DNA of 64,000 nucleotides from Candidatus Latescibacterota bacterium (GTDB lineage: Bacteria; Latescibacterota; UBA2968; GCA-2709665): NCBI GenBank assembly GCA_965219455.1, contig OZ244744.1, positions 736,001 through 800,000 of the forward strand, given 5' to 3'. This document shows positions 1 through 64,000 of the stretch, piece after piece. Position 1 is the first letter of the stretch, and the number at the start of each line of letters is the position of its first letter. Both the position numbers and the translations under genes were made by a program. The notes under the pieces were generated by a model. The model made no database searches, had not been told where the DNA came from, and saw nothing but the letters and a program-made list of their open reading frames with translations.

Positions 1-611
1 GCCTCGCGCCACGGCCTTCTTCCACTTCTGTTTGCCAACGCCAATGAAGAAATATTGCCAGGCAGATAGTAGACATCCGTAATCTCTACTTCATCGCGTT
101 GCTCATCTTCATTACTAATCTCAAAATGAGGTGGGTGACCAGTGACAATTCTGAGAAAATCGCCGACCGCGCGGTTGATTTGGGTCTCATCGACCGTAGC
201 GCTCATCAAATCCTGATCTTTCATCCAGTTTTCAGGACTATCATTTGTGCGAATGAAGAACGCCCGACCCCGCCGTTTGGAGCGATCAACCAATGGCACG
301 TCAGGTCGGCCGGCATCCCCACGCACGGCACCCTTCGGGATTATCAAAACGGCGTCCTGCTCGAATTCTTCTCCGAAACGCTTCATCCTCTGCGTAAACT
401 GGTAGAGGGAACGTGGATCTCCACGCCATCCATTGTTGACCACGAAAAAGAAACGGTCTCGCGTTACCTCACCGCCCTCAAAATAGGATCCGCTTAAAGC
501 CGCCATTTCATAGACACCGGCAGTAAGCTTTACTCGCAGGCTGGCATTCCTTTGAGCGTTTTCCTTCCGGGTGTATTTCCGCCCTTTTGCGTCGCCTTCG
601 TACTTTCGGAA
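1..611 (-). pseudogene. 5'-truncated hypothetical gene running off the window start (not in the ORF track)
   Basis: Minus frame is open from 659 to base 1 and reads FRKYEGDAKGRKYTRKENAQRNASLRVKL...GSYFEGG...FFFVVN...GEEFEQDAVLIIPKG. It recalls an uncharacterised phage/bacterial family (AFR..EN..RN..L; GEEF.QD.VL.IP), from memory. First in-frame ATG is at 506. Confidence 0.6.
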
Positions 612-1029
612 GGGCCTCTCGCGCCTGTGTCGCGAACGTCTCGGGCGATGATCCTTCCTTCATCGGAATCATTCGGTGACGGGATCCCCCGGACATTGCG
701 TAAAATGTGATCTGCGTCGGTATCTTGTGCTCGGTCAGTATAACGGCGTGAGGCTTGAAGGATTGCCGATAGGCCTTGTCGTCCGCCGCAATCTGTTCCG
801 CACGGGTTATCTCGATAGAATCATTGATCACTTCGGCATCCACGTCGAGGCCCCGGGCAAGCTCGACCCGCAGATTCTCGGCCATTTTGACCTGCCCCGC
901 GCATATCTGGTCTAATCTCCGACATCCTTTGGCGATATTGGCATATCCCATACGTCGGGCAAGTTCACCGCGGGTGATAGTGAGATCCTGCGTACGCTTG
1001 CGGATCAACCGCGCCAATGACAGATCCAA
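508..1029 (-). CDS. XRE-like HTH protein, probably C-terminally truncated/chimeric
   Basis: ITRGELARRMGYANIAKGCRRL is HTH-like. The tail after LPKV is an out-of-frame read of the downstream gene. Confidence 0.6.
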   Translation of the reverse strand: MDLSLARLIRKRTQDLTITRGELARRMGYANIAKGCRRLDQICAGQVKMAENLRVELARGLDVDAEVINDSIEITRAEQIAADDKAYRQSFKPHAVILTEHKIPTQITFYAMSGGSRHRMIPMKEGSSPETFATQAREALPKVRRRRKRAEIHPEGKRSKECQPASKAYCRCL

Positions 1030-1166
1030 AAAAATCCACCTCCCTTTCTTGTAGGATCACACAAAGTGACTTCCCGTTTCCGGGTTGCGGGTAGGGTGTG
1101 GTTGAGAACCGGTTTTCGGTCACGTTTCCTACTCGCATTCCTTTGTACCTTCCATTGTAACTCACG

Positions 1167-1378
1167 TCAGTTCACGTCAGATTGATCGTCAGTCGTCTTG
1201 CCGAAATTGCCCGCGAATGTCAGGAAATCGGTGAAATCGACGTCTCCATCCCCGTCGAAGTCACCTATTAACCCGCTCGATGTCCCGCCACTTCCGCCCG
1301 GTTCCATTTCGGACGACCACCGCAAGAGTCCACTGTCCTCCCGGGTTTCCACAATCCCGTTGCCTTTGATATCAACAT
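1167..1378 (-). pseudogene. Remnant of a secreted protein carrying an EF-hand/dockerin-like C-terminal tag
   Basis: GDFDGDGDVDFTDFLTFAGNFGK ends at stop 1167. A strong RBS (AAAGGAGG) and ATG at 1378 lie in a different frame. Confidence 0.55.
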
Positions 1379-1451
1379 CGCGTCAACCTCCTTTGTGCGT
1401 TTGGATCTGATTTCGGCGTTCCGCGGGACCCAGCCTGTCAGCATCGCTCAT

Positions 1452-4235
1452 TCAGAACCCGAGTTGCCCGCCGCCCGGCTTTGCGCGGCACTCCTCGGCG
1501 AGTGCACGGCCGATACGTTCGGGGTCCTTGAGAAAATTCAGGATCTTCGCACGTTCGCGCACGTTTGCGAAATCCGCTGGCGTGAGTTTGTCCAATGCGA
1601 GTGTCTCCTGCGGCGCTTCGCAACCGTAGAAGAACCTGAAAGCCCGTTCGATTCGCGGCCGATCCATAAAGAAGAACTCAACGCGAAACAGGAAACGACG
1701 AGCGGCGGCCGGATCGATCGCTTCACGCCGGTTCGTGGTACACGCGAACGGAAGCGGGTGCCGCTCCATCTGGCTGAGTAATTCGTTGACCATGCTCGTC
1801 TCCCACGAGCGAACGGCCTGTTGCCGGTCCATGAGGAGTGAATCGACCTCGTCGAAGACAAGGAATGATTGGGTCTCCACCGCTTCGGAAAACGCCGCGG
1901 CCATCTGCTGCTCTGTCTGTCCGAGCCACTTACTGAGGAGATCCGAAGCCCGCTTGGGCAGCAGATCCATTCCCATCCGTTCGGCAATGTACCCCACATA
2001 AGCTGTTTTGCCCGTTCCGGGCGGGCCATACAGGAATAGCGCGAAACGCCGTGCGTCCATGGCAGCGATCCTCTCGGCCAAATCCTCTAGATCCGCATCC
2101 GCGTGGACCAAGGCCGGTACGTATCGGGAGATCGGCTTGCTGTCGGATGCACTCACACCGTAGCGCAGTTTCGCCTTCTGGGCGATGTTGCGCCGGATGG
2201 TCCCTGCATTCCCATTCGCCATCGCAGCCTGACGCGTGGCCATAGCCAACTGTCTCGGCGTAACTTTCCTGTCGCGCGCCAGGTCCACTGCCAGTTGGCT
2301 CGCTTCGGCCTCCGGAATGCCGTCCTTGCTAAGGATGCCCGTGAATATGCGCTTCCGTGCCACAACGGACATGTGGCGAAACTCGATCGCGTGCATCATC
2401 CGGTCGATGAAAAACGGCAGGAAGATCCGGTAGTAGTCAATGGAGTTACAGGCCCAGATGATCGGAACCGGATTCTCTTCGAGGACCCTGTTCAGCCAAT
2501 GTTTCTCCACGCATTCGAAGTCCTCCATTTCGTCGAAGAAAACCACGACGCCTGGTTCGTGGGCGAGAGCTTCCAGCGCATAGTCGAGTGCCTCCGTGCG
2601 CGATACGGTACGCCGAGACTTCGGACCTACCTCATTGGCGCCAACGGCGTACAAGCGCGCGCCCAACTCGCCACAGAGCGTGCGAGCGAATTCGGTCTTT
2701 CCTGTACCAGGGGGTCCGTACAAGAGGATATTGATTCCCTTCTTCCTGCTGTCTGTTATCGAAGCAAGGGTCTTTCTGGCGTCTTCGGCATCCTTTTCGA
2801 GATACGAGAATGCCTCCCACGGAAGTTCCGCCTGTACCGGCGGTCCCAGCCTCGGTCGTGCGTACTGGGTGGTGATGTTTCGCTCGAGTTGCTCGCAGTA
2901 ACGGTATACGTCGGCTTCCGACCCCCCCACGAGGCGGGTCGTTTCGATGGCCTTTGAGAGGATGCCTGGGGTGCACTCCAGTTCGTCCACGAGTCGACGG
3001 GCGCATACAGAGGCGTCAACACCCTTGATCCCACTCTCAGCCAGTATTCGATGCAAAATGCCGGTCTGACGCGTCGGGCCGTGAGCGGTAAACCTGACGA
3101 CATGCGTAAAACGCCGCATCATACTTTCGTCAAGGTCATCCAGACTGTTCACGGTGTATAACACCGGAACGGAATTTTCCTCAATCAGCCGGTGATTGGC
3201 GAGGCGGGCGCCGCTGCTGGACTCAAGCGTATCCTCAGCCTCGTCGCACAGTATTGCGGCGTCGGACAAGGACCGAAGCAGAGTTTGCGCCATGCGCAGC
3301 CGGTTGCGGTAGTCGGCCCGCCGGTCGTGGGCGGTATTGCACGATTCTTTGTCGAAAATTCCGTAGGAACTCATAGTGAAGAGTCTCATGCCGGCCGCTT
3401 TCGCAACGGTCCTGGCGAATTCGGTTTTTCCGGTGCCCGGCCGGCCAAACAACAAAATGTTCACACCGCGTGCAGGTGCGCCTTCATGCCGCCTGCGCGA
3501 TGTCTCCGAAAGCACTCGGTGAATGTCTTCACGTTCGGATACGTGTGTGAAGTCGTCCAGTCGCAGCCTCGCTCTGCTGGGTTTTCCGACCAGTCGCGCC
3601 GTCAACTCGTCCATGTTTCGTACGGGCGGATGCCACACTTCCCAGAACCACGTATGGATGAGGTCATCGGGGTCATTGCATTCGTTCAGCCGGTGGACCA
3701 TCTCCGGAACTACTATGCCCTTCTCGGCCAGTTCCCGTATGCCCTTGTGGATCTCGCGCCCGTGTCGATTCAGAACTATCTCCCATATGTCCATTGGATA
3801 TGAACACAAACCATCAAGTGTCCTGCATAAATTTTCAACGATGTGGCAATGATTGAAACAGTGCGCAAATTCGAGCAAGGATGCCGCAGAGGCACCCAAT
3901 GAGAATCGTCGGACGACAATTCGTGTGGCGGATTGCTCCGGGCATCTTGGAGGCCGTACGTGTGTGTTTTTTTCAAGGGCAATTACTGCCCGCTTTAGAT
4001 ATCCAATGGCACCCTCTCCGTTATCCTTCTTTCGTACAAGATCGCGGGTAGCCAAGAATTCCAATCGAGCCTCGTCTTGGCTCAACCACTCCAGAAGTGC
4101 GGGCCGGATGCTTCGGTTGTCCAGGGCAACTCGCAACGCATTCCTTGTGTAAATGCGCGCGAGGTACAGTCTGTATTCATTCATGCTCGAATATTTCCAG
4201 TGATCAATCAACAGGCGACGGAGGAATCGGTCCAT
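1452..4235 (-). CDS. AAA+ ATPase with three tandem AAA modules
   Basis: Walker A: GRPGTGKT, GPPGTGKT, GPPGTGKT. Walker B: ILCDE, VFFDE, LVFDE. Arg-finger regions MMRRF, FIDRM, AARRF. GGGAGG RBS; C-terminus ends in LGF. Confidence 0.9.
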   Translation of the reverse strand: MDRFLRRLLIDHWKYSSMNEYRLYLARIYTRNALRVALDNRSIRPALLEWLSQDEARLEFLATRDLVRKKDNGEGAIGYLKRAVIALEKNTHVRPPRCPEQSATRIVVRRFSLGASAASLLEFAHCFNHCHIVENLCRTLDGLCSYPMDIWEIVLNRHGREIHKGIRELAEKGIVVPEMVHRLNECNDPDDLIHTWFWEVWHPPVRNMDELTARLVGKPSRARLRLDDFTHVSEREDIHRVLSETSRRRHEGAPARGVNILLFGRPGTGKTEFARTVAKAAGMRLFTMSSYGIFDKESCNTAHDRRADYRNRLRMAQTLLRSLSDAAILCDEAEDTLESSSGARLANHRLIEENSVPVLYTVNSLDDLDESMMRRFTHVVRFTAHGPTRQTGILHRILAESGIKGVDASVCARRLVDELECTPGILSKAIETTRLVGGSEADVYRYCEQLERNITTQYARPRLGPPVQAELPWEAFSYLEKDAEDARKTLASITDSRKKGINILLYGPPGTGKTEFARTLCGELGARLYAVGANEVGPKSRRTVSRTEALDYALEALAHEPGVVVFFDEMEDFECVEKHWLNRVLEENPVPIIWACNSIDYYRIFLPFFIDRMMHAIEFRHMSVVARKRIFTGILSKDGIPEAEASQLAVDLARDRKVTPRQLAMATRQAAMANGNAGTIRRNIAQKAKLRYGVSASDSKPISRYVPALVHADADLEDLAERIAAMDARRFALFLYGPPGTGKTAYVGYIAERMGMDLLPKRASDLLSKWLGQTEQQMAAAFSEAVETQSFLVFDEVDSLLMDRQQAVRSWETSMVNELLSQMERHPLPFACTTNRREAIDPAAARRFLFRVEFFFMDRPRIERAFRFFYGCEAPQETLALDKLTPADFANVRERAKILNFLKDPERIGRALAEECRAKPGGGQLGF

Positions 4236-4317
4236 AGTCTGTAATACCTCCCGTCGATTACACCCCTGTTCGAATCAGACCGGCAGTTTCTACGAACCAC
4301 CCCGTTTAAACGGATAT

Positions 4318-4351
4318 AAAAAAGAGGCGCATTCACAATTGAACACGCCTC
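4318..4351 (-). terminator. Intrinsic terminator-like hairpin downstream of the WYL gene
   Basis: Minus strand GAGGCGUGUUCA-AUUG-UGAAUGCGCCUC followed by U6; 12-bp stem including G-U pairs. Confidence 0.7.
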
Positions 4352-4364
4352 AAGTTAAACTGCA

Positions 4365-4387
4365 TATACGACGAAACAGGTCGTATA
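4365..4387. promoter_or_regulatory. DriD/WYL-type operator palindrome
   Basis: TATACGAC-GAAACAG-GTCGTATA: perfect 8-bp arms with a 7-bp spacer. Matches the ATACGAC-N7-GTCGTAT site described for Caulobacter DriD and lies next to a WYL gene. Confidence 0.75.
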
Positions 4388-4390
4388 AAA

Positions 4391-5362
4391 TCAGGTTTTC
4401 TTGTAAAAACTCAGATTTTTTTCAATTTCGTCGATAATCTCCTCGCGCAGGGACGCCGGCGCCAGGACTTCCGCGCTGGCGCCGTGGCTGAGAATCCACG
4501 ACTTGATTTCATAGAGACCGCCTGCTTCAAAGGAAAGGATGATCCGGCCGTCGTCGAGTTCCTCGATCTCCTGCGAGGGATGCCATATACGCTGCTTGAT
4601 ATACGGCGCTTGGGATGCCGAGAAGCGGACGCTGACCGCGATGGGAGATTCCAGTACGACACCGAATGCCTGGTGAAGTTGCTCTTCAATATCGGAATCA
4701 ACGAATTCTTTGAAAGACTGGGACGTGACTTCGAGTTCCTGAATCCGCTCAGCGGCCAGAGTCAGGAGATTGTCGTAATTCGGATTTCGGCAGAGGAGAT
4801 ATACGCCATCGTAGTGGTACAAGAATCTGAAGGGCATGATGGAATACGTCTTGCTTTGTCCGGTTGCGATCGCACGGTAGGTCACGTTGCAGATTCGTCG
4901 TTCCGTGATTGCGCGATGCGCATTTTGAAATATCTTTGGCGTGACTTGTGCCTTCTGCCCGCGTATGTGCGGGTGATATGCGGCCTGTTCCAGGAATGCC
5001 CCCATCTTTTCCGGCAGCGTGGCCCGGATCCTGTTCAGCGTTTTCTGAAACTCGTCTTTGAATGGCGTTCCTTCCAGGATGCCGCAGATATAGGTCAGGG
5101 CGATGAGTTCGCCGACGGGGAAGTTCAGCGGCGGCATCTCTTTGTCGTGAATGAGTTTCCACTGGTTCTGGCGCCCCTGCTTTTCCGAATATATCGTGAA
5201 GCCAGCGTCGCCCAGGTTGTCAAGATCTCGCTCTATTGTCCGCCGTGTTACCCCGAATTTTCCTACGAGATCCTGGATTGTCGCTCCATAAGTCCGCGAC
5301 ATGAGTTCTCTTAGTATGTCCAGTTGACGGACGATTTGCCTGGTGTCAGACATGGATGTCAA
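4391..5362 (-). CDS. HTH-WYL-WCX transcriptional regulator (DriD/PafC/BrxR-like)
   Basis: wHTH (GVTRRTIERDLDNLGDAGF), WYL domain (YSIMPFRFLYHYDGVYL..ERIQEL), WCX domain (WHPSQEI..WILSHGASAEVLAP). Alternative start ATG at 5353. Confidence 0.93.
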   Translation of the reverse strand: MTSMSDTRQIVRQLDILRELMSRTYGATIQDLVGKFGVTRRTIERDLDNLGDAGFTIYSEKQGRQNQWKLIHDKEMPPLNFPVGELIALTYICGILEGTPFKDEFQKTLNRIRATLPEKMGAFLEQAAYHPHIRGQKAQVTPKIFQNAHRAITERRICNVTYRAIATGQSKTYSIMPFRFLYHYDGVYLLCRNPNYDNLLTLAAERIQELEVTSQSFKEFVDSDIEEQLHQAFGVVLESPIAVSVRFSASQAPYIKQRIWHPSQEIEELDDGRIILSFEAGGLYEIKSWILSHGASAEVLAPASLREEIIDEIEKNLSFYKKT

Positions 5363-5445
5363 CCTGAGTTGAGGTTAATCGTGGTGGCGTTTTATGCGTG
5401 TGCAATGTTGCCGGGATGCTACCACCCTTAATGGTACCCGCCACG

Positions 5446-5481
5446 AAAAAAAGGCGACCCGATCCCGAATCGCCCTTTTTT
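5446..5481. terminator. Bidirectional intrinsic terminator after dksA
   Basis: A7-GGCGA...TCGCC-C-T6 hairpin. Confidence 0.7.
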
Positions 5482-5500
5482 GATTTCATTTCGCCCCGCC

Positions 5501-5935
5501 TTATAAATCGTCGTCGCTGCTCATCGGCAGGTCCTCGGCGGATATTACTCTCCGTCTTGGCCGGTCGATGATTTGAGGATTTCGTTCGCGTTCCTGCTGA
5601 ACCTGCATGGTATACCGCGCCGTGGGGATGGCTTCCAGCCGGAGTTCGCCGATCAACTCCCCGGACACCTCGCAGATACCGTACGTGCCATTTTCGATCT
5701 TGCCCAGGGCATGGTCGATCTCTGCAAATTCCCGCCTTTCGTTATTGCCCAGGGCAGCCATCAACTCCAGAGCAATCGCGTTTCCCGCCATATCGAACGG
5801 ATCCGCCGAGCGGTCTCTCCTCAGTTCGTTGATATCTGCATCTTCCAGGAGGGTGTGCTTCAACAGGTCCTTTTTTCTATCCAGCAACAGCTTCTTGTAA
5901 AACGCCAGCCTTTCAGGAGTCAGTATCTCAGTCAT
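5501..5935 (-). CDS. dksA: DksA/TraR family RNA polymerase-binding factor (one-cysteine type)
   Basis: DxxDxA tip motif (ADPFDMA) and IDHALGKIENGTYGICEVSGELIGELRLEAIP. Start is probably ATG 5935 or GTG 5941 after GGGGAGG. Confidence 0.88.
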   Translation of the reverse strand: MTEILTPERLAFYKKLLLDRKKDLLKHTLLEDADINELRRDRSADPFDMAGNAIALELMAALGNNERREFAEIDHALGKIENGTYGICEVSGELIGELRLEAIPTARYTMQVQQERERNPQIIDRPRRRVISAEDLPMSSDDDL

Positions 5936-6242
5936 GTTCACTTTTTGCCTCCCCGGCGCCGAATTTGTTTCCCTAAACCGCACCCGATATCGACAATCCG
6001 TAACGATGTTGCTACCATTCTACCGAAGTTGCACCCGAATCGCCGCAACTTTTCTCATCGGATCCGATCCAAACCATACGGGTCGAATTTTTCGGAAAAA
6101 ATTTATCGTTCCGAATGTCGAAAGTCAAGACCCAATTTTTAAAAATTTGCAGAAAATTCACCGCCCACAAAAACACCGGGGAGCTATCCGATTTTGATCG
6201 CGCAACATGTGCCTGTAATGGAAATTTTGCGAAGGGAAATTG

Positions 6243-6932
6243 TCAAGCCCTTCCTTGTGACGGGCACAGCGCGCCCACGCCGCAGCCCTCACAATCCGGC
6301 TTCCTGGCGCTGCATATCGCCCGTCCGTGATGAATGAACAGATGCGGCAAATCCACCCAGTCTTTCCTCGGTACCAGCGCGATCAGATCCTGCTCGATTT
6401 TGACCGGGTCCTGACGCCGGGTCAGACCCAATCGATTGGAAATCCGGCGCACGTGCGTATCCACCACGACGCCAGCGGCGATGCCGAACGCGTTGCCCAA
6501 AACGACATTGGCTGTCTTTCTTCCAACGCCGTCCAACGCCACCAGTTCATCCATGGATCGCGGTACCTCGCCGCCGTGGATATCGACCAGCGCCTGGCAG
6601 CAGCCCTGGATGTTTCGCGCTTTGTTGCGAAAGAACCCCGTCGAACGGATCAGGTCTTCCAATTCCTCCAGCGGCGCGTTGGCAAAATCCGCGGCCGTCG
6701 GACACCGCTCGAAAAGGCCGGGCGTCACCATATTGACCCGTTCGTCCGTACACTGCGCCGAAAGAATCGTGGCGATTAACAACTGAAGCGGATTCCCATA
6801 GGTCAGCGAACACTCGACGCCGGGATAGACGCCCCTCAGCTTTGTGATAATCTCCCGCGTCCGCGAACGCCTCAGGTCCAGATTTTCGTCAGGCCCCATC
6901 ATCCCTCGATTCCTGATCTGCGTTGCGATCAC
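6243..6932 (-). CDS. nth: Endonuclease III
   Basis: LLIATILSAQCTDERVN; HhH motif LDGVGRKTANVVL; VDTHV; 4Fe-4S motif C-x6-C-x2-C-x5-C. Confidence 0.96.
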   Translation of the reverse strand: MIATQIRNRGMMGPDENLDLRRSRTREIITKLRGVYPGVECSLTYGNPLQLLIATILSAQCTDERVNMVTPGLFERCPTAADFANAPLEELEDLIRSTGFFRNKARNIQGCCQALVDIHGGEVPRSMDELVALDGVGRKTANVVLGNAFGIAAGVVVDTHVRRISNRLGLTRRQDPVKIEQDLIALVPRKDWVDLPHLFIHHGRAICSARKPDCEGCGVGALCPSQGRA

Positions 6933-7717
6933 CAGGGACGCACCACCGGAACAGGCTGCTCCAGACCGTCAGCCCGGATGTTTTCTCCATTCACCCACCG
7001 GGAGCGATCCGACGCCAGAAACACGACCACGTCCGCGACGTCTTCGGGCGAGCCGAGTCCGCCCATGGGAAATCCGTTCTTCTCGTAAGCGGCGTACGCC
7101 TCCGGTTTTTCTTGACGCAAATTGTCCCACCCGCCCCCTTCAAAGATAATCGATCCCGGTGATACCACGTTCACCCGGATCCGGTCATGCACCAGTTCAA
7201 GCGCCATGGGTTCGGCCATGAAGATCTGGGCGGCCTTGGACGCGCCGTACTGCACCGCGCCGCTCAACTGCGGTATCCATCCGGAGATGGAGGAAATGAA
7301 CACCACCGACCCTCCGCCGCGCGCCCGCATATGAGGGACCGCGAGGCGCGTCAATCGAACCCCCTGGAACACGTTCTTGTCGAAGGTCTCCATCCAATCC
7401 TCGTCGGTCGAATCCATCAGCCTGTCGCCGGATCGGCCGCCCACGTTGTTGATCAGAATATCGATCCCGCCAAGTTGCGCGACCGCTTCGTGCACAAACC
7501 GCTCAGCGTCGTCAGGATTCTGCACGTCGGCCTGAATGGCGGCAACGCGGACACCGAGCGCTCCAATCTGCTCGGACGCCTCTGCGAGCGTCTCCTCACG
7601 CCGTGCGCAGATGGCAATGTCGCACCCTTCCCTGGCCAGACCGATTGCCGTTGCGAGACCGATTCCGCGATTCGCGCCGGTCACAAGCGCGATTTTTCCC
7701 TTCAGATGCATATCCAT
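6929..7717 (-). CDS. SDR family NAD(P)-dependent oxidoreductase
   Basis: TGANRGIG, NNVG, YGASK catalytic motif, VNVVSPG. Confidence 0.95.
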   Translation of the reverse strand: MDMHLKGKIALVTGANRGIGLATAIGLAREGCDIAICARREETLAEASEQIGALGVRVAAIQADVQNPDDAERFVHEAVAQLGGIDILINNVGGRSGDRLMDSTDEDWMETFDKNVFQGVRLTRLAVPHMRARGGGSVVFISSISGWIPQLSGAVQYGASKAAQIFMAEPMALELVHDRIRVNVVSPGSIIFEGGGWDNLRQEKPEAYAAYEKNGFPMGGLGSPEDVADVVVFLASDRSRWVNGENIRADGLEQPVPVVRPW

Positions 7718-7846
7718 TTAGACCTCCTTTGACTCCGCTTTTTTGAACATATCCATATAAATATACACTCTTATCTACGCCCATTGAGTCACATCGCCCA
7801 CGAGAAAGGGAAAAGTTTTACGCCGCTCAGACCCCGCGGACCTGGC

Positions 7847-8038
7847 TCAGCCGTCCACAATTCGCCGGCGACCGCCCTGCAGCCGATCCAGTTCCTCCAG
7901 GCATCGGGGCCTGCGCTTGTTGTGCTGTCTCAAGGCGGCCAGGTACTCTTCCCATTCCCCCTTGCGACCTGAACGGGTGAGTACATCTCTAACTTTGCGC
8001 AGATACGGAACCGCCTCCTGGTACGCCCTGGGCTTTAC
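7847..8038 (-). pseudogene. Diverged duplicate of the 3' end of the SWIM gene
   Basis: VKPRAYQEAVPYLR...GGRRRIVDG* is nearly identical to the C-terminus encoded at 10002-10193; most DNA differences are synonymous. Confidence 0.85.
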
Positions 8039-8088
8039 TCGGGCGAACCAATCCGCCAGGCGGCACCAGGCCCCCGGCAACCTCCCTG

Positions 8089-8250
8089 GCAGCCCGTTGA
8101 AAAAGCCCATCCGGTCTGCGTCCGGCCCTTGTGACCGAATGACGGCGTTGCGCTCCCTCCCCGAATCCAGGGATTCGCGTCGGTCGCGCGCCTTGTCTTC
8201 GGCCACAATGACTCGGCCTCGCCTGCAGAGCGACTTTTCCAACGGACTGC
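8089..8250. mobile_element. MITE-like non-autonomous element (IS5/IS1182-type ends)
   Basis: Ends GCAGCCCGTTGAAAAAG...CTTTTCCAACGGACTGC form an imperfect inverted repeat; the first 26 bp are identical to those at 13513. Confidence 0.7.
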
Positions 8251-9803
8251 TACAGCAGCGACCGGCGCGGTTTCGGATGCGGTGCCATGTAGGGACCGCC
8301 GCTGCTGACGTCGGCGATCTCGTCGCCGCGCCAGCGAAAGGTCACCGTCTCCTCTTCGGCGGACTTGTCCCGCGACAGCTCCTCCTCCTCGTACTCGGGA
8401 ACAGCGAAGCGCAGCTCGCTGGTCGTAGCCCCTTCACCCTGCGCCACCACCACGAACCCGTTCTCCAACGTTGCCTCGACAGGCCGCCCGTCGACGGTCA
8501 CCGAGCAGGTCCCCTCATCGGCCCAGCCCGGGAAACGCAGCCGCAGCTCCTTTCCGGTTCGGTTGACCACGGTGACCCGGCCCCCGTTTTCGTCGCGCTC
8601 CGCCTGCACCCCCACCTCCGGCAGCTCGCGGTCGAAGTGGAAGTTGACGCGGACGATCTCTCCCTCGACGTCGACGGTCCGGGTCCAGAGCTCGATAAGG
8701 CTGTGCAGGGCAGCGGCGGTGAAATCGGTGACGCAGGTCTGGCCGCTGACGTGGCCTACCGAGCCGCCGATGGCTCCCACGAAACGGTTGGGGAGGTCGC
8801 GGTAGCAGTCGCGGGAGTCGGCTGCTTCGGCAGGCCGGATCGGAACCGGTTCCCGCACCTGCGCCGGGAACAGCCGGGCCCGCGCGATGCGCTCGGCATC
8901 GTCGAGCAGTCCGGGGTCGGCGAACAGGTCCCATAGCAACAGGGCGATGTGGGCGATGTCTCCCGCCGAGGCGATGTCGCCGCCATAGCGGTCGCCGATG
9001 TCGTGGGTGACGAACCCTGAGCGAGTGATCATCCCGGATACGGCCTCCCGGTAGGTCTTGTATATCAGCTCCTGGCGTTCGCGCGAACCCTGGAGCACCG
9101 CCAGCATCAGCAGGCCGCGGAGAGTGTTTAGGTACGAGTGGGTGTGGTGGCCGCAGCCCCCGGCGAGGCTGCCGTCTGCGTTCACCAGGTGTCCGAAGTG
9201 GAAATCGGCCAAGCGCTCCGCTTCCTCGAGGGCGGCCGGCTCGCGGGTGGCCGCGTGGAAACAGAGCAGGCCCTCGATGGCGCGGCCGTGGGTGTAGGCC
9301 GGGGCGGCGCTGTTGCCGTGCTTTGCCCGCACAGGTCCGCCGTCGAACGAGAACCTCCACTCCATCAGGTCCCGGCTGGCGCGGCTCATCCCCTCGATCG
9401 CCCGGTTGCCCCACTCGGCGGCGCGGCCGCTGCCGCGGCATTCGACAAGCAGTCCGACGGACAGCATGGTCTCGCGGTAGGAGTGGATGTACCAGGTCGC
9501 CGGGTCCCGGGGGTCGACGTCCTCGAGGAAGATGCCGCTGGCGTTGTCGGACAGGCGCCGGCTGTTCTCCAGCATCGCCGCTTCCATCTCCACGGGGACC
9601 TCGAAGCCGGCTGCGCGCTCGAGCCGCAGCATTGTGTTCCACCAGCGTCCGACGTTGTGGCCGGTGCAGTATGGCCGAAACTGGTACATGGCGCCCAGCT
9701 CCCCGTCGACGGCCATGTGCCAGTACGGCAGGTAGCCGTCGTCGCGCGACAGACTGCCGAGGAGGTTGCGGCCGGACAGCAGCAGACGGTCCTCGACGTT
9801 CAT
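8250..9803 (-). CDS. Hypothetical protein, possibly GH127-like (alpha/alpha)6 glycoside hydrolase
   Basis: Long GC-rich ORF with HNVGRW, GHHTHSYLNTLRGLL, LDDAERIARA and a beta-sandwich-like C-terminus (LRLRFPGWA). Likely start is ATG 9803 rather than 9992. Confidence 0.55.
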   Translation of the reverse strand: MNVEDRLLLSGRNLLGSLSRDDGYLPYWHMAVDGELGAMYQFRPYCTGHNVGRWWNTMLRLERAAGFEVPVEMEAAMLENSRRLSDNASGIFLEDVDPRDPATWYIHSYRETMLSVGLLVECRGSGRAAEWGNRAIEGMSRASRDLMEWRFSFDGGPVRAKHGNSAAPAYTHGRAIEGLLCFHAATREPAALEEAERLADFHFGHLVNADGSLAGGCGHHTHSYLNTLRGLLMLAVLQGSRERQELIYKTYREAVSGMITRSGFVTHDIGDRYGGDIASAGDIAHIALLLWDLFADPGLLDDAERIARARLFPAQVREPVPIRPAEAADSRDCYRDLPNRFVGAIGGSVGHVSGQTCVTDFTAAALHSLIELWTRTVDVEGEIVRVNFHFDRELPEVGVQAERDENGGRVTVVNRTGKELRLRFPGWADEGTCSVTVDGRPVEATLENGFVVVAQGEGATTSELRFAVPEYEEEELSRDKSAEEETVTFRWRGDEIADVSSGGPYMAPHPKPRRSLL

Positions 9804-9932
9804 CGGGTGTGGTCGACTCCAAACTTGATCGATCGCTCCGGGCGGAGCAGGACATGCTGACGAAATGCTCCAAGTAATGCTCCGGCGGCTTCCGCACTCC
9901 ATTCGTCCGCCATAGCGGATGTTCTCCTTAAC

Positions 9933-9953
9933 TGTCTTTGTGGCTTCGTGTGA
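9933..9953. repeat. Short CTTTGTGN-period repeat element
   Basis: TGTCTTTGTGGCTTCGTGTGA; related copy at 31740-31765. Confidence 0.5.
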
Positions 9954-10001
9954 AATATGCGTTGGTGGAAGCCCGACGTAATACTTGGGCAAGGTCCAGG
10001 C

Positions 10002-12002
10002 TCAGCCGTCAACAATTCGCCTGCGACCACCCTCAAGCCGGTCCAATTGCTCCAGGCACCGGGGCCTGCGCTTGTTCTGCTGTCTCAAGGCGGCGAGGTA
10101 CTCTTGCCACTCCCCCTCGCGACCTGACCTGGTGAGTACATCTCTGACCTGGCGCAGATATGGAACCGCCTCCTGGTACGCCCTCGGCTTTACCAGTGCG
10201 ATCTGCTGCTCCGCCAATTCCTTCCAGATTGCCACCGCCCGGTCGGGATGAGTCGACGCGATGGCGTCGGCCACCTCGTCGTCGAGGGAGACGTCATACG
10301 TCCAGAACGCACCTCTTGTCCGGCTGGTATGGTCGTACCACTTCACAACCTCATTCGGCTTCTTCTCGGCAATGGCCAGGCGGATCAACTCGTCGACCAT
10401 AGGCGCCTTCTTTTTGCCGGGCGGCGCGGGCATTTCGACTTCCGGAGCGGGCAGGGGCCATTCCATCTCCGGGTCGCTCTTGCGTTTCCTGGTGCTGCGA
10501 GGGCGCAGGCCGGTTTGCAGATAGTGCCGGCCCCACGCCTCGACGCCCTCGCCAACGCCCAGCCCGCGGGCGGCTTTGCACAAAGCCTGAAAATCCTCCG
10601 CGCCGGGTCTGGCGAAAAACTCCTCCGCCTGTATGGCCAGCCCGGCGAGTGGATTGCCGCTGCGCAGGTTGATTGTCTGCAGTTGCTCTCGAAGCGCAGC
10701 GTGCAGGCCTGCAAACCGGTCGGGATTCGCCTCAAGCCCCTGCCTGCACCAGTGCCGCGCTTCGTCCCACGCGCGCTCGGCCATCAGGCGATCCACCAGG
10801 CGATTGTAACTGAAGGTGATGGGGGCTTCGCGCTTGCACAGAGGAATAATCTCGTTCCGCCTGCCAGCCTTTTCCAGGGCGTGAATGAGCCAGTCGGCGA
10901 TCAGATCCCGCTTATAGTCACGCGAAAGCTCATCATCTCGGGGAGGTTGCCCGCGGGCGTCGAGACGCTGCGTTAAGCGGTCACAAACCGCAGACCAATC
11001 GTTTTTCACATAGTCTTTATCCGAGAAGTTTTCCAATCCGTGGTAGCAAAGTTCGTACTCGTCTGCCAGGGCCATGTCCAGGACCCATTCGATCCGGTCC
11101 GCGGGCGACATGGAAGTCGTATCCAGGGTCTCGAAAAGAACGTCGAGACAGGCGCCGATCGCTTCGCTTGACTCTCCCTCGTGCTCGTACTCCAGCGCCC
11201 GGCTGCCCGCGGCCAGTAGTTCCGGTCCCAATCGCACCGCCGCGTCAACCTGTCCGGCCGCCACCAGCGCCTGAAGCATTGCTTTGAGGCGCTCTGTACT
11301 GGCCGATTGGAACCCGTAATCGTCACTATCCCATACGGGTTCTGCCAGGGCTGCGATCTCGGAGCGTATCTTTTTCAGCACTTTGTGCGTCTGCCCCGAC
11401 GTCAGGTTGCGCCTGTCCTCAAGCGACCGGTGCACCTCGTCGTGCGTTTCGGCGAGTTCCAGCAGCAGGTCCACAAGTTCGGCCCGAGTATGCTCCTGCA
11501 GGTACGTACGCAAAGAAGAACTCCGGGATTGCCCGGTCCCGATGCTTTCGGAAAGTGTCTCGCCGGGCTCCTCTTCCAGGTCCTCCCCGTCGAATTCCAG
11601 CGGCTCCTCGGAGGTTTCCGTGATTGCGTCCAACTCCTCAAGCCGCGGGTCGTCTGCCTCAACCGGGCCGACGGCGGTTCCGGCCTTCGCCATCTCCAGA
11701 TATTCAACCACAACGGCCACCGCGTGTTTGCACGTCGTCCAGTAGGGACAGGTACATTCGGATATCAGGTCCTTGCTTCCCTCGATGCTCACCCGGGTGG
11801 CGTAGCGATCACTACCGGACACCCAGGCGACCAGGGCCCCGTCTTCGGCGCGTTTCAATTCCTGGACAGCCCCTTTTCTCGCATAGGACCGACCCCGGGC
11901 AACGATTCGATTGCCGGCCCATTCCTCCAGGTCTTCCCACGTGAGTTCCGAAAAGGGATCAGTGGGCTTTTCGGGTTTGGTCTTCTTCATTCGCGGAGCC
12001 AT
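10002..12002 (-). CDS. SWIM zinc-finger domain protein
   Basis: RGRSYARKGAV..AWVSGSDRY..ECTCPYWTTCKHAVAV (CxC...CxH), followed by a helical repeat region. Confidence 0.9.
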   Translation of the reverse strand: MAPRMKKTKPEKPTDPFSELTWEDLEEWAGNRIVARGRSYARKGAVQELKRAEDGALVAWVSGSDRYATRVSIEGSKDLISECTCPYWTTCKHAVAVVVEYLEMAKAGTAVGPVEADDPRLEELDAITETSEEPLEFDGEDLEEEPGETLSESIGTGQSRSSSLRTYLQEHTRAELVDLLLELAETHDEVHRSLEDRRNLTSGQTHKVLKKIRSEIAALAEPVWDSDDYGFQSASTERLKAMLQALVAAGQVDAAVRLGPELLAAGSRALEYEHEGESSEAIGACLDVLFETLDTTSMSPADRIEWVLDMALADEYELCYHGLENFSDKDYVKNDWSAVCDRLTQRLDARGQPPRDDELSRDYKRDLIADWLIHALEKAGRRNEIIPLCKREAPITFSYNRLVDRLMAERAWDEARHWCRQGLEANPDRFAGLHAALREQLQTINLRSGNPLAGLAIQAEEFFARPGAEDFQALCKAARGLGVGEGVEAWGRHYLQTGLRPRSTRKRKSDPEMEWPLPAPEVEMPAPPGKKKAPMVDELIRLAIAEKKPNEVVKWYDHTSRTRGAFWTYDVSLDDEVADAIASTHPDRAVAIWKELAEQQIALVKPRAYQEAVPYLRQVRDVLTRSGREGEWQEYLAALRQQNKRRPRCLEQLDRLEGGRRRIVDG

Positions 12003-12144
12003 CTCGTTCGGTTACTCCTTTCAAAAAAAGGGACTTATATACTTATCTTGACAGGTTGATAACTGCTGTACTCGGCATTGAAATTTTCCCTCGGCCTACC
12101 TCGCCTTTTGCCCATTACCTTCAACAATATTTCAACATTTCGGC

Positions 12145-12173
12145 TTGACAAGATAAATTCTATCCGGTACTTT
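12145..12173 (+). promoter_or_regulatory. Sigma70-like promoter
   Basis: TTGACA-N17-TACTTT upstream of the small ORF at 12215. Confidence 0.6.
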
Positions 12174-12214
12174 TACGGAGAAGACATCCAATTGACAACC
12201 ACGGGAGTACGCAA

Positions 12215-12454
12215 ATGTACGGAGAAAACACCTCATGGAGTAATGTGCTCAAGATGAATACACCTACTCTTGTTGCACTTGCGGCTATTCTCATCACAAT
12301 GTTCAGTCTCAAAGCTGATATTCATAGTCTCAAAGCCGATATTCGAGAACTAAGACAAGATATCGACCGAAAACTTGAAAGAATAGATGCCCGCCTGGAT
12401 TCCTTCGGAGAACGTATCACCGCAAACAAGACAAGACTCGACACCTTGGATTAA
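12215..12454 (+). CDS. Small membrane-anchored coiled-coil protein
   Basis: GGGAG RBS; hydrophobic segment LVALAAILITMF, then heptads. 21-bp tandem duplication at 12305-12346 (SLKADIH/SLKADIR). Confidence 0.75.
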   Translation: MYGENTSWSNVLKMNTPTLVALAAILITMFSLKADIHSLKADIRELRQDIDRKLERIDARLDSFGERITANKTRLDTLD

Positions 12455-12480
12455 CCCGATCTCCCGTAACACCATCAACA

Positions 12481-12518
12481 GCCTGCCTGAATCCCAAATC
12501 GGCAGGCTTTATTATTCC
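12481..12518 (+). terminator. GCCTGCC/GGCAGGC hairpin terminator
   Basis: GCCTGCC-N13-GGCAGGC-TTTATTATTCC. Confidence 0.65.
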
Positions 12519-12738
12519 TCCTCCCTTCAACTATCCAAGCCTTCAAGGTATGTCCGGTAACCATTGTCCCCCCTATCTACGTTGCTGTCAACGTACTGTC
12601 TCGGAACCCATGCCAACTCCCCCTTGTAATGTTTCAACTTGACAAGGCGTATATTTTCCCTTGACACAGGCCACCGTTAGGTTAGATTTCTACTGTAACT
12701 GGTCACGACCGCAAACCTGATTTAATAAAGATATATAA

Positions 12739-13227
12739 ATGCGTATCCTGAGTTGGCTTCTTGAAATATTGGATACCGTCGCCAAATGGCTTTCATCAAA
12801 AAGCAAAGAAAATGAAAAAAGAGAGTCAATTTGGAGCGTAACTGAAAGTGACAGAAGACGATTCGCGTACTTATCTGTATTCTCATTTTTCCTGTCATTA
12901 ATCGTTGTATCCTATTATGAAATTTGGCACACAAATTTCGGTACGCTACATAAAACAACCCACATCATTCAAAATATCGGAACCATTGGTGTCTCTTGCG
13001 TGACACTCGCATTCTTCTTACTGGAAGGAGTGGAGGTTATGAGCCTGCTATTGGGGAATGCCAGAGAACTGGTTGAACGTAGAAAGGCAGACCGAGAAAG
13101 AAAAGACCTTGAAAAAGCTGTTCAGAAGTTTATTGAAAGAGTGGAAGAAAAATTCGGAACGGAACAACCTGTTTCCATTGAAGATATTAGAAATACCGCA
13201 CAAGAAATAACCTCGCAAGAGCGATAA
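12739..13227 (+). CDS. Hypothetical membrane protein (two TM segments, charged C-terminus)
   Basis: AT-rich ORF with two hydrophobic stretches; TTGACA at 12639 and 12661 upstream. Confidence 0.75.
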   Translation: MRILSWLLEILDTVAKWLSSKSKENEKRESIWSVTESDRRRFAYLSVFSFFLSLIVVSYYEIWHTNFGTLHKTTHIIQNIGTIGVSCVTLAFFLLEGVEVMSLLLGNARELVERRKADRERKDLEKAVQKFIERVEEKFGTEQPVSIEDIRNTAQEITSQER

Positions 13228-13262
13228 GCCCTTTCTCTCATATTCCCTTCAGCATACCTACC

Positions 13263-13299
13263 GCCTGCCAGTATCACTATTGGCAGGCTTTGTTGTTCC
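13263..13299 (+). terminator. GCCTGCC/GGCAGGC hairpin terminator (second copy)
   Basis: GCCTGCC-N12-GGCAGGC-TTTGTTGTTCC. Confidence 0.65.
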
Positions 13300-13512
13300 G
13301 CCTACCGTTCCCTTCCCTTCCTGCTACGCTCCAGAAAGCGCTCTGTGCGCTCCTGTAAGCACGCAGGATCGACTTTCTCGCCCTTCTCCGTGTTCCTTCT
13401 TTGTCCCTAACTCATTGACAAGCTTCTGAATCGTCTCAGTAGTGCTTTTGTCAAACTCCCCCTCCCACACACTGATCGTCTCATCATCTGGAAATGTCCT
13501 CTGCGGGCCTTT

Positions 13513-13621
13513 GCAGCCCGTTGAAAAAGCCCATCCGGGCTACCTGCCTGTGCGTACGCACGCAGACAGGCGTGCGGCTCTCGTGGCCGAATTACTGCGT
13601 TGCGACTTTATCAACGGACTG
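13513..13621. mobile_element. MITE-like element, shorter copy with a nested palindrome
   Basis: GCAGCCCGTTGAAAAAGCCCATCCGG...CGACTTTATCAACGGACTG; internal hairpin CCTGCCTGTGCGTACGCACGCAGACAGG. Confidence 0.7.
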
Positions 13622-13741
13622 TCAGGTCCCATCCGCCTGACGATGCAAAGCACCGGATCCAGACGCGGTAGAGCCCGGAAGAACGTTTAACTGGACGATC
13701 ATCAACGTACGCTTGAGAACCATTAACACCCGGCAGTGCCC

Positions 13742-14878
13742 TTACAGACTTGCCGAGAAGGCCCGCAACGTCGACACCTTCTTTATACCGAGAAGTCGGA
13801 AGGACTCGGAAAACGAAGTCCGCCCTCCCAGCGTACTGGTCACCAAGGCGCCACCAAACCGCCGACCTACACGCGCCTTGAGCGTTGGATGGAAACTGCC
13901 GCCACTTTTCCGTTCGATGTTCCTTATTCGATCCAATTCCCGGCCGTAGGCTGACCCAAGCTCTTCACGGTCCAGTGCACCGACGTCGTGAAGCCGGCGA
14001 ATTACGACCAACGTGCTGACTTTGAACTCGCGAGCAAGGCGATTGAGCTGATTTGGTAGTTCCTCGCTCTCACGGTAACGCTCAAGCAAGGACGCAAGTG
14101 GCACAAGAAGCTCGGCGGCGACGCGGTTGCACCAACCCTCTACGTCGTGGACCGGCACGGAAACAGCGTCAACGTCGGAGAGCGCCGACTCACCGAGCCA
14201 GACGTGCGCGAGTTCGTGAGCCAGCGTGAAAATTTGAGCCGCCCTGGTGTCGGCGCCGTTAATGAAGACGAGCGGTGCAAGATCGTCGCTCAGGGCGAAG
14301 CCCCGAAATTCTTCGGGGTCGAGCCTGCGGTGGGTGTTGTTACCAACGATCCCGCTTGTCATAATCAATACGCCCAGCGCATCGGCCTGCTCAATAAAGC
14401 GCCTTAGTGCCTCGGTCCAGGTACGTAGACTGCGCCGCTCCTCGACGTCGAAACCCAGTTCGGCTCTAATCTCTCTCGCAGTCGTCTCAACGTCGTTTCG
14501 CGTTGTAGCGGAACCCACAAACGCCAGCGGATCTTCTCCCTCGATACGTGCAAAGTCGCGGTACCAATCCTGGCGCTGCAAACAGAGATAGACTGTATCC
14601 AACAGTTCCACACTGGGCCGTCCGACGAACTCATTGCCGATCGTTCGCATGTCAGGTATAGGGACCGGTTCATCAAGCGGCTCCGAAAGGAAGAAAGAAC
14701 CGATCGGGGCATGGGTGGCGCGGGCGAGATTCTCCAATTGCTTGAGCGTCGGCTGTCGTTCACCGCTCTCCCACTCAGAATACTTGGGAAATCGCTTTAC
14801 GAGAGCATCTACGGGAATGCCCGCGCGCTCCCGCGCCCAGCGAAATAACTCCGGTTTGACATTGACCCGCAGTGTCAT
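13742..14878 (-). CDS. XRE-HTH plus ImmA/IrrE family metallopeptidase
   Basis: WESGERQPTLKQLENLA HTH; FTLAHELAH (HExxH); EGWCNRVAAELLVP. Start ATG 14878 after AAGGAG. Confidence 0.92.
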   Translation of the reverse strand: MTLRVNVKPELFRWARERAGIPVDALVKRFPKYSEWESGERQPTLKQLENLARATHAPIGSFFLSEPLDEPVPIPDMRTIGNEFVGRPSVELLDTVYLCLQRQDWYRDFARIEGEDPLAFVGSATTRNDVETTAREIRAELGFDVEERRSLRTWTEALRRFIEQADALGVLIMTSGIVGNNTHRRLDPEEFRGFALSDDLAPLVFINGADTRAAQIFTLAHELAHVWLGESALSDVDAVSVPVHDVEGWCNRVAAELLVPLASLLERYRESEELPNQLNRLAREFKVSTLVVIRRLHDVGALDREELGSAYGRELDRIRNIERKSGGSFHPTLKARVGRRFGGALVTSTLGGRTSFSESFRLLGIKKVSTLRAFSASL

Positions 14879-14997
14879 TGGAGACTCCTTAATACCTGAA
14901 TGGCGGCAACACGAACGCCGAGCGACCGGAACGTCGAGAAAACTGTAAGGGCACAACTGCCCCGTTTCATCGAACGACGCCGTGTGGGTTGAATCGC

Positions 14998-17900
14998 TCA
15001 CACGTTATTCTTCTCACCCTCCGGCTCAATGCCAATCCAGCATAGGAGTTCTATATCCTCCAGCTGGATCGGCGGAAGCGGCGCCGGCGGCGAGGTCGGT
15101 TCGAGACCGGTTTCTAGTATTCGGTCGATCACGTAACCGGCGAGCGCCACTCCCGCGTATTCATCAGAATTGAACCAGCCACGAAGCATAATCTCCTCAC
15201 GCCGAGGCCAAGGTGATTCTAGAATGTCCAGGGCACGGTTAATACGTTCGTGAGGCAGATCCGGTGGCTGATTGGCGCGGATGAATTCGGCCACACGATG
15301 ATTTAAGGGCCGAACAGCCGGCTGCAAGTTGGCGGGATCGGTTTCGCGCATCCAACTGGCCAGGATGTCCTGCTGCGCGACTTCCCAGAAATCGTAGACG
15401 CGTTCCTGAAAGTCCTCGGGTTGCCAGAGGGGTGTGTTTTCGTCGCATTCAATGAACCGAAGGCACGTACCAAGCTCGCGGACGATAAAGTCGTGGTCGG
15501 TCCTGGGTTGCCAATCGGCGTCGGCAGATATGAAACGCAGGTATGTACGTTCATACTCTGTTTCTTTTCCAATGACCGCACAGAAGAACACGCCGCGGCG
15601 CGTACTCTTTATCATTCCCGACCCTATCTTCCACGGCAATCGCACAATGCGATCCCTGTTGGCGTCGAGTGCACGTCGCAGAGTTTGCCGATACTCCTCG
15701 CCGGTCTGGGCGGCGCCGGCACTGCCTCCGCGTTCAAAGATGGTCGCATCCTCTCTCATCAATTTCTCAATTTCTTCTCGAGTTTCAGTGAAAACCTGCT
15801 CTCCGTGCGCACCGCCTTCTATTGGGGCTGCGACACCGACACTCGCCGCCGCCATCGCGAGTTTGCCCAGAATGCGTTGTTCAAGATTCAATAACTGATC
15901 GAGGCGGTCAACCGGAAAGATCGTCCGGAGGAATACACGGTCGTGTGGACTACCGATCCGGTCGATACGTCCGTGGCGTTGTACGAGCCGCATCGGATTC
16001 CACGGCATGTCGTAATTGATGATGTGGCGGCACTGCTGCAAGTTAACGCCCTCGGCAAGCACGTCCGTAGCAATCATTACGTCGTAAAGATCTGCATCTT
16101 TACCGGCCGGCGCTTCCATTGATACAGGCGCAAATCCGTGTACCGCGTGCTGGCGAGAAGGCTCGTCCAAATCCCCCGAACCGCTCACAGCGACGATTCG
16201 ATTTTGGTATGGGCCGAGTTCGTGGCACCTGGCGACTTCACACTTCAGATAATCTCTAATCCAAGAGACGGTATCTTCAAAGAAAGAATATATAATAACC
16301 TTGCGCTTCTGCGACTCGTCCACGTCGCTTGAAGCCTCACGCTCTGCCTGTTCAACCACGTCAACGAGCGCGTCCGTCAACGCCCTTAGTTTGGGATCGC
16401 TTTCCGGTGCGATCGCACGCGCATCTTCAGCAAGACTGCGGAGAATGCCCCTGTCGCGCTTCACGGCTTGTCGCAGGCGACCGACATCGTAACGCGACGC
16501 ATCGCTTCGCTCGTCCGTCGCTTCGAGAAGATCCTCAAAAACGGTTTCATCGTCTCCTGAGATCTCTCGCAAAAATGCCGTCGTGACGAAGTATCCGGCA
16601 TCAAGGGAATCGAGAAAGACGTCGTGCTCGTCGGCCATCTTGTCAACAGTTTTACGGAACGCGAACGCCGAGGATTCGAACCGCTTCAGCAAGCCAGAGC
16701 GAAGAAGCCCAACCATCGCGCGAGCACGAGCATCTTCTTCCGCGTCGCCACCATCTCGCAGATAGGCTTCGGGCATATACCTTGCGAATGTGAGAGCACC
16801 TTCTTCATCCGAATCAAGCGCTTCTTCCAATCGGTCAAAAAAACCAGGCATCCTGTCTTCAAGCTCGTATCGGACACTGATCGCTGTGGGATGAGGAAAA
16901 ACGATGGGCTGCGGTCTGCCGTCTGGACCGGAAATGGTGTCTCCTGCGTAGTACTTCTTTACGAATTGGCGAGTCCTTTTCACGGTTGTAGCATCGATGA
17001 TTGGATATAGCACATCGGGGCTAAGGCTGGACGGGTCCGTACGCATTGCTTCTTCAAAGCGTTCCCGAATTGATAGAATGCCCCGGTCAGCAAGATGCGC
17101 GTCCTGACGAAGAAAGAACCGGATGAGATGGTAGAGATCCCAGAGGGAATTGTTGACTGGAGTTGCGGTGAGGAGGAGAAGGTCGCGCTTTTGTCCGAAA
17201 AGCAGCCAGCGCAATGCAGCGGCTCGTGTTGGCGCGTCCGGATTCCGATAATTGTGGGCTTCGTCGACGATGACAAGCTGATATTCTCTCAACGACCGCT
17301 GGAGGTGCTGCTGATCGGCGTTTGGACGGTGTCTATTCCTTAACTGGATATCTCCGGCCAGTTGTTCGAACGAAAGACATTCGACGAAGAGTTGGTAAGT
17401 ATTGATAAATCTTTTCCAGGTCGTGTCGCGCAGCGATGCCGGGCAAATCAACAAGGCGCGTTGGCGCCGTTCCTGATATCGCTGCAGAATCTCGCCGGCG
17501 ATGAAGGTCTTGCCTAAACCCACTTCGTCAGCGACAATGACACCGCCGGTTTCACGCATCAAGCGGAGTGCGCGAGCAACTCCATGTTTCTGAAAACTCG
17601 TCAGGGGGAGATTTTCATCGCTCTCGACATCGTCCTCGACCTCATCACCGTAGAGTTGCCAAAGTACGCGAACGAAAACATCCCACGGTGGTCGCGGTTG
17701 AAACACGACTTCGAACATTCCTACCAGGTCGTAGGGTTCCGCTTCGTCCCACAGTTCATTGAACCAATTCCTGGCTTTAGCGACGATGGGACCATCGAAG
17801 CGACCCAAGTTCAATTCAAGGTTTTGCGTAAGACCCGCTCCGGTCAGGTTGGAAGAACCGGCAATGATTCCCCTCGGTCCGCCAGAGGCTTCATCGGGCG

Positions 17901-18369
17901 ACGAGAAGATATATGCTTTTGCATGCAGAAATGCCTTCTCGTAACGCCTGACTTCCATGTTTCCGGCCCGAAGTGACTGGATGAGCTTGGACAGTGCTGT
18001 GCCGCTTGTTCTATTGAATGGCAGGCGATCGCGGTCTCGCTGCAGGCCCTCCGTCAGGTTTCGCAAGCCTGTCTCAACGCAACGCCTTTTGTACCCGTCT
18101 CGCGTCTCGTCAAGCCGTTTCCGGTATTCCAAAGCGCCCGTAGATAAATCCGCGCCAAGCAACAGGCGCACCTCAGGGATGGAGTGAAGGTGATCCGCGA
18201 TGTGTGCGAATCCGGTCGGACTAAAAAAAGCGGTCGCGATGTTGACTTGATCGGGTGTGCCGGCAGTTTCTGTCTTGCCAATCTCATCCGCAACGCCCAG
18301 CAGTGCCGCTAACGCATTCGCAAGCGTGTTGCCATCACGGTTGTCAATAAACGCGTGTTCCCGGGTCAC
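14998..18369 (-). CDS. PLD-nuclease / SNF2-type helicase fusion
   Basis: PLD motif LHAKAY...GSSNLT...NLELN; helicase motifs ADEVGLGKT, DEAH, LTATPVNN, TDVLAEGVNLQ, QRHGRIDRIG. Confidence 0.92.
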   Translation of the reverse strand: MTREHAFIDNRDGNTLANALAALLGVADEIGKTETAGTPDQVNIATAFFSPTGFAHIADHLHSIPEVRLLLGADLSTGALEYRKRLDETRDGYKRRCVETGLRNLTEGLQRDRDRLPFNRTSGTALSKLIQSLRAGNMEVRRYEKAFLHAKAYIFSSPDEASGGPRGIIAGSSNLTGAGLTQNLELNLGRFDGPIVAKARNWFNELWDEAEPYDLVGMFEVVFQPRPPWDVFVRVLWQLYGDEVEDDVESDENLPLTSFQKHGVARALRLMRETGGVIVADEVGLGKTFIAGEILQRYQERRQRALLICPASLRDTTWKRFINTYQLFVECLSFEQLAGDIQLRNRHRPNADQQHLQRSLREYQLVIVDEAHNYRNPDAPTRAAALRWLLFGQKRDLLLLTATPVNNSLWDLYHLIRFFLRQDAHLADRGILSIRERFEEAMRTDPSSLSPDVLYPIIDATTVKRTRQFVKKYYAGDTISGPDGRPQPIVFPHPTAISVRYELEDRMPGFFDRLEEALDSDEEGALTFARYMPEAYLRDGGDAEEDARARAMVGLLRSGLLKRFESSAFAFRKTVDKMADEHDVFLDSLDAGYFVTTAFLREISGDDETVFEDLLEATDERSDASRYDVGRLRQAVKRDRGILRSLAEDARAIAPESDPKLRALTDALVDVVEQAEREASSDVDESQKRKVIIYSFFEDTVSWIRDYLKCEVARCHELGPYQNRIVAVSGSGDLDEPSRQHAVHGFAPVSMEAPAGKDADLYDVMIATDVLAEGVNLQQCRHIINYDMPWNPMRLVQRHGRIDRIGSPHDRVFLRTIFPVDRLDQLLNLEQRILGKLAMAAASVGVAAPIEGGAHGEQVFTETREEIEKLMREDATIFERGGSAGAAQTGEEYRQTLRRALDANRDRIVRLPWKIGSGMIKSTRRGVFFCAVIGKETEYERTYLRFISADADWQPRTDHDFIVRELGTCLRFIECDENTPLWQPEDFQERVYDFWEVAQQDILASWMRETDPANLQPAVRPLNHRVAEFIRANQPPDLPHERINRALDILESPWPRREEIMLRGWFNSDEYAGVALAGYVIDRILETGLEPTSPPAPLPPIQLEDIELLCWIGIEPEGEKNNV

Positions 18370-18466
18370 AGCAGAGTCTCCAGAAAAAATCCAGCTTTCT
18401 CATCACGTCGCCACATTTCAAGGGGTGTCACACACCCCATGCCGTTCAAATCAACGGTGGATGGCT

Positions 18467-19873
18467 TTATAATTCCGTCGAGGTATTCCCCGTGTCCGCC
18501 AAGAATTCCCGTAACTGCTTCAGTTTTTCCAACAGTTCGTCAAAAGTCACGACTTCAACGTCCTTAGAATTACGGCGGAAGAGCTCGAAGGATTTCCTTT
18601 GATCTTTCTCGGACGGCGTAGTCCCTATTACTAAGCAGCAATTAACCGAATACGATTCAATATCGTCGATGTTGCTATTGTGCTTTATCTGGGCAATTTG
18701 ACTTTGAAATTGATATTTCTGATCAAGAGTCTGTGCGATTGATGCAGAGAGATCATTCGTTGGAGGGTAAACCCCTTCTCGGTACCGATTCTTTCTGATA
18801 AGCTTTGTCTGGGGCTTCTTAATCTCAATGATCGCTGTGTTATCTGTAAGACTGTTTTTAACTAGAAAATCAGCAATCTTGTCCCCTGATCCCGACAACT
18901 TGCGCCCGCCGACGGAAGCCTGATCTTGTACTTTTATTATCGGATAACCGAATACCAAACCTAATATGAACGGATTCTCGTTGAATAGTATTTGCCAGCT
19001 GGATTCACTTGCATTTCGCTTGGCCATTCCTTCATAGCGTTTAATGAATCGTTCTAAGGTAACCAGCTCGATTTCACCTTGAAGCTTTGCCAGTTTCTCC
19101 GGCTTTCCATCTGCAATAGCGCGCGAATTGTGTTCGATTGCTTTAAGCAACGCCTCTTGGTCTTCTTCTTGAAGAGCAGCATTTTCTCCTTGGGCAGCTG
19201 CTGCGAATAACTCGCGCAGTGGATGTCGTCCGCGCTTAATAGGTCGTTCTCGACTTCCAATCGTCTTCGCCACTATGTTGTAGGCAGTATTCTCCTTGAC
19301 AGTAAGCGCGGCATCCTGAGTGTGAGCTGTAATCCTGTTTAGACTTTTTCTAACCTCTTCGAAAACAGCATGTGCAATGGAAATGGTCTTGTCATGCTGT
19401 TTAACACGGGTCGGTATGGATTTTACGATTACGATTTCTTGGCAGTCTGTAAGATCCTCGATAGCTTCCACAAGAAATCTATACTCATATTTAAAGCCCA
19501 ACCCGAGTCGGAAATCTTTCTTAAAGCCGGCGGGCAGATGAGTAAGCAAATGCTGTATCCCATTTTCGGAGATTTCTTCCACGCGAGGCAGTGGAAATCC
19601 ATCTAAACTGATCCTCCTTATCTTTCGGTGCGCCGGCTTAAACTTGCCTAGCTCGCTGCCTGGCGCACGAGTTGGTGTGACGCTAATTGATCCGTCGAGA
19701 TTATTGAATTCCATCAACTTAATAGTAAACTCAGCGCCTTTGCCTTCGCTCGCTGGCTGCTGAAATGGTGGCTCCCGGGGAACATAGAACACCTCAAAGC
19801 ATTCGCAAGACGTCTGCTCTATTACTAGATCCCCAAGCTTGAAGCCTTTCGCCAGTAAATCACGTATTGACAT
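18467..19873 (-). CDS. sduA: Shedu immune nuclease (DUF4263)
   Basis: C-terminal ESSWQILFNENPFIL...ADFL...IIEIKKP...SIAQ...VIG...FELFR...VVTFDELLEK is the SduA signature. Confidence 0.88.
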   Translation of the reverse strand: MSIRDLLAKGFKLGDLVIEQTSCECFEVFYVPREPPFQQPASEGKGAEFTIKLMEFNNLDGSISVTPTRAPGSELGKFKPAHRKIRRISLDGFPLPRVEEISENGIQHLLTHLPAGFKKDFRLGLGFKYEYRFLVEAIEDLTDCQEIVIVKSIPTRVKQHDKTISIAHAVFEEVRKSLNRITAHTQDAALTVKENTAYNIVAKTIGSRERPIKRGRHPLRELFAAAAQGENAALQEEDQEALLKAIEHNSRAIADGKPEKLAKLQGEIELVTLERFIKRYEGMAKRNASESSWQILFNENPFILGLVFGYPIIKVQDQASVGGRKLSGSGDKIADFLVKNSLTDNTAIIEIKKPQTKLIRKNRYREGVYPPTNDLSASIAQTLDQKYQFQSQIAQIKHNSNIDDIESYSVNCCLVIGTTPSEKDQRKSFELFRRNSKDVEVVTFDELLEKLKQLREFLADTGNTSTEL

Positions 19874-20365
19874 AAACCGACCTTATCCCTTCGATTGTCA
19901 TTGACTCGGACATTGATGTAGACGCAACCATTCCCCCTCGGAGTAAGTTCCATCTCCGACAAGGCTTGGTGACTTGCCACGAAGTTGCAAACGATCACAC
20001 AAAGTCGACTCAAAGAAACCCGATCGTCTGGATAAGCGTAGTTTCCGTCCGAACGTACGAATCAAGAGGGTACTGCCTTTGCGTCGAACTGCTCGTGTCT
20101 CCGCCATTGGACGGCAATCGACACCGCCAGCGCATTCGACGTTCTATTTGCGAACCAGTTTGACACCGTCGTCAGAATTGAGAGTGTGTCCGCCGTAAGC
20201 TACTCCCTCGTGAAGGCGATGTAATCCGACCAATAGGCAAAACCGGGATTGGCTACTCTGGACTGCTTGACACATTCCGACTCGGTAATCTCGTCACCAG
20301 AACTTTATCCTTCAAACAGAACCGCTAGCGCGCCCGACGAGACGCCAAAGGTTCGCCATCGACGC

Positions 20366-23300
20366 TTAGCGCCGTTTGTGGCTCCTCAATGCTTGGAAGT
20401 GGCGTCGCACTCCGTCGAGACGCGCCTGATAGTCCCATCCTTCGTGGAAGGTCTCGAAGATATGAACGAGTTGGGATTCGCTCAAACCGTACAGATGGGC
20501 GACCACGGCGTCCAACTCGTGGATCATGTCCTCCTTCTCATCGGCGCCGAGGGGACCCCAGTCGACCCCTACGGCTTGTGCCCAGTCAGCGAACCTCCCG
20601 TCAGGGCAGGCAAGACGACCCGCTAGTTGCACGGCACACTGCCAAAGTGTGCTCTTGCGGTCGGGACGAGGAATTGGAAACGGGTTGATAATGAAAAAGT
20701 TGAGATTTACCTCAACAAAGCGCCGTGCATACCAATCAAGAGGGATGGATGATAGGATACCTAGCAAAAACGCCTTATCCTGTTCGTCCCCACGTGGCCA
20801 GAGGAAATATGGCGCAGCGTTTGTGATAAACACATCCGATGGAACGAGGGCTACCCGGACCGTTCTGGAGTCGGTGGCTCTAGCGACGTTTCTAAAAGCT
20901 ATTCTTGGAATGAAACAGGCAAGGGTCTTTCGATTGCGCAAATAATGAGGTAGAAACTCACTATGAGCGCTGTCGCGCCTTCTGTTGCCAGACTTTAGGC
21001 GCTTGGATTGAAGCCACTGGATCACCGGTTTTGGATCCGCCCATGCGTAGTAGGTGCCCGTGTCCGGAATCCACAGATCGAAGGACTCGCCTTTGTAAAC
21101 AGGCCAGTATCCGTCCGGGCAATCCTCGCTACTCAGGTCCATAAGGTTTTTTTGGTTGGTTGCATCAAGCTCCCGGTCCGGCCGAGCTCTCCAGTGTGGC
21201 TCCATATCTAGGTCGAGCCGCGGATGCTTTCGAAGTTGTACGAATATCTCTATTGATTCGTCGTTCGGTAACAGTGGCAGCGAGGCACTGTCATTCCAGT
21301 TGCGCACCTCCGTATTGTAGAACGCGGCAGTCTCTTTGACGACTCCATCGTCGAAACCGGCTTTAGTCGAATAAGGACCGTGCAATCGGATGGATTTTTT
21401 CCACGGTGTACCGCGCACACTAGACACAAGACCAATCGAGTATTGTGGATGTACGTCTGGGAATACCCAATGCCGGTTATTGACCAACGTGGTCACATTG
21501 ACGGACGCGGAGCCACCTAGAAGGGCACGCCGGAAGTCTGCGGATCCTTTTGCGGCAAGCGCACCACGTGGAAGAACGACCCCAATCCTTCCTTTTTCGG
21601 GTACTGTCAGGTGCCAGAACCTCCAGCAAAACGCCTTGTAAAGGTCGGGATCTCCTGTGCTCATACCACTATAGTTGCCACTCACCAGTGCTTTGCGCAT
21701 ATGTTCACACTCCGCCAATTCCTCCTCATAGAGCGACACGAGGTCAGGGCGTTCTTGACGTAGCCTTTCCTGCTCCAACACTTGCCTGCGTTGCGAAAGG
21801 GATCGCAGACCTGGGAAATGGCGAGTCCAGAAGGACCTTTCTTCTGCCCTTTGCTCCTGCCACGGCGGGTTGCCGAGGATCACATCGAAACCATGCCTTT
21901 CGCGAAGGAAGACTTCCGGAAAAGCCACGGGAAAGTGGAGAGCCTCTAGGGCATCCAGATCTCGTCGCGCTGTGCGTACACTCTCCAGAGCAGACGCGTT
22001 GTCCGCGATCTGTTCCCAAGTCTCAAGGGGGAAACGTGTAACCGCTGGGTCGTGGGAAATGTACCGCGCTACAAGTAAATCGCAAAGCGCTCTTGTGTTC
22101 CGGATGGCCTCTTTGGCTTCGATTACCGCATCTCGCGCAGCCGAGATGTCATCCAGAGACGCGTCGTTAAGATTGGCAAGCCTCGTCAGTGGCTTAGCGG
22201 CTCGTCCGAGCAAGGCATCTGCATCGAGAAAAGCAAGTATATTCTGAATCCCCGGATCGTCAGCAGTATATTCCTGATACCTCTGCCTTATTTCATCGAG
22301 CGTGCCAATACCGACAAGTGAGTTGCCCTGAACCAGATTGTGATCCAAAAAGGAGAGGGGCAATCCGGGTACGAAGGTGTGAATCCACACAGCCAGCCGC
22401 CCAAGTTGCACCGAAAGTCTGTTTAGATCGACGCCATAGATGCAGCGTCGAGCGATCAGGCGCCGCAACAACTGACCGTCCTCGATCGTCGTGCTTTCCC
22501 CAAGATCTCCTAGCTCTCGGATCGCAACCGTTTTTAGATCCGCGAGTTCACGGCGAACCCCGGGCAAATTGCGGGAAGCCATATACCCAGCCATGCGTTT
22601 CTCAATGTGGTCAATCGCCCCAATGAGGAAATGGCCCGAACCCATCGCGATATCCGCTACGCGAAAGTCGAAGAATGCCTTGGCTGCGTTCGCGTCATCC
22701 ATCTCATCAAGGCGCTTAAGATGATCGGCAAGGGCGGGCTCCAACGCCCCATTCAGCAAATGTTCTACAGCGAAGGGCTTGGTGTAGTAACTTCCAGAAG
22801 ATTTGCGAGCGCCCGACCGGTTGTGCAGATACGTTTCGCCGGTCGATACGTTAGGTTCCTCCATTTGGCTCACAGGCGCATACACGAATTCGCCCTTTTT
22901 CTTCTTTAGGACAAGATCGCATTCGGCAACTGCCAACTCCGATTCGAGGAGGCCTTCGTAAATTGTGCCGAATTCGCGCACACCCAGCGAGCGAAAGTCG
23001 ACAGGTCCTGGAACACCCTCCGATGTCTCGATCACCATCAGATGACGAAGTGCGCTCTCGAACCTCTCATTCGGTAGAGTAAGGGTAGCGAGTTCCGCTC
23101 CTGTCGGCGACACGGCGATGTCACTGTCGAAGAGGCCCCCGTTGTAGGCTGGTACCCCCCATTCTGTATTACCATGGGCAATCGCCTCCCAAAGCAGATT
23201 CGTTTCCTGCCAGTGGGCACTTCCAGATGCAATCGGCGTTTCAGTTGCGACGGCATTGGCGAGTTCCTGCGCTTTTTGCTTCAGCGACCGACGCCGATAT

Positions 23301-24433
23301 GCGTCATTGAACCGATAGGGCAGCAGATCGCGGTCTTCCGCGTACGCGATGAATAGCAATCGAAAGAGCACTGTCAGTGCCATTTCGTACGTGACGTGAA
23401 GATCCTGTGGCCGAGGTTGTTCGATGCCCCGAGCGTCTGCAATACCCCGGGCAAGTTCTGGGACCACGTGGTCGTAAATTCGCTCCCGAAGCCGCTCTGC
23501 CAGATCCCCTGCGAAGCGCTGGGATCCTTCCATGGCCTGTCGCAAGCTACCGTCCGGAGTAAGTGCCTCAGCAGAATAGAGCAGCCAGAGATATGCGAGG
23601 TGTGCTTCAGCGAGTAACGAAGGTTGACACTCTATATAGGTTTCTGTTCGTCCGCGACGACCGACCCCGGCGTGAACATCAGTAGCGTAAAGGCGAATAC
23701 GGCTGCCGTGAGTTAGCACGACCCAAGGCAGATTCTCATCGTCAGCCTTTTTCAGGGCGTAGCTTATAGGCGACAGGCTGTTAAACCGTTCGGAGCCGGC
23801 TTCCGCCGCCTCGCTTTCCCGCAACATAACGGCGAGCGCGGTGCGACGGTCGCCGCTGCGCAGAAGACTGGTCAGATTGTCAAGTGGCTCCACCGAGAAG
23901 CCAAGGCCATTCAGCAACTCCCCGTCTCGCTTGTTCAGTACCCCGGCGGCCTTGTGCGCCGCCTCGGACCAGTCCTGGCGCTCCGGTACGCCCCGCTCCA
24001 ACTCGTGAAGGGCGAGCAACCCTTCGTTATTGAGACCCGGAAGGGCCGTTTCCAACGACGGAAGGGCTTGCGACAAGAACAGAAGCGCCGCGTGTCTATC
24101 CGGCTGGGCTAGGGCCTCACGGCATAGGCGTTCAACCTGGCCGATCTCCATTTCGGGATATACCGGCGGTGACTCTCCGGTAGGGCCACACAATGTGGCC
24201 CTACCGGAATGCAGTACTACAAGAAGCACGGGAGCCGCACGCCCGCCCTTCCGGGTCTTCCAACAGGCGACTATTGCCGCGCGAGCGGACGGCTTTGCCG
24301 CCACTGCAACCGCAACCTCAATGGCATTCGAACCGTTGCCGACGAACAGTCCAGCGGGCTGAAGCCCGGACTTCACATCGGTCGACCACGGTCGTGAAAT
24401 TATATTGGTAAGAAACTCGATTTCTACGGACAT
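20366..24433 (-). CDS. Type IIG/Eco57I-like N6-adenine DNA methyltransferase (RM fusion-like)
   Basis: LFRLLFIAYAEDR, YNGGLF, GTIYEGLLE, RKSSGSYYT, DIAMGSGHFL (motif I), GNPPW (motif IV), and a TRD-like C-terminus. Confidence 0.9.
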   Translation of the reverse strand: MSVEIEFLTNIISRPWSTDVKSGLQPAGLFVGNGSNAIEVAVAVAAKPSARAAIVACWKTRKGGRAAPVLLVVLHSGRATLCGPTGESPPVYPEMEIGQVERLCREALAQPDRHAALLFLSQALPSLETALPGLNNEGLLALHELERGVPERQDWSEAAHKAAGVLNKRDGELLNGLGFSVEPLDNLTSLLRSGDRRTALAVMLRESEAAEAGSERFNSLSPISYALKKADDENLPWVVLTHGSRIRLYATDVHAGVGRRGRTETYIECQPSLLAEAHLAYLWLLYSAEALTPDGSLRQAMEGSQRFAGDLAERLRERIYDHVVPELARGIADARGIEQPRPQDLHVTYEMALTVLFRLLFIAYAEDRDLLPYRFNDAYRRRSLKQKAQELANAVATETPIASGSAHWQETNLLWEAIAHGNTEWGVPAYNGGLFDSDIAVSPTGAELATLTLPNERFESALRHLMVIETSEGVPGPVDFRSLGVREFGTIYEGLLESELAVAECDLVLKKKKGEFVYAPVSQMEEPNVSTGETYLHNRSGARKSSGSYYTKPFAVEHLLNGALEPALADHLKRLDEMDDANAAKAFFDFRVADIAMGSGHFLIGAIDHIEKRMAGYMASRNLPGVRRELADLKTVAIRELGDLGESTTIEDGQLLRRLIARRCIYGVDLNRLSVQLGRLAVWIHTFVPGLPLSFLDHNLVQGNSLVGIGTLDEIRQRYQEYTADDPGIQNILAFLDADALLGRAAKPLTRLANLNDASLDDISAARDAVIEAKEAIRNTRALCDLLVARYISHDPAVTRFPLETWEQIADNASALESVRTARRDLDALEALHFPVAFPEVFLRERHGFDVILGNPPWQEQRAEERSFWTRHFPGLRSLSQRRQVLEQERLRQERPDLVSLYEEELAECEHMRKALVSGNYSGMSTGDPDLYKAFCWRFWHLTVPEKGRIGVVLPRGALAAKGSADFRRALLGGSASVNVTTLVNNRHWVFPDVHPQYSIGLVSSVRGTPWKKSIRLHGPYSTKAGFDDGVVKETAAFYNTEVRNWNDSASLPLLPNDESIEIFVQLRKHPRLDLDMEPHWRARPDRELDATNQKNLMDLSSEDCPDGYWPVYKGESFDLWIPDTGTYYAWADPKPVIQWLQSKRLKSGNRRRDSAHSEFLPHYLRNRKTLACFIPRIAFRNVARATDSRTVRVALVPSDVFITNAAPYFLWPRGDEQDKAFLLGILSSIPLDWYARRFVEVNLNFFIINPFPIPRPDRKSTLWQCAVQLAGRLACPDGRFADWAQAVGVDWGPLGADEKEDMIHELDAVVAHLYGLSESQLVHIFETFHEGWDYQARLDGVRRHFQALRSHKRR

Positions 24434-25640
24434 AATTTTCCGATTGCCCTCGTCTATTTCTCGTTGTGAGCAGTGTACCGTTAGTCGTTAAGTTCCGCCA
24501 GATATTTACCGAAATTTAACACTCCACTTGACTCGAATATACTCTTCCAGATATCGTCCATCTCGATCTGACCGCGAGCGTTGAGGACATGGATTGCGTA
24601 TAGATGCTCGGTCTTCAGGGCACATATCTCGCTCAATTCTGAGGCTGTCCTCCAATTGTCACTGAATGCGTCTGGGCGGTCGTGGACCGGCTTCTCAACT
24701 GCGCTATTGCCAACAAATATGCCCTTGTATTTCTTTTGTCTTTTGGTGCGTCCGCGATCGATCCACTCCAATAGCTGTTTCCTGCCATCCTCGCCAAACT
24801 GATCCCGTCGGGTACTCTTAATTTCAAGGACACCCTCGTATGTCTTATCGCCCACTTTAACAACCAGCCAGCCGTCCTCTTTTCCCTTTTCTTTTGGATC
24901 CTCCACGTCAGCGCCCAAACTGCGCAGGGTGTCTCTTACTATCGGTTCAAGCGCGTATTCTTTCTCATATAGCAGCTTAAGACATTCTCGACAATTCGTT
25001 CTCTCGAAATTTGCCAATTCCAGATTATTGTTCAACGCAGAAAGCTCTGTCTCAATTCTCGTGATATCATCGTCAACTTTGTCTTGTCCCGGGGCCATAT
25101 ACTCGCTTAGCCACTTTGGCTCCGGCAGGTCTGTTTCGATTCCGATGCACGAAAGCATCAACTGTATGGTCTCTTCCTCTGAAACGGATAGTTCAGGAAG
25201 AAATACCAACGGACCGAACTCATTGTCGTCGTAAAACAAATGGAGTGTGAATGCGAGTGCGTATTTGTATCGGTTTCTGCAGAAGACATCTCGTCTGAGT
25301 TCAAACTTGCCTTGCGCGGACTGTTTGACGTATTTACCAATCGTTTCGTAGTCTAATTCCGCCCGAAACAGTGAGTAATTCCATTTGGAAAATCTCGCGA
25401 TATATTCAGAATACTGTTCGCTTCGATAGTCGAATAAATGGGTTATCGTGTCACCTGCATTAGAATCCCACATAAATTTCACGCCAGTCCACTCCAAGAA
25501 TGGAGCGGCGTCTTGTTGCTCTCCTACGTTCACGTTGTTCCCTTGATTCTGCGGAGAATCGACTAGCGAAGTATTAAACCGCGGGTCTCCGACTACGAAG
25601 ATCGATCCGCCGTTTATGAGAATATCGATGGTACCACTAA

Positions 25641-27321
25641 CCCCAATTATTCACAAAAAAGGTAGTTTCCTTACCCAAGTCATTGTATTATATTATGGTT
25701 AGGCGAATAACCATACAACAATGAACTGGGAGGAAACTACCGTGGAAGTTCAAGATAGTCAACTCGCACTTCCTTTCGCAAGTGTTTCGGGCAAACCGGT
25801 AGAAGCCGTCTTCGATGGCGGTGTGCTCACCAGCGATATCGGGTTGATGCTGCTCCGAGAGGTGGCGTCCAAAATCGGCATCCTGTCTCGGATCGTCGAG
25901 GCGTTAACGGACCGTCGGCATCCAAGTTATGTGGATCACACGATGATGGACCTGATCAGCCAGCGTGTCTTTCAGATCGCGTGCGCGTATGAAGATGCGA
26001 ACGATTGCAATGCGTTGCGCGAGGACCCTGCGTTCAAGGCGGCCTGTGATCGGTTGCCGATATCAGGGGCGCCGTTGGCCAGCCAACCCACGATGAGTCG
26101 ATTGGAAAACGGGATTCGTCGCAGGGACTTATATCGTATTGCCGAGGCCCTTGTGGACGGATTTATCGCGTCCTACGATAGGCCTCCCGACGCGGTCGTT
26201 CTGGATATCGATGACACCGATGACGAGGTTCACGGCAAGCAACAGTTGTCGTTGTTCAATGGCTATTACGATGAACGCTGTTACATGCCCTTGCACATTT
26301 ATGAAGGCCGGACAGGAAGACTGATCACGACGCTGCTGCGTCCGGGCGCCCGTCCTACCGGCAAACAGATTGTCAGCATTCTTAAGCGACTGGTGAAAAT
26401 CCTTCGTGAGGCGTGGCCGGACGTGCGACTCTTTTTGCGTGGCGATGGCCATTTTTCCTGTCCTGAGGTCCACGACTTTTGCGACGAGCAAGACGTGTAT
26501 TTTGTGCTGGGACAGACGGGCAATGCCAGGCTTGCACAACGGGGACACGCGTTGATCGAGCAGGCAAAGGCCCAGTATCGGGAAACCGGACAGCCCGTGC
26601 AGTTATTTACCTGTTTCGCTTACCAGGCACATACCTGGGCCGTGCCAAGACGCATCATCTACAAAGCTGAAATCACCGCTTCCGGACAAGCCAATACACG
26701 CTTTGTCGTGACCAACCTGAAAAGTAGCCAGCCCTCATTCATCTACAAAACCGTCTATAGCGCGCGCGGCAGGATGGAAAACTTCATCAAGAATCACAAA
26801 ACCTTCCTCCATTCCGATCGTACCTCCTGCCACACCTTCGAAGCCAATCACTTCCGTCTCTTCCTGCATAGTGCCGCTTATGTCTTGATGCATACCCTTA
26901 CCGAAAAAGGACTCCGGGCTACCCAGTGGACGCACGCCCAGTTTAATACCATTCAGAATCGCATTCTCAAAGTCGCCGGGCGAGTGTCCGAACTCAAGAC
27001 CAAAATCAAACTCCATTTGCCAACATCATTTCCCTTGAAACACCTTTATGACACCATCCTCTGTAATTTGGCAAAGGCATATCCATAACGCCGTTTCACG
27101 CCGGCCGATCCATCCCTTTCTCATCGCCACAAAGTAAGACCAAGGCATCCGTCTGTCCTTTCCAACCACAAATCAAAGAACTCGACACCCCTCAATGCTG
27201 ACGGCACATCCAAAATTACTCATCATCGCGTCACCAACACGTCATTCGGATATTTTCCCTTCTACAGATCACTTTCTATTTCCAAAAACACTGTTCCGTT
27301 CAGTTTCATGAATTAGTCAGG
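25641..27321 (+). mobile_element. IS1380-family insertion sequence
   Basis: Ends CCCCAATTATTCAC / ATGAATTAGTCAGG (imperfect IR); CTAA duplicated at 25637-25640 and 27322-27325. Confidence 0.9.
25721..27088 (+). CDS. IS1380-family DDE transposase
   Basis: FDGGVLTSDIG, YEDANDC, LASQPTMSRLEN, LDID.T.D..HG.Q, RGDGHF, YSARGRMENFIK. Possible start GTG 25742. Confidence 0.95.
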   Translation: MNWEETTVEVQDSQLALPFASVSGKPVEAVFDGGVLTSDIGLMLLREVASKIGILSRIVEALTDRRHPSYVDHTMMDLISQRVFQIACAYEDANDCNALREDPAFKAACDRLPISGAPLASQPTMSRLENGIRRRDLYRIAEALVDGFIASYDRPPDAVVLDIDDTDDEVHGKQQLSLFNGYYDERCYMPLHIYEGRTGRLITTLLRPGARPTGKQIVSILKRLVKILREAWPDVRLFLRGDGHFSCPEVHDFCDEQDVYFVLGQTGNARLAQRGHALIEQAKAQYRETGQPVQLFTCFAYQAHTWAVPRRIIYKAEITASGQANTRFVVTNLKSSQPSFIYKTVYSARGRMENFIKNHKTFLHSDRTSCHTFEANHFRLFLHSAAYVLMHTLTEKGLRATQWTHAQFNTIQNRILKVAGRVSELKTKIKLHLPTSFPLKHLYDTILCNLAKAYP

Positions 27322-27901
27322 CTAAAATCGAGGAGAGTACGGAATCGAATCCACGCGACTTTTTCGCATTCGTCAATACTGGTAAGAGGTAAAAGGTTGA
27401 AAATCACCATGTCGTAGTCACGTATGTTTCGGATCTGTGCGAGTTGGGACCAGTGGAAGCAGTCAATCTGAAGATCCGTAGTCGTACGTTCGAAACCCTT
27501 AGCCCCGAAAATTATGACTTTTCGTTTGCGTGAAGCCATTATAAACGTGCCCCTCTATTAATACAAGATACCATCCAGTTTCCTGTGAATGGTGCACAGC
27601 CCCAGACCGCTCAGCTATCCAGTCAGGCGGACATAAATTCGATCAATTTGAACTTGGGACGGATCCCAAATGGGATCATATCAAAACGTTTCTCAATTGC
27701 AAGTCTGTCGTTTTTCTAAAAATAGCCCGTACGTCCACGATCTACTTCGCGAAGAACCCGGCGTCCTCGCTAACGCGGGATTTTAGCGCGGCTATTGATG
27801 AGTCGGAGTCCGATTCTCCGGTTTCGTTGTCGCGCCACAGAATCTACATCAGCCCGATCAAAGAAACCCGACCACCGTAATTCCCGTCGCCATCGAAAAG
27901 G

Positions 27902-27920
27902 TGTCGCAAATTGCGACAGT
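27902..27920. repeat. Palindrome TGTCGCAA-A-TTGCGACA(GT), copy 1
   Basis: 19 bp identical to 31702-31720. Confidence 0.8.
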
Positions 27921-27964
27921 AACTTGGCCATACGTGGCGAAATGGGAGGGCACTCTTGTTTTGC

Positions 27965-29155
27965 CTACGATGACGACACCGTGGTTGCTCTTTCTCTCGC
28001 TTCCCCCGCCACAGCGACGATGTAGTCAGCGGCTCTGGTTAATTCCTGTCGGCGCAAAAACAGTTGCGTACCGGTCGGATTGACCAGTCCAGCATCCACC
28101 AGCAGGCCGTGTCTACCCCCATGATCTATCGACTGTGTCTTGATAAACTCAGCCAAGGGCTTCCAAGAGCCATGTTCTATAATGCATCGTCTATAACATT
28201 CTGCCAAGACGCGAATAAAGCCGACGTTGTAGGCAAACGTGGCGATACGAAACTTTGGGATCTCGTCGTCATCTATCGTCCCCGACACGAGGCCACCGTA
28301 TTCCTCTCTAGCGGCGGGCATGAATTCGTCGGCCCAGACGCGGCAACGCTCGTACAGGCTATCGATATCTATAATGTAGGTTGCATTCAGTTCCCGGCTG
28401 ATCCGCTTTCCATAGCCGACCTCAAGGTTCTTCAATATTGCGGCAAGCTGATTGACAGCCAGCAGATGATGGCTCGACGCGGCAACTGAGGATCGCTCGA
28501 ATTCGACTCTTCCACCGAACAAGCGGCTATTCTTGGCGAGGCGAACCGCCGTGCGATTGAAAGCATCTCGTTGATCGAACCTCGTAACGGTATGACCCTC
28601 AATGCGCTTGTTTTTCGATGCGTCGACGAACATCTGACGTAACGTCTTAATGTCGTCTTCTGCGTATAGAACTATGGTCATCGACGCGTTTCTCAGGGAC
28701 TCGAGTTTGTGCGCCTGTGTCTCGCCGGGCGTACTCGACAGATCGGCGAGAACGTCCTGAATGGCCCTTCGGCGGTGCTGGCCGTCGAAGATTTTCATTG
28801 TGTTGACACGGTTCGTGAGGATACGTAATTCACCGAAGTTCGGGTTGCCCGGCTCGTCGGTATCGTCCGTGTAAGGGTTGAATACCACCGCACTGGGGGC
28901 TATCCCAAGCAACAACGACCCCAACTGCCAATTGTCATGTTCTTCCAAGTATGTCTTGATTGCTCTCGCGTGACTTGGGGTAAGCCTCCGGTTCGCTTCT
29001 CTCACTACGTTGTCCTCCACACGCTGTGGCAACAGGCCATCAAGCGTTTCCAAATCGAGTGAGAAGTAATACACGTCTCGGCCTCCTTGCCGAAACCGAT
29101 GGGACGGAACCCGCAGGCTGTATTGGTTTTCCATTGGACCGATTTTTAGCGCCAT
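27965..29155 (-). CDS. DGQHR (DndB-like, ParB-fold) domain protein
   Basis: FRQGGRDVY, ANRRLTPSHARAIKTYL, KIFDGQHRRRAI, LRQMFVDAS. Confidence 0.88.
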   Translation of the reverse strand: MALKIGPMENQYSLRVPSHRFRQGGRDVYYFSLDLETLDGLLPQRVEDNVVREANRRLTPSHARAIKTYLEEHDNWQLGSLLLGIAPSAVVFNPYTDDTDEPGNPNFGELRILTNRVNTMKIFDGQHRRRAIQDVLADLSSTPGETQAHKLESLRNASMTIVLYAEDDIKTLRQMFVDASKNKRIEGHTVTRFDQRDAFNRTAVRLAKNSRLFGGRVEFERSSVAASSHHLLAVNQLAAILKNLEVGYGKRISRELNATYIIDIDSLYERCRVWADEFMPAAREEYGGLVSGTIDDDEIPKFRIATFAYNVGFIRVLAECYRRCIIEHGSWKPLAEFIKTQSIDHGGRHGLLVDAGLVNPTGTQLFLRRQELTRAADYIVAVAGEARERATTVSSS

Positions 29156-29202
29156 CGTAAATCTCCATTATGATTCTCGCCTAACCACAATCCTGCTACT
29201 CT

Positions 29203-30783
29203 CTATCGGGATGTTTGTATCTCTGCCAGCTGTACGATGTAGTCGATCGCATCCAAAACGAGACTTTGACGAGCCTCAGGTGAAGTACCACCGGGAGCGA
29301 CAACCCCGGCATCAATCAACAAGGAGCCTTTGGTGACGCCCGGCTCAAGTGATACGCCACCCAGGAATTCAGCTAACGGCATCAAATCGGCTCCATCTCT
29401 TGTCCACTCATAGTAGCAGCCAGCCAGAATTCGTATAACTGTTGCGTTATAGGCCATCGTGGTTGTGCGTTTTTCGGGGATTTCGGAATTATCTATCTCT
29501 CCCGCCATGAGGTCGTTGTACTCGCTTCTTGCGGTTGGCATGAAGTCGTCTGCCCATGTCCAGCACCGGTCGTACAGCGAGTCCAGATCCAGCATGTATT
29601 CATCATTCCTTTCTTTTCTGACGCGGCCCTTATAACCAACTTCGAGCGTTTTCAGTGTCATCGCCAACTGATTAATGGCAATGATCTTTTGGCTGCTCCT
29701 GGGGACGGATGAACGCTCCATTTCGACCCTGTCGGCGAATAGATCGCTATTTCCCGCAATCCACAATGCAGCCAAATTGAACGCGTCTCTCTGGTCAAAT
29801 CTGGTTACTGTGTTTCGCTCAATGGCTCTGGTTTGCGCCGCATCCGCGAACATCTGCCGTAAGGCTTTAATATTGTCCTCGACATAGACCATCACCGGCA
29901 ACGAAGATTCTCTCAATGCCGAGAGTTTCTCGGCATAGCGCATGTTGTGTGAAAGTTCGAAAAGGACATCTTTAATTGCCCGCCGTCGGTGCTGTCCGTC
30001 AAACATCTTCATGCTCGCAAAAGCATCAGTCCGAATTCGTAACTCGCCTACTGAACTGATTTCATTTGGCTCTTCCAAATACGAGCGAAAATCGACAGCC
30101 TTCGGAGATATACCCAGCAATAGCGTTCCGAGTAACCAATCGTCGCGGGTTTCCAGATATTTCTGAATTTTCTTTGCATGACTTGGTGTCAGTGGACGGT
30201 TAGCGTCTTTGACGACTCTATCGTCCACACGGTCGGGCAGCTGTTTGTCCAAGGTCTCGAGATCAAGAACGAACGCATATACGTCCCGTCCACCCTGCCG
30301 AAACCTGTGGGCGGAAGTCACAAGTGGCATTAACTCGCGCCTGATCGTCTCAATCGCTTGACACTTTGCGGACTCATTGATCGCAGTAAGTACCTTTGCG
30401 ATATCCGTCAGGCGTTCACATACGTTCTCTACCTCCAGGTCTTCGAGTCCTGGATGTGCTGCGTCGTTACGCGCCTTGGCAATCCTATATAGAGTGTCCC
30501 AAGGCTTTTTGACTCGTTCAAGCACACCAGAAAATGCGTCATTCCAATATCTTTTCACAAGTGGGTAGAAGTCGGTGATGTCTATTGCCTCATCAACTGT
30601 GCGGCCTGTACTCAAGTTCTCCTCGAACTGGTTGTACCGATCATCACGCAGAGCGGCACGTATATGGTCGTCCACGGTGCCACCACGTACACGCTTAAGG
30701 CAGCGGACGATGAATGGTCTCATCGCGTCGCGATATATGTCTAGCGCATCAGTCAGAGCCTTACGATTGGGCCGTCCAGTCAT
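29203..30783 (-). CDS. Swt1-like HEPN domain fused to a DGQHR domain
   Basis: N-terminal ALDIYRDAMRPFI...VKRYWNDAFS...ARNDAAHP (Rx4H); C-terminal KMFDGQHRRRAI. Start ATG 30783 after GGAGG. Confidence 0.85.
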   Translation of the reverse strand: MTGRPNRKALTDALDIYRDAMRPFIVRCLKRVRGGTVDDHIRAALRDDRYNQFEENLSTGRTVDEAIDITDFYPLVKRYWNDAFSGVLERVKKPWDTLYRIAKARNDAAHPGLEDLEVENVCERLTDIAKVLTAINESAKCQAIETIRRELMPLVTSAHRFRQGGRDVYAFVLDLETLDKQLPDRVDDRVVKDANRPLTPSHAKKIQKYLETRDDWLLGTLLLGISPKAVDFRSYLEEPNEISSVGELRIRTDAFASMKMFDGQHRRRAIKDVLFELSHNMRYAEKLSALRESSLPVMVYVEDNIKALRQMFADAAQTRAIERNTVTRFDQRDAFNLAALWIAGNSDLFADRVEMERSSVPRSSQKIIAINQLAMTLKTLEVGYKGRVRKERNDEYMLDLDSLYDRCWTWADDFMPTARSEYNDLMAGEIDNSEIPEKRTTTMAYNATVIRILAGCYYEWTRDGADLMPLAEFLGGVSLEPGVTKGSLLIDAGVVAPGGTSPEARQSLVLDAIDYIVQLAEIQTSR

Positions 30784-31347
30784 CTCGCACCTCCAGGTTG
30801 AGAATCTCCCACAGTGATGACAAATCACACATTTCACTCGAACCAGCCAGAAAACATACCGATTCTGGCAAACATCCGATGCGGCGGTTATTTCTAATTT
30901 AACGTTTTACATTGTCTGTTGTCAAGAAAAAAATTCAAGATTCAATATTATTAATTTTATTGTCGAGAATATAAAGGGGTACATCATTCATCCGACTTCG
31001 TGGTCTCCTCCGGGCCTGTTGGATTCCTTGGGGACGATTGTTATTCACTCGTTGTGCGAAACTATGCGTCATACGAGTTTACCGAAACCCTGTACAATGT
31101 CAGTCTGCTCCGAATGCCCAAACGCGGCAGGGGTGTTCTACCTCGTCAACTGCATCTGAACGCGATCTTAGCTGAAACGGAGATTCGACGGGATAGGACA
31201 CATTTCGGTCCTTATACATATTGAATATGATGTCCGTCTCCGATTACAAACGAAAAGGCTTGTCGCTTTTGCCGACAAACCCTTACCGATTTCCGAATAA
31301 CTATTTGAATATATTACACCTAAAGTCTAGCCCCGGCCAATCCCCTC

Positions 31348-31533
31348 CTACCTGAGTACGCTCTCATCGTTCCCATCACCGCTTTCTTCAAGGTAAAGAG
31401 TCGTGGCCTCTTTGAGGTTTTCCAACGCTTCCTTCGGGGAAGTGCCCTGGCTTACCGTACCCAATGCCGGACAATCGGCAACATACAAATCATCCTCTTT
31501 TGTGATCACCGCGGTTAAATTTCTCGCTGCCAT
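31348..31533 (-). CDS. hicB: HicB-family antitoxin (short, orphan)
   Basis: TAVITKEDDLYVADCPALGTVSQGTSPKEALENLKEATTLYLE; AGGAGG RBS before ATG 31533. Confidence 0.85.
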   Translation of the reverse strand: MAARNLTAVITKEDDLYVADCPALGTVSQGTSPKEALENLKEATTLYLEESGDGNDESVLR

Positions 31534-31699
31534 TGGATCCTCCTGGAGAATCATTCGTCGTAACAAAATCCGGCAAATCCACGAAAAATACTGCATTTGG
31601 TGACTGTTTATCGCCCTCATTGCGAATATATCATACCGGTCAGCAGTGTGCAATCAGTTTTGTAGACTTGGACACCCTCATCGCAACTGACGGTGAGCA

Positions 31700-31720
31700 A
31701 CTGTCGCAAATTGCGACAGT
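31700..31720. repeat. Palindrome ACTGTCGCAA-A-TTGCGACAGT, copy 2
   Basis: Perfect 10-bp arms around a central A. Confidence 0.8.
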
Positions 31721-31739
31721 GACAGGGTTTCGGGTTTCC

Positions 31740-31765
31740 CTTTGTGTCTTTGTGTCTTCGTGTGA
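31740..31765. repeat. 8-bp period repeat CTTTGTGT x3 (degenerate)
   Basis: CTTTGTGT CTTTGTGT CTTCGTGT GA. Confidence 0.55.
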
Positions 31766-31803
31766 GAAAAGCCACCGGTTACTACGAATGGGTGAGGTGA
31801 CCG

Positions 31804-32544
31804 TTATCGCCCCATCTCCGCGTCTGCAGCCTTACGCTTTTCGAAAAATGCCCGAACGCTTATAAGCTGCTTCGCGAAGGACGCCGCATCCTCGCCATCA
31901 CTGAATTCGAGCGCCGATACCGCTGATTTGAATTCCTCATCGCCCGGATCGTCGTCCCCCGACAGAATCTTGTTCAGGCCGATGTAACCCTCGATCATGG
32001 CTTGGTAATCCGGATTCCCGCCTTCCGAGTCACTGAATTCTTTCGTCTTTGCAAACACCTTCAACGCTTCATCGTACGACCCTTCCGCGATCAGATGCGC
32101 ACCAAGAAACCAGTACGTAAACGCCAGCTGAGCGTCGGTCGGATCCAATTCATGCAGTTGCCTTACGCTGTACCGGGCAAATTCAATGCCCTGCCGCATC
32201 TGATCGGGCGAAATCTTAACGCCCGGCTCGTCCCAGCCAATCCAGGTGAAGGACGCGGCGTTGGTGGCCATCCTCTTGGCGGCGAATCGGCGCGCTCTCG
32301 CTAAATTGTCGTCGATGCCGTCGTGTCCGGATGCCGAAGCCAGACAAAAGCGGATGCCCTCTTTGGCGAAGTGGGTTACCTGCTCCGCGGACTTCGCCTT
32401 CCAATAACAGTCGAGCACCAGGTCAACGAATGCCTGGGCGACGCCGGACTCATCCGCGAGTCCAAGCACGAACTCGCTGGCGGCGTAGAGGTCCTTTTCT
32501 TTGGTGAGAGACTGGACCGTATCGAAAATCTCCTCGCGCGTCAC
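31804..32544 (-). CDS. Hypothetical helical/TPR-like protein
   Basis: AFTYWFLGAHLIAEGSYDEALKVF is a TPR-like segment. Confidence 0.7.
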   Translation of the reverse strand: MTREEIFDTVQSLTKEKDLYAASEFVLGLADESGVAQAFVDLVLDCYWKAKSAEQVTHFAKEGIRFCLASASGHDGIDDNLARARRFAAKRMATNAASFTWIGWDEPGVKISPDQMRQGIEFARYSVRQLHELDPTDAQLAFTYWFLGAHLIAEGSYDEALKVFAKTKEFSDSEGGNPDYQAMIEGYIGLNKILSGDDDPGDEEFKSAVSALEFSDGEDAASFAKQLISVRAFFEKRKAADAEMGR

Positions 32545-32597
32545 GGGATCCCGCCTTTGCCTCTAATCACAGCTAATCATACCTTAATCATAATCAA

Positions 32598-34310
32598 TCA
32601 CAGTCCGGTTGCGCACCATGCCAGAAAGCCATCCAAAGGCATCGCGTTCAGTACATCCGCGGCCGTCAGGCCGCCCTTTCTGCCCACGCCCAGACCGTGC
32701 TCCATCTGCTCCAATCCCTCCACACTGTGGGCATCGGTGTTGATGGCGATCTTCACCCCCTTTTCCCTCGCGTATCCGATATGCCGCCAGTCCATATCCA
32801 GCCGTCGTGGATTGGCATTCAGCTCAATGGCCGTATTGGCCTCGGCCGCGGCGTCGATGACAGCGTGGTGATCCAGCGGATAACCCTCGCGCGAAAGCAG
32901 CAATCGCCCCGTGGGATGACCCAGAATGTGCACGTGGAGATTCCGCACCGCGCGCACGATCCGTTCGGTCGCCTCAACCTCCGTCATACCGAACCTGGAA
33001 TGCACCGACGCCACGACGACGTCGAACTGTTCCAGAAATTCGTCCTCGAAGTCCAGCCGCCCGTCGCCCAGTATGTCCACCTCGATCCCCTTCAACACAC
33101 GGATGTCCTGCAGTTCCCCGTTGACGGTGTCAATTTCCTCCCACTGGGCACGAACCCGTTCCTCGGTCAGGCCGTTCGCGTAGGCCGCCGCCTTGCTGTG
33201 GTCGCATATCGCGATATATCCGTATCCCAGGCCGGCTGCCGCACTCGCCATCTCCTTCACGTCCGCCCGGCCGTCGCTGTGCCGTGTATGCACGTGCAGC
33301 GTCCCGATCAAATCGGCGCGTGATACCAGCCTGGGAAGCGCCCCGCACCCGGCCAGCCGGACCTCGTCTTCCCCCTCACGAAGCTCCGGGGGTATTTCGG
33401 ACAGACCCAGCGCTTCGAACAGCGCCGCCTCGTCCTCGCAGGGGATTCGACGATCTTCTCCGTCAAACAGTCCGTGTTCGTTCAACTTCAGGCCCCGCTC
33501 CTTCGCTCTGTCGCGTACCCGCGCAACGTGCGCCTCGCTGCCCGTAAGATGATGCAACGCACACGGGAACGCCTCATCATGTACCATCCACAGATTCGCG
33601 CTCATGCCCGACTGCAACATTACACTCAACCGCGTCTCACCCTTTTCCACAACTTCGTCCACTTCTCCGTACCGCACAAATGCCCCGGCCAGCCCGTCCG
33701 GATCCGTTGTTCGCGCCACCAGATCCACGTCCCTGTTCGTTTCCGTGCGCCGCCGAATCGTTCCGGCCACGGCCAACCGGTCTGCCTGGTCCTCCAGAAA
33801 AGCCCGAATGGCCTCCGCCTCTTCGCGAGCGTTATGACACAGAAACTGTCCCCGGTGCTTCTGCATATACTGAATTCCGTGCGCGATCCGGTCGGCAGTC
33901 TTCCTGCCGAATCCGCTCATCGCCTCCAATTCTCCGGAATCGCATGCTCTGGACAACGCATCTATGTCCATTATGCCCAGTTCTTCGTAAATTGCGCGCA
34001 CTCGCTTGGCCCCCAGACCGGGAATTTCCGTCATCTCCATCAACCCTTCGGGTACGGACGCCTTCAATTCCTCCAGACCCGGCAAACGCCCGGTCTCCAC
34101 GAGTCCGGTAATGCGTCCCGCCAGTCCCTTGCCGATTCCTCTGACCGAATCCAGCTTCCCCTCGGCAGCCAGCGTCGCCACGGGTTCCCGCAGCGACTCG
34201 ATACCCCTGGCCGCATTGGTGTACGCCCGTATGCGAAATCCACCCTCGCCGTTCAACTCCATCAGTGTCGCCATCTCCTCCAGGATTTCCGCGACCTCCC
34301 GGTTGTCCAT
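32598..34310 (-). CDS. polX: DNA polymerase X / PHP-domain protein
   Basis: FRIRAYTNAA, HhH motifs, HLTGSEAH, PPELREG; PHP motifs LHVHT..SDG, CDH, GHPTGR, NTDAH. Confidence 0.93.
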   Translation of the reverse strand: MDNREVAEILEEMATLMELNGEGGFRIRAYTNAARGIESLREPVATLAAEGKLDSVRGIGKGLAGRITGLVETGRLPGLEELKASVPEGLMEMTEIPGLGAKRVRAIYEELGIMDIDALSRACDSGELEAMSGFGRKTADRIAHGIQYMQKHRGQFLCHNAREEAEAIRAFLEDQADRLAVAGTIRRRTETNRDVDLVARTTDPDGLAGAFVRYGEVDEVVEKGETRLSVMLQSGMSANLWMVHDEAFPCALHHLTGSEAHVARVRDRAKERGLKLNEHGLFDGEDRRIPCEDEAALFEALGLSEIPPELREGEDEVRLAGCGALPRLVSRADLIGTLHVHTRHSDGRADVKEMASAAAGLGYGYIAICDHSKAAAYANGLTEERVRAQWEEIDTVNGELQDIRVLKGIEVDILGDGRLDFEDEFLEQFDVVVASVHSRFGMTEVEATERIVRAVRNLHVHILGHPTGRLLLSREGYPLDHHAVIDAAAEANTAIELNANPRRLDMDWRHIGYAREKGVKIAINTDAHSVEGLEQMEHGLGVGRKGGLTAADVLNAMPLDGFLAWCATGL

Positions 34311-34339
34311 AACCTCCTCCATGATCAGGTTGCGGCCGC

Positions 34340-34915
34340 CTATTCCGGAGCCGCGACCCGGGTGCTTCCCACGTCATCCAGCAGACGGTTGTTCTTTTGG
34401 ATATAGTACGGGGTGAGGACAAAGGCAATCATATTCACCAGCAGGCTCAGAATCGCCAGGACCTCGTGCAGGATGGAATAAAACGACCGGCCGGCCTCGC
34501 CACCGCTCCACAGCAGGTCCGCGTGCGCCCCGCCGCCGATCATCGCGGTAACCATAATCAGTAAGATACCGAACGTCAGAAGGTAGAAAAAGCTGCCTTT
34601 GAATGCGCGAGCCCGGGCCAGAAACTCCGGGGCCAGACCACGCTCCCGCACCTCGGCCTTGATCGCCGAACCCGTTCCCATAAAATAAAACATCGTTGTC
34701 GTCTGCGTCAGGACCGTCAGGAACGCGGCCAGAAGCCCCACCTTCAAGTGGGCGCCTACGGAAACCGACATCCAGCCAAAACGGGCCGCGTAACCCATGC
34801 CGAAGCTGACCAGCAACAATGGAATATTCACAACGAGCATGCCCAGAATGGCCGCCTGCATCGTTGTCGATTTAACGCCTTCTGAAGCACCTGGCCGTTC
34901 TGACTCGGTTCCCAC
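34340..34915 (-). CDS. Hypothetical membrane protein (about 4 TM)
   Basis: Four hydrophobic segments; GGGAGG RBS. Confidence 0.75.
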   Translation of the reverse strand: MGTESERPGASEGVKSTTMQAAILGMLVVNIPLLLVSFGMGYAARFGWMSVSVGAHLKVGLLAAFLTVLTQTTTMFYFMGTGSAIKAEVRERGLAPEFLARARAFKGSFFYLLTFGILLIMVTAMIGGGAHADLLWSGGEAGRSFYSILHEVLAILSLLVNMIAFVLTPYYIQKNNRLLDDVGSTRVAAPE

Positions 34916-35103
34916 CGTTGACCTCCCGCTAACGAATCCTGAACAGAATACACCCGCCCGCGAAGCTCCGAAACCGGCGCAAACCCCTCATGTTTTCGGT
35001 GGACATTTGGGTTGCAGGCTTTATTTTCTAGACCGTTCGCTGGAATATAGATAGAGAAGGCAACCCCGTCAACTTCCACGCCAGACGCCTCAGGATACCA
35101 CCC

Positions 35104-36132
35104 ATGGCGAAAAAGCTGAATATCGCAATTGCCGGACTGGGCCGGGCCGGATGGTCCAAGCACTTCAACGATCTCAAAGAAGCGCCCGATTTCCAACTCG
35201 TCGCCGTAATCGATCCGCTACCGGAACGTCTCGAGGAGGCAGCCGCTCTTTCCGGTTGCCGGACCTACACGACCACGGGCGCTTTCTGGAGAAAAGAACG
35301 CCCCGACGTTCTGGTTGTCGCCACCCCCACGAGATTTCACGAACGGCATGCCCGAAAAGCACTCCGTGAAGGCTGTCACGTTATCCTCGAAAAACCGATG
35401 ACCACCACCCTCAAGTCGGCCGACCGTATTGTCGACGAAGCACAACGGCACGGCCGCCGCGTTCTCGTCTACCAGCCGCATCGCCTTTCTGCCGAAACTC
35501 AGATACTCAAAGGGATCCTCAATATCGGGATTCTTGGTCCGGTCTACCTCATCCGCCGGTGTCTGACGCGTTACGTGCGCCGCAACGACTGGCAGAGCCT
35601 GCGCAAACACGGCGGCGGCATGCTGAACAACTACGGCGCACACTATATCGACCAGTTGCTCTACCTTTCCGACGCCACGCCCGTTGCCGATATTCGATGC
35701 AATCTCTGGGCCGTTGCGACGCGCGGAGACGCGGACGACGTGGTCAAAGTCTGGCTGAAGACCGAGGGAAATCAGCTCCTTGATCTGGAAATCAACCACG
35801 CGGCTGTCCTGCCCCATTCACCATGGCACATTTGCGGGCGTTACGGAACCCTCGTACAGTCGGAGAATGCCTTCCATATCCGGTATTACGACCCCGACCG
35901 GGCGCCGGAACTGGAAGTGTTCGACGGCGCGGCGCCAGGGCGCAGCTACGACAACCGGGATCGGCTCCCGTGGCAAGAAAAGACCGTGCCGATCCGTCCC
36001 GATGCGCAACTCGACTTTTACACAAACATCTACGAGACTTTCGCGCGAAATGCAGAGCCCCATGTCAAGACCCATGAATCCCGCGAATTGATTCGCGTTA
36101 TCGAACAATGCCGGAAACGGGCTGTTTTCTGA
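35104..36132 (+). CDS. Gfo/Idh/MocA oxidoreductase
   Basis: GLGRAG, ILEKPM, GGMLNNYGAHYID. Confidence 0.92.
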   Translation: MAKKLNIAIAGLGRAGWSKHFNDLKEAPDFQLVAVIDPLPERLEEAAALSGCRTYTTTGAFWRKERPDVLVVATPTRFHERHARKALREGCHVILEKPMTTTLKSADRIVDEAQRHGRRVLVYQPHRLSAETQILKGILNIGILGPVYLIRRCLTRYVRRNDWQSLRKHGGGMLNNYGAHYIDQLLYLSDATPVADIRCNLWAVATRGDADDVVKVWLKTEGNQLLDLEINHAAVLPHSPWHICGRYGTLVQSENAFHIRYYDPDRAPELEVFDGAAPGRSYDNRDRLPWQEKTVPIRPDAQLDFYTNIYETFARNAEPHVKTHESRELIRVIEQCRKRAVF

Positions 36133-36142
36133 AAGGAGACCG

Positions 36143-37207
36143 ATGCGTAAATCTTCACGTGCTTTTCTCGAAGCCATGCTCAATGCGCCGGGTCCATCCG
36201 GGTACGAAGGACCCGTACGTGAAGTCTGGACGGCGGAAGCGAAGAAATACGCGGATAAAGTCACCGTTGACGCGCATGGCAACGCGATTGCGGTACACAA
36301 CGCCAACGGCAGCCCGCGAATCATGCTGTCCGGACATATGGATGAACTGGGGTTTCAGGTCAATCATATTGACGACGACGGATATATCTACGTCAATACC
36401 ATCGGCGGCTTCGATACCGGCATCATCCCCGGCAGAAAAGTCCGTATCCATACGTCATCAGGACCCGTACCGGGCGTGTTCGGCAAGAAACCGGTCCATC
36501 TGATGACGGAGGACGACCGCAAGAAAACGCCCGGCGTCCACGAACTCTGGATCGACATCGGCGCGGGAGACCGGAAGGAGGCCGGAAAAGTCGTCGACAT
36601 CGGCGACCCCATCACCTACGATCCCAATTTTGAAATCATCCGTGGAGACCTGGCCGTTTCCCGCGCTTTCGACAACAAGATGGGCGCGTACGTCGCCGCA
36701 GAGACCCTGCGCTGCGTTGCCCAGTCCGGGAAAACGTCCGAAGCCGCCCTGTTCGCCGTCGCCACCGTACAGGAAGAAATCGGCCTGCGGGGCGCAAAGA
36801 CCAGCGCCTACGGTATAGACCCGCACCTCGGCATCGGCCTGGACGTTGCCTGCGCAACCGATCATCCCGACGTCGACAAACGTCGTGACGGCGACCTGAA
36901 ACTGGACGCCGGCCCCGTTATCGCTCGCGGCGCCAACATCAATCCGGTCGTATTCAAACGCCTCGTGGCCGCTGCACGAACAGCCGATGTGCCTTATCAG
37001 ATCGAAGCCGCCTCCGGCGGAACCGGAACCGACGCGAACGCAATACAACTCACCCGCGCCGGCGTGGCAACCGGCCTTGTCAGCGTGGCGCTCCGTTATA
37101 TGCATACTCCCGTGGAAATCCTCTCGCTCAAAGACCTGGACCGAACCGTGTCTCTGCTTACGGAATTCATCCTGGCAATCACCCCGAGAACCCGATTCAT
37201 ACCGTAA
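36143..37207 (+). CDS. M42 family metallopeptidase
   Basis: GHMDELG, AFDNK, VQEEIGLRGA, GTDA, RYMHTPVE. Confidence 0.94.
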   Translation: MRKSSRAFLEAMLNAPGPSGYEGPVREVWTAEAKKYADKVTVDAHGNAIAVHNANGSPRIMLSGHMDELGFQVNHIDDDGYIYVNTIGGFDTGIIPGRKVRIHTSSGPVPGVFGKKPVHLMTEDDRKKTPGVHELWIDIGAGDRKEAGKVVDIGDPITYDPNFEIIRGDLAVSRAFDNKMGAYVAAETLRCVAQSGKTSEAALFAVATVQEEIGLRGAKTSAYGIDPHLGIGLDVACATDHPDVDKRRDGDLKLDAGPVIARGANINPVVFKRLVAAARTADVPYQIEAASGGTGTDANAIQLTRAGVATGLVSVALRYMHTPVEILSLKDLDRTVSLLTEFILAITPRTRFIP

Positions 37208-37230
37208 CCTGTTGGGAAGCCGGAGGCACT

Positions 37231-38088
37231 ATGAAACTCTCCTGCACGTCCGTAATGTTACCACGCTGGGACCTGGACCTTACATTCGACAAACTGGCTG
37301 AACATGGGTACGAAGGCATCGAACTTCGCTGCCGCTACAACCCTGGAGACGATGACGAGGATCCCTCATTCTGGGGCCGTCACCTTTCCGGCGTCAACCC
37401 GGACAACATTGTTCACAAGGCCGAAGCGATCCGGGCCGCCGAAAGACGTACCGGCATACAGGTAATCGCCCTGGCCCCCAACGTCACGTTGGAAGATACC
37501 GACGTCGTGGAAAAACTGTTCCGCGGCGCCGCCACGCTGAACCCGGACAATCCGCCCATGATCCGCATCGGCGCTCCCCGGCACGACCGCACGCAGCCCT
37601 ACTGGGCACAGTTCCTCAACGCACGAGCGGGTTTCGCGAGCCTCGTTGAAACCGCGCGGCAATACAACGTCAAAATTCTCTATGAAATTCACGTGGGCAC
37701 CGTCGCCGTCACCTGTTCGCGGGCCATCGAACTGCTGCGAGACCTGGACCCGGAACGTATCGGCGCGATATACGACATACCGAACATGCTGCGCGTGGGC
37801 CTGGAAGACACCAGGATGGGCATGGAACTGCTCGGCCCTTATCTCGCCCATTGCCACATCGGCAATGGGCGACCCGTCACCACCGGCCGCGATCGCCTGG
37901 GCGCTTTGGATTGGGAATGGGACTTCGCCGACCTTCGGGAAGGCATTGCCGACATCGGCCAGATCATCCGTGACTTCAAAGACGTCGGTTACGCCGGCTA
38001 TCTCTCACTGGAAGACTTCGGGCCCGGCGACGACGATACCAAACTTGGCGAACAGGGCGAGTACTTGAGGCGGTTGCTAGACGCTTGA
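37231..38088 (+). CDS. Sugar phosphate isomerase/epimerase (xylose isomerase-like TIM barrel)
   Basis: GYEGIELR, YEIH, YDIPN, HCH, GYLSLE. Confidence 0.88.
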   Translation: MKLSCTSVMLPRWDLDLTFDKLAEHGYEGIELRCRYNPGDDDEDPSFWGRHLSGVNPDNIVHKAEAIRAAERRTGIQVIALAPNVTLEDTDVVEKLFRGAATLNPDNPPMIRIGAPRHDRTQPYWAQFLNARAGFASLVETARQYNVKILYEIHVGTVAVTCSRAIELLRDLDPERIGAIYDIPNMLRVGLEDTRMGMELLGPYLAHCHIGNGRPVTTGRDRLGALDWEWDFADLREGIADIGQIIRDFKDVGYAGYLSLEDFGPGDDDTKLGEQGEYLRRLLDA

Positions 38089-38252
38089 TCTACACCAGAC
38101 AAGACTCCGGGGCCGCTCCCCAATCTTCGCGGATATCCCGTATGACCGCACGGGTCCTGGTCCCGTTGCGGATCGGAACGGATTGATCGCGGAATACCTG
38201 CAGTGGAATTCACGCAAGGTGTTAAGCCCATCTTGTAGAGGAGCACCTGCGA

Positions 38253-39509
38253 ATGGAAAAGCGCAATTCCGATACGGACCGCATCCGGGTGGGTATCATC
38301 GGTGTCGGCAGGGGACAGAGCTTCGCCCGGGGCGCGACCGACGCCGTAGGCATGAAACTCGTGGCGCTATGTGATACCTGGAAGGAGAGACTCGAACAGG
38401 TCGGTAGAGAATACGGGGTGGCCACGTACACCGACTACGACCGTTTCCTCGAACATGAAATGGACGCGGTCATCCTGGCGAATTACAGCCATGAGCATGC
38501 ACCTTTCGCCATCAAGGCCCTTCGGGCGGAAAAACACGTGATGAGCGAAACCGCGGCGTGCAAGACACTCGCCGAAGGGGTTGCCCTGTGCCGCGCCGTG
38601 GAAGCAAGCGGCAACATCTACATGTTCGCTGAAAACTACCCTTTCTCCTCGGCAAACCAGGAGTTGCGCCGCCTCTACCGCAGCGGAGAGATCGGAAACG
38701 TCACCTACGCCGAAGGCGAATACAACCACGCCGCCGAAGAGAACTGGCGCCTGGGCATCTCTCCGGGCCTGAACCACTGGCGCAACTGGATCCCGCCCAC
38801 CTACTACTGCAGCCACGCGCTCGCGCCCCTGATGTGCGTCACGGGTACCATGCCCGTTTCCGTCAATGCGCTGTCCATTGTTGAAGAACCCACCCAATCT
38901 CCCCACCGGGTGCGCGTGGGAGATCAGGGCGGTCTGATACTGGTCCGGATGGACAACGGCGCCGTCTTTCGAATTCTGGGCTTGCAGCTCAGTTCCATCC
39001 ACCGCGTGCGCTACGAAATTCACGGCGAACGGGGTCTCATCGCCACCGCCGAGCCCAACCACTGGAGTTGCGTCCGTATTCACCATGAAGATTGGCTGCG
39101 CGACAAAGGCCAGCCAGCGGACCGCACCTACACCGCCGACTGGCCCGAACGCGGCGACCTCGCACGAAGGGCCGGCCACGGGGGCGGGGACTTCTGGACG
39201 AATTTTCACTTCGCGCGCGCCATCCGATCGGGCCGCCAGCCCTATCTGAACGTGTACCGCGGCGTCGCCATGGCCGCCGTCGGCGTGCAGGCCTGGCGCT
39301 CCTGCCTGGAGAGCGGCGCTCCCTATCCGGTTCCCGACTTCCGCAGGAAGACAGCCTGCAGACCCTACGTGGAGGACCACTGGTCGCCCTACCCAGAAGA
39401 CACCGGGCGCGGCCAGCCCCCTCCCAGCACGCGGGGTTACGTGAAACCGGGCCAGGATGCCATCCGAGGCGCCCGCGCTCGATGGCGCAGGCTCGGGTAC
39501 GACGGCTGA
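38253..39509 (+). CDS. Gfo/Idh/MocA oxidoreductase
   Basis: GIIGVGRG, HVMSE, AENY, YAEGEYNH, GHGGGD. Confidence 0.9.
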   Translation: MEKRNSDTDRIRVGIIGVGRGQSFARGATDAVGMKLVALCDTWKERLEQVGREYGVATYTDYDRFLEHEMDAVILANYSHEHAPFAIKALRAEKHVMSETAACKTLAEGVALCRAVEASGNIYMFAENYPFSSANQELRRLYRSGEIGNVTYAEGEYNHAAEENWRLGISPGLNHWRNWIPPTYYCSHALAPLMCVTGTMPVSVNALSIVEEPTQSPHRVRVGDQGGLILVRMDNGAVFRILGLQLSSIHRVRYEIHGERGLIATAEPNHWSCVRIHHEDWLRDKGQPADRTYTADWPERGDLARRAGHGGGDFWTNFHFARAIRSGRQPYLNVYRGVAMAAVGVQAWRSCLESGAPYPVPDFRRKTACRPYVEDHWSPYPEDTGRGQPPPSTRGYVKPGQDAIRGARARWRRLGYDG

Positions 39510-39743
39510 CGCGGGAATTGCTACCGCACGACGGCGATTCTTCCTGCAGCCCACCTGCCATCCGAACCGCGCATGGCTTCCGTGCGCCGGTATAAACGAC
39601 GGCGTCAATTCCCCATTCCGAGGGACCGTTCAGGCTGCCTGGAATGGGCTTGACTTGCTCAGAATTCGAACATAGGTTGTGGTACTCGAACAGTACGTAA
39701 ACGCCTGCCCACCCGAATTCTCTCATCTGCTGCCCTATCCGAA

Positions 39744-40760
39744 ATGTCCAGCCGGAATCTAGACGTCGTTATCACGGACTTCATCTCCAATCCCGATCTC
39801 GAAAGGGAAATCCTCTACGACGTCGCCGGTGTCCGGGTTCTGAATGCAACCACGGAAGCCGAACTCGCCGGCAGAATCGAAGACGCCGACGCCATCATTG
39901 CGTATCACTATATCGCGGTTTCCGGAAGCACCCTCAGACGCCTGCGGCGGTGTAAGGTCATCGCCCGGGGCGGCGTCGGATTCGACAATGTTGACGTCGC
40001 CTGCGCCCGAGAACTGGGCATTCCGGTTTGCAACGTGCCCGACTACGGAACCGAAGACGTGGCCGATGCGGCCGTCGGCATGGCGGTTTCAATGATCCGG
40101 GGCGTCGCGTTTCTCAACTCCCGTCTGCGCGCTTCCCTGGGACCCTGGTCCCCCTCCCAGGCGGCGCCTCTGCAACGCATCCGTGGCAGCGTATTCGGAA
40201 TCGTCGGCCTGGGACGGATCGGCACCGCCGCCGCACTGCGCGCGAAGGCGTTGGGCATGGATGTGTGTTTTTACGACCCCTACAAGCCGGACGGATACGC
40301 CAAGGCCCTGGGCATACGACGCGTGGAAACCCTGGAGGAAACCCTTGGCCAGGCCTTCACGCTCAGCATCCACTGCCCGCTTACCGACGAAACCCGCCAC
40401 ATAATCAACGCCGAAGCCATCGCTCTGATGCCAGAAGGCGCATACCTTGTGAATACCGCCCGCGGCGCCATCGTTGATACGTCGGCGATCCCGGACGCTG
40501 TTGCATCCGGCCGTCTGGCGGGCGCGGGAATCGACGTATTCGAATGGGAACAACCCGAAGAAGACGATCCGCTCATCGAGGCCTGGCGCAACCCCGGCCA
40601 CCCCGCGCACCATCGCGTGCTTATCACGCCCCATTCGGCCTTTTACTCGGAGCAGAGCCTGACGGATCTGCGCGTCAAGACCGCCGAAACCTGCAGACGG
40701 GCTCTGCTCGGTCAGCCGCTTAGAAATATCGTCAACCCCCCGACCATCACGCGACCATAG
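39744..40760 (+). CDS. D-2-hydroxyacid dehydrogenase (CtBP-like)
   Basis: GVGFDNVD, NVPDYGTEDVAD, GLGRIG, NTARG, TPHSAFYS. Confidence 0.93.
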   Translation: MSSRNLDVVITDFISNPDLEREILYDVAGVRVLNATTEAELAGRIEDADAIIAYHYIAVSGSTLRRLRRCKVIARGGVGFDNVDVACARELGIPVCNVPDYGTEDVADAAVGMAVSMIRGVAFLNSRLRASLGPWSPSQAAPLQRIRGSVFGIVGLGRIGTAAALRAKALGMDVCFYDPYKPDGYAKALGIRRVETLEETLGQAFTLSIHCPLTDETRHIINAEAIALMPEGAYLVNTARGAIVDTSAIPDAVASGRLAGAGIDVFEWEQPEEDDPLIEAWRNPGHPAHHRVLITPHSAFYSEQSLTDLRVKTAETCRRALLGQPLRNIVNPPTITRP

Positions 40761-40822
40761 CCGTTTGGTCGTCGAAGGTCCAAGCGGCGAGGACGTGAAG
40801 GCGGCAGGGACCCAACGTCACC

Positions 40823-42343
40823 ATGCAATCTGATCAGAACATCCTCCTGCTCACGGACGGCCCGGGCGGCACCATAGGGGCCGATCTGGACATTCTTTAT
40901 CCGGACAGGGTCAAACGCCTGGACTTCGTGAATGACGGACACGACGCAGGCGTTCTCGGTCAGCATGAATTCGTAATCACCGTGGTGAATGACGGACGCA
41001 ACCTGCGGATGCTGGACTACAACGCCGTCACCGCATTCGCGGAATCCGGGGGGCAGGTCATCTCCTGCCTCTTCGAGTACGCGCGCAGCCGCGGCCTGCA
41101 TTTCAGCAAAACCCACGTGCACGACCGCATCCGTCCCGGGATGCGAATCGAGGTTGAAAGCGACGCGACCCGGGGCTATTCGGTCGGCGATACCGTCTGG
41201 TGGTACGGAACCGTCACCAGCGCCCCGGATCAGAGCTATGCCAACCAGATGTTCCAGCGTCAGATCCTGGGCATGGAAACCTCCCCGGACGTCGCCGTTC
41301 TGGGCATATCCAACCTGAACAGCGGCGCCGTCATGCTGGAAGAAAGCGTTGGCGACGGCCGCATTGTGGCCATGGACCTCGCGTCGCCGGTGCGCCCATG
41401 GTACAATTCCTGGGGGAGCACGAACAAGTATCTTTTCCTGGGCAACGTCGTCAACAACGCCGTTCGTTACGGCAGACACTATCCGGAACGCCTTTCCTAC
41501 GATGGATTTGTCAACCTGATGTTCGACACCGTGGAACGGTACCCCGACCTCCACCTGGAGGATGAAGGTCGCTCCAGCGACGGCAGGCCGATCTATTCCC
41601 TGAACGTCGGCGATGAATCCAACCCCACAATGTTTTTCGGCGCCGCCATACACGGCTGGGAATGGGAGAACTCCTACGGCCTTCTGCGCCTTGCGGAAGT
41701 TCTGTGTGAGAATCCGAACGTGGAAGGGTTGAACACCAACGAACTGCATTTCAAGATGCTGCCGGTGCAGAACCCGGGCGGATTCGATCGCTTCACCCGC
41801 CAGAACTCCCGGGGTGTCGACCTGAACCGCAATTTCGACTGCAACTGGGACGCCTTCCACTATGCGCAGGACGTGCGGACGCCCTGGGACTACAATTACA
41901 TGGGTACGGAACCCGCATCCGAGAGGGAGACCCGGATCATCCAGCGCCTCATCGACCGATGCCGGCCGCTCTGCGTGATCGACTTCCATACGGCCGACTA
42001 CATTATGATGCTGCCCCACAAGGGAGACGGGGAGCTGCTTGCAGCCATTCATGCGGACATCCGAGATCGCCTGAAAAACCGTTACCTGACTCAGAAGCCG
42101 TACGCCGGCGCGTACCAGCAGGTCAACATGGATCGCATCACCGATTTCCGTCCGCCCGAACCCTATTGCATCTCCTATGCGGCCGAACGCGGCACGCCCG
42201 CCGCCTTCCTCATCGAAATGTCCGGTAATCGCGACGACGTGCACGCCCTCGTCATGAACACGGACACGGTCGTCGAAGTCTGCCTCGCGGCCGTCAAGCA
42301 GTGCCTGCGAACCAGAATCTCGCGGCCCGGACACGAACGTTAA
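40823..42343 (+). CDS. M14 family zinc carboxypeptidase with an N-terminal extension
   Basis: IHGWE, NPGG, RQNSRGVDLNRNF, SERET, IDFH, LIEM. Confidence 0.85.
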   Translation: MQSDQNILLLTDGPGGTIGADLDILYPDRVKRLDFVNDGHDAGVLGQHEFVITVVNDGRNLRMLDYNAVTAFAESGGQVISCLFEYARSRGLHFSKTHVHDRIRPGMRIEVESDATRGYSVGDTVWWYGTVTSAPDQSYANQMFQRQILGMETSPDVAVLGISNLNSGAVMLEESVGDGRIVAMDLASPVRPWYNSWGSTNKYLFLGNVVNNAVRYGRHYPERLSYDGFVNLMFDTVERYPDLHLEDEGRSSDGRPIYSLNVGDESNPTMFFGAAIHGWEWENSYGLLRLAEVLCENPNVEGLNTNELHFKMLPVQNPGGFDRFTRQNSRGVDLNRNFDCNWDAFHYAQDVRTPWDYNYMGTEPASERETRIIQRLIDRCRPLCVIDFHTADYIMMLPHKGDGELLAAIHADIRDRLKNRYLTQKPYAGAYQQVNMDRITDFRPPEPYCISYAAERGTPAAFLIEMSGNRDDVHALVMNTDTVVEVCLAAVKQCLRTRISRPGHER

Positions 42344-42426
42344 CGGCCGATTGTAAACCCGGAACCATCAGCAGGCTCCTTTCCGTGCGGTAAAAAGGGG
42401 CCGAGACGTTTCAAAGGAGGCCCACC

Positions 42427-43431
42427 GTGAAAATCACCGACATCGACCTCTTCGAAGTCGAGATCCCGCCCATTCCGCCCATTGCCAGATACCATCCCAA
42501 AATCTATTCAATCACACTTTGTCGCGTCCATACCGACGGCGGCATCGAGGGCATCGGCGAATGCCAGGGCGAGCCGGCCCTATTCGCGGAAAGAGCCGCC
42601 GCGCTCACCGGACAGGACCCTCTCTCCCTGGATCCGTTTGCACAGCCCGACCCCTTCGCCTGCGCGCTCCTGGACATCGCCGGACAGGCCTACGGTATTC
42701 CTCTCTACCGCTTTTTCGGAGAGAAAGTCCGCAACCGCATCCCCGTCTCCTACTGGTCCTGCGCCATGCAACCCGAGGAGACGGCGGCCGAAGCCGAGGT
42801 CGGTGCAAGAATGGGCTTCACCAACCACAAACTCAAGGCGCGCCCCTGGAACATCGTGGAAACCGTCCGCCTCATTAAGGAAGCCGCGGGGCCCGAATAC
42901 ACCGTCGGCGTAGATCCCAATACCGCGTTTCAGCGCCCCGGCGTCGCCGCACGTCTTGCGGGAGAACTTGAACCGTTCGGTACGGTCGCCAACTTCGAAG
43001 ATCCCGTACTCAAGAATAACCTGGACTGGTATCGCCTCCTGCGCGAAAAAACCCATATTCCCATCGCGTTACACCTTGGCGCGCCGGGAGACGTGCTGAA
43101 AGCGCTGAAGGCCGAATGCATCGACTACGTCAACCTGGGGGGGCCGGCTCAGCAGGTGAAGAAAGCCGCCGTCCTCGCGGAGGCCGACGACGTCCCCTGC
43201 TGGGTGCAGATGGGCGGCCTGTGCCTGGGCGTCCTCGCCGCCTATTCGGTGCACGTCCAGGCAACCGTTCCCAATGCCACCCTGCCATGCGACGAACTAC
43301 CGTTCACCCGCGTGGCCGACGTTGTGAACGGCGCCCTGGTCGTAGAGGACGGACACTTCATTCTGCCCGAAACGCCCGGCCTCGGCGTGAAGCTGGATAT
43401 GGCGACGGTAAACAAGTACCGCACCGGCTAG
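42427..43431 (+). CDS. Mandelate racemase/muconate lactonizing enzyme family
   Basis: GIGE, HKLK, VDPN, FEDP, PGLGV. Confidence 0.88.
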   Translation: MKITDIDLFEVEIPPIPPIARYHPKIYSITLCRVHTDGGIEGIGECQGEPALFAERAAALTGQDPLSLDPFAQPDPFACALLDIAGQAYGIPLYRFFGEKVRNRIPVSYWSCAMQPEETAAEAEVGARMGFTNHKLKARPWNIVETVRLIKEAAGPEYTVGVDPNTAFQRPGVAARLAGELEPFGTVANFEDPVLKNNLDWYRLLREKTHIPIALHLGAPGDVLKALKAECIDYVNLGGPAQQVKKAAVLAEADDVPCWVQMGGLCLGVLAAYSVHVQATVPNATLPCDELPFTRVADVVNGALVVEDGHFILPETPGLGVKLDMATVNKYRTG

Positions 43432-43515
43432 TGTTCCGTCCCGGAAATTTCTCACCCTTCGGCTATCTATTTCCACGACAGAACGCCATTCGTCAACCGC
43501 AATCGGAGGAAAACC

Positions 43516-43854
43516 ATGCTCCAACTCGCACAAACCGTCCTGGCGCTGTACGGCCTCCTGCTGATCGCGGGCGGCATCATGGGCAAGTTCAAATCGGATA
43601 GCTCAGTTTCGCTTTTCGCGGGCGGCATCAGCGGCCTGGTCGCGCTCTACGCTTACTGGACCGGAAGGACCGATCCCGCGACGGGGTTGCTCATCGGCCT
43701 GATGCTCTCCCTGCTCCTTACCGGGATTTCGTTGAGTCGATTCATCAGGACCCGAAAGCTGATGCCGGCGGGATTGTTGCTTATCGCCAGCATCCTGACG
43801 GCCGCGCTTGTGTCATATTCGCGAAATCAGCTCGCCGGGACCGTTTCCGTCTGA
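43516..43854 (+). CDS. TMEM14 family small membrane protein
   Basis: YGLLLIAGGIMG..S.S..SL.AG..SG and R...TRKLMPAGL. Confidence 0.85.
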   Translation: MLQLAQTVLALYGLLLIAGGIMGKFKSDSSVSLFAGGISGLVALYAYWTGRTDPATGLLIGLMLSLLLTGISLSRFIRTRKLMPAGLLLIASILTAALVSYSRNQLAGTVSV

Positions 43855-43872
43855 ACCGTGAGGACCACGACC

Positions 43873-45075
43873 ATGAAGATCACCGAAATCCAGGTCCGGG
43901 AAGTCTCGGTTCCACGCATCTACACGACACATGCCGCGGATCCGCAGGGCCTCCAGCCCGGGGAAGACCTCAGCCGATCCAGATATCAGATCCTCGAATT
44001 CTTCACGGACACGAACCACGTCGGATTGGGCGAAGTCCCGGACATCGCGGACAGGATGAATCCCCTCCGGGCCAACGACCTGCGCGATCTCCTTTTGCGT
44101 GTGTTGAAAGACGGTGATGTCGCCAACAGAAACGCCCTTCTCGCCCGCGTCGCCGCGGAACTGCCGGCCGGCATTCACCCGGAACTCCGGGGTCTCACCC
44201 TGTTCGGCGTAGAGATCGCTCTTCTGGACCTTGCCGGAAAACACTACTGCGCCCCCCTTTATGAACTCCTGGGCGGGCGCCGTCGCGAACGGGTTGACGT
44301 CTGCTGGGTGGCCTATATGCGACGAGCCGTCTCGCGGGACGAAGAGCTCAACGCGCTTGAAGATGAAATCAGCACCAAGGTCTCCCAGGGACTTCGGGCC
44401 TTCAAGCTCAAGGTCGGAGAGGATCATTCACGCGATCTGGACCGCATCGCGCGAATCCGGCAGGTGGCTGGACCCGAGGTCTATCTCAGAGTCGACGCCA
44501 GCGGCGCGTGGGAGGAGGACGAGGCCATTGAAAAAATCCGGGACATGGCCGCCGCAGGCGTCGACGCCTGCGAGACGCCGGTGGTCGCCGTAAACCGCGC
44601 CGTTGCCAACGACAATCCCGAACGAATCAACGAAAATGCCGATGAAGCGGCCTGCTCGCTCGCCCGCGTTCGTAAACAGACTCCCATCCGGATTATCGAA
44701 CACGTGGCCGATCTCAACGATGGCTTCTCAACGGCTCTCGTACGCCACCGGGCGGTTGACGTCTTCAACGTCATCCCCTCCCAGGCCGGCGGCATCCTGC
44801 GCAGTCAACGCCTGATCCATGTCGCGCAGACAGCCGGAATCCCCGTGCTATTGGGCAGCACCGTGGAGATGGGCCCGGGCACCGCCGCTTTTGTCCACCT
44901 CGCCGTGGCTTCACGGAACGTCACCGTCCCCTCCGACCTGGTTGGCCCGGGCCTTCTGGTGGACGATATCTGCACAACACCGTTCAGGTACCGGAACGGC
45001 GCGCTCGAACCCTTCGAGGGACCCGGCCTGGGTGTTGAATTGGACGAAGAGAAGATGAATCAGTGGGCGGTCTGA
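43873..45075 (+). CDS. Mandelate racemase/muconate lactonizing enzyme family
   Basis: GLGE, EIALLDLAGK, FKLKVG, RVDAS, CETP, GPGLGVELD. Confidence 0.88.
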   Translation: MKITEIQVREVSVPRIYTTHAADPQGLQPGEDLSRSRYQILEFFTDTNHVGLGEVPDIADRMNPLRANDLRDLLLRVLKDGDVANRNALLARVAAELPAGIHPELRGLTLFGVEIALLDLAGKHYCAPLYELLGGRRRERVDVCWVAYMRRAVSRDEELNALEDEISTKVSQGLRAFKLKVGEDHSRDLDRIARIRQVAGPEVYLRVDASGAWEEDEAIEKIRDMAAAGVDACETPVVAVNRAVANDNPERINENADEAACSLARVRKQTPIRIIEHVADLNDGFSTALVRHRAVDVFNVIPSQAGGILRSQRLIHVAQTAGIPVLLGSTVEMGPGTAAFVHLAVASRNVTVPSDLVGPGLLVDDICTTPFRYRNGALEPFEGPGLGVELDEEKMNQWAV

Positions 45076-45090
45076 TACCACACGCTGCAT

Positions 45091-45495
45091 TCATGAGGAT
45101 GCAGATTCCCGGACGCCGAAACCCAACCCCTCGTCTTCACAGAACTTTCTCAATTTACGTATCGCGCCGCCCACCTGCCGCCCCCCGCGCGTAATGCCGA
45201 ACAGGTGCTGGCTGACCACGCGCCGGGAGATCCCCATAATCCCGGCAATTTCCCGCTGCGTCTTGCCGTGGCAGAAGTACAGCAACGTCGCCTCTCTCTG
45301 TTTCTCCGTCAGGCAACCCGGTACCGCCTCGAGAATCCGGAATGTCACTTCCGCAACCCGGTCCTCCCACGCGTACCGCAGACGTCGATCATCGCCCGAC
45401 TCAAACCAGAGACCGTCCTCGCCAGACATCTTTTCCAGTTCGCACTGATTCAGCCGTACTTCCCAGAAATCGGAATTGTACATTAACTCAATCAT
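45091..45495 (-). CDS. Sigma-70 region 4-type HTH protein
   Basis: LTEKQREA..LYF..GKTQREIAGIMGISRRVVSQHL; GGAGGA RBS before ATG 45495. Confidence 0.8.
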   Translation of the reverse strand: MIELMYNSDFWEVRLNQCELEKMSGEDGLWFESGDDRRLRYAWEDRVAEVTFRILEAVPGCLTEKQREATLLYFCHGKTQREIAGIMGISRRVVSQHLFGITRGGRQVGGAIRKLRKFCEDEGLGFGVRESASS

Positions 45496-45533
45496 ATCCT
45501 CCGTGTGACGATGAGCCACACCTGTGGGTACAC

Positions 45534-45566
45534 AAAAAGCCGCGGGGACAAACCCTACCCGCGGCT
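45534..45566 (-). terminator. Terminator-like hairpin just upstream of the HTH gene
   Basis: Minus strand AGCCGCGGG-N-CCCGCGGCT followed by TTTT. Confidence 0.6.
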
Positions 45567-45782
45567 CCGGAGGGGCAATCGAGTTACAAACAAAACGGCT
45601 GTGAAACCGTCAGAAACGCTCAGGAGGCGGATAGGTTACGTGGAAGATTGCGGTCAGCCTCATTTTTCGCCTCCCTTCTGCAAATACAAAGAAGGGTGAA
45701 AACTTCACGCGCCATCCGGCGCAATCAATACAATTAAATCGGGCGCTTGCATTATACACATTTGCGGATGCACTTTTCGATG

Positions 45783-47117
45783 CTAATCGTCGTCCTTTGC
45801 GCTTTCCAATTGCGACTTTCGCCTTCTCAACGATTCCCACCAGTCCATCAGTTCCCGGATCCGCTGCTCGTATCCCCGATCGGAGGGACGATAATAGGCC
45901 CGGCCCTCCAGATTTTCCGGCAAATGGCTCTGCGCCGCGAACCCGTCGGGATCGTCGTGTGCGTAACGATATCCCCGTCCGTATCCCAATTCCTGCATCA
46001 GGCCCGTTGGCGCATTTCTGAGGTGCATCGGCACGGGCAGATTCGGCTGTTCCACGACATCCTTCCGTGCTTCACCGTAGGCCTCGTACACCGAATTGCT
46101 CTTGGCTGCAGTGGCCAGGTAGACGGCTGCGTGCGCAATGGCCAGGTCGCCCTCGGGGCTGCCCAGAAAATCGTACGCGTCCTTTGCGGCCAGCGCAATC
46201 GAAAGCGCCCTGGGGTCCGCGTTCCCAATATCCTCCGACGCGAACCGGACCATCCGCCGCAGGATATAGTGCGGGTGTTCGCCCGATTCCATCATACGCA
46301 CCAGCCAGTATAGCGACGCATGCGGATCGCTGTCCCTCAGGCTCTTGTGAAGCGCCGAAATCAGATTATAGTGTTCCTCGCCGCTCTTGTCGTACAGAAA
46401 CGCCTTGCCGCCCATCGCCGCCTTGACAGACTCCGCTGTCAACCGTTCGCCCGTCCCCACCGATGCCGAGGCCATTTCCAGCACGTTCAGGGCGCGGCGG
46501 GCGTCCCCCTCGGCCGCGGTCGCAATGACCTCAAGGGCATCCTCGTCGGCGGTCGCCTCCGGCAGCCCGCGCCCGTCGCCGGCAAGCGCGGTATTCAGAA
46601 TTTCGCATATTGCCGGGACGTCCAGCAGATTCAATACAAATACCTGCGTCCGCGAAAGCAACGCCGCGTTCACCTCAAATGAGGGATTTTCGGTCGTGGC
46701 CCCGATCAGATTAATGGTGCCGTCTTCGACATGCGGTAGAAATGCATCCTGTTGCGCCCGGTTGAAGCGGTGAATCTCGTCGATGAACAGGGTGGTCCGC
46801 CTCCCCAGCCGGCGTTCCCCTTTTGCGCGCGCGACGACCTCCCTCACCTCCTTTACACCGGAGGTGACTGCGCTGAACGCTACAAACCGACTCTCCGTGG
46901 ACTCGGCCACGAGACGCGCCAGCGTGGTCTTACCCGATCCGGGCGGTCCCCAGAAGATCATCGAAGGCGCCCGGTCGTCTTCAATCAACTTGCGAAACGG
47001 AGCTTCCGGCGCCGTGAGGTGATCCTGCCCGCGCACCTCATCCAGGCAGCGGGGTCTCATCCGGTCTGCAAGCGGCGCCTCCGGTTCCAACGCGGCAAAC
47101 AGGTCATCCCCACCCAT
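45783..47117 (-). CDS. rarA: Replication-associated recombination protein A
   Basis: PLADRMRP, WGPPGSGKTT, DEIHRFN, ATTENPSF, ISALHKSLR, ASEDIGNADP. Confidence 0.96.
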   Translation of the reverse strand: MGGDDLFAALEPEAPLADRMRPRCLDEVRGQDHLTAPEAPFRKLIEDDRAPSMIFWGPPGSGKTTLARLVAESTESRFVAFSAVTSGVKEVREVVARAKGERRLGRRTTLFIDEIHRFNRAQQDAFLPHVEDGTINLIGATTENPSFEVNAALLSRTQVFVLNLLDVPAICEILNTALAGDGRGLPEATADEDALEVIATAAEGDARRALNVLEMASASVGTGERLTAESVKAAMGGKAFLYDKSGEEHYNLISALHKSLRDSDPHASLYWLVRMMESGEHPHYILRRMVRFASEDIGNADPRALSIALAAKDAYDFLGSPEGDLAIAHAAVYLATAAKSNSVYEAYGEARKDVVEQPNLPVPMHLRNAPTGLMQELGYGRGYRYAHDDPDGFAAQSHLPENLEGRAYYRPSDRGYEQRIRELMDWWESLRRRKSQLESAKDDD

Positions 47118-47388
47118 ACTTTCTCCTCGGCCGGGTCGACAGCGATTTCAACTTTCGCACAAGGACCCTCTCGTTTACGCGGTAAGCGAATATCTCTTCG
47201 CCGTTGACGTGCACCACCGGGACCCGCTCGTTGTATTGCGCAACCAGTTCCGGATTACCGTCGACGTCGACGATCTCAAACCGAAACGAGACACGCCGCC
47301 CGGCCGCCTCGATGCGCCTTTTCGCGATTTCACACAAATGGCAGTCGTTTCTGGAATAAAGACTGACCACGGGGAGGTTATCGGACAT
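47104..47388 (-). CDS. Glutaredoxin-like protein (DUF836-type)
   Basis: LYSRNDCHLC, VPVV. Confidence 0.85.
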   Translation of the reverse strand: MSDNLPVVSLYSRNDCHLCEIAKRRIEAAGRRVSFRFEIVDVDGNPELVAQYNERVPVVHVNGEEIFAYRVNERVLVRKLKSLSTRPRRKYGWG

Positions 47389-47675
47389 CGGAAATGACCA
47401 CGTGTTTGCCGCCTCGAAAACAGGCGGAGGAAATGGTACGATGAAGGACAGGATCCGGGAAAAAGTTAACGTGAAACCCGGCACCCGTCAAGCGGAAAGG
47501 GCACGTCGATCCCGGCCCTGATTTCTCTTGTCCCCCATCCGATAAACCATATCTTTAGGCGCCCCGACCCACCGGGGCCTTGCCACGGGAGGCTCCCCGG
47601 GAAGCCATCGACAATAGGGCGTTCCCGTTCCACGGCCGGATCTGACAGCAGTAGAGCGTATCGGAGAACCCTGAA

Positions 47676-49835
47676 ATGGGCGAGGCGGAAATTCGCGACC
47701 GTTACGGGTGGGCGGAAATCGACCCCGCCGAACCGGTGACGGCCGGCGCCACGGGTACCTGGAGAATCATCTATCACGCCGGCAGATACGGCGTGGATGA
47801 CGGCGGCGTCATAAAAATCGCCTGGCGCGACGTGAGCGACTGGCAGGCGCCCCAGTTCGCCGATCCGGCCGCGCCCGGGTTCGCCTCGGTATCCACCACG
47901 GGACCCGCGTCGCTGGGCCCCGCCTTTGAGAAGCAGCGCTACGTGCGGCCGTGGCGCTTGTGTACCACCATCGACGTCTTCGACGACTCTCTTTCCGAAG
48001 GCGACACGGTCACCCTCACCCTGGGTGACACCTCCGGCGGATCTCCAGGCGTCCGCGCGCAGACGTTCTGCAAGGAACGATTCGAGTTTCGTGTGGCGGT
48101 CGACTGGTGCGGCACCTGGGTCTACGTGGAAGTGCCCTCGCCCGCGGTGCCAATCATCAGCGGCGGTCCACACAAGCTGGTAGCCCTCTGCGCCTCGGAA
48201 ACCCACCCCGGGGAATGCGCCTGGGCCGGCCTGAAGGCCGAGGACGTCTGGGGAAATCCATGCCGGGACTACACCGGCGAAGTCATTGTGGATGCCGACG
48301 GCCTTACCGGGCTCCCGGAGACGTTCCGATTTCGACCCGACGACCTCGGAACCCGTCGGTTTGAAAACGTCGTCGCGCCCATAACCGGGGTTTTCCGCAT
48401 CCGGATCGAGGACAAATCCCTGGACCTGAGAGCGGAAAGCAACCCGCTCCGTTGCGTTGAATCCGGGAAAGGGTACCGGCCGTACTGGGGCGACCTGCAC
48501 GGACAGAGCGAAGAAACCGTGGGGACAAACCCCGTGTCGTCGTACTTTCGTTTCGCCCGGGAATCCGCCTTTGTCGATTTTGCAGGGCATCAGGGTAACG
48601 ATTTTCAAATCACCGAAGCCGTCTGGGAGGAAATCCAACACCAGGCGAATATCCAGAACGATCCCGGACAATTTGTCGTCTTCGTCGGCTACGAATGGTC
48701 TGGAAACACGCCGGTCGGCGGCGATCACAACGTGTATTATCCGGGCGACACCGGTCCCCTGCACCGCTCCAGCCATGTCCTGATTCCGGACAAATCCGAC
48801 GACGATACGGATTGCCTGCACGTAACCGACCTGTACAAAGCATTGAAGGGCACGGACGCCCTGCTTGTGCCGCACGTGGGCGGCCGCTACGCCAATCTGG
48901 ACTGGCACGACCCCGAATTCGAGCGCCTGGTGGAAGTCTACTCCGAGTGGGGCGAATTCGAATGGTTCCTCAAGTGGGCCCTCGAAAACGGCTATCGGGT
49001 TGGATTCACCGCAGGAAGCGACGACCACAAGGGCAGGCCCGGCGCCGCGTACCCGGGCAGCGGCTCCTTCGGGGTTTACGGGGGCCTCACGTGCGTCTTC
49101 GCAACCGAACTCACACGACGCGGCCTGTGGCAAGCTCTGAAAGCCAGGCGCTGTTATGGCACCACGGGCCAGCGGATCCTGGTGAACGTCACCGCCGACG
49201 GGCACCCGATGGGCTCTGACTTTCAGGCGTCGGGTCCGCCTGAAATCGCCGTTGACGTGATCGGCACCGCACCCATCGAACGCGTGGAAATATTCAGAGG
49301 CCTGAACCCCGTATACAGCTTTCCCGAGACAATACCCCGCGAGAAAGACAGGATCCGCATCGCCTGGTCAGGCCAGCGAATCCGTGCGCGCAATCGCCTG
49401 GTTCGCTGGGATGGCTGCCTCACCCTCAATCGGGGACGCATACGCCACGCCGAAGGATATGCCTTCGATTCGGCGTCTGAAGGGATTCAGGCAGTTTCAG
49501 ACCATTCCGTGACGTGGAAGTCCGTAACGACGGGTGACGCCGACGGTGTCATACTTACCCTTGACGCCCCGCCGGAGGCTACCATCGACTTCAGGACGGA
49601 CATCCTGTCCCATTCTCTCACGCTTCAGGAAATCGCAGGGGGGCCTGTCCGGATTCCCGCGGGCGGAATCGACATCGCCGTTGTCTTCGAACAGGCGCCC
49701 GACGGCGCCAGGCACGAAGCAAGCTTCACCTACCGGGAGTCCGAACTGCCAGGTGGCTGTCATCCGTACTGGGTGCGGGTGACCCAGACCGACGGTGCAA
49801 AAGCCTGGACAAGCCCCATATATGTCACCGTGTGA
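47676..49835 (+). CDS. DUF3604 domain (PHP-like) protein
   Basis: YWGDLHGQS, GYEWSG, GGDHNV, VPH, GSDDHKGRPG, ARRCYGTTG, AWTSPI. Confidence 0.88.
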   Translation: MGEAEIRDRYGWAEIDPAEPVTAGATGTWRIIYHAGRYGVDDGGVIKIAWRDVSDWQAPQFADPAAPGFASVSTTGPASLGPAFEKQRYVRPWRLCTTIDVFDDSLSEGDTVTLTLGDTSGGSPGVRAQTFCKERFEFRVAVDWCGTWVYVEVPSPAVPIISGGPHKLVALCASETHPGECAWAGLKAEDVWGNPCRDYTGEVIVDADGLTGLPETFRFRPDDLGTRRFENVVAPITGVFRIRIEDKSLDLRAESNPLRCVESGKGYRPYWGDLHGQSEETVGTNPVSSYFRFARESAFVDFAGHQGNDFQITEAVWEEIQHQANIQNDPGQFVVFVGYEWSGNTPVGGDHNVYYPGDTGPLHRSSHVLIPDKSDDDTDCLHVTDLYKALKGTDALLVPHVGGRYANLDWHDPEFERLVEVYSEWGEFEWFLKWALENGYRVGFTAGSDDHKGRPGAAYPGSGSFGVYGGLTCVFATELTRRGLWQALKARRCYGTTGQRILVNVTADGHPMGSDFQASGPPEIAVDVIGTAPIERVEIFRGLNPVYSFPETIPREKDRIRIAWSGQRIRARNRLVRWDGCLTLNRGRIRHAEGYAFDSASEGIQAVSDHSVTWKSVTTGDADGVILTLDAPPEATIDFRTDILSHSLTLQEIAGGPVRIPAGGIDIAVVFEQAPDGARHEASFTYRESELPGGCHPYWVRVTQTDGAKAWTSPIYVTV

Positions 49836-50020
49836 ACCTGTTCCCGACGACCGCGTCAATATTCACAAGGATGCGCCCGACTCGTTCACGAACGGCGCAT
49901 CAGGTTCCTGCAACCGAAAATCGACATATAGAAAAAAACCCTTGACCTGCACCCGACCGCCTTATATTATCGAACCCGTGTACCCACGAACCTCGAGCGT
50001 TTGAAGGGGGGACGTTATAA

Positions 50021-51610
50021 GTGTCAGCCACATTTGAGGAGGCCGCTGTCGTCGGCCAGCCCGAAGCCGACGCCGCAGCCGTCAACATATTAAAAAAGGG
50101 AGGTAATGCCGTTGATGCAGCCGTCACGGCCGCCCTGCTCGCCTGCGTGGTCACGCCGCACCACACGGGAATCGGCGGCTACGGTGGCGCTCTCATGATT
50201 TATATGAACGGGGAGATCGGCTGCATCGACTTCAACACCGTCGCTCCCGGGGCCGCCACGAGCAGAATGTTCCAGGTTGCCCGGTCCGACGGACGCTTCG
50301 GGTCGTTGGTCAGGAGTCGGGCCAACGAGATCGGCTGTCTCGCGATTTCCGTACCCGGCGTACTCGCCGGCCTGGCCGCGGCTCTTGAAAAATATGGCAA
50401 AATACAGCTGGATCAGGCGCTTGCTCCGGCCATTCGGGCCTGCAAGAACGGCTTTCGGGTTTCGCCCGAGTACGCGGACGCCGTCGGAGCGAACGAAAAA
50501 CGCATCCGCACGTTCCCGGACACCGAAAGGCTGCTGCTGGTCGACGGTTCGCCGCCAACTACCAGTGACAGGGCAGCCAATCCGAGTTTGGGGCGGATCC
50601 TCGAACAGGTCGCCAAGAACGGCATCGATGAGTTCTACCGGGGAAGAATCGCAGGCAGAATTGTCAAATACATCCAGGAAAACGGCGGCATACTGACGGA
50701 AGACGACTTCGCGAACTACCAGGCCCGCCACGTCGAACCCGCCCACACCTCGTGTCTGGGTTACGACCTATACACCGCTCCCCTTTGTTCCAGCGGCCTC
50801 ACCGTACTTCAAATGTGCCGCGTTGCCGAAGTGGCCGAACTGGATCTCTGGGCTCGCGACGCCGCGCGGCTCGCCCACGGCATGACCGAAACCATCCGCG
50901 CCGCGTGGCTGGACCGCTACCGGTATTTCGGTGACCCCGGATTTGTCAAGGTGCCGCTCGAAACCCTTACGTCAGATATTCAGATCGGAGCAACGGGCCG
51001 TGAGATCGCAGATCACGTGTCGGAAGGCACACGCGGGCAGGCGCTGTTACGCCCGCTCTCTTACGGCGGCACGACCCACATCTCCGTCGTAGACCGCGAC
51101 CGCAATATGGCTTCCCTCACCCTTACACACGGTCCCGGTTTCGGCTCATTTGTCACCGTCCCCAGAACAGGACTGATCATGAATGCCGGCATGTCCCGCT
51201 TCGACCCCGGCTCCGGCCTGCCCAACTCTGTGGACGCGGGCAAGTCGCCCATCAACAACATGTGCCCCATGCTCATACTCAGCGACGGCGAACCCATGAT
51301 GACACTTGGCGCGTCGGGAGGCACCCGCATCCCGTCCTCCCTGTTTCAGGTGCTCGCACGGCGTCTGGTGCTCGATGAGGACCTGGACTGGGCGGTCAGT
51401 GCGCCAAGAGTGCACTCCGAAGGCAACGAATGGGTCACGCTGGAAGAAGGGTTCGGAGAAATCGCGCCCAACTACCTGAAGTCGGAAGTCAAATACACGC
51501 TGGGCAGGGGCAGCGCGGCCGCCCACGTCAGAGCCATCGAAATCACCGAGGACGACGAACTTCTCGCCACGCTCGATCCCAGAATCCGGGGCAAAGAAAA
51601 AGGGATTTGA
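50021..51610 (+). CDS. ggt: Gamma-glutamyltransferase family protein
   Basis: GGNAVDAAV, GIGG, VPG, nucleophile TTHISVVD, GASGG, APRVH. Confidence 0.92.
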   Translation: MSATFEEAAVVGQPEADAAAVNILKKGGNAVDAAVTAALLACVVTPHHTGIGGYGGALMIYMNGEIGCIDFNTVAPGAATSRMFQVARSDGRFGSLVRSRANEIGCLAISVPGVLAGLAAALEKYGKIQLDQALAPAIRACKNGFRVSPEYADAVGANEKRIRTFPDTERLLLVDGSPPTTSDRAANPSLGRILEQVAKNGIDEFYRGRIAGRIVKYIQENGGILTEDDFANYQARHVEPAHTSCLGYDLYTAPLCSSGLTVLQMCRVAEVAELDLWARDAARLAHGMTETIRAAWLDRYRYFGDPGFVKVPLETLTSDIQIGATGREIADHVSEGTRGQALLRPLSYGGTTHISVVDRDRNMASLTLTHGPGFGSFVTVPRTGLIMNAGMSRFDPGSGLPNSVDAGKSPINNMCPMLILSDGEPMMTLGASGGTRIPSSLFQVLARRLVLDEDLDWAVSAPRVHSEGNEWVTLEEGFGEIAPNYLKSEVKYTLGRGSAAAHVRAIEITEDDELLATLDPRIRGKEKGI

Positions 51611-51725
51611 CGAGCCCGGGAGCACTCATCGCTCGATCCGGAGACGGCTACAGGCGCCAGAGGGTTGCATTGGTAACCCGAATTTCCGGAAAAAATGACA
51701 GCAAATACTTGAAAAACAAGGATAT

Positions 51726-52859
51726 GTGTCCCGAATGAAGACATTTCCCTTTGGCAGCGGCCGTCCCGACCCGACGTCCTTTCCCAATCGGGGCCTGGCA
51801 GAAGCCGCCATGCGCATTCTGCCGGAGCTGGGCGATGAACTGGCCTGTTATCCCGGTTCGCTGGGATACGAACCTCTCAGGAAACTGATGTCTCAGAGGT
51901 TCGCGCACCGGGAAGGCGTTGCCCTGCCCGTCGATCAGGTTGTCCTCACCACGGGCTCCATGCAGGCGGTTACGCTGATGGCGCAGGTATTCGTCGAGTC
52001 GCCCGGCGACGTGATTGTGCTCGAGGAATACTCATACTCGGGCACCCTGGGCGCCTACCGTAAAGAAAAGGCGGAACTCGTCGGCATCCCGTTGGATGAG
52101 TACGGCATGCGGATGGACGCCCTGGAAGGAACACTGGGCGACCTGGTTTCCCGGAACAGAAAACCGAAATTCATCTACACTCTGCCAACCTACCAGAACC
52201 CCACGGGTTCGATTATGCCGCTCGGCCGGCGGCGTGAACTGCTGGCCATTGCAGGCCGTTACGGTATACCGGTGGTTGAAGACCACTGTTACGCCGACAC
52301 CGTTTACGAAGACGATCACCAACCCGCCCTGTGGACACTCGAGCATGAGACGCCGGTGATCCACATCGAATCCCTTTCCAAAATCCTGGGGCCTGGAGTC
52401 CGTCTGGGTTATCTTGCAGCGCCTCGAGATCTGCTCGACCAGATTCTTCAGTATCGGCGGGACGGAGGCACAAGCGCGCTCAGCGCCGCCATCGTCTGCG
52501 AATATTTCAGAGAGAAACTCTGGCCGCACGTAGACAGGATCAACGCCATCGTCAGGGAAAAACGCGATCTGATGTTTCACGCGCTGTTGCGTTTCCCGGA
52601 CGCTTTCGAGTGGTTCAGCCGGCCCAAGGGCGGTCTCTTTATCTGGGTCAAGTTGCCCGACGCCACCGACACCGTTGCCTGTGAACAGCTTGCCGAGTCA
52701 ATGGGCGTCGACTACGCGTCCGGCAAAGCCTTCCACGTGTACAATATGGACGTGCCGTACATCCGACTCGCGTTCGGTTTTGCAACACACGACGATATCC
52801 GCAAGGGCATACCAATTCTGGCCGACTGTATTAGAAACAGCCGGAAAACGCCGGCTTGA
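51726..52859 (+). CDS. PLP-dependent aminotransferase class I/II
   Basis: YQNPTG, EDHCY, SLSKILGPGVRLG, IRLAF. Confidence 0.92.
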   Translation: MSRMKTFPFGSGRPDPTSFPNRGLAEAAMRILPELGDELACYPGSLGYEPLRKLMSQRFAHREGVALPVDQVVLTTGSMQAVTLMAQVFVESPGDVIVLEEYSYSGTLGAYRKEKAELVGIPLDEYGMRMDALEGTLGDLVSRNRKPKFIYTLPTYQNPTGSIMPLGRRRELLAIAGRYGIPVVEDHCYADTVYEDDHQPALWTLEHETPVIHIESLSKILGPGVRLGYLAAPRDLLDQILQYRRDGGTSALSAAIVCEYFREKLWPHVDRINAIVREKRDLMFHALLRFPDAFEWFSRPKGGLFIWVKLPDATDTVACEQLAESMGVDYASGKAFHVYNMDVPYIRLAFGFATHDDIRKGIPILADCIRNSRKTPA

Positions 52860-52896
52860 ACGCATCACTCGCAGCCCGTACGGAGGAGGTCCTGGA

Positions 52897-53691
52897 TTGA
52901 ATACACATGCCACGGTGCCCCGACCCGCGCCAATTCCCGGTGTCAGGCACCTGATCGCCGTAGCCAGCGGCAAGGGCGGCGTGGGAAAATCCACCACGGC
53001 CGCCAATCTCTGCGTGGCGCTTGCACAGCAGGGCGCCGCGGTGGGTCTCATGGATGCGGACATCTACGGTCCCAATGTTCCCATCATGATGGGCGTAAAC
53101 GAAACACCGGACATAGACGCGAACGGCGGCATTGTTCCCCTTGAACGTCACGATGTAAAAATGATCTCCCTGGGTCTGATTACCGAAGCGGGCGCCCCGG
53201 TGATCTGGCGCGGTCCGATGCTGGCCAAAATGGTGATACAATTCCTCCGGGACGTAGCCTGGGCGCCTCTGGACTTTCTTGTCATCGATCTGCCGCCTGG
53301 AACGGGCGATGTCCAGCTGACCCTGATTCAATCCGCCCGCCTGGACGGCGCCGTTATTGTCACAACGCCGCAATCCGTGGCGCTCGAGGACGTACGTCGC
53401 GGCATCCAGATGTTCAACACGGTGGACGTCCCGGTTCTTGGTATCGTCGAAAACATGAGCGTGTACATATGCGGCAACTGCAATACTCAAACCGACATCT
53501 TCGGGCAGGGCGGCGGCAAAGAAATGGCTGCGGAATATAGCGTGCCGCTTCTTGGCGAAATCCCTCTGGACATGCGGATACGCAGGGGCGGAGATACCGG
53601 CGCTCCAATTACAGCCTCCGACCCGGATTCCCCGATCTCCCGGCGTTACGTCGAAATCGCGTCAAGCGTCAGAAAGGCCGTGGAAAGATAG
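52897..53691 (+). CDS. apbC: Mrp/NBP35 Fe-S cluster carrier ATPase
   Basis: SGKGGVGKST, DADIYGP, WRGPM, DLPPGTGD, VTTPQ, ENMS..CxxC. TTG start after GGAGGAGG. Confidence 0.93.
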   Translation: MNTHATVPRPAPIPGVRHLIAVASGKGGVGKSTTAANLCVALAQQGAAVGLMDADIYGPNVPIMMGVNETPDIDANGGIVPLERHDVKMISLGLITEAGAPVIWRGPMLAKMVIQFLRDVAWAPLDFLVIDLPPGTGDVQLTLIQSARLDGAVIVTTPQSVALEDVRRGIQMFNTVDVPVLGIVENMSVYICGNCNTQTDIFGQGGGKEMAAEYSVPLLGEIPLDMRIRRGGDTGAPITASDPDSPISRRYVEIASSVRKAVER

Positions 53692-54096
53692 CGTTTCGGA
53701 CAATCATCCGGTGCAGCGGAATCCCGCGCGCGCCGGCCCTCCGTAAGTCGTGGAATCGTCCGTACAGGAAACAGGATAACCCGGGCGCAAACGGACGGTG
53801 CGTCCGGCCTGAACTTCCCGGTACCAGACCAATATACGGACCCCCGCTCGCCTGGGCCGTCGAATTTATGACGGCCCAACGGCTTTTTACGAAACATCCG
53901 GGCTGTCTGGGGAGTCAAAGACTGTGGTAAATTTCACCTTGAACAGGCGCCGCCTGAACGGATGGTAAAATAGAAACCCGGGAAAGGGCTCGGAAACCGT
54001 AACCGGGCCCACGCCCGCTAACGTTCCCGCCGCACGAGGTCCTCAATTGCACTTGCTGCCGCGGGATGGCCGCATATCGCCCACAAGGATTTACGG

Positions 54097-55293
54097 ATGA
54101 CGGAAATACGGATTTCAAAATATCTTGTTGTACTGGCCGCGGTTTTTGCCGGCTACGCACTCACGGGGTGCGGTGGCGATAAAGCCAAGGGAGAAAGTAA
54201 AACCGAAGCCGCGGCCGATTCCACAAAGGTCGACTCGACGGCGGTAGACACGGCCAAAGTCTCAAAGAAGAAAGAGAAACAGACGCCGGAGGGCGTGCCC
54301 GTAAAGATTCATCGCGTTCAACAAGGGCCGATTTCCTCATACATGGTTTACAACGCAAAGGTCGAGGCCAAAGAGACCGTGGACGTTTACGCCCACGGAA
54401 CCGGGCTCGTCAAACGCGTGCTGGCCGAAGAGGGCGATCGGGTCGAAGTGGACCAGGTCCTCGTCCACCTTGTCGACCGCGAACTGAAGCTCTCTGAAGC
54501 GGAAGCCAAAATCGCATACCTTAAATTGGAGAGCAACTTCAAACGTCGCAAGGAAATCTATTCCAAAAACCTGCTCTCCAAACAAGACTACGAAGGTGAC
54601 GGATTCGACCTGGAACAGGCCAAAATTCAGTGGCAACGCGCCCAACTCAACCTGGATCACGCGTTGGTCCGATCTCCTATAACCGGGGTCGTGGCCGAAC
54701 GGATCGTGAAATTGGGCGACCGTATCGGACCGTCAACCAAGCTCTATGTTCTGGTCAACATGCACAACCTGATATCCAGAGCACACATACCCGGGGGAGA
54801 ACTGCGTAACGTCTCGGTCGGACAGCTCGCCCGCATCACGACAAATCTCATGCCCGATGTTAATTTTCCCGGTCGCATTATTCGCATCAGCCCGGTTGTC
54901 GATCCGAACAGCGGCACCTTCAGGGTAACACTGGCAATTGACGACGACGCCGGCAGCTTGCGTCCAGGGATGTTCGTCACGACGCGGATCGTTGCCGCCA
55001 CCCACGAACAGGCTTTTCTGGTGCCCAAACGCGCCATCGTCTACGATGACGGGCATCCTCATGTGTTCGTGGTTCAGGACAGCACCGCACGTAAAGTTCA
55101 GCTCGAACTGGGGTTTGAAGACACCGAAAACCTGGAAGTTCTCAGCGGCGTCTCGCAGGGCGACAGCATCGTGGTCGTGGGCCAGAATGGCCTCAAGGAC
55201 CTGGCCAGAGTCCGGGTGATCGAGGGCAAAGGCCTGCGCATTCCGGCCAAACCGGATACCACGGAGCAAAAGGCCCGGGAAACCCAGGAATAA
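54097..55293 (+). CDS. RND efflux periplasmic adaptor (lipoprotein)
   Basis: Lipobox LTGC, RSPITGVV, LRPGMFV, VPKRAI. Confidence 0.92.
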   Translation: MTEIRISKYLVVLAAVFAGYALTGCGGDKAKGESKTEAAADSTKVDSTAVDTAKVSKKKEKQTPEGVPVKIHRVQQGPISSYMVYNAKVEAKETVDVYAHGTGLVKRVLAEEGDRVEVDQVLVHLVDRELKLSEAEAKIAYLKLESNFKRRKEIYSKNLLSKQDYEGDGFDLEQAKIQWQRAQLNLDHALVRSPITGVVAERIVKLGDRIGPSTKLYVLVNMHNLISRAHIPGGELRNVSVGQLARITTNLMPDVNFPGRIIRISPVVDPNSGTFRVTLAIDDDAGSLRPGMFVTTRIVAATHEQAFLVPKRAIVYDDGHPHVFVVQDSTARKVQLELGFEDTENLEVLSGVSQGDSIVVVGQNGLKDLARVRVIEGKGLRIPAKPDTTEQKARETQE

Positions 55294-55367
55294 GGCACAC
55301 ACCGAGGTAGTAACGGCCCAGGTGCGCCCGCTGCGCGTCGACGCGGCTGATTGAGGACTCAGAAAAT

Positions 55368-58300
55368 ATGGTTGACGACTCCGCAGGCGCCGATTCACGA
55401 AATTCCCTTTCCCGATCCAGGACGCAGATCTCCCGCACTTTCGAAATAACCACCCGCAGGCCGGTGGCCATTTTTATGGTCGTCCTCGCCATCGCGGTCT
55501 TCGGCTATATTTCCTACCAGCAGCTGCCGCTCACCCTGATGCCGGACATTTCCTACCCCACCCTCACGATCCGCACGGACTATCCCGATACCGCGCCCGA
55601 GGAAGTCGAAAACCTGATCTCAAGGAAAATAGAACAGCGGCTGGGGGTTGTCAACAATCTGGCGAGCATTGTATCCATTTCCCGTGCCGGGATGTCGGAC
55701 GTCATCCTGGAATTCGGCTGGGGCACGGATATGAACGACGCGGTACAGACCGTGCGGGAAAACCTGGACCGGCTGGGCCTGCCGCGGGGCGTCAATAAAC
55801 CGCTGATATTGCGTTACGATCCCACGCAGGATCCCATAATGCGTATCGGTCTCTACGGCGATGCCGATTTATATGCGCTCCGGCTTATTGCCGAAGAAGA
55901 AGTCAAGCAGGCGCTGGAGGCAATGAAAGGGGTCGCCGCGGCCCGCGTCCACGGCGGCCTCGAAGAAGAAATCCGTGTCGAAATCAACGAACGGCGACTC
56001 TCCCTGATAGGGCTCGGCATCGGCGACATCAACCGGCGCCTCCGCGAAGAGAACGTCAACCTCGCCGGCGGCAGTCTGTTGGACGGGCAGACCCAGTACA
56101 TGGTTCGCACCCTGAACGAATTCCGGACGGTCGACGAAATCCGCGATCTCGTCATCGGACAGAAAAACGGCGCAGACATCCGGCTCAAAGACGTCAGCGA
56201 CATTGTCCGCAGCCATAAAGACCGTGAGATCATCACCCGTGTAAACGGCGTGGAGAGCGTGGAAATCGATATCTTCAAAGAGGCCGACGCAAATATCGTC
56301 GCCACCGCGCAGCGGGTTCGGGATCGATTGTTCGGCACGCGCGAGCAACTGGCCTATGTGAAACGACTCAAAGCCGGAGAAATCAAACGGGCCGAGGCCA
56401 CGGACCGGCGCGCCCAGGTGCGGCAGTTTGTCCAACTCAAGGAAATGACCGGCTTTATCGCCTTTTCCCTGCCGGAAGGACTGCGGGTGGAAGTACTGTC
56501 CGATCAGTCACAATTTATCAAACGATCAATCGACGAAGTCAAACAGACAGCCATAATAGGAGGCATTCTTGCCATCCTGGTGCTTTATGTCTTTCTGCGA
56601 AATCCCTCACATACCGGCATCGTGAGCCTGGCTATCCCGATCTCGATCGTCGCCACGTTTGCTCCCATGAAAATATTCGACGTCTCTTTAAACATTATGT
56701 CTCTGGGAGGCATGGCGCTGGGTATCGGTATGCTTGTCGACAACTCCATTGTCGTGCTGGAGAGCATCTTCCGGTGCCGGGAAGAAGGAGACGACATCGT
56801 TACGGCAGCGGTCCGAGGCACCGGCGAAGTCGGGGGCGCTGTCTTTGCCTCCACGCTCACCACGGTCGCCGTCTTTTTTCCGATTGTCTTCGTCGAAGGC
56901 GTGGCCGGCCAGGTCTTTGGCGATATGTCCCTTACCGTGGTCTTTTCGCTCGTGGCGTCACTCGCTGTCGCACTCTTCTTCATTCCGATGCTGGCTTCCC
57001 GCCAAATCCGGATCGCCGGATCCGGCAGCGGACGCACCGGCTCGTCCGTCGGCGACATGTTCAACTCGGAATTGCTGCAGTTCAAGTCCCTCGCCCGGCT
57101 CAAGAAACTTGCAGGCGACCGGTCACGGACACGCCTTCCGGCCCTGGTGCTTAAGGCCCTCGTTTATGTGCCATGGCTGGTTATGGAATTTATCTGGCGC
57201 ACACTCTGGGTCCTGCTCGCGATCCTGACTGTCATTCTGAAGGCGGTCTGCGTGGTCCTGGCCCCCATCCTGTATTTTCCCGTTGCCGCCCTTGTCCTGA
57301 AGATCCGGAAAAAACCCGCGCATGCCTGGCGAGACCTATGCGCGTGGTCCAAAAACCCGACCCCGTTCGGATCCGGAATTGCACAGGCCATCTGGCACGA
57401 CCTGCTGGTTTTCAACGCCCCGGTCCTGCTTGGCGAAGGCCTCGCGGGCTGCGTGCGATGGACGTGGAGCGCCGGCAGACGCACGTGCAAATGGCCGATG
57501 CGCGGTCGGGGTCTCGCTATTTTCCTGCGTGTTCCTGCGGCCTTCGCGGGCGTTCTTTCTCTTTGCCTGCTCCTCGTGCTCGGGCCTGTCTACTTCGTTC
57601 TGCGATATATCATCTTCCAGACGGTATCCCTGTCGGGCAAGCTGCTGATCCTGCTTCTGATGGTTACCTTTCCGGCCGGAGTGACGGCCGTGGCGCTGTT
57701 GGCCGCCATCGCCATACCCCTGCTCACGCCCGTTATTCACGTCTTTGAAGTCGGCTTCGGCGCCATCAACCGGGTCTATCCTTCCGTCATCCGCTGGGCT
57801 TTGCAAAACCGCCTCACCATCATCGTCATGGCCATCCTGCCACTCTTTCTGTGCTGGTACGTCCTGGTACCCCGCATCGGCCGTGAACTCATCCCGGCCG
57901 TTCACCACGGTGAATTCGACCTGGAACTCTCCATGCCGGTGGGTACGCCCCTGGAACGCACCGAGAAGACCGTAGCCGATGTCGAATCGAGGATTCTGAA
58001 CGAAACTGGCGTTGCACGGATTGCGACCATCGTGGGCGTGGACAAAACCTCAATTTCCACCTCCGACCAGGGAGAACATACCTCGAGGGTCACCATCGTT
58101 GTCTCCGACGAAACTGCAAACGGCGCCGACGACCTGGACCGGCTCTGGCAAGACGTCAGCACGTATCCAAAAAGAGTCTGGGCTGGCATTTCCGGCAATA
58201 CGTTGCTGGCGAAACGCGAGTCCGATCTCATGACCCGGTTACGGGACAGTCTGGGCGATATCCCACAGGTTACGGTCGACTTCTCACGTCCGGCCCTGTT

Positions 58301-59369
58301 TACTTTCAAAACGCCGGTAGAGTTGGAAATCCGAGGCTACGACCTCGGCATTCTCGCCAGTCTGGGGCGGAACGTGGAACGCGCCCTTTCGGGAATTCCC
58401 GGGTTATACGATGTGAAATCCAGTCTCCAGCGTGGGAGTCCGGAAGTACAGATTGTCTACCGCCGGGACCTGCTGGCCTCCTATGGCCTCAATCTGCGAA
58501 GCGTAGCCACCCTGGTTCGAGAAAAAGTGCAGGGTGACGTGGTCACCCGGTTCCGGGAGGCCGACCGCCACATCGATGTTCTGGTTCGCGTAGACGAAGC
58601 CGATCGATCCGGCGTGTCCGATCTGAAACGCCTGGTGGTCAACCCCGACGGCGAGGCCCCCATCTACCTTTCCGCCGTCGCCGATATACAGGTACGGGAG
58701 GGCCCCAGCGAGATCCGGCGCATCGACCAGCAACGCGCGGTGCTGATATCGGCCAACGTCGCCGGTATCGATCTGGGAACCGCAACCGTACTGATCCAGC
58801 AGGCCCTGGAGGATATCGACATTCCTGCAGACGTATCCTTTGTCATCGGCGGCCAGAACCGGGAAATGCAGACCTCGATGCAAAGCCTGATCTTCGCTCT
58901 GTGTCTGGCAGTCTTTCTGGTTTACATCGTCATGGCCTCCCAGTTTGAATCCTTTGTCCATCCCTTTGTCATCATTTTCACGATTCCTCTGGCGCTGATC
59001 GGCGTTCTTCTCACCCTCTTTGTTACCGGTATCTCGTTCAGCGTCGTGGTTTTCCTGGGTCTGATCATGCTGGCCGGAATTGTCGTCAACAACGCCATCG
59101 TCTTTGTCGACTACATCAACCATCTGCGCGCCAACGGCCGATCCAAGGCCGACGCGATCGTACAGGCCGGCTCGGTGCGGCTGCGCCCGATCCTGATGAC
59201 AACCGCAACCACCGTACTGGGACTCTTGCCCATGGCTCTGGGTCTGGGCGAAGGCTCGGAGATCCGAACTCCCATGGCCATCACCGTGGTTGCCGGCCTC
59301 ATCAGTTCAACCGCGCTCACGCTTATTGTCATCCCAACCGTCTATTCGCTCCTGGATCGAGGGGATTGA
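55368..59369 (+). CDS. RND efflux permease (AcrB-like) with a large central hydrophobic insertion
   Basis: RPVA, GMLVDNSIVVLE, STLTTVAVFFP, QFES, GIVVNNAIV, RLRPILMT. Confidence 0.93.
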   Translation: MVDDSAGADSRNSLSRSRTQISRTFEITTRRPVAIFMVVLAIAVFGYISYQQLPLTLMPDISYPTLTIRTDYPDTAPEEVENLISRKIEQRLGVVNNLASIVSISRAGMSDVILEFGWGTDMNDAVQTVRENLDRLGLPRGVNKPLILRYDPTQDPIMRIGLYGDADLYALRLIAEEEVKQALEAMKGVAAARVHGGLEEEIRVEINERRLSLIGLGIGDINRRLREENVNLAGGSLLDGQTQYMVRTLNEFRTVDEIRDLVIGQKNGADIRLKDVSDIVRSHKDREIITRVNGVESVEIDIFKEADANIVATAQRVRDRLFGTREQLAYVKRLKAGEIKRAEATDRRAQVRQFVQLKEMTGFIAFSLPEGLRVEVLSDQSQFIKRSIDEVKQTAIIGGILAILVLYVFLRNPSHTGIVSLAIPISIVATFAPMKIFDVSLNIMSLGGMALGIGMLVDNSIVVLESIFRCREEGDDIVTAAVRGTGEVGGAVFASTLTTVAVFFPIVFVEGVAGQVFGDMSLTVVFSLVASLAVALFFIPMLASRQIRIAGSGSGRTGSSVGDMFNSELLQFKSLARLKKLAGDRSRTRLPALVLKALVYVPWLVMEFIWRTLWVLLAILTVILKAVCVVLAPILYFPVAALVLKIRKKPAHAWRDLCAWSKNPTPFGSGIAQAIWHDLLVFNAPVLLGEGLAGCVRWTWSAGRRTCKWPMRGRGLAIFLRVPAAFAGVLSLCLLLVLGPVYFVLRYIIFQTVSLSGKLLILLLMVTFPAGVTAVALLAAIAIPLLTPVIHVFEVGFGAINRVYPSVIRWALQNRLTIIVMAILPLFLCWYVLVPRIGRELIPAVHHGEFDLELSMPVGTPLERTEKTVADVESRILNETGVARIATIVGVDKTSISTSDQGEHTSRVTIVVSDETANGADDLDRLWQDVSTYPKRVWAGISGNTLLAKRESDLMTRLRDSLGDIPQVTVDFSRPALFTFKTPVELEIRGYDLGILASLGRNVERALSGIPGLYDVKSSLQRGSPEVQIVYRRDLLASYGLNLRSVATLVREKVQGDVVTRFREADRHIDVLVRVDEADRSGVSDLKRLVVNPDGEAPIYLSAVADIQVREGPSEIRRIDQQRAVLISANVAGIDLGTATVLIQQALEDIDIPADVSFVIGGQNREMQTSMQSLIFALCLAVFLVYIVMASQFESFVHPFVIIFTIPLALIGVLLTLFVTGISFSVVVFLGLIMLAGIVVNNAIVFVDYINHLRANGRSKADAIVQAGSVRLRPILMTTATTVLGLLPMALGLGEGSEIRTPMAITVVAGLISSTALTLIVIPTVYSLLDRGD

Positions 59370-59681
59370 CACGCCTGGGTCAGGATCTGGCGGGCGGCAT
59401 ACACGCGCGCATAAGGCGCCTCGATGCGCCTTATGCGAACCCACGGCGCGTTCCCGTCAATTCGGAACCTCCGCGGAAAATCAAGCTCTTCATTCTCGGA
59501 AGTTTTCGCTTTCCTTTTCTCCTGAATTCTGTTTTCTTTGTAATTCGTCATCCGCGACGGCAAGCAATTTACCGGTAACTTTTTCCGTTTTACGTTGTCT
59601 AAATGAATGACCGACATCCCGCCGGTCTGAAGCAAACCAATTGTTCCCGTTTTTCCAGGACATCGAAAGGGCTGTGAAGAG

Positions 59682-61079
59682 ATGAATTCAGGAGTGCCCT
59701 GTATGTCACGTATGCTGAGAACCGCGCTGCTGGTCACCACTGCCGCGGTCATTTCTTCGCCGGTCGCGGCCGAGGAAACGGCATCCAGAGAAATGCACCT
59801 CAGTCTCTCCGAATGCGTCGAAATCGCTCTGGGCAACAACCCTGCGATTACCCTATCCCGCTTCTCGCGGGAGGTCGCTGTCGCCCGGATCGACCAGAGT
59901 CGAAACGCCTTCCTTCCATCGCTGAGCAGCAACTACGGAATTTCGAGAAGTGTCACGGGCCCACGGGACGGGGCTATTTTCGATCAAACAACGCAGACAA
60001 TCATCACCACCCTGGGCGAAGACCGTGTGGGTGGGGCCCAATCGGTGGGGTCGAGTATGAGCCTTACTATTTTCAACGCTGCCAATCTTGCCAATCTATC
60101 GGCCAGCAAGAAGACTGCGCGGGCGGCGGAAATGGACCTGTCCGGCAGCCGCCACCAGACGGTTTTTGAGGTAAAACAACGTTATTTCATCCTTCTCCAG
60201 CAAATGGAGCAGCTGGAACTGGCGAAAGAGCAGGTCAGCGTTTCGGAAGAGACCCTCCGCCGCGAAAATACGCTGTATGAGATCGGCTCCTCCACCATTT
60301 CGTTCGTCTTCGGCGCCGAATCTCAGTTGGCTCGTTTTCGCGTTGAACTCATCGCCAGGGAAAACGACGTTGCCACTGCCCGCTCACTGCTGGCGTTTTC
60401 CCTCGGACTCAGTCCCGACGTTAACATCTATCCAACCGAGAAGACGTTTTCGGTTTTGCCCCCGCCCATCACCTACCAGGAGTCGTTGAGGCGGGCGCTA
60501 AAGGGGAATCCCGAGATCCTGGCGCAAAAACACAGAATGCTTGCCAGCAGGGACCAACTGAGAGCCACGAAATACAGCGTGCGTTTCCCGAGCATTTCCG
60601 GAAGCGCACGGTACGGCTGGCAGTTGAACCGGGGGGAGAGTTTTGCGGGCGTGGAAGATCTCTTTGTCAAGAACTACTCGTACAGCGCGAGCATCAACGT
60701 CAGCCTCCCGATTTTCAACAGATTGAATACCATAAACGAAATCAAGATCCAGAAATTGGAGTACCTGAGAAGCCGGGAGCAACACGACCAGGCGAAACGC
60801 CAGAGAGAGATGGACATCAAGCTGTCGTTCCTGAACCTCGAACGTCTTCGCCAGAGCATCGCCGCGAACGAAGCCGCCGTGAAGGCCGCCGAGGAAGTCT
60901 TCAGGCTTGAGGGCCAGCGTTACAACCTGGGCGGCGGCACTTTTCTCGAACGACAAACAGCTCAATTTCAACTATTTACGGCCCAAAATCAGCTTGTTCA
61001 GGCCAGGTTCCAATACCAGATTGAATTGGCCCAGTTGGAACAGCACGTAGGAGGACCCCTTGTTCAGACCGGGGAATGA
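59682..61079 (+). CDS. TolC-family outer membrane protein
   Basis: Signal peptide, LSLSECVEIALGNNP, FLPSLS, VSLPIFN, RYNLG. Confidence 0.9.
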   Translation: MNSGVPCMSRMLRTALLVTTAAVISSPVAAEETASREMHLSLSECVEIALGNNPAITLSRFSREVAVARIDQSRNAFLPSLSSNYGISRSVTGPRDGAIFDQTTQTIITTLGEDRVGGAQSVGSSMSLTIFNAANLANLSASKKTARAAEMDLSGSRHQTVFEVKQRYFILLQQMEQLELAKEQVSVSEETLRRENTLYEIGSSTISFVFGAESQLARFRVELIARENDVATARSLLAFSLGLSPDVNIYPTEKTFSVLPPPITYQESLRRALKGNPEILAQKHRMLASRDQLRATKYSVRFPSISGSARYGWQLNRGESFAGVEDLFVKNYSYSASINVSLPIFNRLNTINEIKIQKLEYLRSREQHDQAKRQREMDIKLSFLNLERLRQSIAANEAAVKAAEEVFRLEGQRYNLGGGTFLERQTAQFQLFTAQNQLVQARFQYQIELAQLEQHVGGPLVQTGE

Positions 61080-61121
61080 ACGGAACATCCGGTAAAGTTG
61101 ATTCGTATTGCGGAGGATTAT

Positions 61122-61586
61122 ATGGACAGTTGTAAACAGGCTTGTGCGCTCGCCATCGCCGTCGCCACACTTTTCGTCTCGGCGGTACCGTCGCAGGCGC
61201 AGGAGAAAACGAAGGACTTCCTCTACTCCAAGAAACTCTACGGAGCGCTGTCACTCGGGGCAAGCATCTGGTTCTTCAAGGAGGCGCACGACGCCAGGAA
61301 GGACGCGAACAACGCATACGAGAGGTACAGAACCACAACATCCTCCCAGACGGCTGGAGACCTTTACAACGAAAGCAAATCCGGCGACACCAAAGCGCTC
61401 GTCCTGATTGGCCTGGGTGCAGGTACCCTGGCGTACTCGGTCCATCTTTTTCTTTCGGATGAAGAAGAGGACCTGCCGCCCCCCGAAAAGAGAAACAACA
61501 TGGTCGAAATGAGAGGCATAGGCCTGGCCGTGAATGGAGACCTCAACGGCAGGGGCGTCCGATTGAACCTCAACAAAGCATTTTAG
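61122..61586 (+). CDS. Hypothetical secreted/membrane protein
   Basis: GGAGG RBS before ATG 61122; signal peptide plus two hydrophobic segments; C-terminal F. Confidence 0.7.
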   Translation: MDSCKQACALAIAVATLFVSAVPSQAQEKTKDFLYSKKLYGALSLGASIWFFKEAHDARKDANNAYERYRTTTSSQTAGDLYNESKSGDTKALVLIGLGAGTLAYSVHLFLSDEEEDLPPPEKRNNMVEMRGIGLAVNGDLNGRGVRLNLNKAF

Positions 61587-61808
61587 CAACGACCTCCGCT
61601 CTCACGCGCCCCCTTTCGAGACCTCCTTGTAGCGGAAAAGTGGGCCGCCGGACGGGGCCGCAGCAGATACCATGCGCAAGTCCTCTACTGTGAATAGCCG
61701 CTGCGATTCCTATCTCCCGTCCTCGCGCGATCTCGCTCCGCGTAGTCTAGTCCATCGTTCCAAGCATAAGCCCACCCGCCGAACGATCGCCGCTTTGAAT
61801 GGAACGGT

Positions 61809-62096
61809 ATGTTCGATTGGGATCCAGCCAAGGCAGCGAGCAATTTACGGAAGCACACGGTCAGCTTCGAACTCGCCGCCACGGTCTTCCGGGATCCGCT
61901 CTCGCAGTCAATTCCCGACGAGGATCACAGTGAGTTCGAGGAGCGCTGGATAACCATGGGTTGCGCTCAGGACGGTCGGCTGGTGGTGGTGTGTCATACT
62001 GATGCCGAGTCAGGCGACCGCGAGACATTGGTGCGGCTCATCTCGGCGCGCGTCGCCACCCCTAACGAACGTCGTCAATACGAGTCTGGCGAATGA
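61809..62096 (+). CDS. brnT: BrnT family toxin
   Basis: FDWDPAKAASNLRKHTVSFELA...ERWITMG...RLISARVATPNERRQY. Confidence 0.92.
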   Translation: MFDWDPAKAASNLRKHTVSFELAATVFRDPLSQSIPDEDHSEFEERWITMGCAQDGRLVVVCHTDAESGDRETLVRLISARVATPNERRQYESGE

Positions 62097-64000
62097 AGAC
62101 AGAATACGACTTTTCGAAAGGCGAGCGCGGTAGATTTTTCCGCGAGAATGCCAAGCTGAGCTTTTCCGCTTTCGACGAGAAACCGAATTGGATCGGCCTC
62201 ACAGGGCAGATCGCTAAGTTCATTGTCGAGGAGGCGGAAAGAACTCTCGAATCGTACCGCGCGCAGCCACGTCTAGTAACCGAGCATGCCAACCTCGAAC
62301 ACGATACCGCTCATGGTGGATATGCCCATCGGCAATTGTTCGAACTCGTTCAGAACAGCGCGGACGCCTTGCTCGACGCGCCAAAAGGCAGGAGCATCCT
62401 GATCCGCCTGACGAAACGCTTCCTCTACTGTGCCGACGATGGAAAATCTATCGACGAGGACGGAATCGTGGGTCTAATGTTCGACCGCATGTCGAGCAAA
62501 CGGAACACCCCCGCGATCGGAAGGTTCGGTAAGGGTTTCAAATCGGTCTTGAGAGTAACGGATGCTCCCGAGTTCTACAGCCGGTCTGGTTCGTTCTTGT
62601 TCAACAAAACGCGCTCGGCGAAACGAATAGCGGACGTCGCGCAAGCCGAAGGATACCCTGTGCTGCGTTTGCCCGAACCGATCGATCCCTACAATGAGAG
62701 TGATACCGACGCGGAAATGCAGGAACTGATGAGTTGGGCGACGAACATCGTCCGCCTGCCGCTAGAGCCCGGTGTGCATGACGACCTCGCCCAACAGATC
62801 AGAGACTTTCCGCCCGAATTTTTGCTTTTCGTCGATCATGTCCGTTATCTGACCCTTGAGGATGGGGAAGTTTCCCGGAGCTTCATCTTGCAGGATCGGC
62901 AGGGGGAGTTTCATCTCGATACCGGCGAAGGGACTTCGCGTTGGCGGCTTTTCAAAACAACCCATGCGCTTTCTTCCGAAGCACGGAGCGACTGGGGCTT
63001 GGACGAAGGCAGCGGCAACGTGCCGATCTCGTGGGCGGCACCGCTGGATCGATTGGATCGCCCCGGACATTTCTGGGCGTTCTTCCCGACCAAGACCGCA
63101 AGCCTCCTTGCCGGTATCCTGAATGCGCCATGGAAAACCAATGAAGATCGTCAAGATCTGCTGCCTGGACCGTATAACGACGAACTGATCGAAATGGCGG
63201 CACGGCTGATAGCCGACGAATTGCCAAGACTCGCGACTCAGTTAGACCCTGCTTGCCATTTGGACGCACTGCCTCGCAGACAAGAGTCTGGTGACTCGGA
63301 GCAGAGTGTTCTGCTTCGCAACCGTTTGTTTGCCCATCTGCGCAAACGAGAAATCGTACCCGATCAGAAAGGAAAGTTGCGCACCTAGGGGGAAATCTTA
63401 TATCCCCCCAGGAAATTGACCGACGCCTCGGACAAGGCGCCATTTATGCGCTGGTCAGCGTATCCGGGGCGACCATCGAATTGGCTGCACCATGAAGCCC
63501 TCACGCGCAACGGTCTCGCTAGCATCGACCGGTTGTTTCCCTCGCGTTGGCAGGGAGACTCAGCGACCGCACCCAGGGCCACAATCGCCGAATGGTTAAG
63601 TTCGCTCGTGAGAGACCGGAAGGCGGACGAAGCTGTCCAAGCTTCAATGGCAGCTATCCAGACGGCCGCGAACATTCCACCTGATATAAGGTCTCACGAA
63701 GTACTTGGCGACATCGTCCTGACGGCAAGCGGCCATTGGCGATCCCCCGACCCGGAACAGCTCTTTCTGCCTCACGAGTCGGAAAATGGCCACGAGTCCG
63801 TGAAACCGACGTTGTGTGTCCACCCGAAACTGGCGTCGGACCATAATACGCTCGCAGGGCTTAGGAAATTGGGCCTTAGACCGCCGTCCCCGGAAAGGAG
63901 ATTCCGCTGATCGGCGGCGGCGACCGCTGCCTGATCCTCAACGTTCGAGACAACATCGAGAACTTCGACCGGAAGCTTGCCTTCACCGAGTTGGATTGGC
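62093..64000 (+). pseudogene. BrnA-like N-terminus fused to a sacsin-like GHKL ATPase/helicase gene, decayed
   Basis: MKTEYDFSKGERGRFF start overlaps brnT (ATGA). GHKL motifs ELVQNSADA, DDG, GRFGKGFKSV. In-frame TAG at 63386, same frame continues to 63910, then another frame reads PLIGGGDRCLILNVRDNIENFDRKLAFTELDW. Confidence 0.75.

Follow-up and report, generated by a model that had tools for sequence, protein, structure and literature searches.

A gene for a WYL-domain regulator, a DriD-type operator box and a gene for an AAA ATPase together form, as judged by sequence comparison, a conserved module across many bacterial phyla, and we found no description of such a module in print. It was identified in the window (the whole 64-kb stretch of DNA that was analysed), with both genes on the minus strand. 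The WYL protein probably acts in the manner of DriD, as an activator that is triggered by a ligand and switches on an uncharacterised unfoldase resembling Cdc48/Vps4, and the two genes would then make up an inducible module. An earlier note on this DNA had placed the system in a distant lineage. The host is indeed outside Caulobacter's group, being Latescibacterota-like where that of DriD is an alphaproteobacterium, but the phrase understates the spread of a module that occurs in many phyla.

The operator is a perfect inverted repeat at 4365..4387, without strand, made of TATACGAC (4365-4372), a spacer GAAACAG (4373-4379), and GTCGTATA (4380-4387). As the earlier note had described, it lies 3 nt (4388-4390) past the stop codon of the WYL gene (TGA, 4391-4393, minus strand) and about 130 bp, 129 nt by our count, before the ATG (4235) of the AAA reading frame. 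The published DriD consensus, ATACGAC(X)7GTCGTAT (PMC10853764), is matched by the 21-mer at 4366-4386 at all 14 specified bases, and both this consensus and the activation of DriD by ssDNA, on which the note had relied, are in print (PMC10853764, PMC9186387). With up to three mismatches allowed, the 64 kb contain a single match to the 16-base pattern where 0.05 would be expected; the real site has 0 mismatches, and any match at all arises in 5 of 100 shuffled sequences. On its own, the core CGAC-N7-GTCG would not stand out in the window (1 found versus 2.56 expected), and the significance of the site therefore comes from the full 16/16 match and from its position. The window contains this single box and no second one upstream of the WYL gene; driD itself likewise has no box in front of it (PMC13004042). 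The box is present at the equivalent place in 11 orthologous loci.

The WYL gene (4391..5353, minus strand) encodes a protein of 320 residues, P0002. Its start is likely the ATG at 5353 rather than the TTG at 5362 of the ORF list, because the first methionine is invariant in 12 orthologues, which are 63-91% identical. Pfam identifies HTH_11 (residues 9-59, 5e-10), WYL (141-209, 4e-9) and WCX (237-312, 1.5e-21) domains, i.e., the wHTH, WYL and WCX architecture of DriD, the wHTH-3HB-WYL-WCX activator of the SOS-independent DNA-damage response of Caulobacter crescentus. The DriD chains 9pfq_Q and 8tp8_A are the top PDB sequence matches (E about 1e-9) and the only ones at E <= 0.01, although the similarity is distant (41 bits). 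The recognition helix of P0002 reads V-T-R37-R38-T39-I-E41-R42, and the aligned helix-turn-helix has RRTxER in both proteins. In the HMMER alignment to the two chains, R38, E41 and R42 are placed opposite Arg37, Glu40 and Arg41, the residues with which DriD reads the bases of its box (PMC10853764). The regulator thus shares with DriD the domain order, the Arg/Glu/Arg base readers and the 14 operator bases, which supports the link to DriD drawn in the earlier note. The same note had expected a nucleic-acid signal, and here the comparison lends it no support: opposite the DriD ssDNA contacts R178, K202, R204 and W206 stand Y, N, L and L, in a low-identity alignment that could be shifted, and Tyr192 (VYL) is the only one of the five aligned contacts that is kept. 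Because four of five differ, and the loss is common to the whole 12-member WYL clade, the signal of P0002 may not be ssDNA.

The target also sets the module apart from DriD. It is an AAA ATPase, a target that appears nowhere in the DriD papers ('AAA' and 'ATPase' are absent from PMC9186387, 'ATPase' from PMC13004042). Outside the alphaproteobacteria, a search for CGAC-N7-GTCG boxes accompanied the description of DdaA of Acinetobacter, a DriD-like WYL protein that activates aciT, recA and further damage genes (PMC13010146); that article names no ATPase target and contains neither 'ATPase' nor 'AAA'.

The arrangement of the intergenic region is that of a DriD-activated promoter, as far as sequence geometry alone can indicate. 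A predicted -10 element, TAACTT (4352..4357, minus strand), lies 8 nt past the 21-mer box. A -35 hexamer is lacking, since its place is taken by the box (whose positions 7-12 read CCTGTT), and the TG extension is absent. TAACTT is weak as a -10, and the generic pattern by which it was recognised may not be the promoter rule of the host phylum. In 12 of 12 WYL-box-AAA loci, and for 33 of the 38 boxes at two-AAA genes, TAnnnT follows the box at a distance of exactly 8 nt, and other offsets are almost empty. Within the window, the full pattern has only two matches, the other one inside a gene. On the plus strand, offset 8 is occupied by GTTTTC, which is not a TAnnnT, and the promoter would thus be directed at the AAA gene only. 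DriD boxes likewise overlap with the -35 position and keep a constant spacing to the -10, in promoters that have no -35 (PMC13004042), and the didA and CCNA_03891 promoters printed in the Methods of that paper, read by eye, have CAAGGT and CAATCT at an equal offset (PMC13004042).

Such a site could also serve repression, with a BrxR/CapW-like WYL protein that occupies the box and blocks the promoter until a signal releases it. CapW senses ssDNA, and WYL regulators of defence systems are ssDNA-sensing repressors (PMC11662680); a box that extends across the -35 and spacer region could block the polymerase, and nuclease, HEPN and Fic genes lie near the module at other loci. The parallel with BrxR and CapW drawn in the earlier note holds insofar as these regulators, neighbours of BREX and CBASS, adjoin the genes under their control, as the WYL gene does here. 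It fails in the position of the operator: BrxR and CapW act as repressors on promoters of their own that precede the operon, whereas the box of the window follows the WYL gene, in activator geometry, and no box lies upstream of that gene. Moreover, a repressed promoter would need to act unaided, and this one combines CCTGTT at the -35 position with a weak -10 and no TG extension. The PDB sequence search with P0002 returned no BrxR or CapW structure at E <= 0.01. We therefore regard repression as unlikely. PADLOC identified no known defence system beside the module in the window.

Between the box and the AAA gene, a scan for terminators identified the predicted intrinsic terminator of the WYL gene (4318..4351, minus strand), with a 12-bp stem and a 4-nt loop (4351-4324) followed by six T (4323-4318). 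The earlier note had overlooked this hairpin. Its free energy is -18.5 kcal/mol (z -5.7), 11 sequences share it, with 3 of 10 pairs altered in both arms, and it begins 0-1 nt past the -10. A terminator at this place needs explaining, and the position of the promoter would explain it. Bacterial transcription usually starts about 7 nt downstream of the -10. Because the -10 abuts the hairpin, the box-driven transcript is predicted to start at about 4344-4346, inside the 5' arm, and RNA begun at 4347, 4345 or 4343 folds at only -6.5, -1.8 or -0.4 kcal/mol. We therefore propose that the WYL gene has a promoter and an intrinsic terminator of its own, and that the WYL protein, presumably dimeric like DriD, would bind ATACGAC-N7-GTCGTAT between its stop codon and this terminator. 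Once loaded with its signal, the WYL/WCX sensor part would recruit RNA polymerase to the promoter lacking a -35, with TAACTT serving as the -10. Transcripts of the WYL gene would contain the entire hairpin and end there, while RNA begun within its 5' arm could not form the terminator and would continue into the ATPase gene. A promoter nested in the regulator's own terminator would be a further difference from DriD.

The features that follow the hairpin are less constant. The leader of the AAA gene (4236..4317, minus strand) has a GGGAGG about 11 nt before the ATG; comparison with orthologues of the window type shows that neither its sequence nor its length is conserved, the distance from box to ATG (determined by hand) ranging from 113 to about 918 nt, versus about 45 nt in the two-AAA type. 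In two loci (L006 and L010) there are insertions between the terminator and the AAA gene, which are hard to reconcile with a strict promoter-gene unit and count against the module. One could thus suppose that the box transcript starts before the hairpin and ends at it, yielding a very small RNA or no useful product, that the ATPase is read from a promoter in its own leader, and that its link with the box is a relic. The strength of the terminator so close to the -10, the long and variable leader with its insertions, and the decay of ATPase genes in the window-type clade (an in-frame stop in L001, truncations in L017 and L027) are all in keeping with this. On the other hand, the usual start distance corresponds to stem positions 6-8, from which the RNA folds at -6.5 kcal/mol or weaker, and the stem left after such a start no longer adjoins the U-tract. 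In addition, a scan of 4100-5600 gave no sigma-70-like promoter on the minus strand, and 12 of 12 loci, spanning 63-91% WYL identity, preserve the box, the spacing, the -10 and the order of the genes. These observations make a relic link improbable. A search of 4100-5600 against Rfam (E <= 1) gave no family at the leader (4236-4317) or at the box (4365-4387); its sole match was RAGATH-25 (E 0.59) at 5317-5373.

The AAA gene (1452..4235, minus strand) encodes 927 residues with three AAA domains, recognised by Pfam as three PF00004 stretches. They are preceded by an N-terminal domain (residues 1-250; 3486..4235, minus strand) that is common to the two-AAA relatives and all-helical in the AF2 model (pLDDT 88.4, pTM 0.79). 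No PDB fold matches this domain (best E 1.1). The Pfam family PF22977, 'Winged helix domain, variant', is matched by 8 of 30 aligned N-domains (best E 4.8e-7), that of the window not being one of them. At 2091..3485 (minus strand) lie D1, which spans about residues 251-480, and D2, about 490-715; the two modules are 30% identical (E 2e-22) and are, by their sequences, an old tandem duplicate. The classical AAA module D3 (about residues 725-927; 1452..2063 on the minus strand, stop codon included) gives the best PF00004 stretch (734-854). The Walker A lysine, the Walker B Asp-Glu pair and the arginine residues are intact in all three modules. Across 22 homologues, K270, D331, E332, R374 and R375 are invariant in D1, as are D568, E569 and R612 in D2 (K513 nearly so, in at least 90%) and G737, P738, G740, G742, K743, D795, E796, R846 and R847 in D3. 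As read by eye, D1 and D2 have no canonical pore loop; D3 alone carries an aromatic one of the kind that threads substrate, S768-K-W-L-G772, whose G772 is invariant, and this SKWLG is of the Vps4 type.

Foldseek ranks p97/Cdc48, Rix7/NVL and Drg1 highest for the model as a whole (E about 1e-13), with low TM-scores of 0.17-0.19 of the query. The window ATPase shares tandem classical AAA modules with these type II unfoldases (p97/Cdc48, Rix7/NVL, Drg1/AFG2), and differs in having three modules rather than the two of the p97/Cdc48 type and an N-domain without solved relative. The output of the module, a 927-residue protein with a helical N-domain and three AAA modules, the last with a Vps4/Cdc48-type pore loop, is thus most likely a ring-forming enzyme that unfolds or remodels proteins, has three ATP-competent modules and is made on demand only. 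The best-named match in NCBIfam and PADLOC is IetA/IteA, the ATPase of the anti-phage system IetAS. We rejected this identity because the match scores 110.9 bits against a cut-off of 510 and covers the AAA cores only; no gene for an IetS-type protease adjoins the ATPase gene.

We surveyed the best 80 of at least 438 confirmed matches to ATPase homologues, so that the fractions given here are not a census. WYL genes were found by tblastn at E < 1e-8 with P0002 as the sole query, and distant ones may therefore be missed. The earlier note had held that absence of the motif upstream of homologous AAA genes would speak against its proposal; a strict DriD-type box with a TAnnnT -10 is found there in 34 of the best 80 loci, and a variant box in 7 more. 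A WYL gene lies within 2 kb of the ATPase gene in 42 of these 80, true DriD orthologues included. Classified by both elements, 34 loci have box and WYL gene, 7 the box only, 8 the WYL gene only, and 31 neither. The last group includes all the three-AAA genes of Acidobacteriota as well as second ATPase copies in the same Latescibacterota genomes (L009 and L012), and shows that the ATPase family is not tied to DriD-type control. Matches to at least 11 of the 14 bases are strongly concentrated near the ATPase genes, with 23 of 52 falling within the 2% of the sequence that surrounds AAA starts (P 1e-25, binomial). The order of the genes is WYL-box-AAA in the window type and box-AAA-WYL in the two-AAA relatives, which indicates that the box goes with the ATPase gene and not with the WYL gene.

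The recognition helix of the WYL protein and the box appear to vary together. The RRTIER helix is associated with a GTCG(T/C)AT box in the window and in L001-L003 and L016, and xRTIQR with GTCATA(C/T) in L004-L008, L010 and L017, although this amounts to about one evolutionary event rather than seven and is confounded with phylogeny. Beside a two-AAA gene (L078), the WYL protein matches the DriD chains at E 3e-57 (198 bits) and has an identical SRRTAERMRD helix. Since CGAC-N7-GTCG is common to DriD, DdaA (PMC13010146) and a subgroup with VR(S/T)IQRSL, and is thus used by several WYL subfamilies, cross-talk is possible, and the box might be bound by another DriD-like regulator encoded elsewhere while the WYL protein beside it controls another target. 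This is very improbable, given that P0002 has fitting base-reading residues, that the helix variant changes along with the box variant, and that the adjacency of box and WYL gene is kept in 34 of the best 80 loci. Finally, the palindrome is transcribed with the WYL mRNA and could fold, just ahead of the terminator, into a stem of 8 bp with a loop of 7 nt, yet the idea that it is an RNA stem-loop of the mRNA 3' end, or part of a compound terminator, and no protein site at all is scarcely tenable, because in 7 loci the right half has changed from GTCG to GTCA with the left half uncompensated, which breaks the stem, because in two-AAA loci the same box precedes the ATPase gene, away from any 3' end, and because the Rfam search of 4100-5600 gave no match to it at E <= 1.

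Beyond the two-gene activator module, we tentatively suggest a wider scenario, which as a whole is somewhat unlikely. The ATPase family, with its helical, winged helix-like N-domain and two or three AAA modules, might be an ancient, locally encoded output of the DriD family across phyla, a bacterial counterpart of Cdc48/p97 switched on by exposed ssDNA or a related signal, that would strip proteins from damaged or invaded DNA or arm neighbouring nucleases. The third AAA module and the terminator-hidden promoter would then have been gained in the Latescibacterota-like lineage, where the changed sensor pocket may mean that a different signal is sensed.

On pRsa of Fuscovulum blasticum, a cultured organism with RefSeq annotation, a box is followed by an 'AAA family ATPase', a 'WYL domain-containing protein' and then a second box, which precedes an ADP-ribosylglycohydrolase-HEPN-nuclease set.

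The WYL gene (4391-5353, minus strand) encodes P0002, a 320-aa protein with HTH_11, WYL and WCX domains, and the ATPase gene (1452-4235, minus strand) encodes P0001, a 927-aa protein with three PF00004 AAA stretches near residues 260, 503 and 734. The perfect palindrome that the earlier note had placed between the two genes is indeed there: TATACGAC-GAAACAG-GTCGTATA occupies 4365-4387, with 3 nt between it and the TGA of the WYL gene and 129 nt between it and the ATPase ATG. Its pattern has one occurrence in the 64 kb when up to three mismatches are allowed (0.05 expected), and the short core by itself has an unremarkable frequency in the window. The operator consensus of DriD, as given in the text of PMC10853764, is ATACGAC(X)7GTCGTAT, and the 21-mer at 4366-4386 (the box) is identical to it at all 14 specified bases. 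When P0002 was searched against PDB sequences, DriD chains alone came up at E <= 0.01 (9pfq, 8tp8, 7tzv, 7u02 and 9cu3; top match E = 1.2e-9). The bases are read in DriD by Arg37, Glu40 and Arg41, of which Glu40 contacts the outer C of the half-site (text of PMC10853764), and in the alignment the helix-turn-helix of P0002 has RRTIER where DriD has RRTAER. P0002 is thus a distant relative of DriD with a conserved reading head. The base-reading side is thus alike in the two proteins, whereas the sensor side of P0002 is less similar. At the five alignable positions among the several ssDNA contacts of DriD named in the text of PMC9186387, Tyr192 is conserved in P0002, and Arg178, Lys202, Arg204 and Trp206 are replaced by Tyr, Asn, Leu and Leu; the same pattern is found across the whole 12-member clade of P0002. 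With four of five contacts changed, the ligand of DriD therefore cannot be assumed for P0002, and any signal put forward for it is conjectural.

Relatives of P0001 come in a full-length form of 905-1040 aa, with many members, and in a still more numerous two-AAA form of about 700 aa. We scanned species-representative genomes with an alignment of 22 homologues as the query and analysed the best 80 of at least 438 confirmed loci, which come from metagenome-assembled genomes throughout. The closest loci among the matches listed are titled Latescibacterota, with one Gemmatimonadota. As in the window, 11 of these 80 loci have a WYL orthologue (62-91% identity) immediately upstream of the ATPase gene on the same strand. 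About 30 further loci, mostly with two-AAA proteins, have a WYL gene just downstream, often overlapping the ATPase gene or at most 50 nt from it. These downstream WYL proteins are 20-28% identical to P0002, and their hosts are Gamma- and Alphaproteobacteria, Acidobacteriota, Nitrospirota, Binatia and others. One of them, at locus L078, matches DriD over its full length (E = 3e-57) with an identical helix (SRRTAERMRD), and is a clear DriD orthologue. Beyond the ATPase and WYL genes, no gene cluster is widely shared among the best 80 loci.

We scored every 21-mer in the 1.01 Mb of these loci, each about 14 kb long, against the 14 bases of the DriD consensus. There were 52 matches of at least 11/14, and 23 of them fall within the 2% of the sequence that surrounds the ATPase starts (binomial P = 1e-25). 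The two-AAA loci have the box upstream of the ATPase gene, at 29-51 nt from the first long-ORF start in 32 of 38 boxes (40-55 nt in 25 of 38), and the window-type loci have it past the WYL stop codon, ahead of the ATPase gene. Hence, the box precedes the ATPase gene whatever the gene order. The bare core CGNC-N7-GNCG was also considered as a marker and rejected, being too frequent in GC-rich loci (1.37 per kb; 20 found against 14 expected in L081, the locus of plasmid pRsa); we used the 14-base score and a pattern of box plus -10 hexamer in its place. The earlier note had proposed to check co-occurrence of the WYL and AAA genes and held that absence of the motif upstream of homologous AAA genes would count against its reading; the motif does occur there. 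Among the best 80 of at least 438 loci, 34 have a strict box and -10 upstream of the ATPase gene, 7 have a variant box, and 42 have a WYL gene within 2 kb. Box and WYL gene are found together in 34 of these 80 loci, the box without WYL in 7 (some at contig ends), WYL without box in 8 and neither in 31, counts that include related genomes and so do not represent independent events. The last group holds all the Acidobacteriota three-AAA genes among the best 80, several of them beside an M14 peptidase gene, as well as second copies that accompany a WYL-linked copy in the same genome (L009 with L006; L012 with L007). ATPase gene, regulator and box together occur in Proteobacteria, Acidobacteriota, Nitrospirota, Latescibacterota-like genomes and others, and at least one plasmid from a strain in culture also carries them. 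A regulatory link in which a DriD-like protein acts through the operator on the ATPase gene as its target is well supported by these comparisons of sequence.

The Acidobacteriota three-AAA homologues L018-L020, L022, L023 and L030 follow a peptidase M14 gene (about 900 aa) and have neither a WYL gene nor a box; in the window, an M14 peptidase gene at 40823-42343 is unlinked to the module.

A palindrome could also act as an RNA stem instead of a protein site. In seven window-type loci (L004-L008, L010 and L017), however, the right half-site reads GTCATA(C/T) and the left half still has CGAC, so that the would-be stem is broken by a change unmatched on the other side. The same loci have the recognition helix xRTIQR in place of RRTIER. 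Since Glu40 contacts the outer C of the half-site, this change of the helix is in the right place for a protein site; the co-change of helix and box represents one split between two clades only.

Most boxes share a promoter geometry. A TAnnnT hexamer lies exactly 8 nt past the 21-mer in all 12 window-type boxes and in 33 of the 38 at two-AAA genes, and occurs at most twice at each of the remaining offsets from 0 to 29. In the window, the -10 hexamer is TAACTT (4357-4352), and the place of the -35 falls within the box and reads CCTGTT. The opposite strand has GTTTTC at offset 8, so the window promoter points toward the ATPase gene only. According to the text of PMC13004042, DriD-bound promoters have no recognisable -35, the DriD box overlaps the place of the -35 at a constant spacing from the -10, and driD is not activated by DriD; the didA and CCNA_03891 promoters printed there have, by eye, CAAGGT and CAATCT at the same offset. 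A box followed at offset 8 by a -10 hexamer, without a -35, has the design of an activator-dependent promoter, and it is mainly because of this design that we infer activation of the ATPase gene in preference to repression. We dropped a Bacteroidetes-type TAnnTTTG -7 motif as a reading of the conserved TTTAnCTT(T)G, because the offset-8 TAnnnT is also found in proteobacterial loci, and set aside the single plus-strand site of a sigma-70 consensus scan (TTCACA-18-TAAACT, 4332-4361), which is at the chance rate.

Between the palindrome and the ATPase gene lies a strong terminator-like hairpin, absent from the earlier note (4351-4324, minus strand; 12-bp stem, 4-nt loop, then T6), which folds at -18.5 kcal/mol (z = -5.7). 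It directly adjoins the -10 hexamer, which ends at 4352, and its spacing from the box is 14-15 nt in 12 of 12 loci; the hairpin is conserved, with both-sided changes at 3 of 10 pairs. Counting about 6-8 nt from the -10, the start is predicted at 4346-4344, within the GC-rich 5' arm of the stem. For RNA with its 5' end at 4347, 4345 or 4343, the folding energy is only -6.5, -1.8 or -0.4 kcal/mol, respectively, and the leftover stem lies away from the U-tract. Transcripts of the WYL gene would thus terminate at the hairpin, and box-driven transcripts, which from the predicted start would leave a weak fold off the U-tract and no formable terminator, would read through and run on into the ATPase gene. 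Past the terminator, the leader lacks sequence conservation, which counts against a tight unit. So do insertions between terminator and ATPase gene of about 320 nt in L006 and about 790 nt in L010, the latter with short CACAAAAG-type repeats inside. An Rfam scan of 4100-5600 gave just a chance-level match to RAGATH-25 (E = 0.59).

The ATPase itself keeps its ATP-site residues: across 22 homologues, the Walker A lysine, the Walker B Asp-Glu pair and the arginines of each of the three modules (D1, D2 and D3) show no or almost no variation. D1 and D2 are 30% identical, and the L078 two-AAA protein has its best alignment with D2 plus D3 (residues 463-920, 41% identity) and a secondary one with D1; the third module thus arose by duplication of the first. 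By eye, a Vps4-like pore loop (SKWLG) is present in D3, and D1 and D2 are without it. The AlphaFold model of P0001 (mean pLDDT 80) has p97/Cdc48, Rix7/NVL and Drg1 as its top matches in the PDB (E about 1e-13), with low TM-scores. The N-domain is homologous in the two- and three-module forms and was modelled alone with a pLDDT of 88. A fold search with it against the PDB found nothing significant (best E = 1.1), and an Atlas search gave no more than a lead to PF22977 (score 0.93, rank 3), a Pfam winged-helix variant matched by 8 of 30 family N-domains, the window's not among them. A complex prediction of the WYL protein with the N-domain scored 0.00 and was counted neither way. The best-named candidate identity in NCBIfam and PADLOC, IteA/IetA, was rejected, its score of 111-114 bits being well below the 510 that NCBIfam requires; PADLOC named no system, its IetA, TRIP13 and mad8 matches representing generic AAA similarity. 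The role of P0001 is for now presumptive.

The DriD/DdaA pathway is a recently recognised bacterial DNA-damage response that works without LexA, and the few genes known as its outputs are from Caulobacter and Acinetobacter. Full-text searches found no description of a module of WYL/DriD protein and AAA ATPase, and the word ATPase does not occur in the running text of the DriD papers PMC9186387 and PMC13004042 or of the DdaA paper PMC13010146. Our comparisons point to a large AAA+ remodelling ATPase as a conserved target that these papers do not mention. What appears to be new, judged by their running text, is the presence of a DriD-type circuit in further phyla, its conserved and as yet uncharacterised AAA output, and the unusual layout of a promoter in a terminator. 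This raises the questions of what role an unfoldase induced by damage or invasion has in bacteria, whether the operator code and the -35-less promoter design are common to several phyla, and whether constitutive sensor genes are generally insulated from their inducible targets by a promoter placed inside a terminator. Should the altered pocket of P0002 bind a ligand other than ssDNA, the signal range of WYL domains would be wider.

The gene order of the window (SDR, Nth-like glycosylase, DksA-like protein, WYL, ATPase, small HTH gene) recurs in L002, L003 and L016, which indicates that the module has a stable chromosomal place. Inside or beside the operon, two-AAA loci have PD-(D/E)XK nucleases, Mrr-like nucleases and DUF2779. 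On pRsa of the cultured Fuscovulum blasticum 28/5, with the genes B6K69_RS17550 and B6K69_RS17555, RefSeq annotates an 'AAA family ATPase' followed by a 'WYL domain-containing protein', with the box before the ATPase gene; a second box past the WYL gene (7888-7908), with TAACAT at offset 8, precedes genes for an ADP-ribosylglycohydrolase and then HEPN and PD-(D/E)XK proteins. Such neighbours would be as much at home in a damage response as in a conflict system.

L069 likewise has a second box past its WYL gene (7370-7390), with an offset-8 -10, before a phosphatase-fused ADP-ribosylglycohydrolase. Additional promoters of box plus -10 are found in L014, L027, L045, L048, L053, L065, L066, L067 and L074, upstream of genes for an HNH nuclease, Fic/DOC, an RNase T-like exonuclease, DUF1643, a free-standing ATPase N-domain and unknowns, and may represent local DriD regulon islands. 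The record of an Azospirillum plasmid match (H2) is without annotation.

About 8 kb from the module, and not part of the WYL-ATPase unit, the window has a defence island (13742-30837), with an M78/IrrE-like peptidase (13742-15001), a 1123-aa protein of PLD and SNF2 helicase (14998-18369), Shedu SduA (18467-19873), a large Eco57I-type enzyme of 1355 aa (20366-24433), a DDE transposase (25721-27088) and two DndB-like genes, one with a Swt1-type HEPN domain (27965-30837). At its edge, 12000-13500 has a GC content of 0.42, against about 0.55-0.68 around it, and an unassigned 162-aa ORF (12739-13227). Two repair genes of the window, for a PolX-type polymerase with a PHP domain (32598-34322) and MgsA/RarA (45783-47117), have no DriD-type box.

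Signs of decay are seen in the window-type clade: the ATPase gene of L001 (6001-8775) has an in-frame stop, and those of L017 and L027 are truncated. The small HTH-like gene (508-1029, minus strand, in the window) is kept downstream of the ATPase gene in L001, L002, L003 and L016, at 50 nt in L002, and beyond about residue 143 the window copy no longer aligns with the orthologues, a pattern expected of a frameshift. Finally, a separate subgroup of WYL proteins (L038, L045, L047(-), L053(-) and L063) has an HTH insertion and the helix VR(S/T)IQRSL and is likewise associated with GCGAC-N7-GTCGC boxes; a DnaB helicase gene adjoins in L053.
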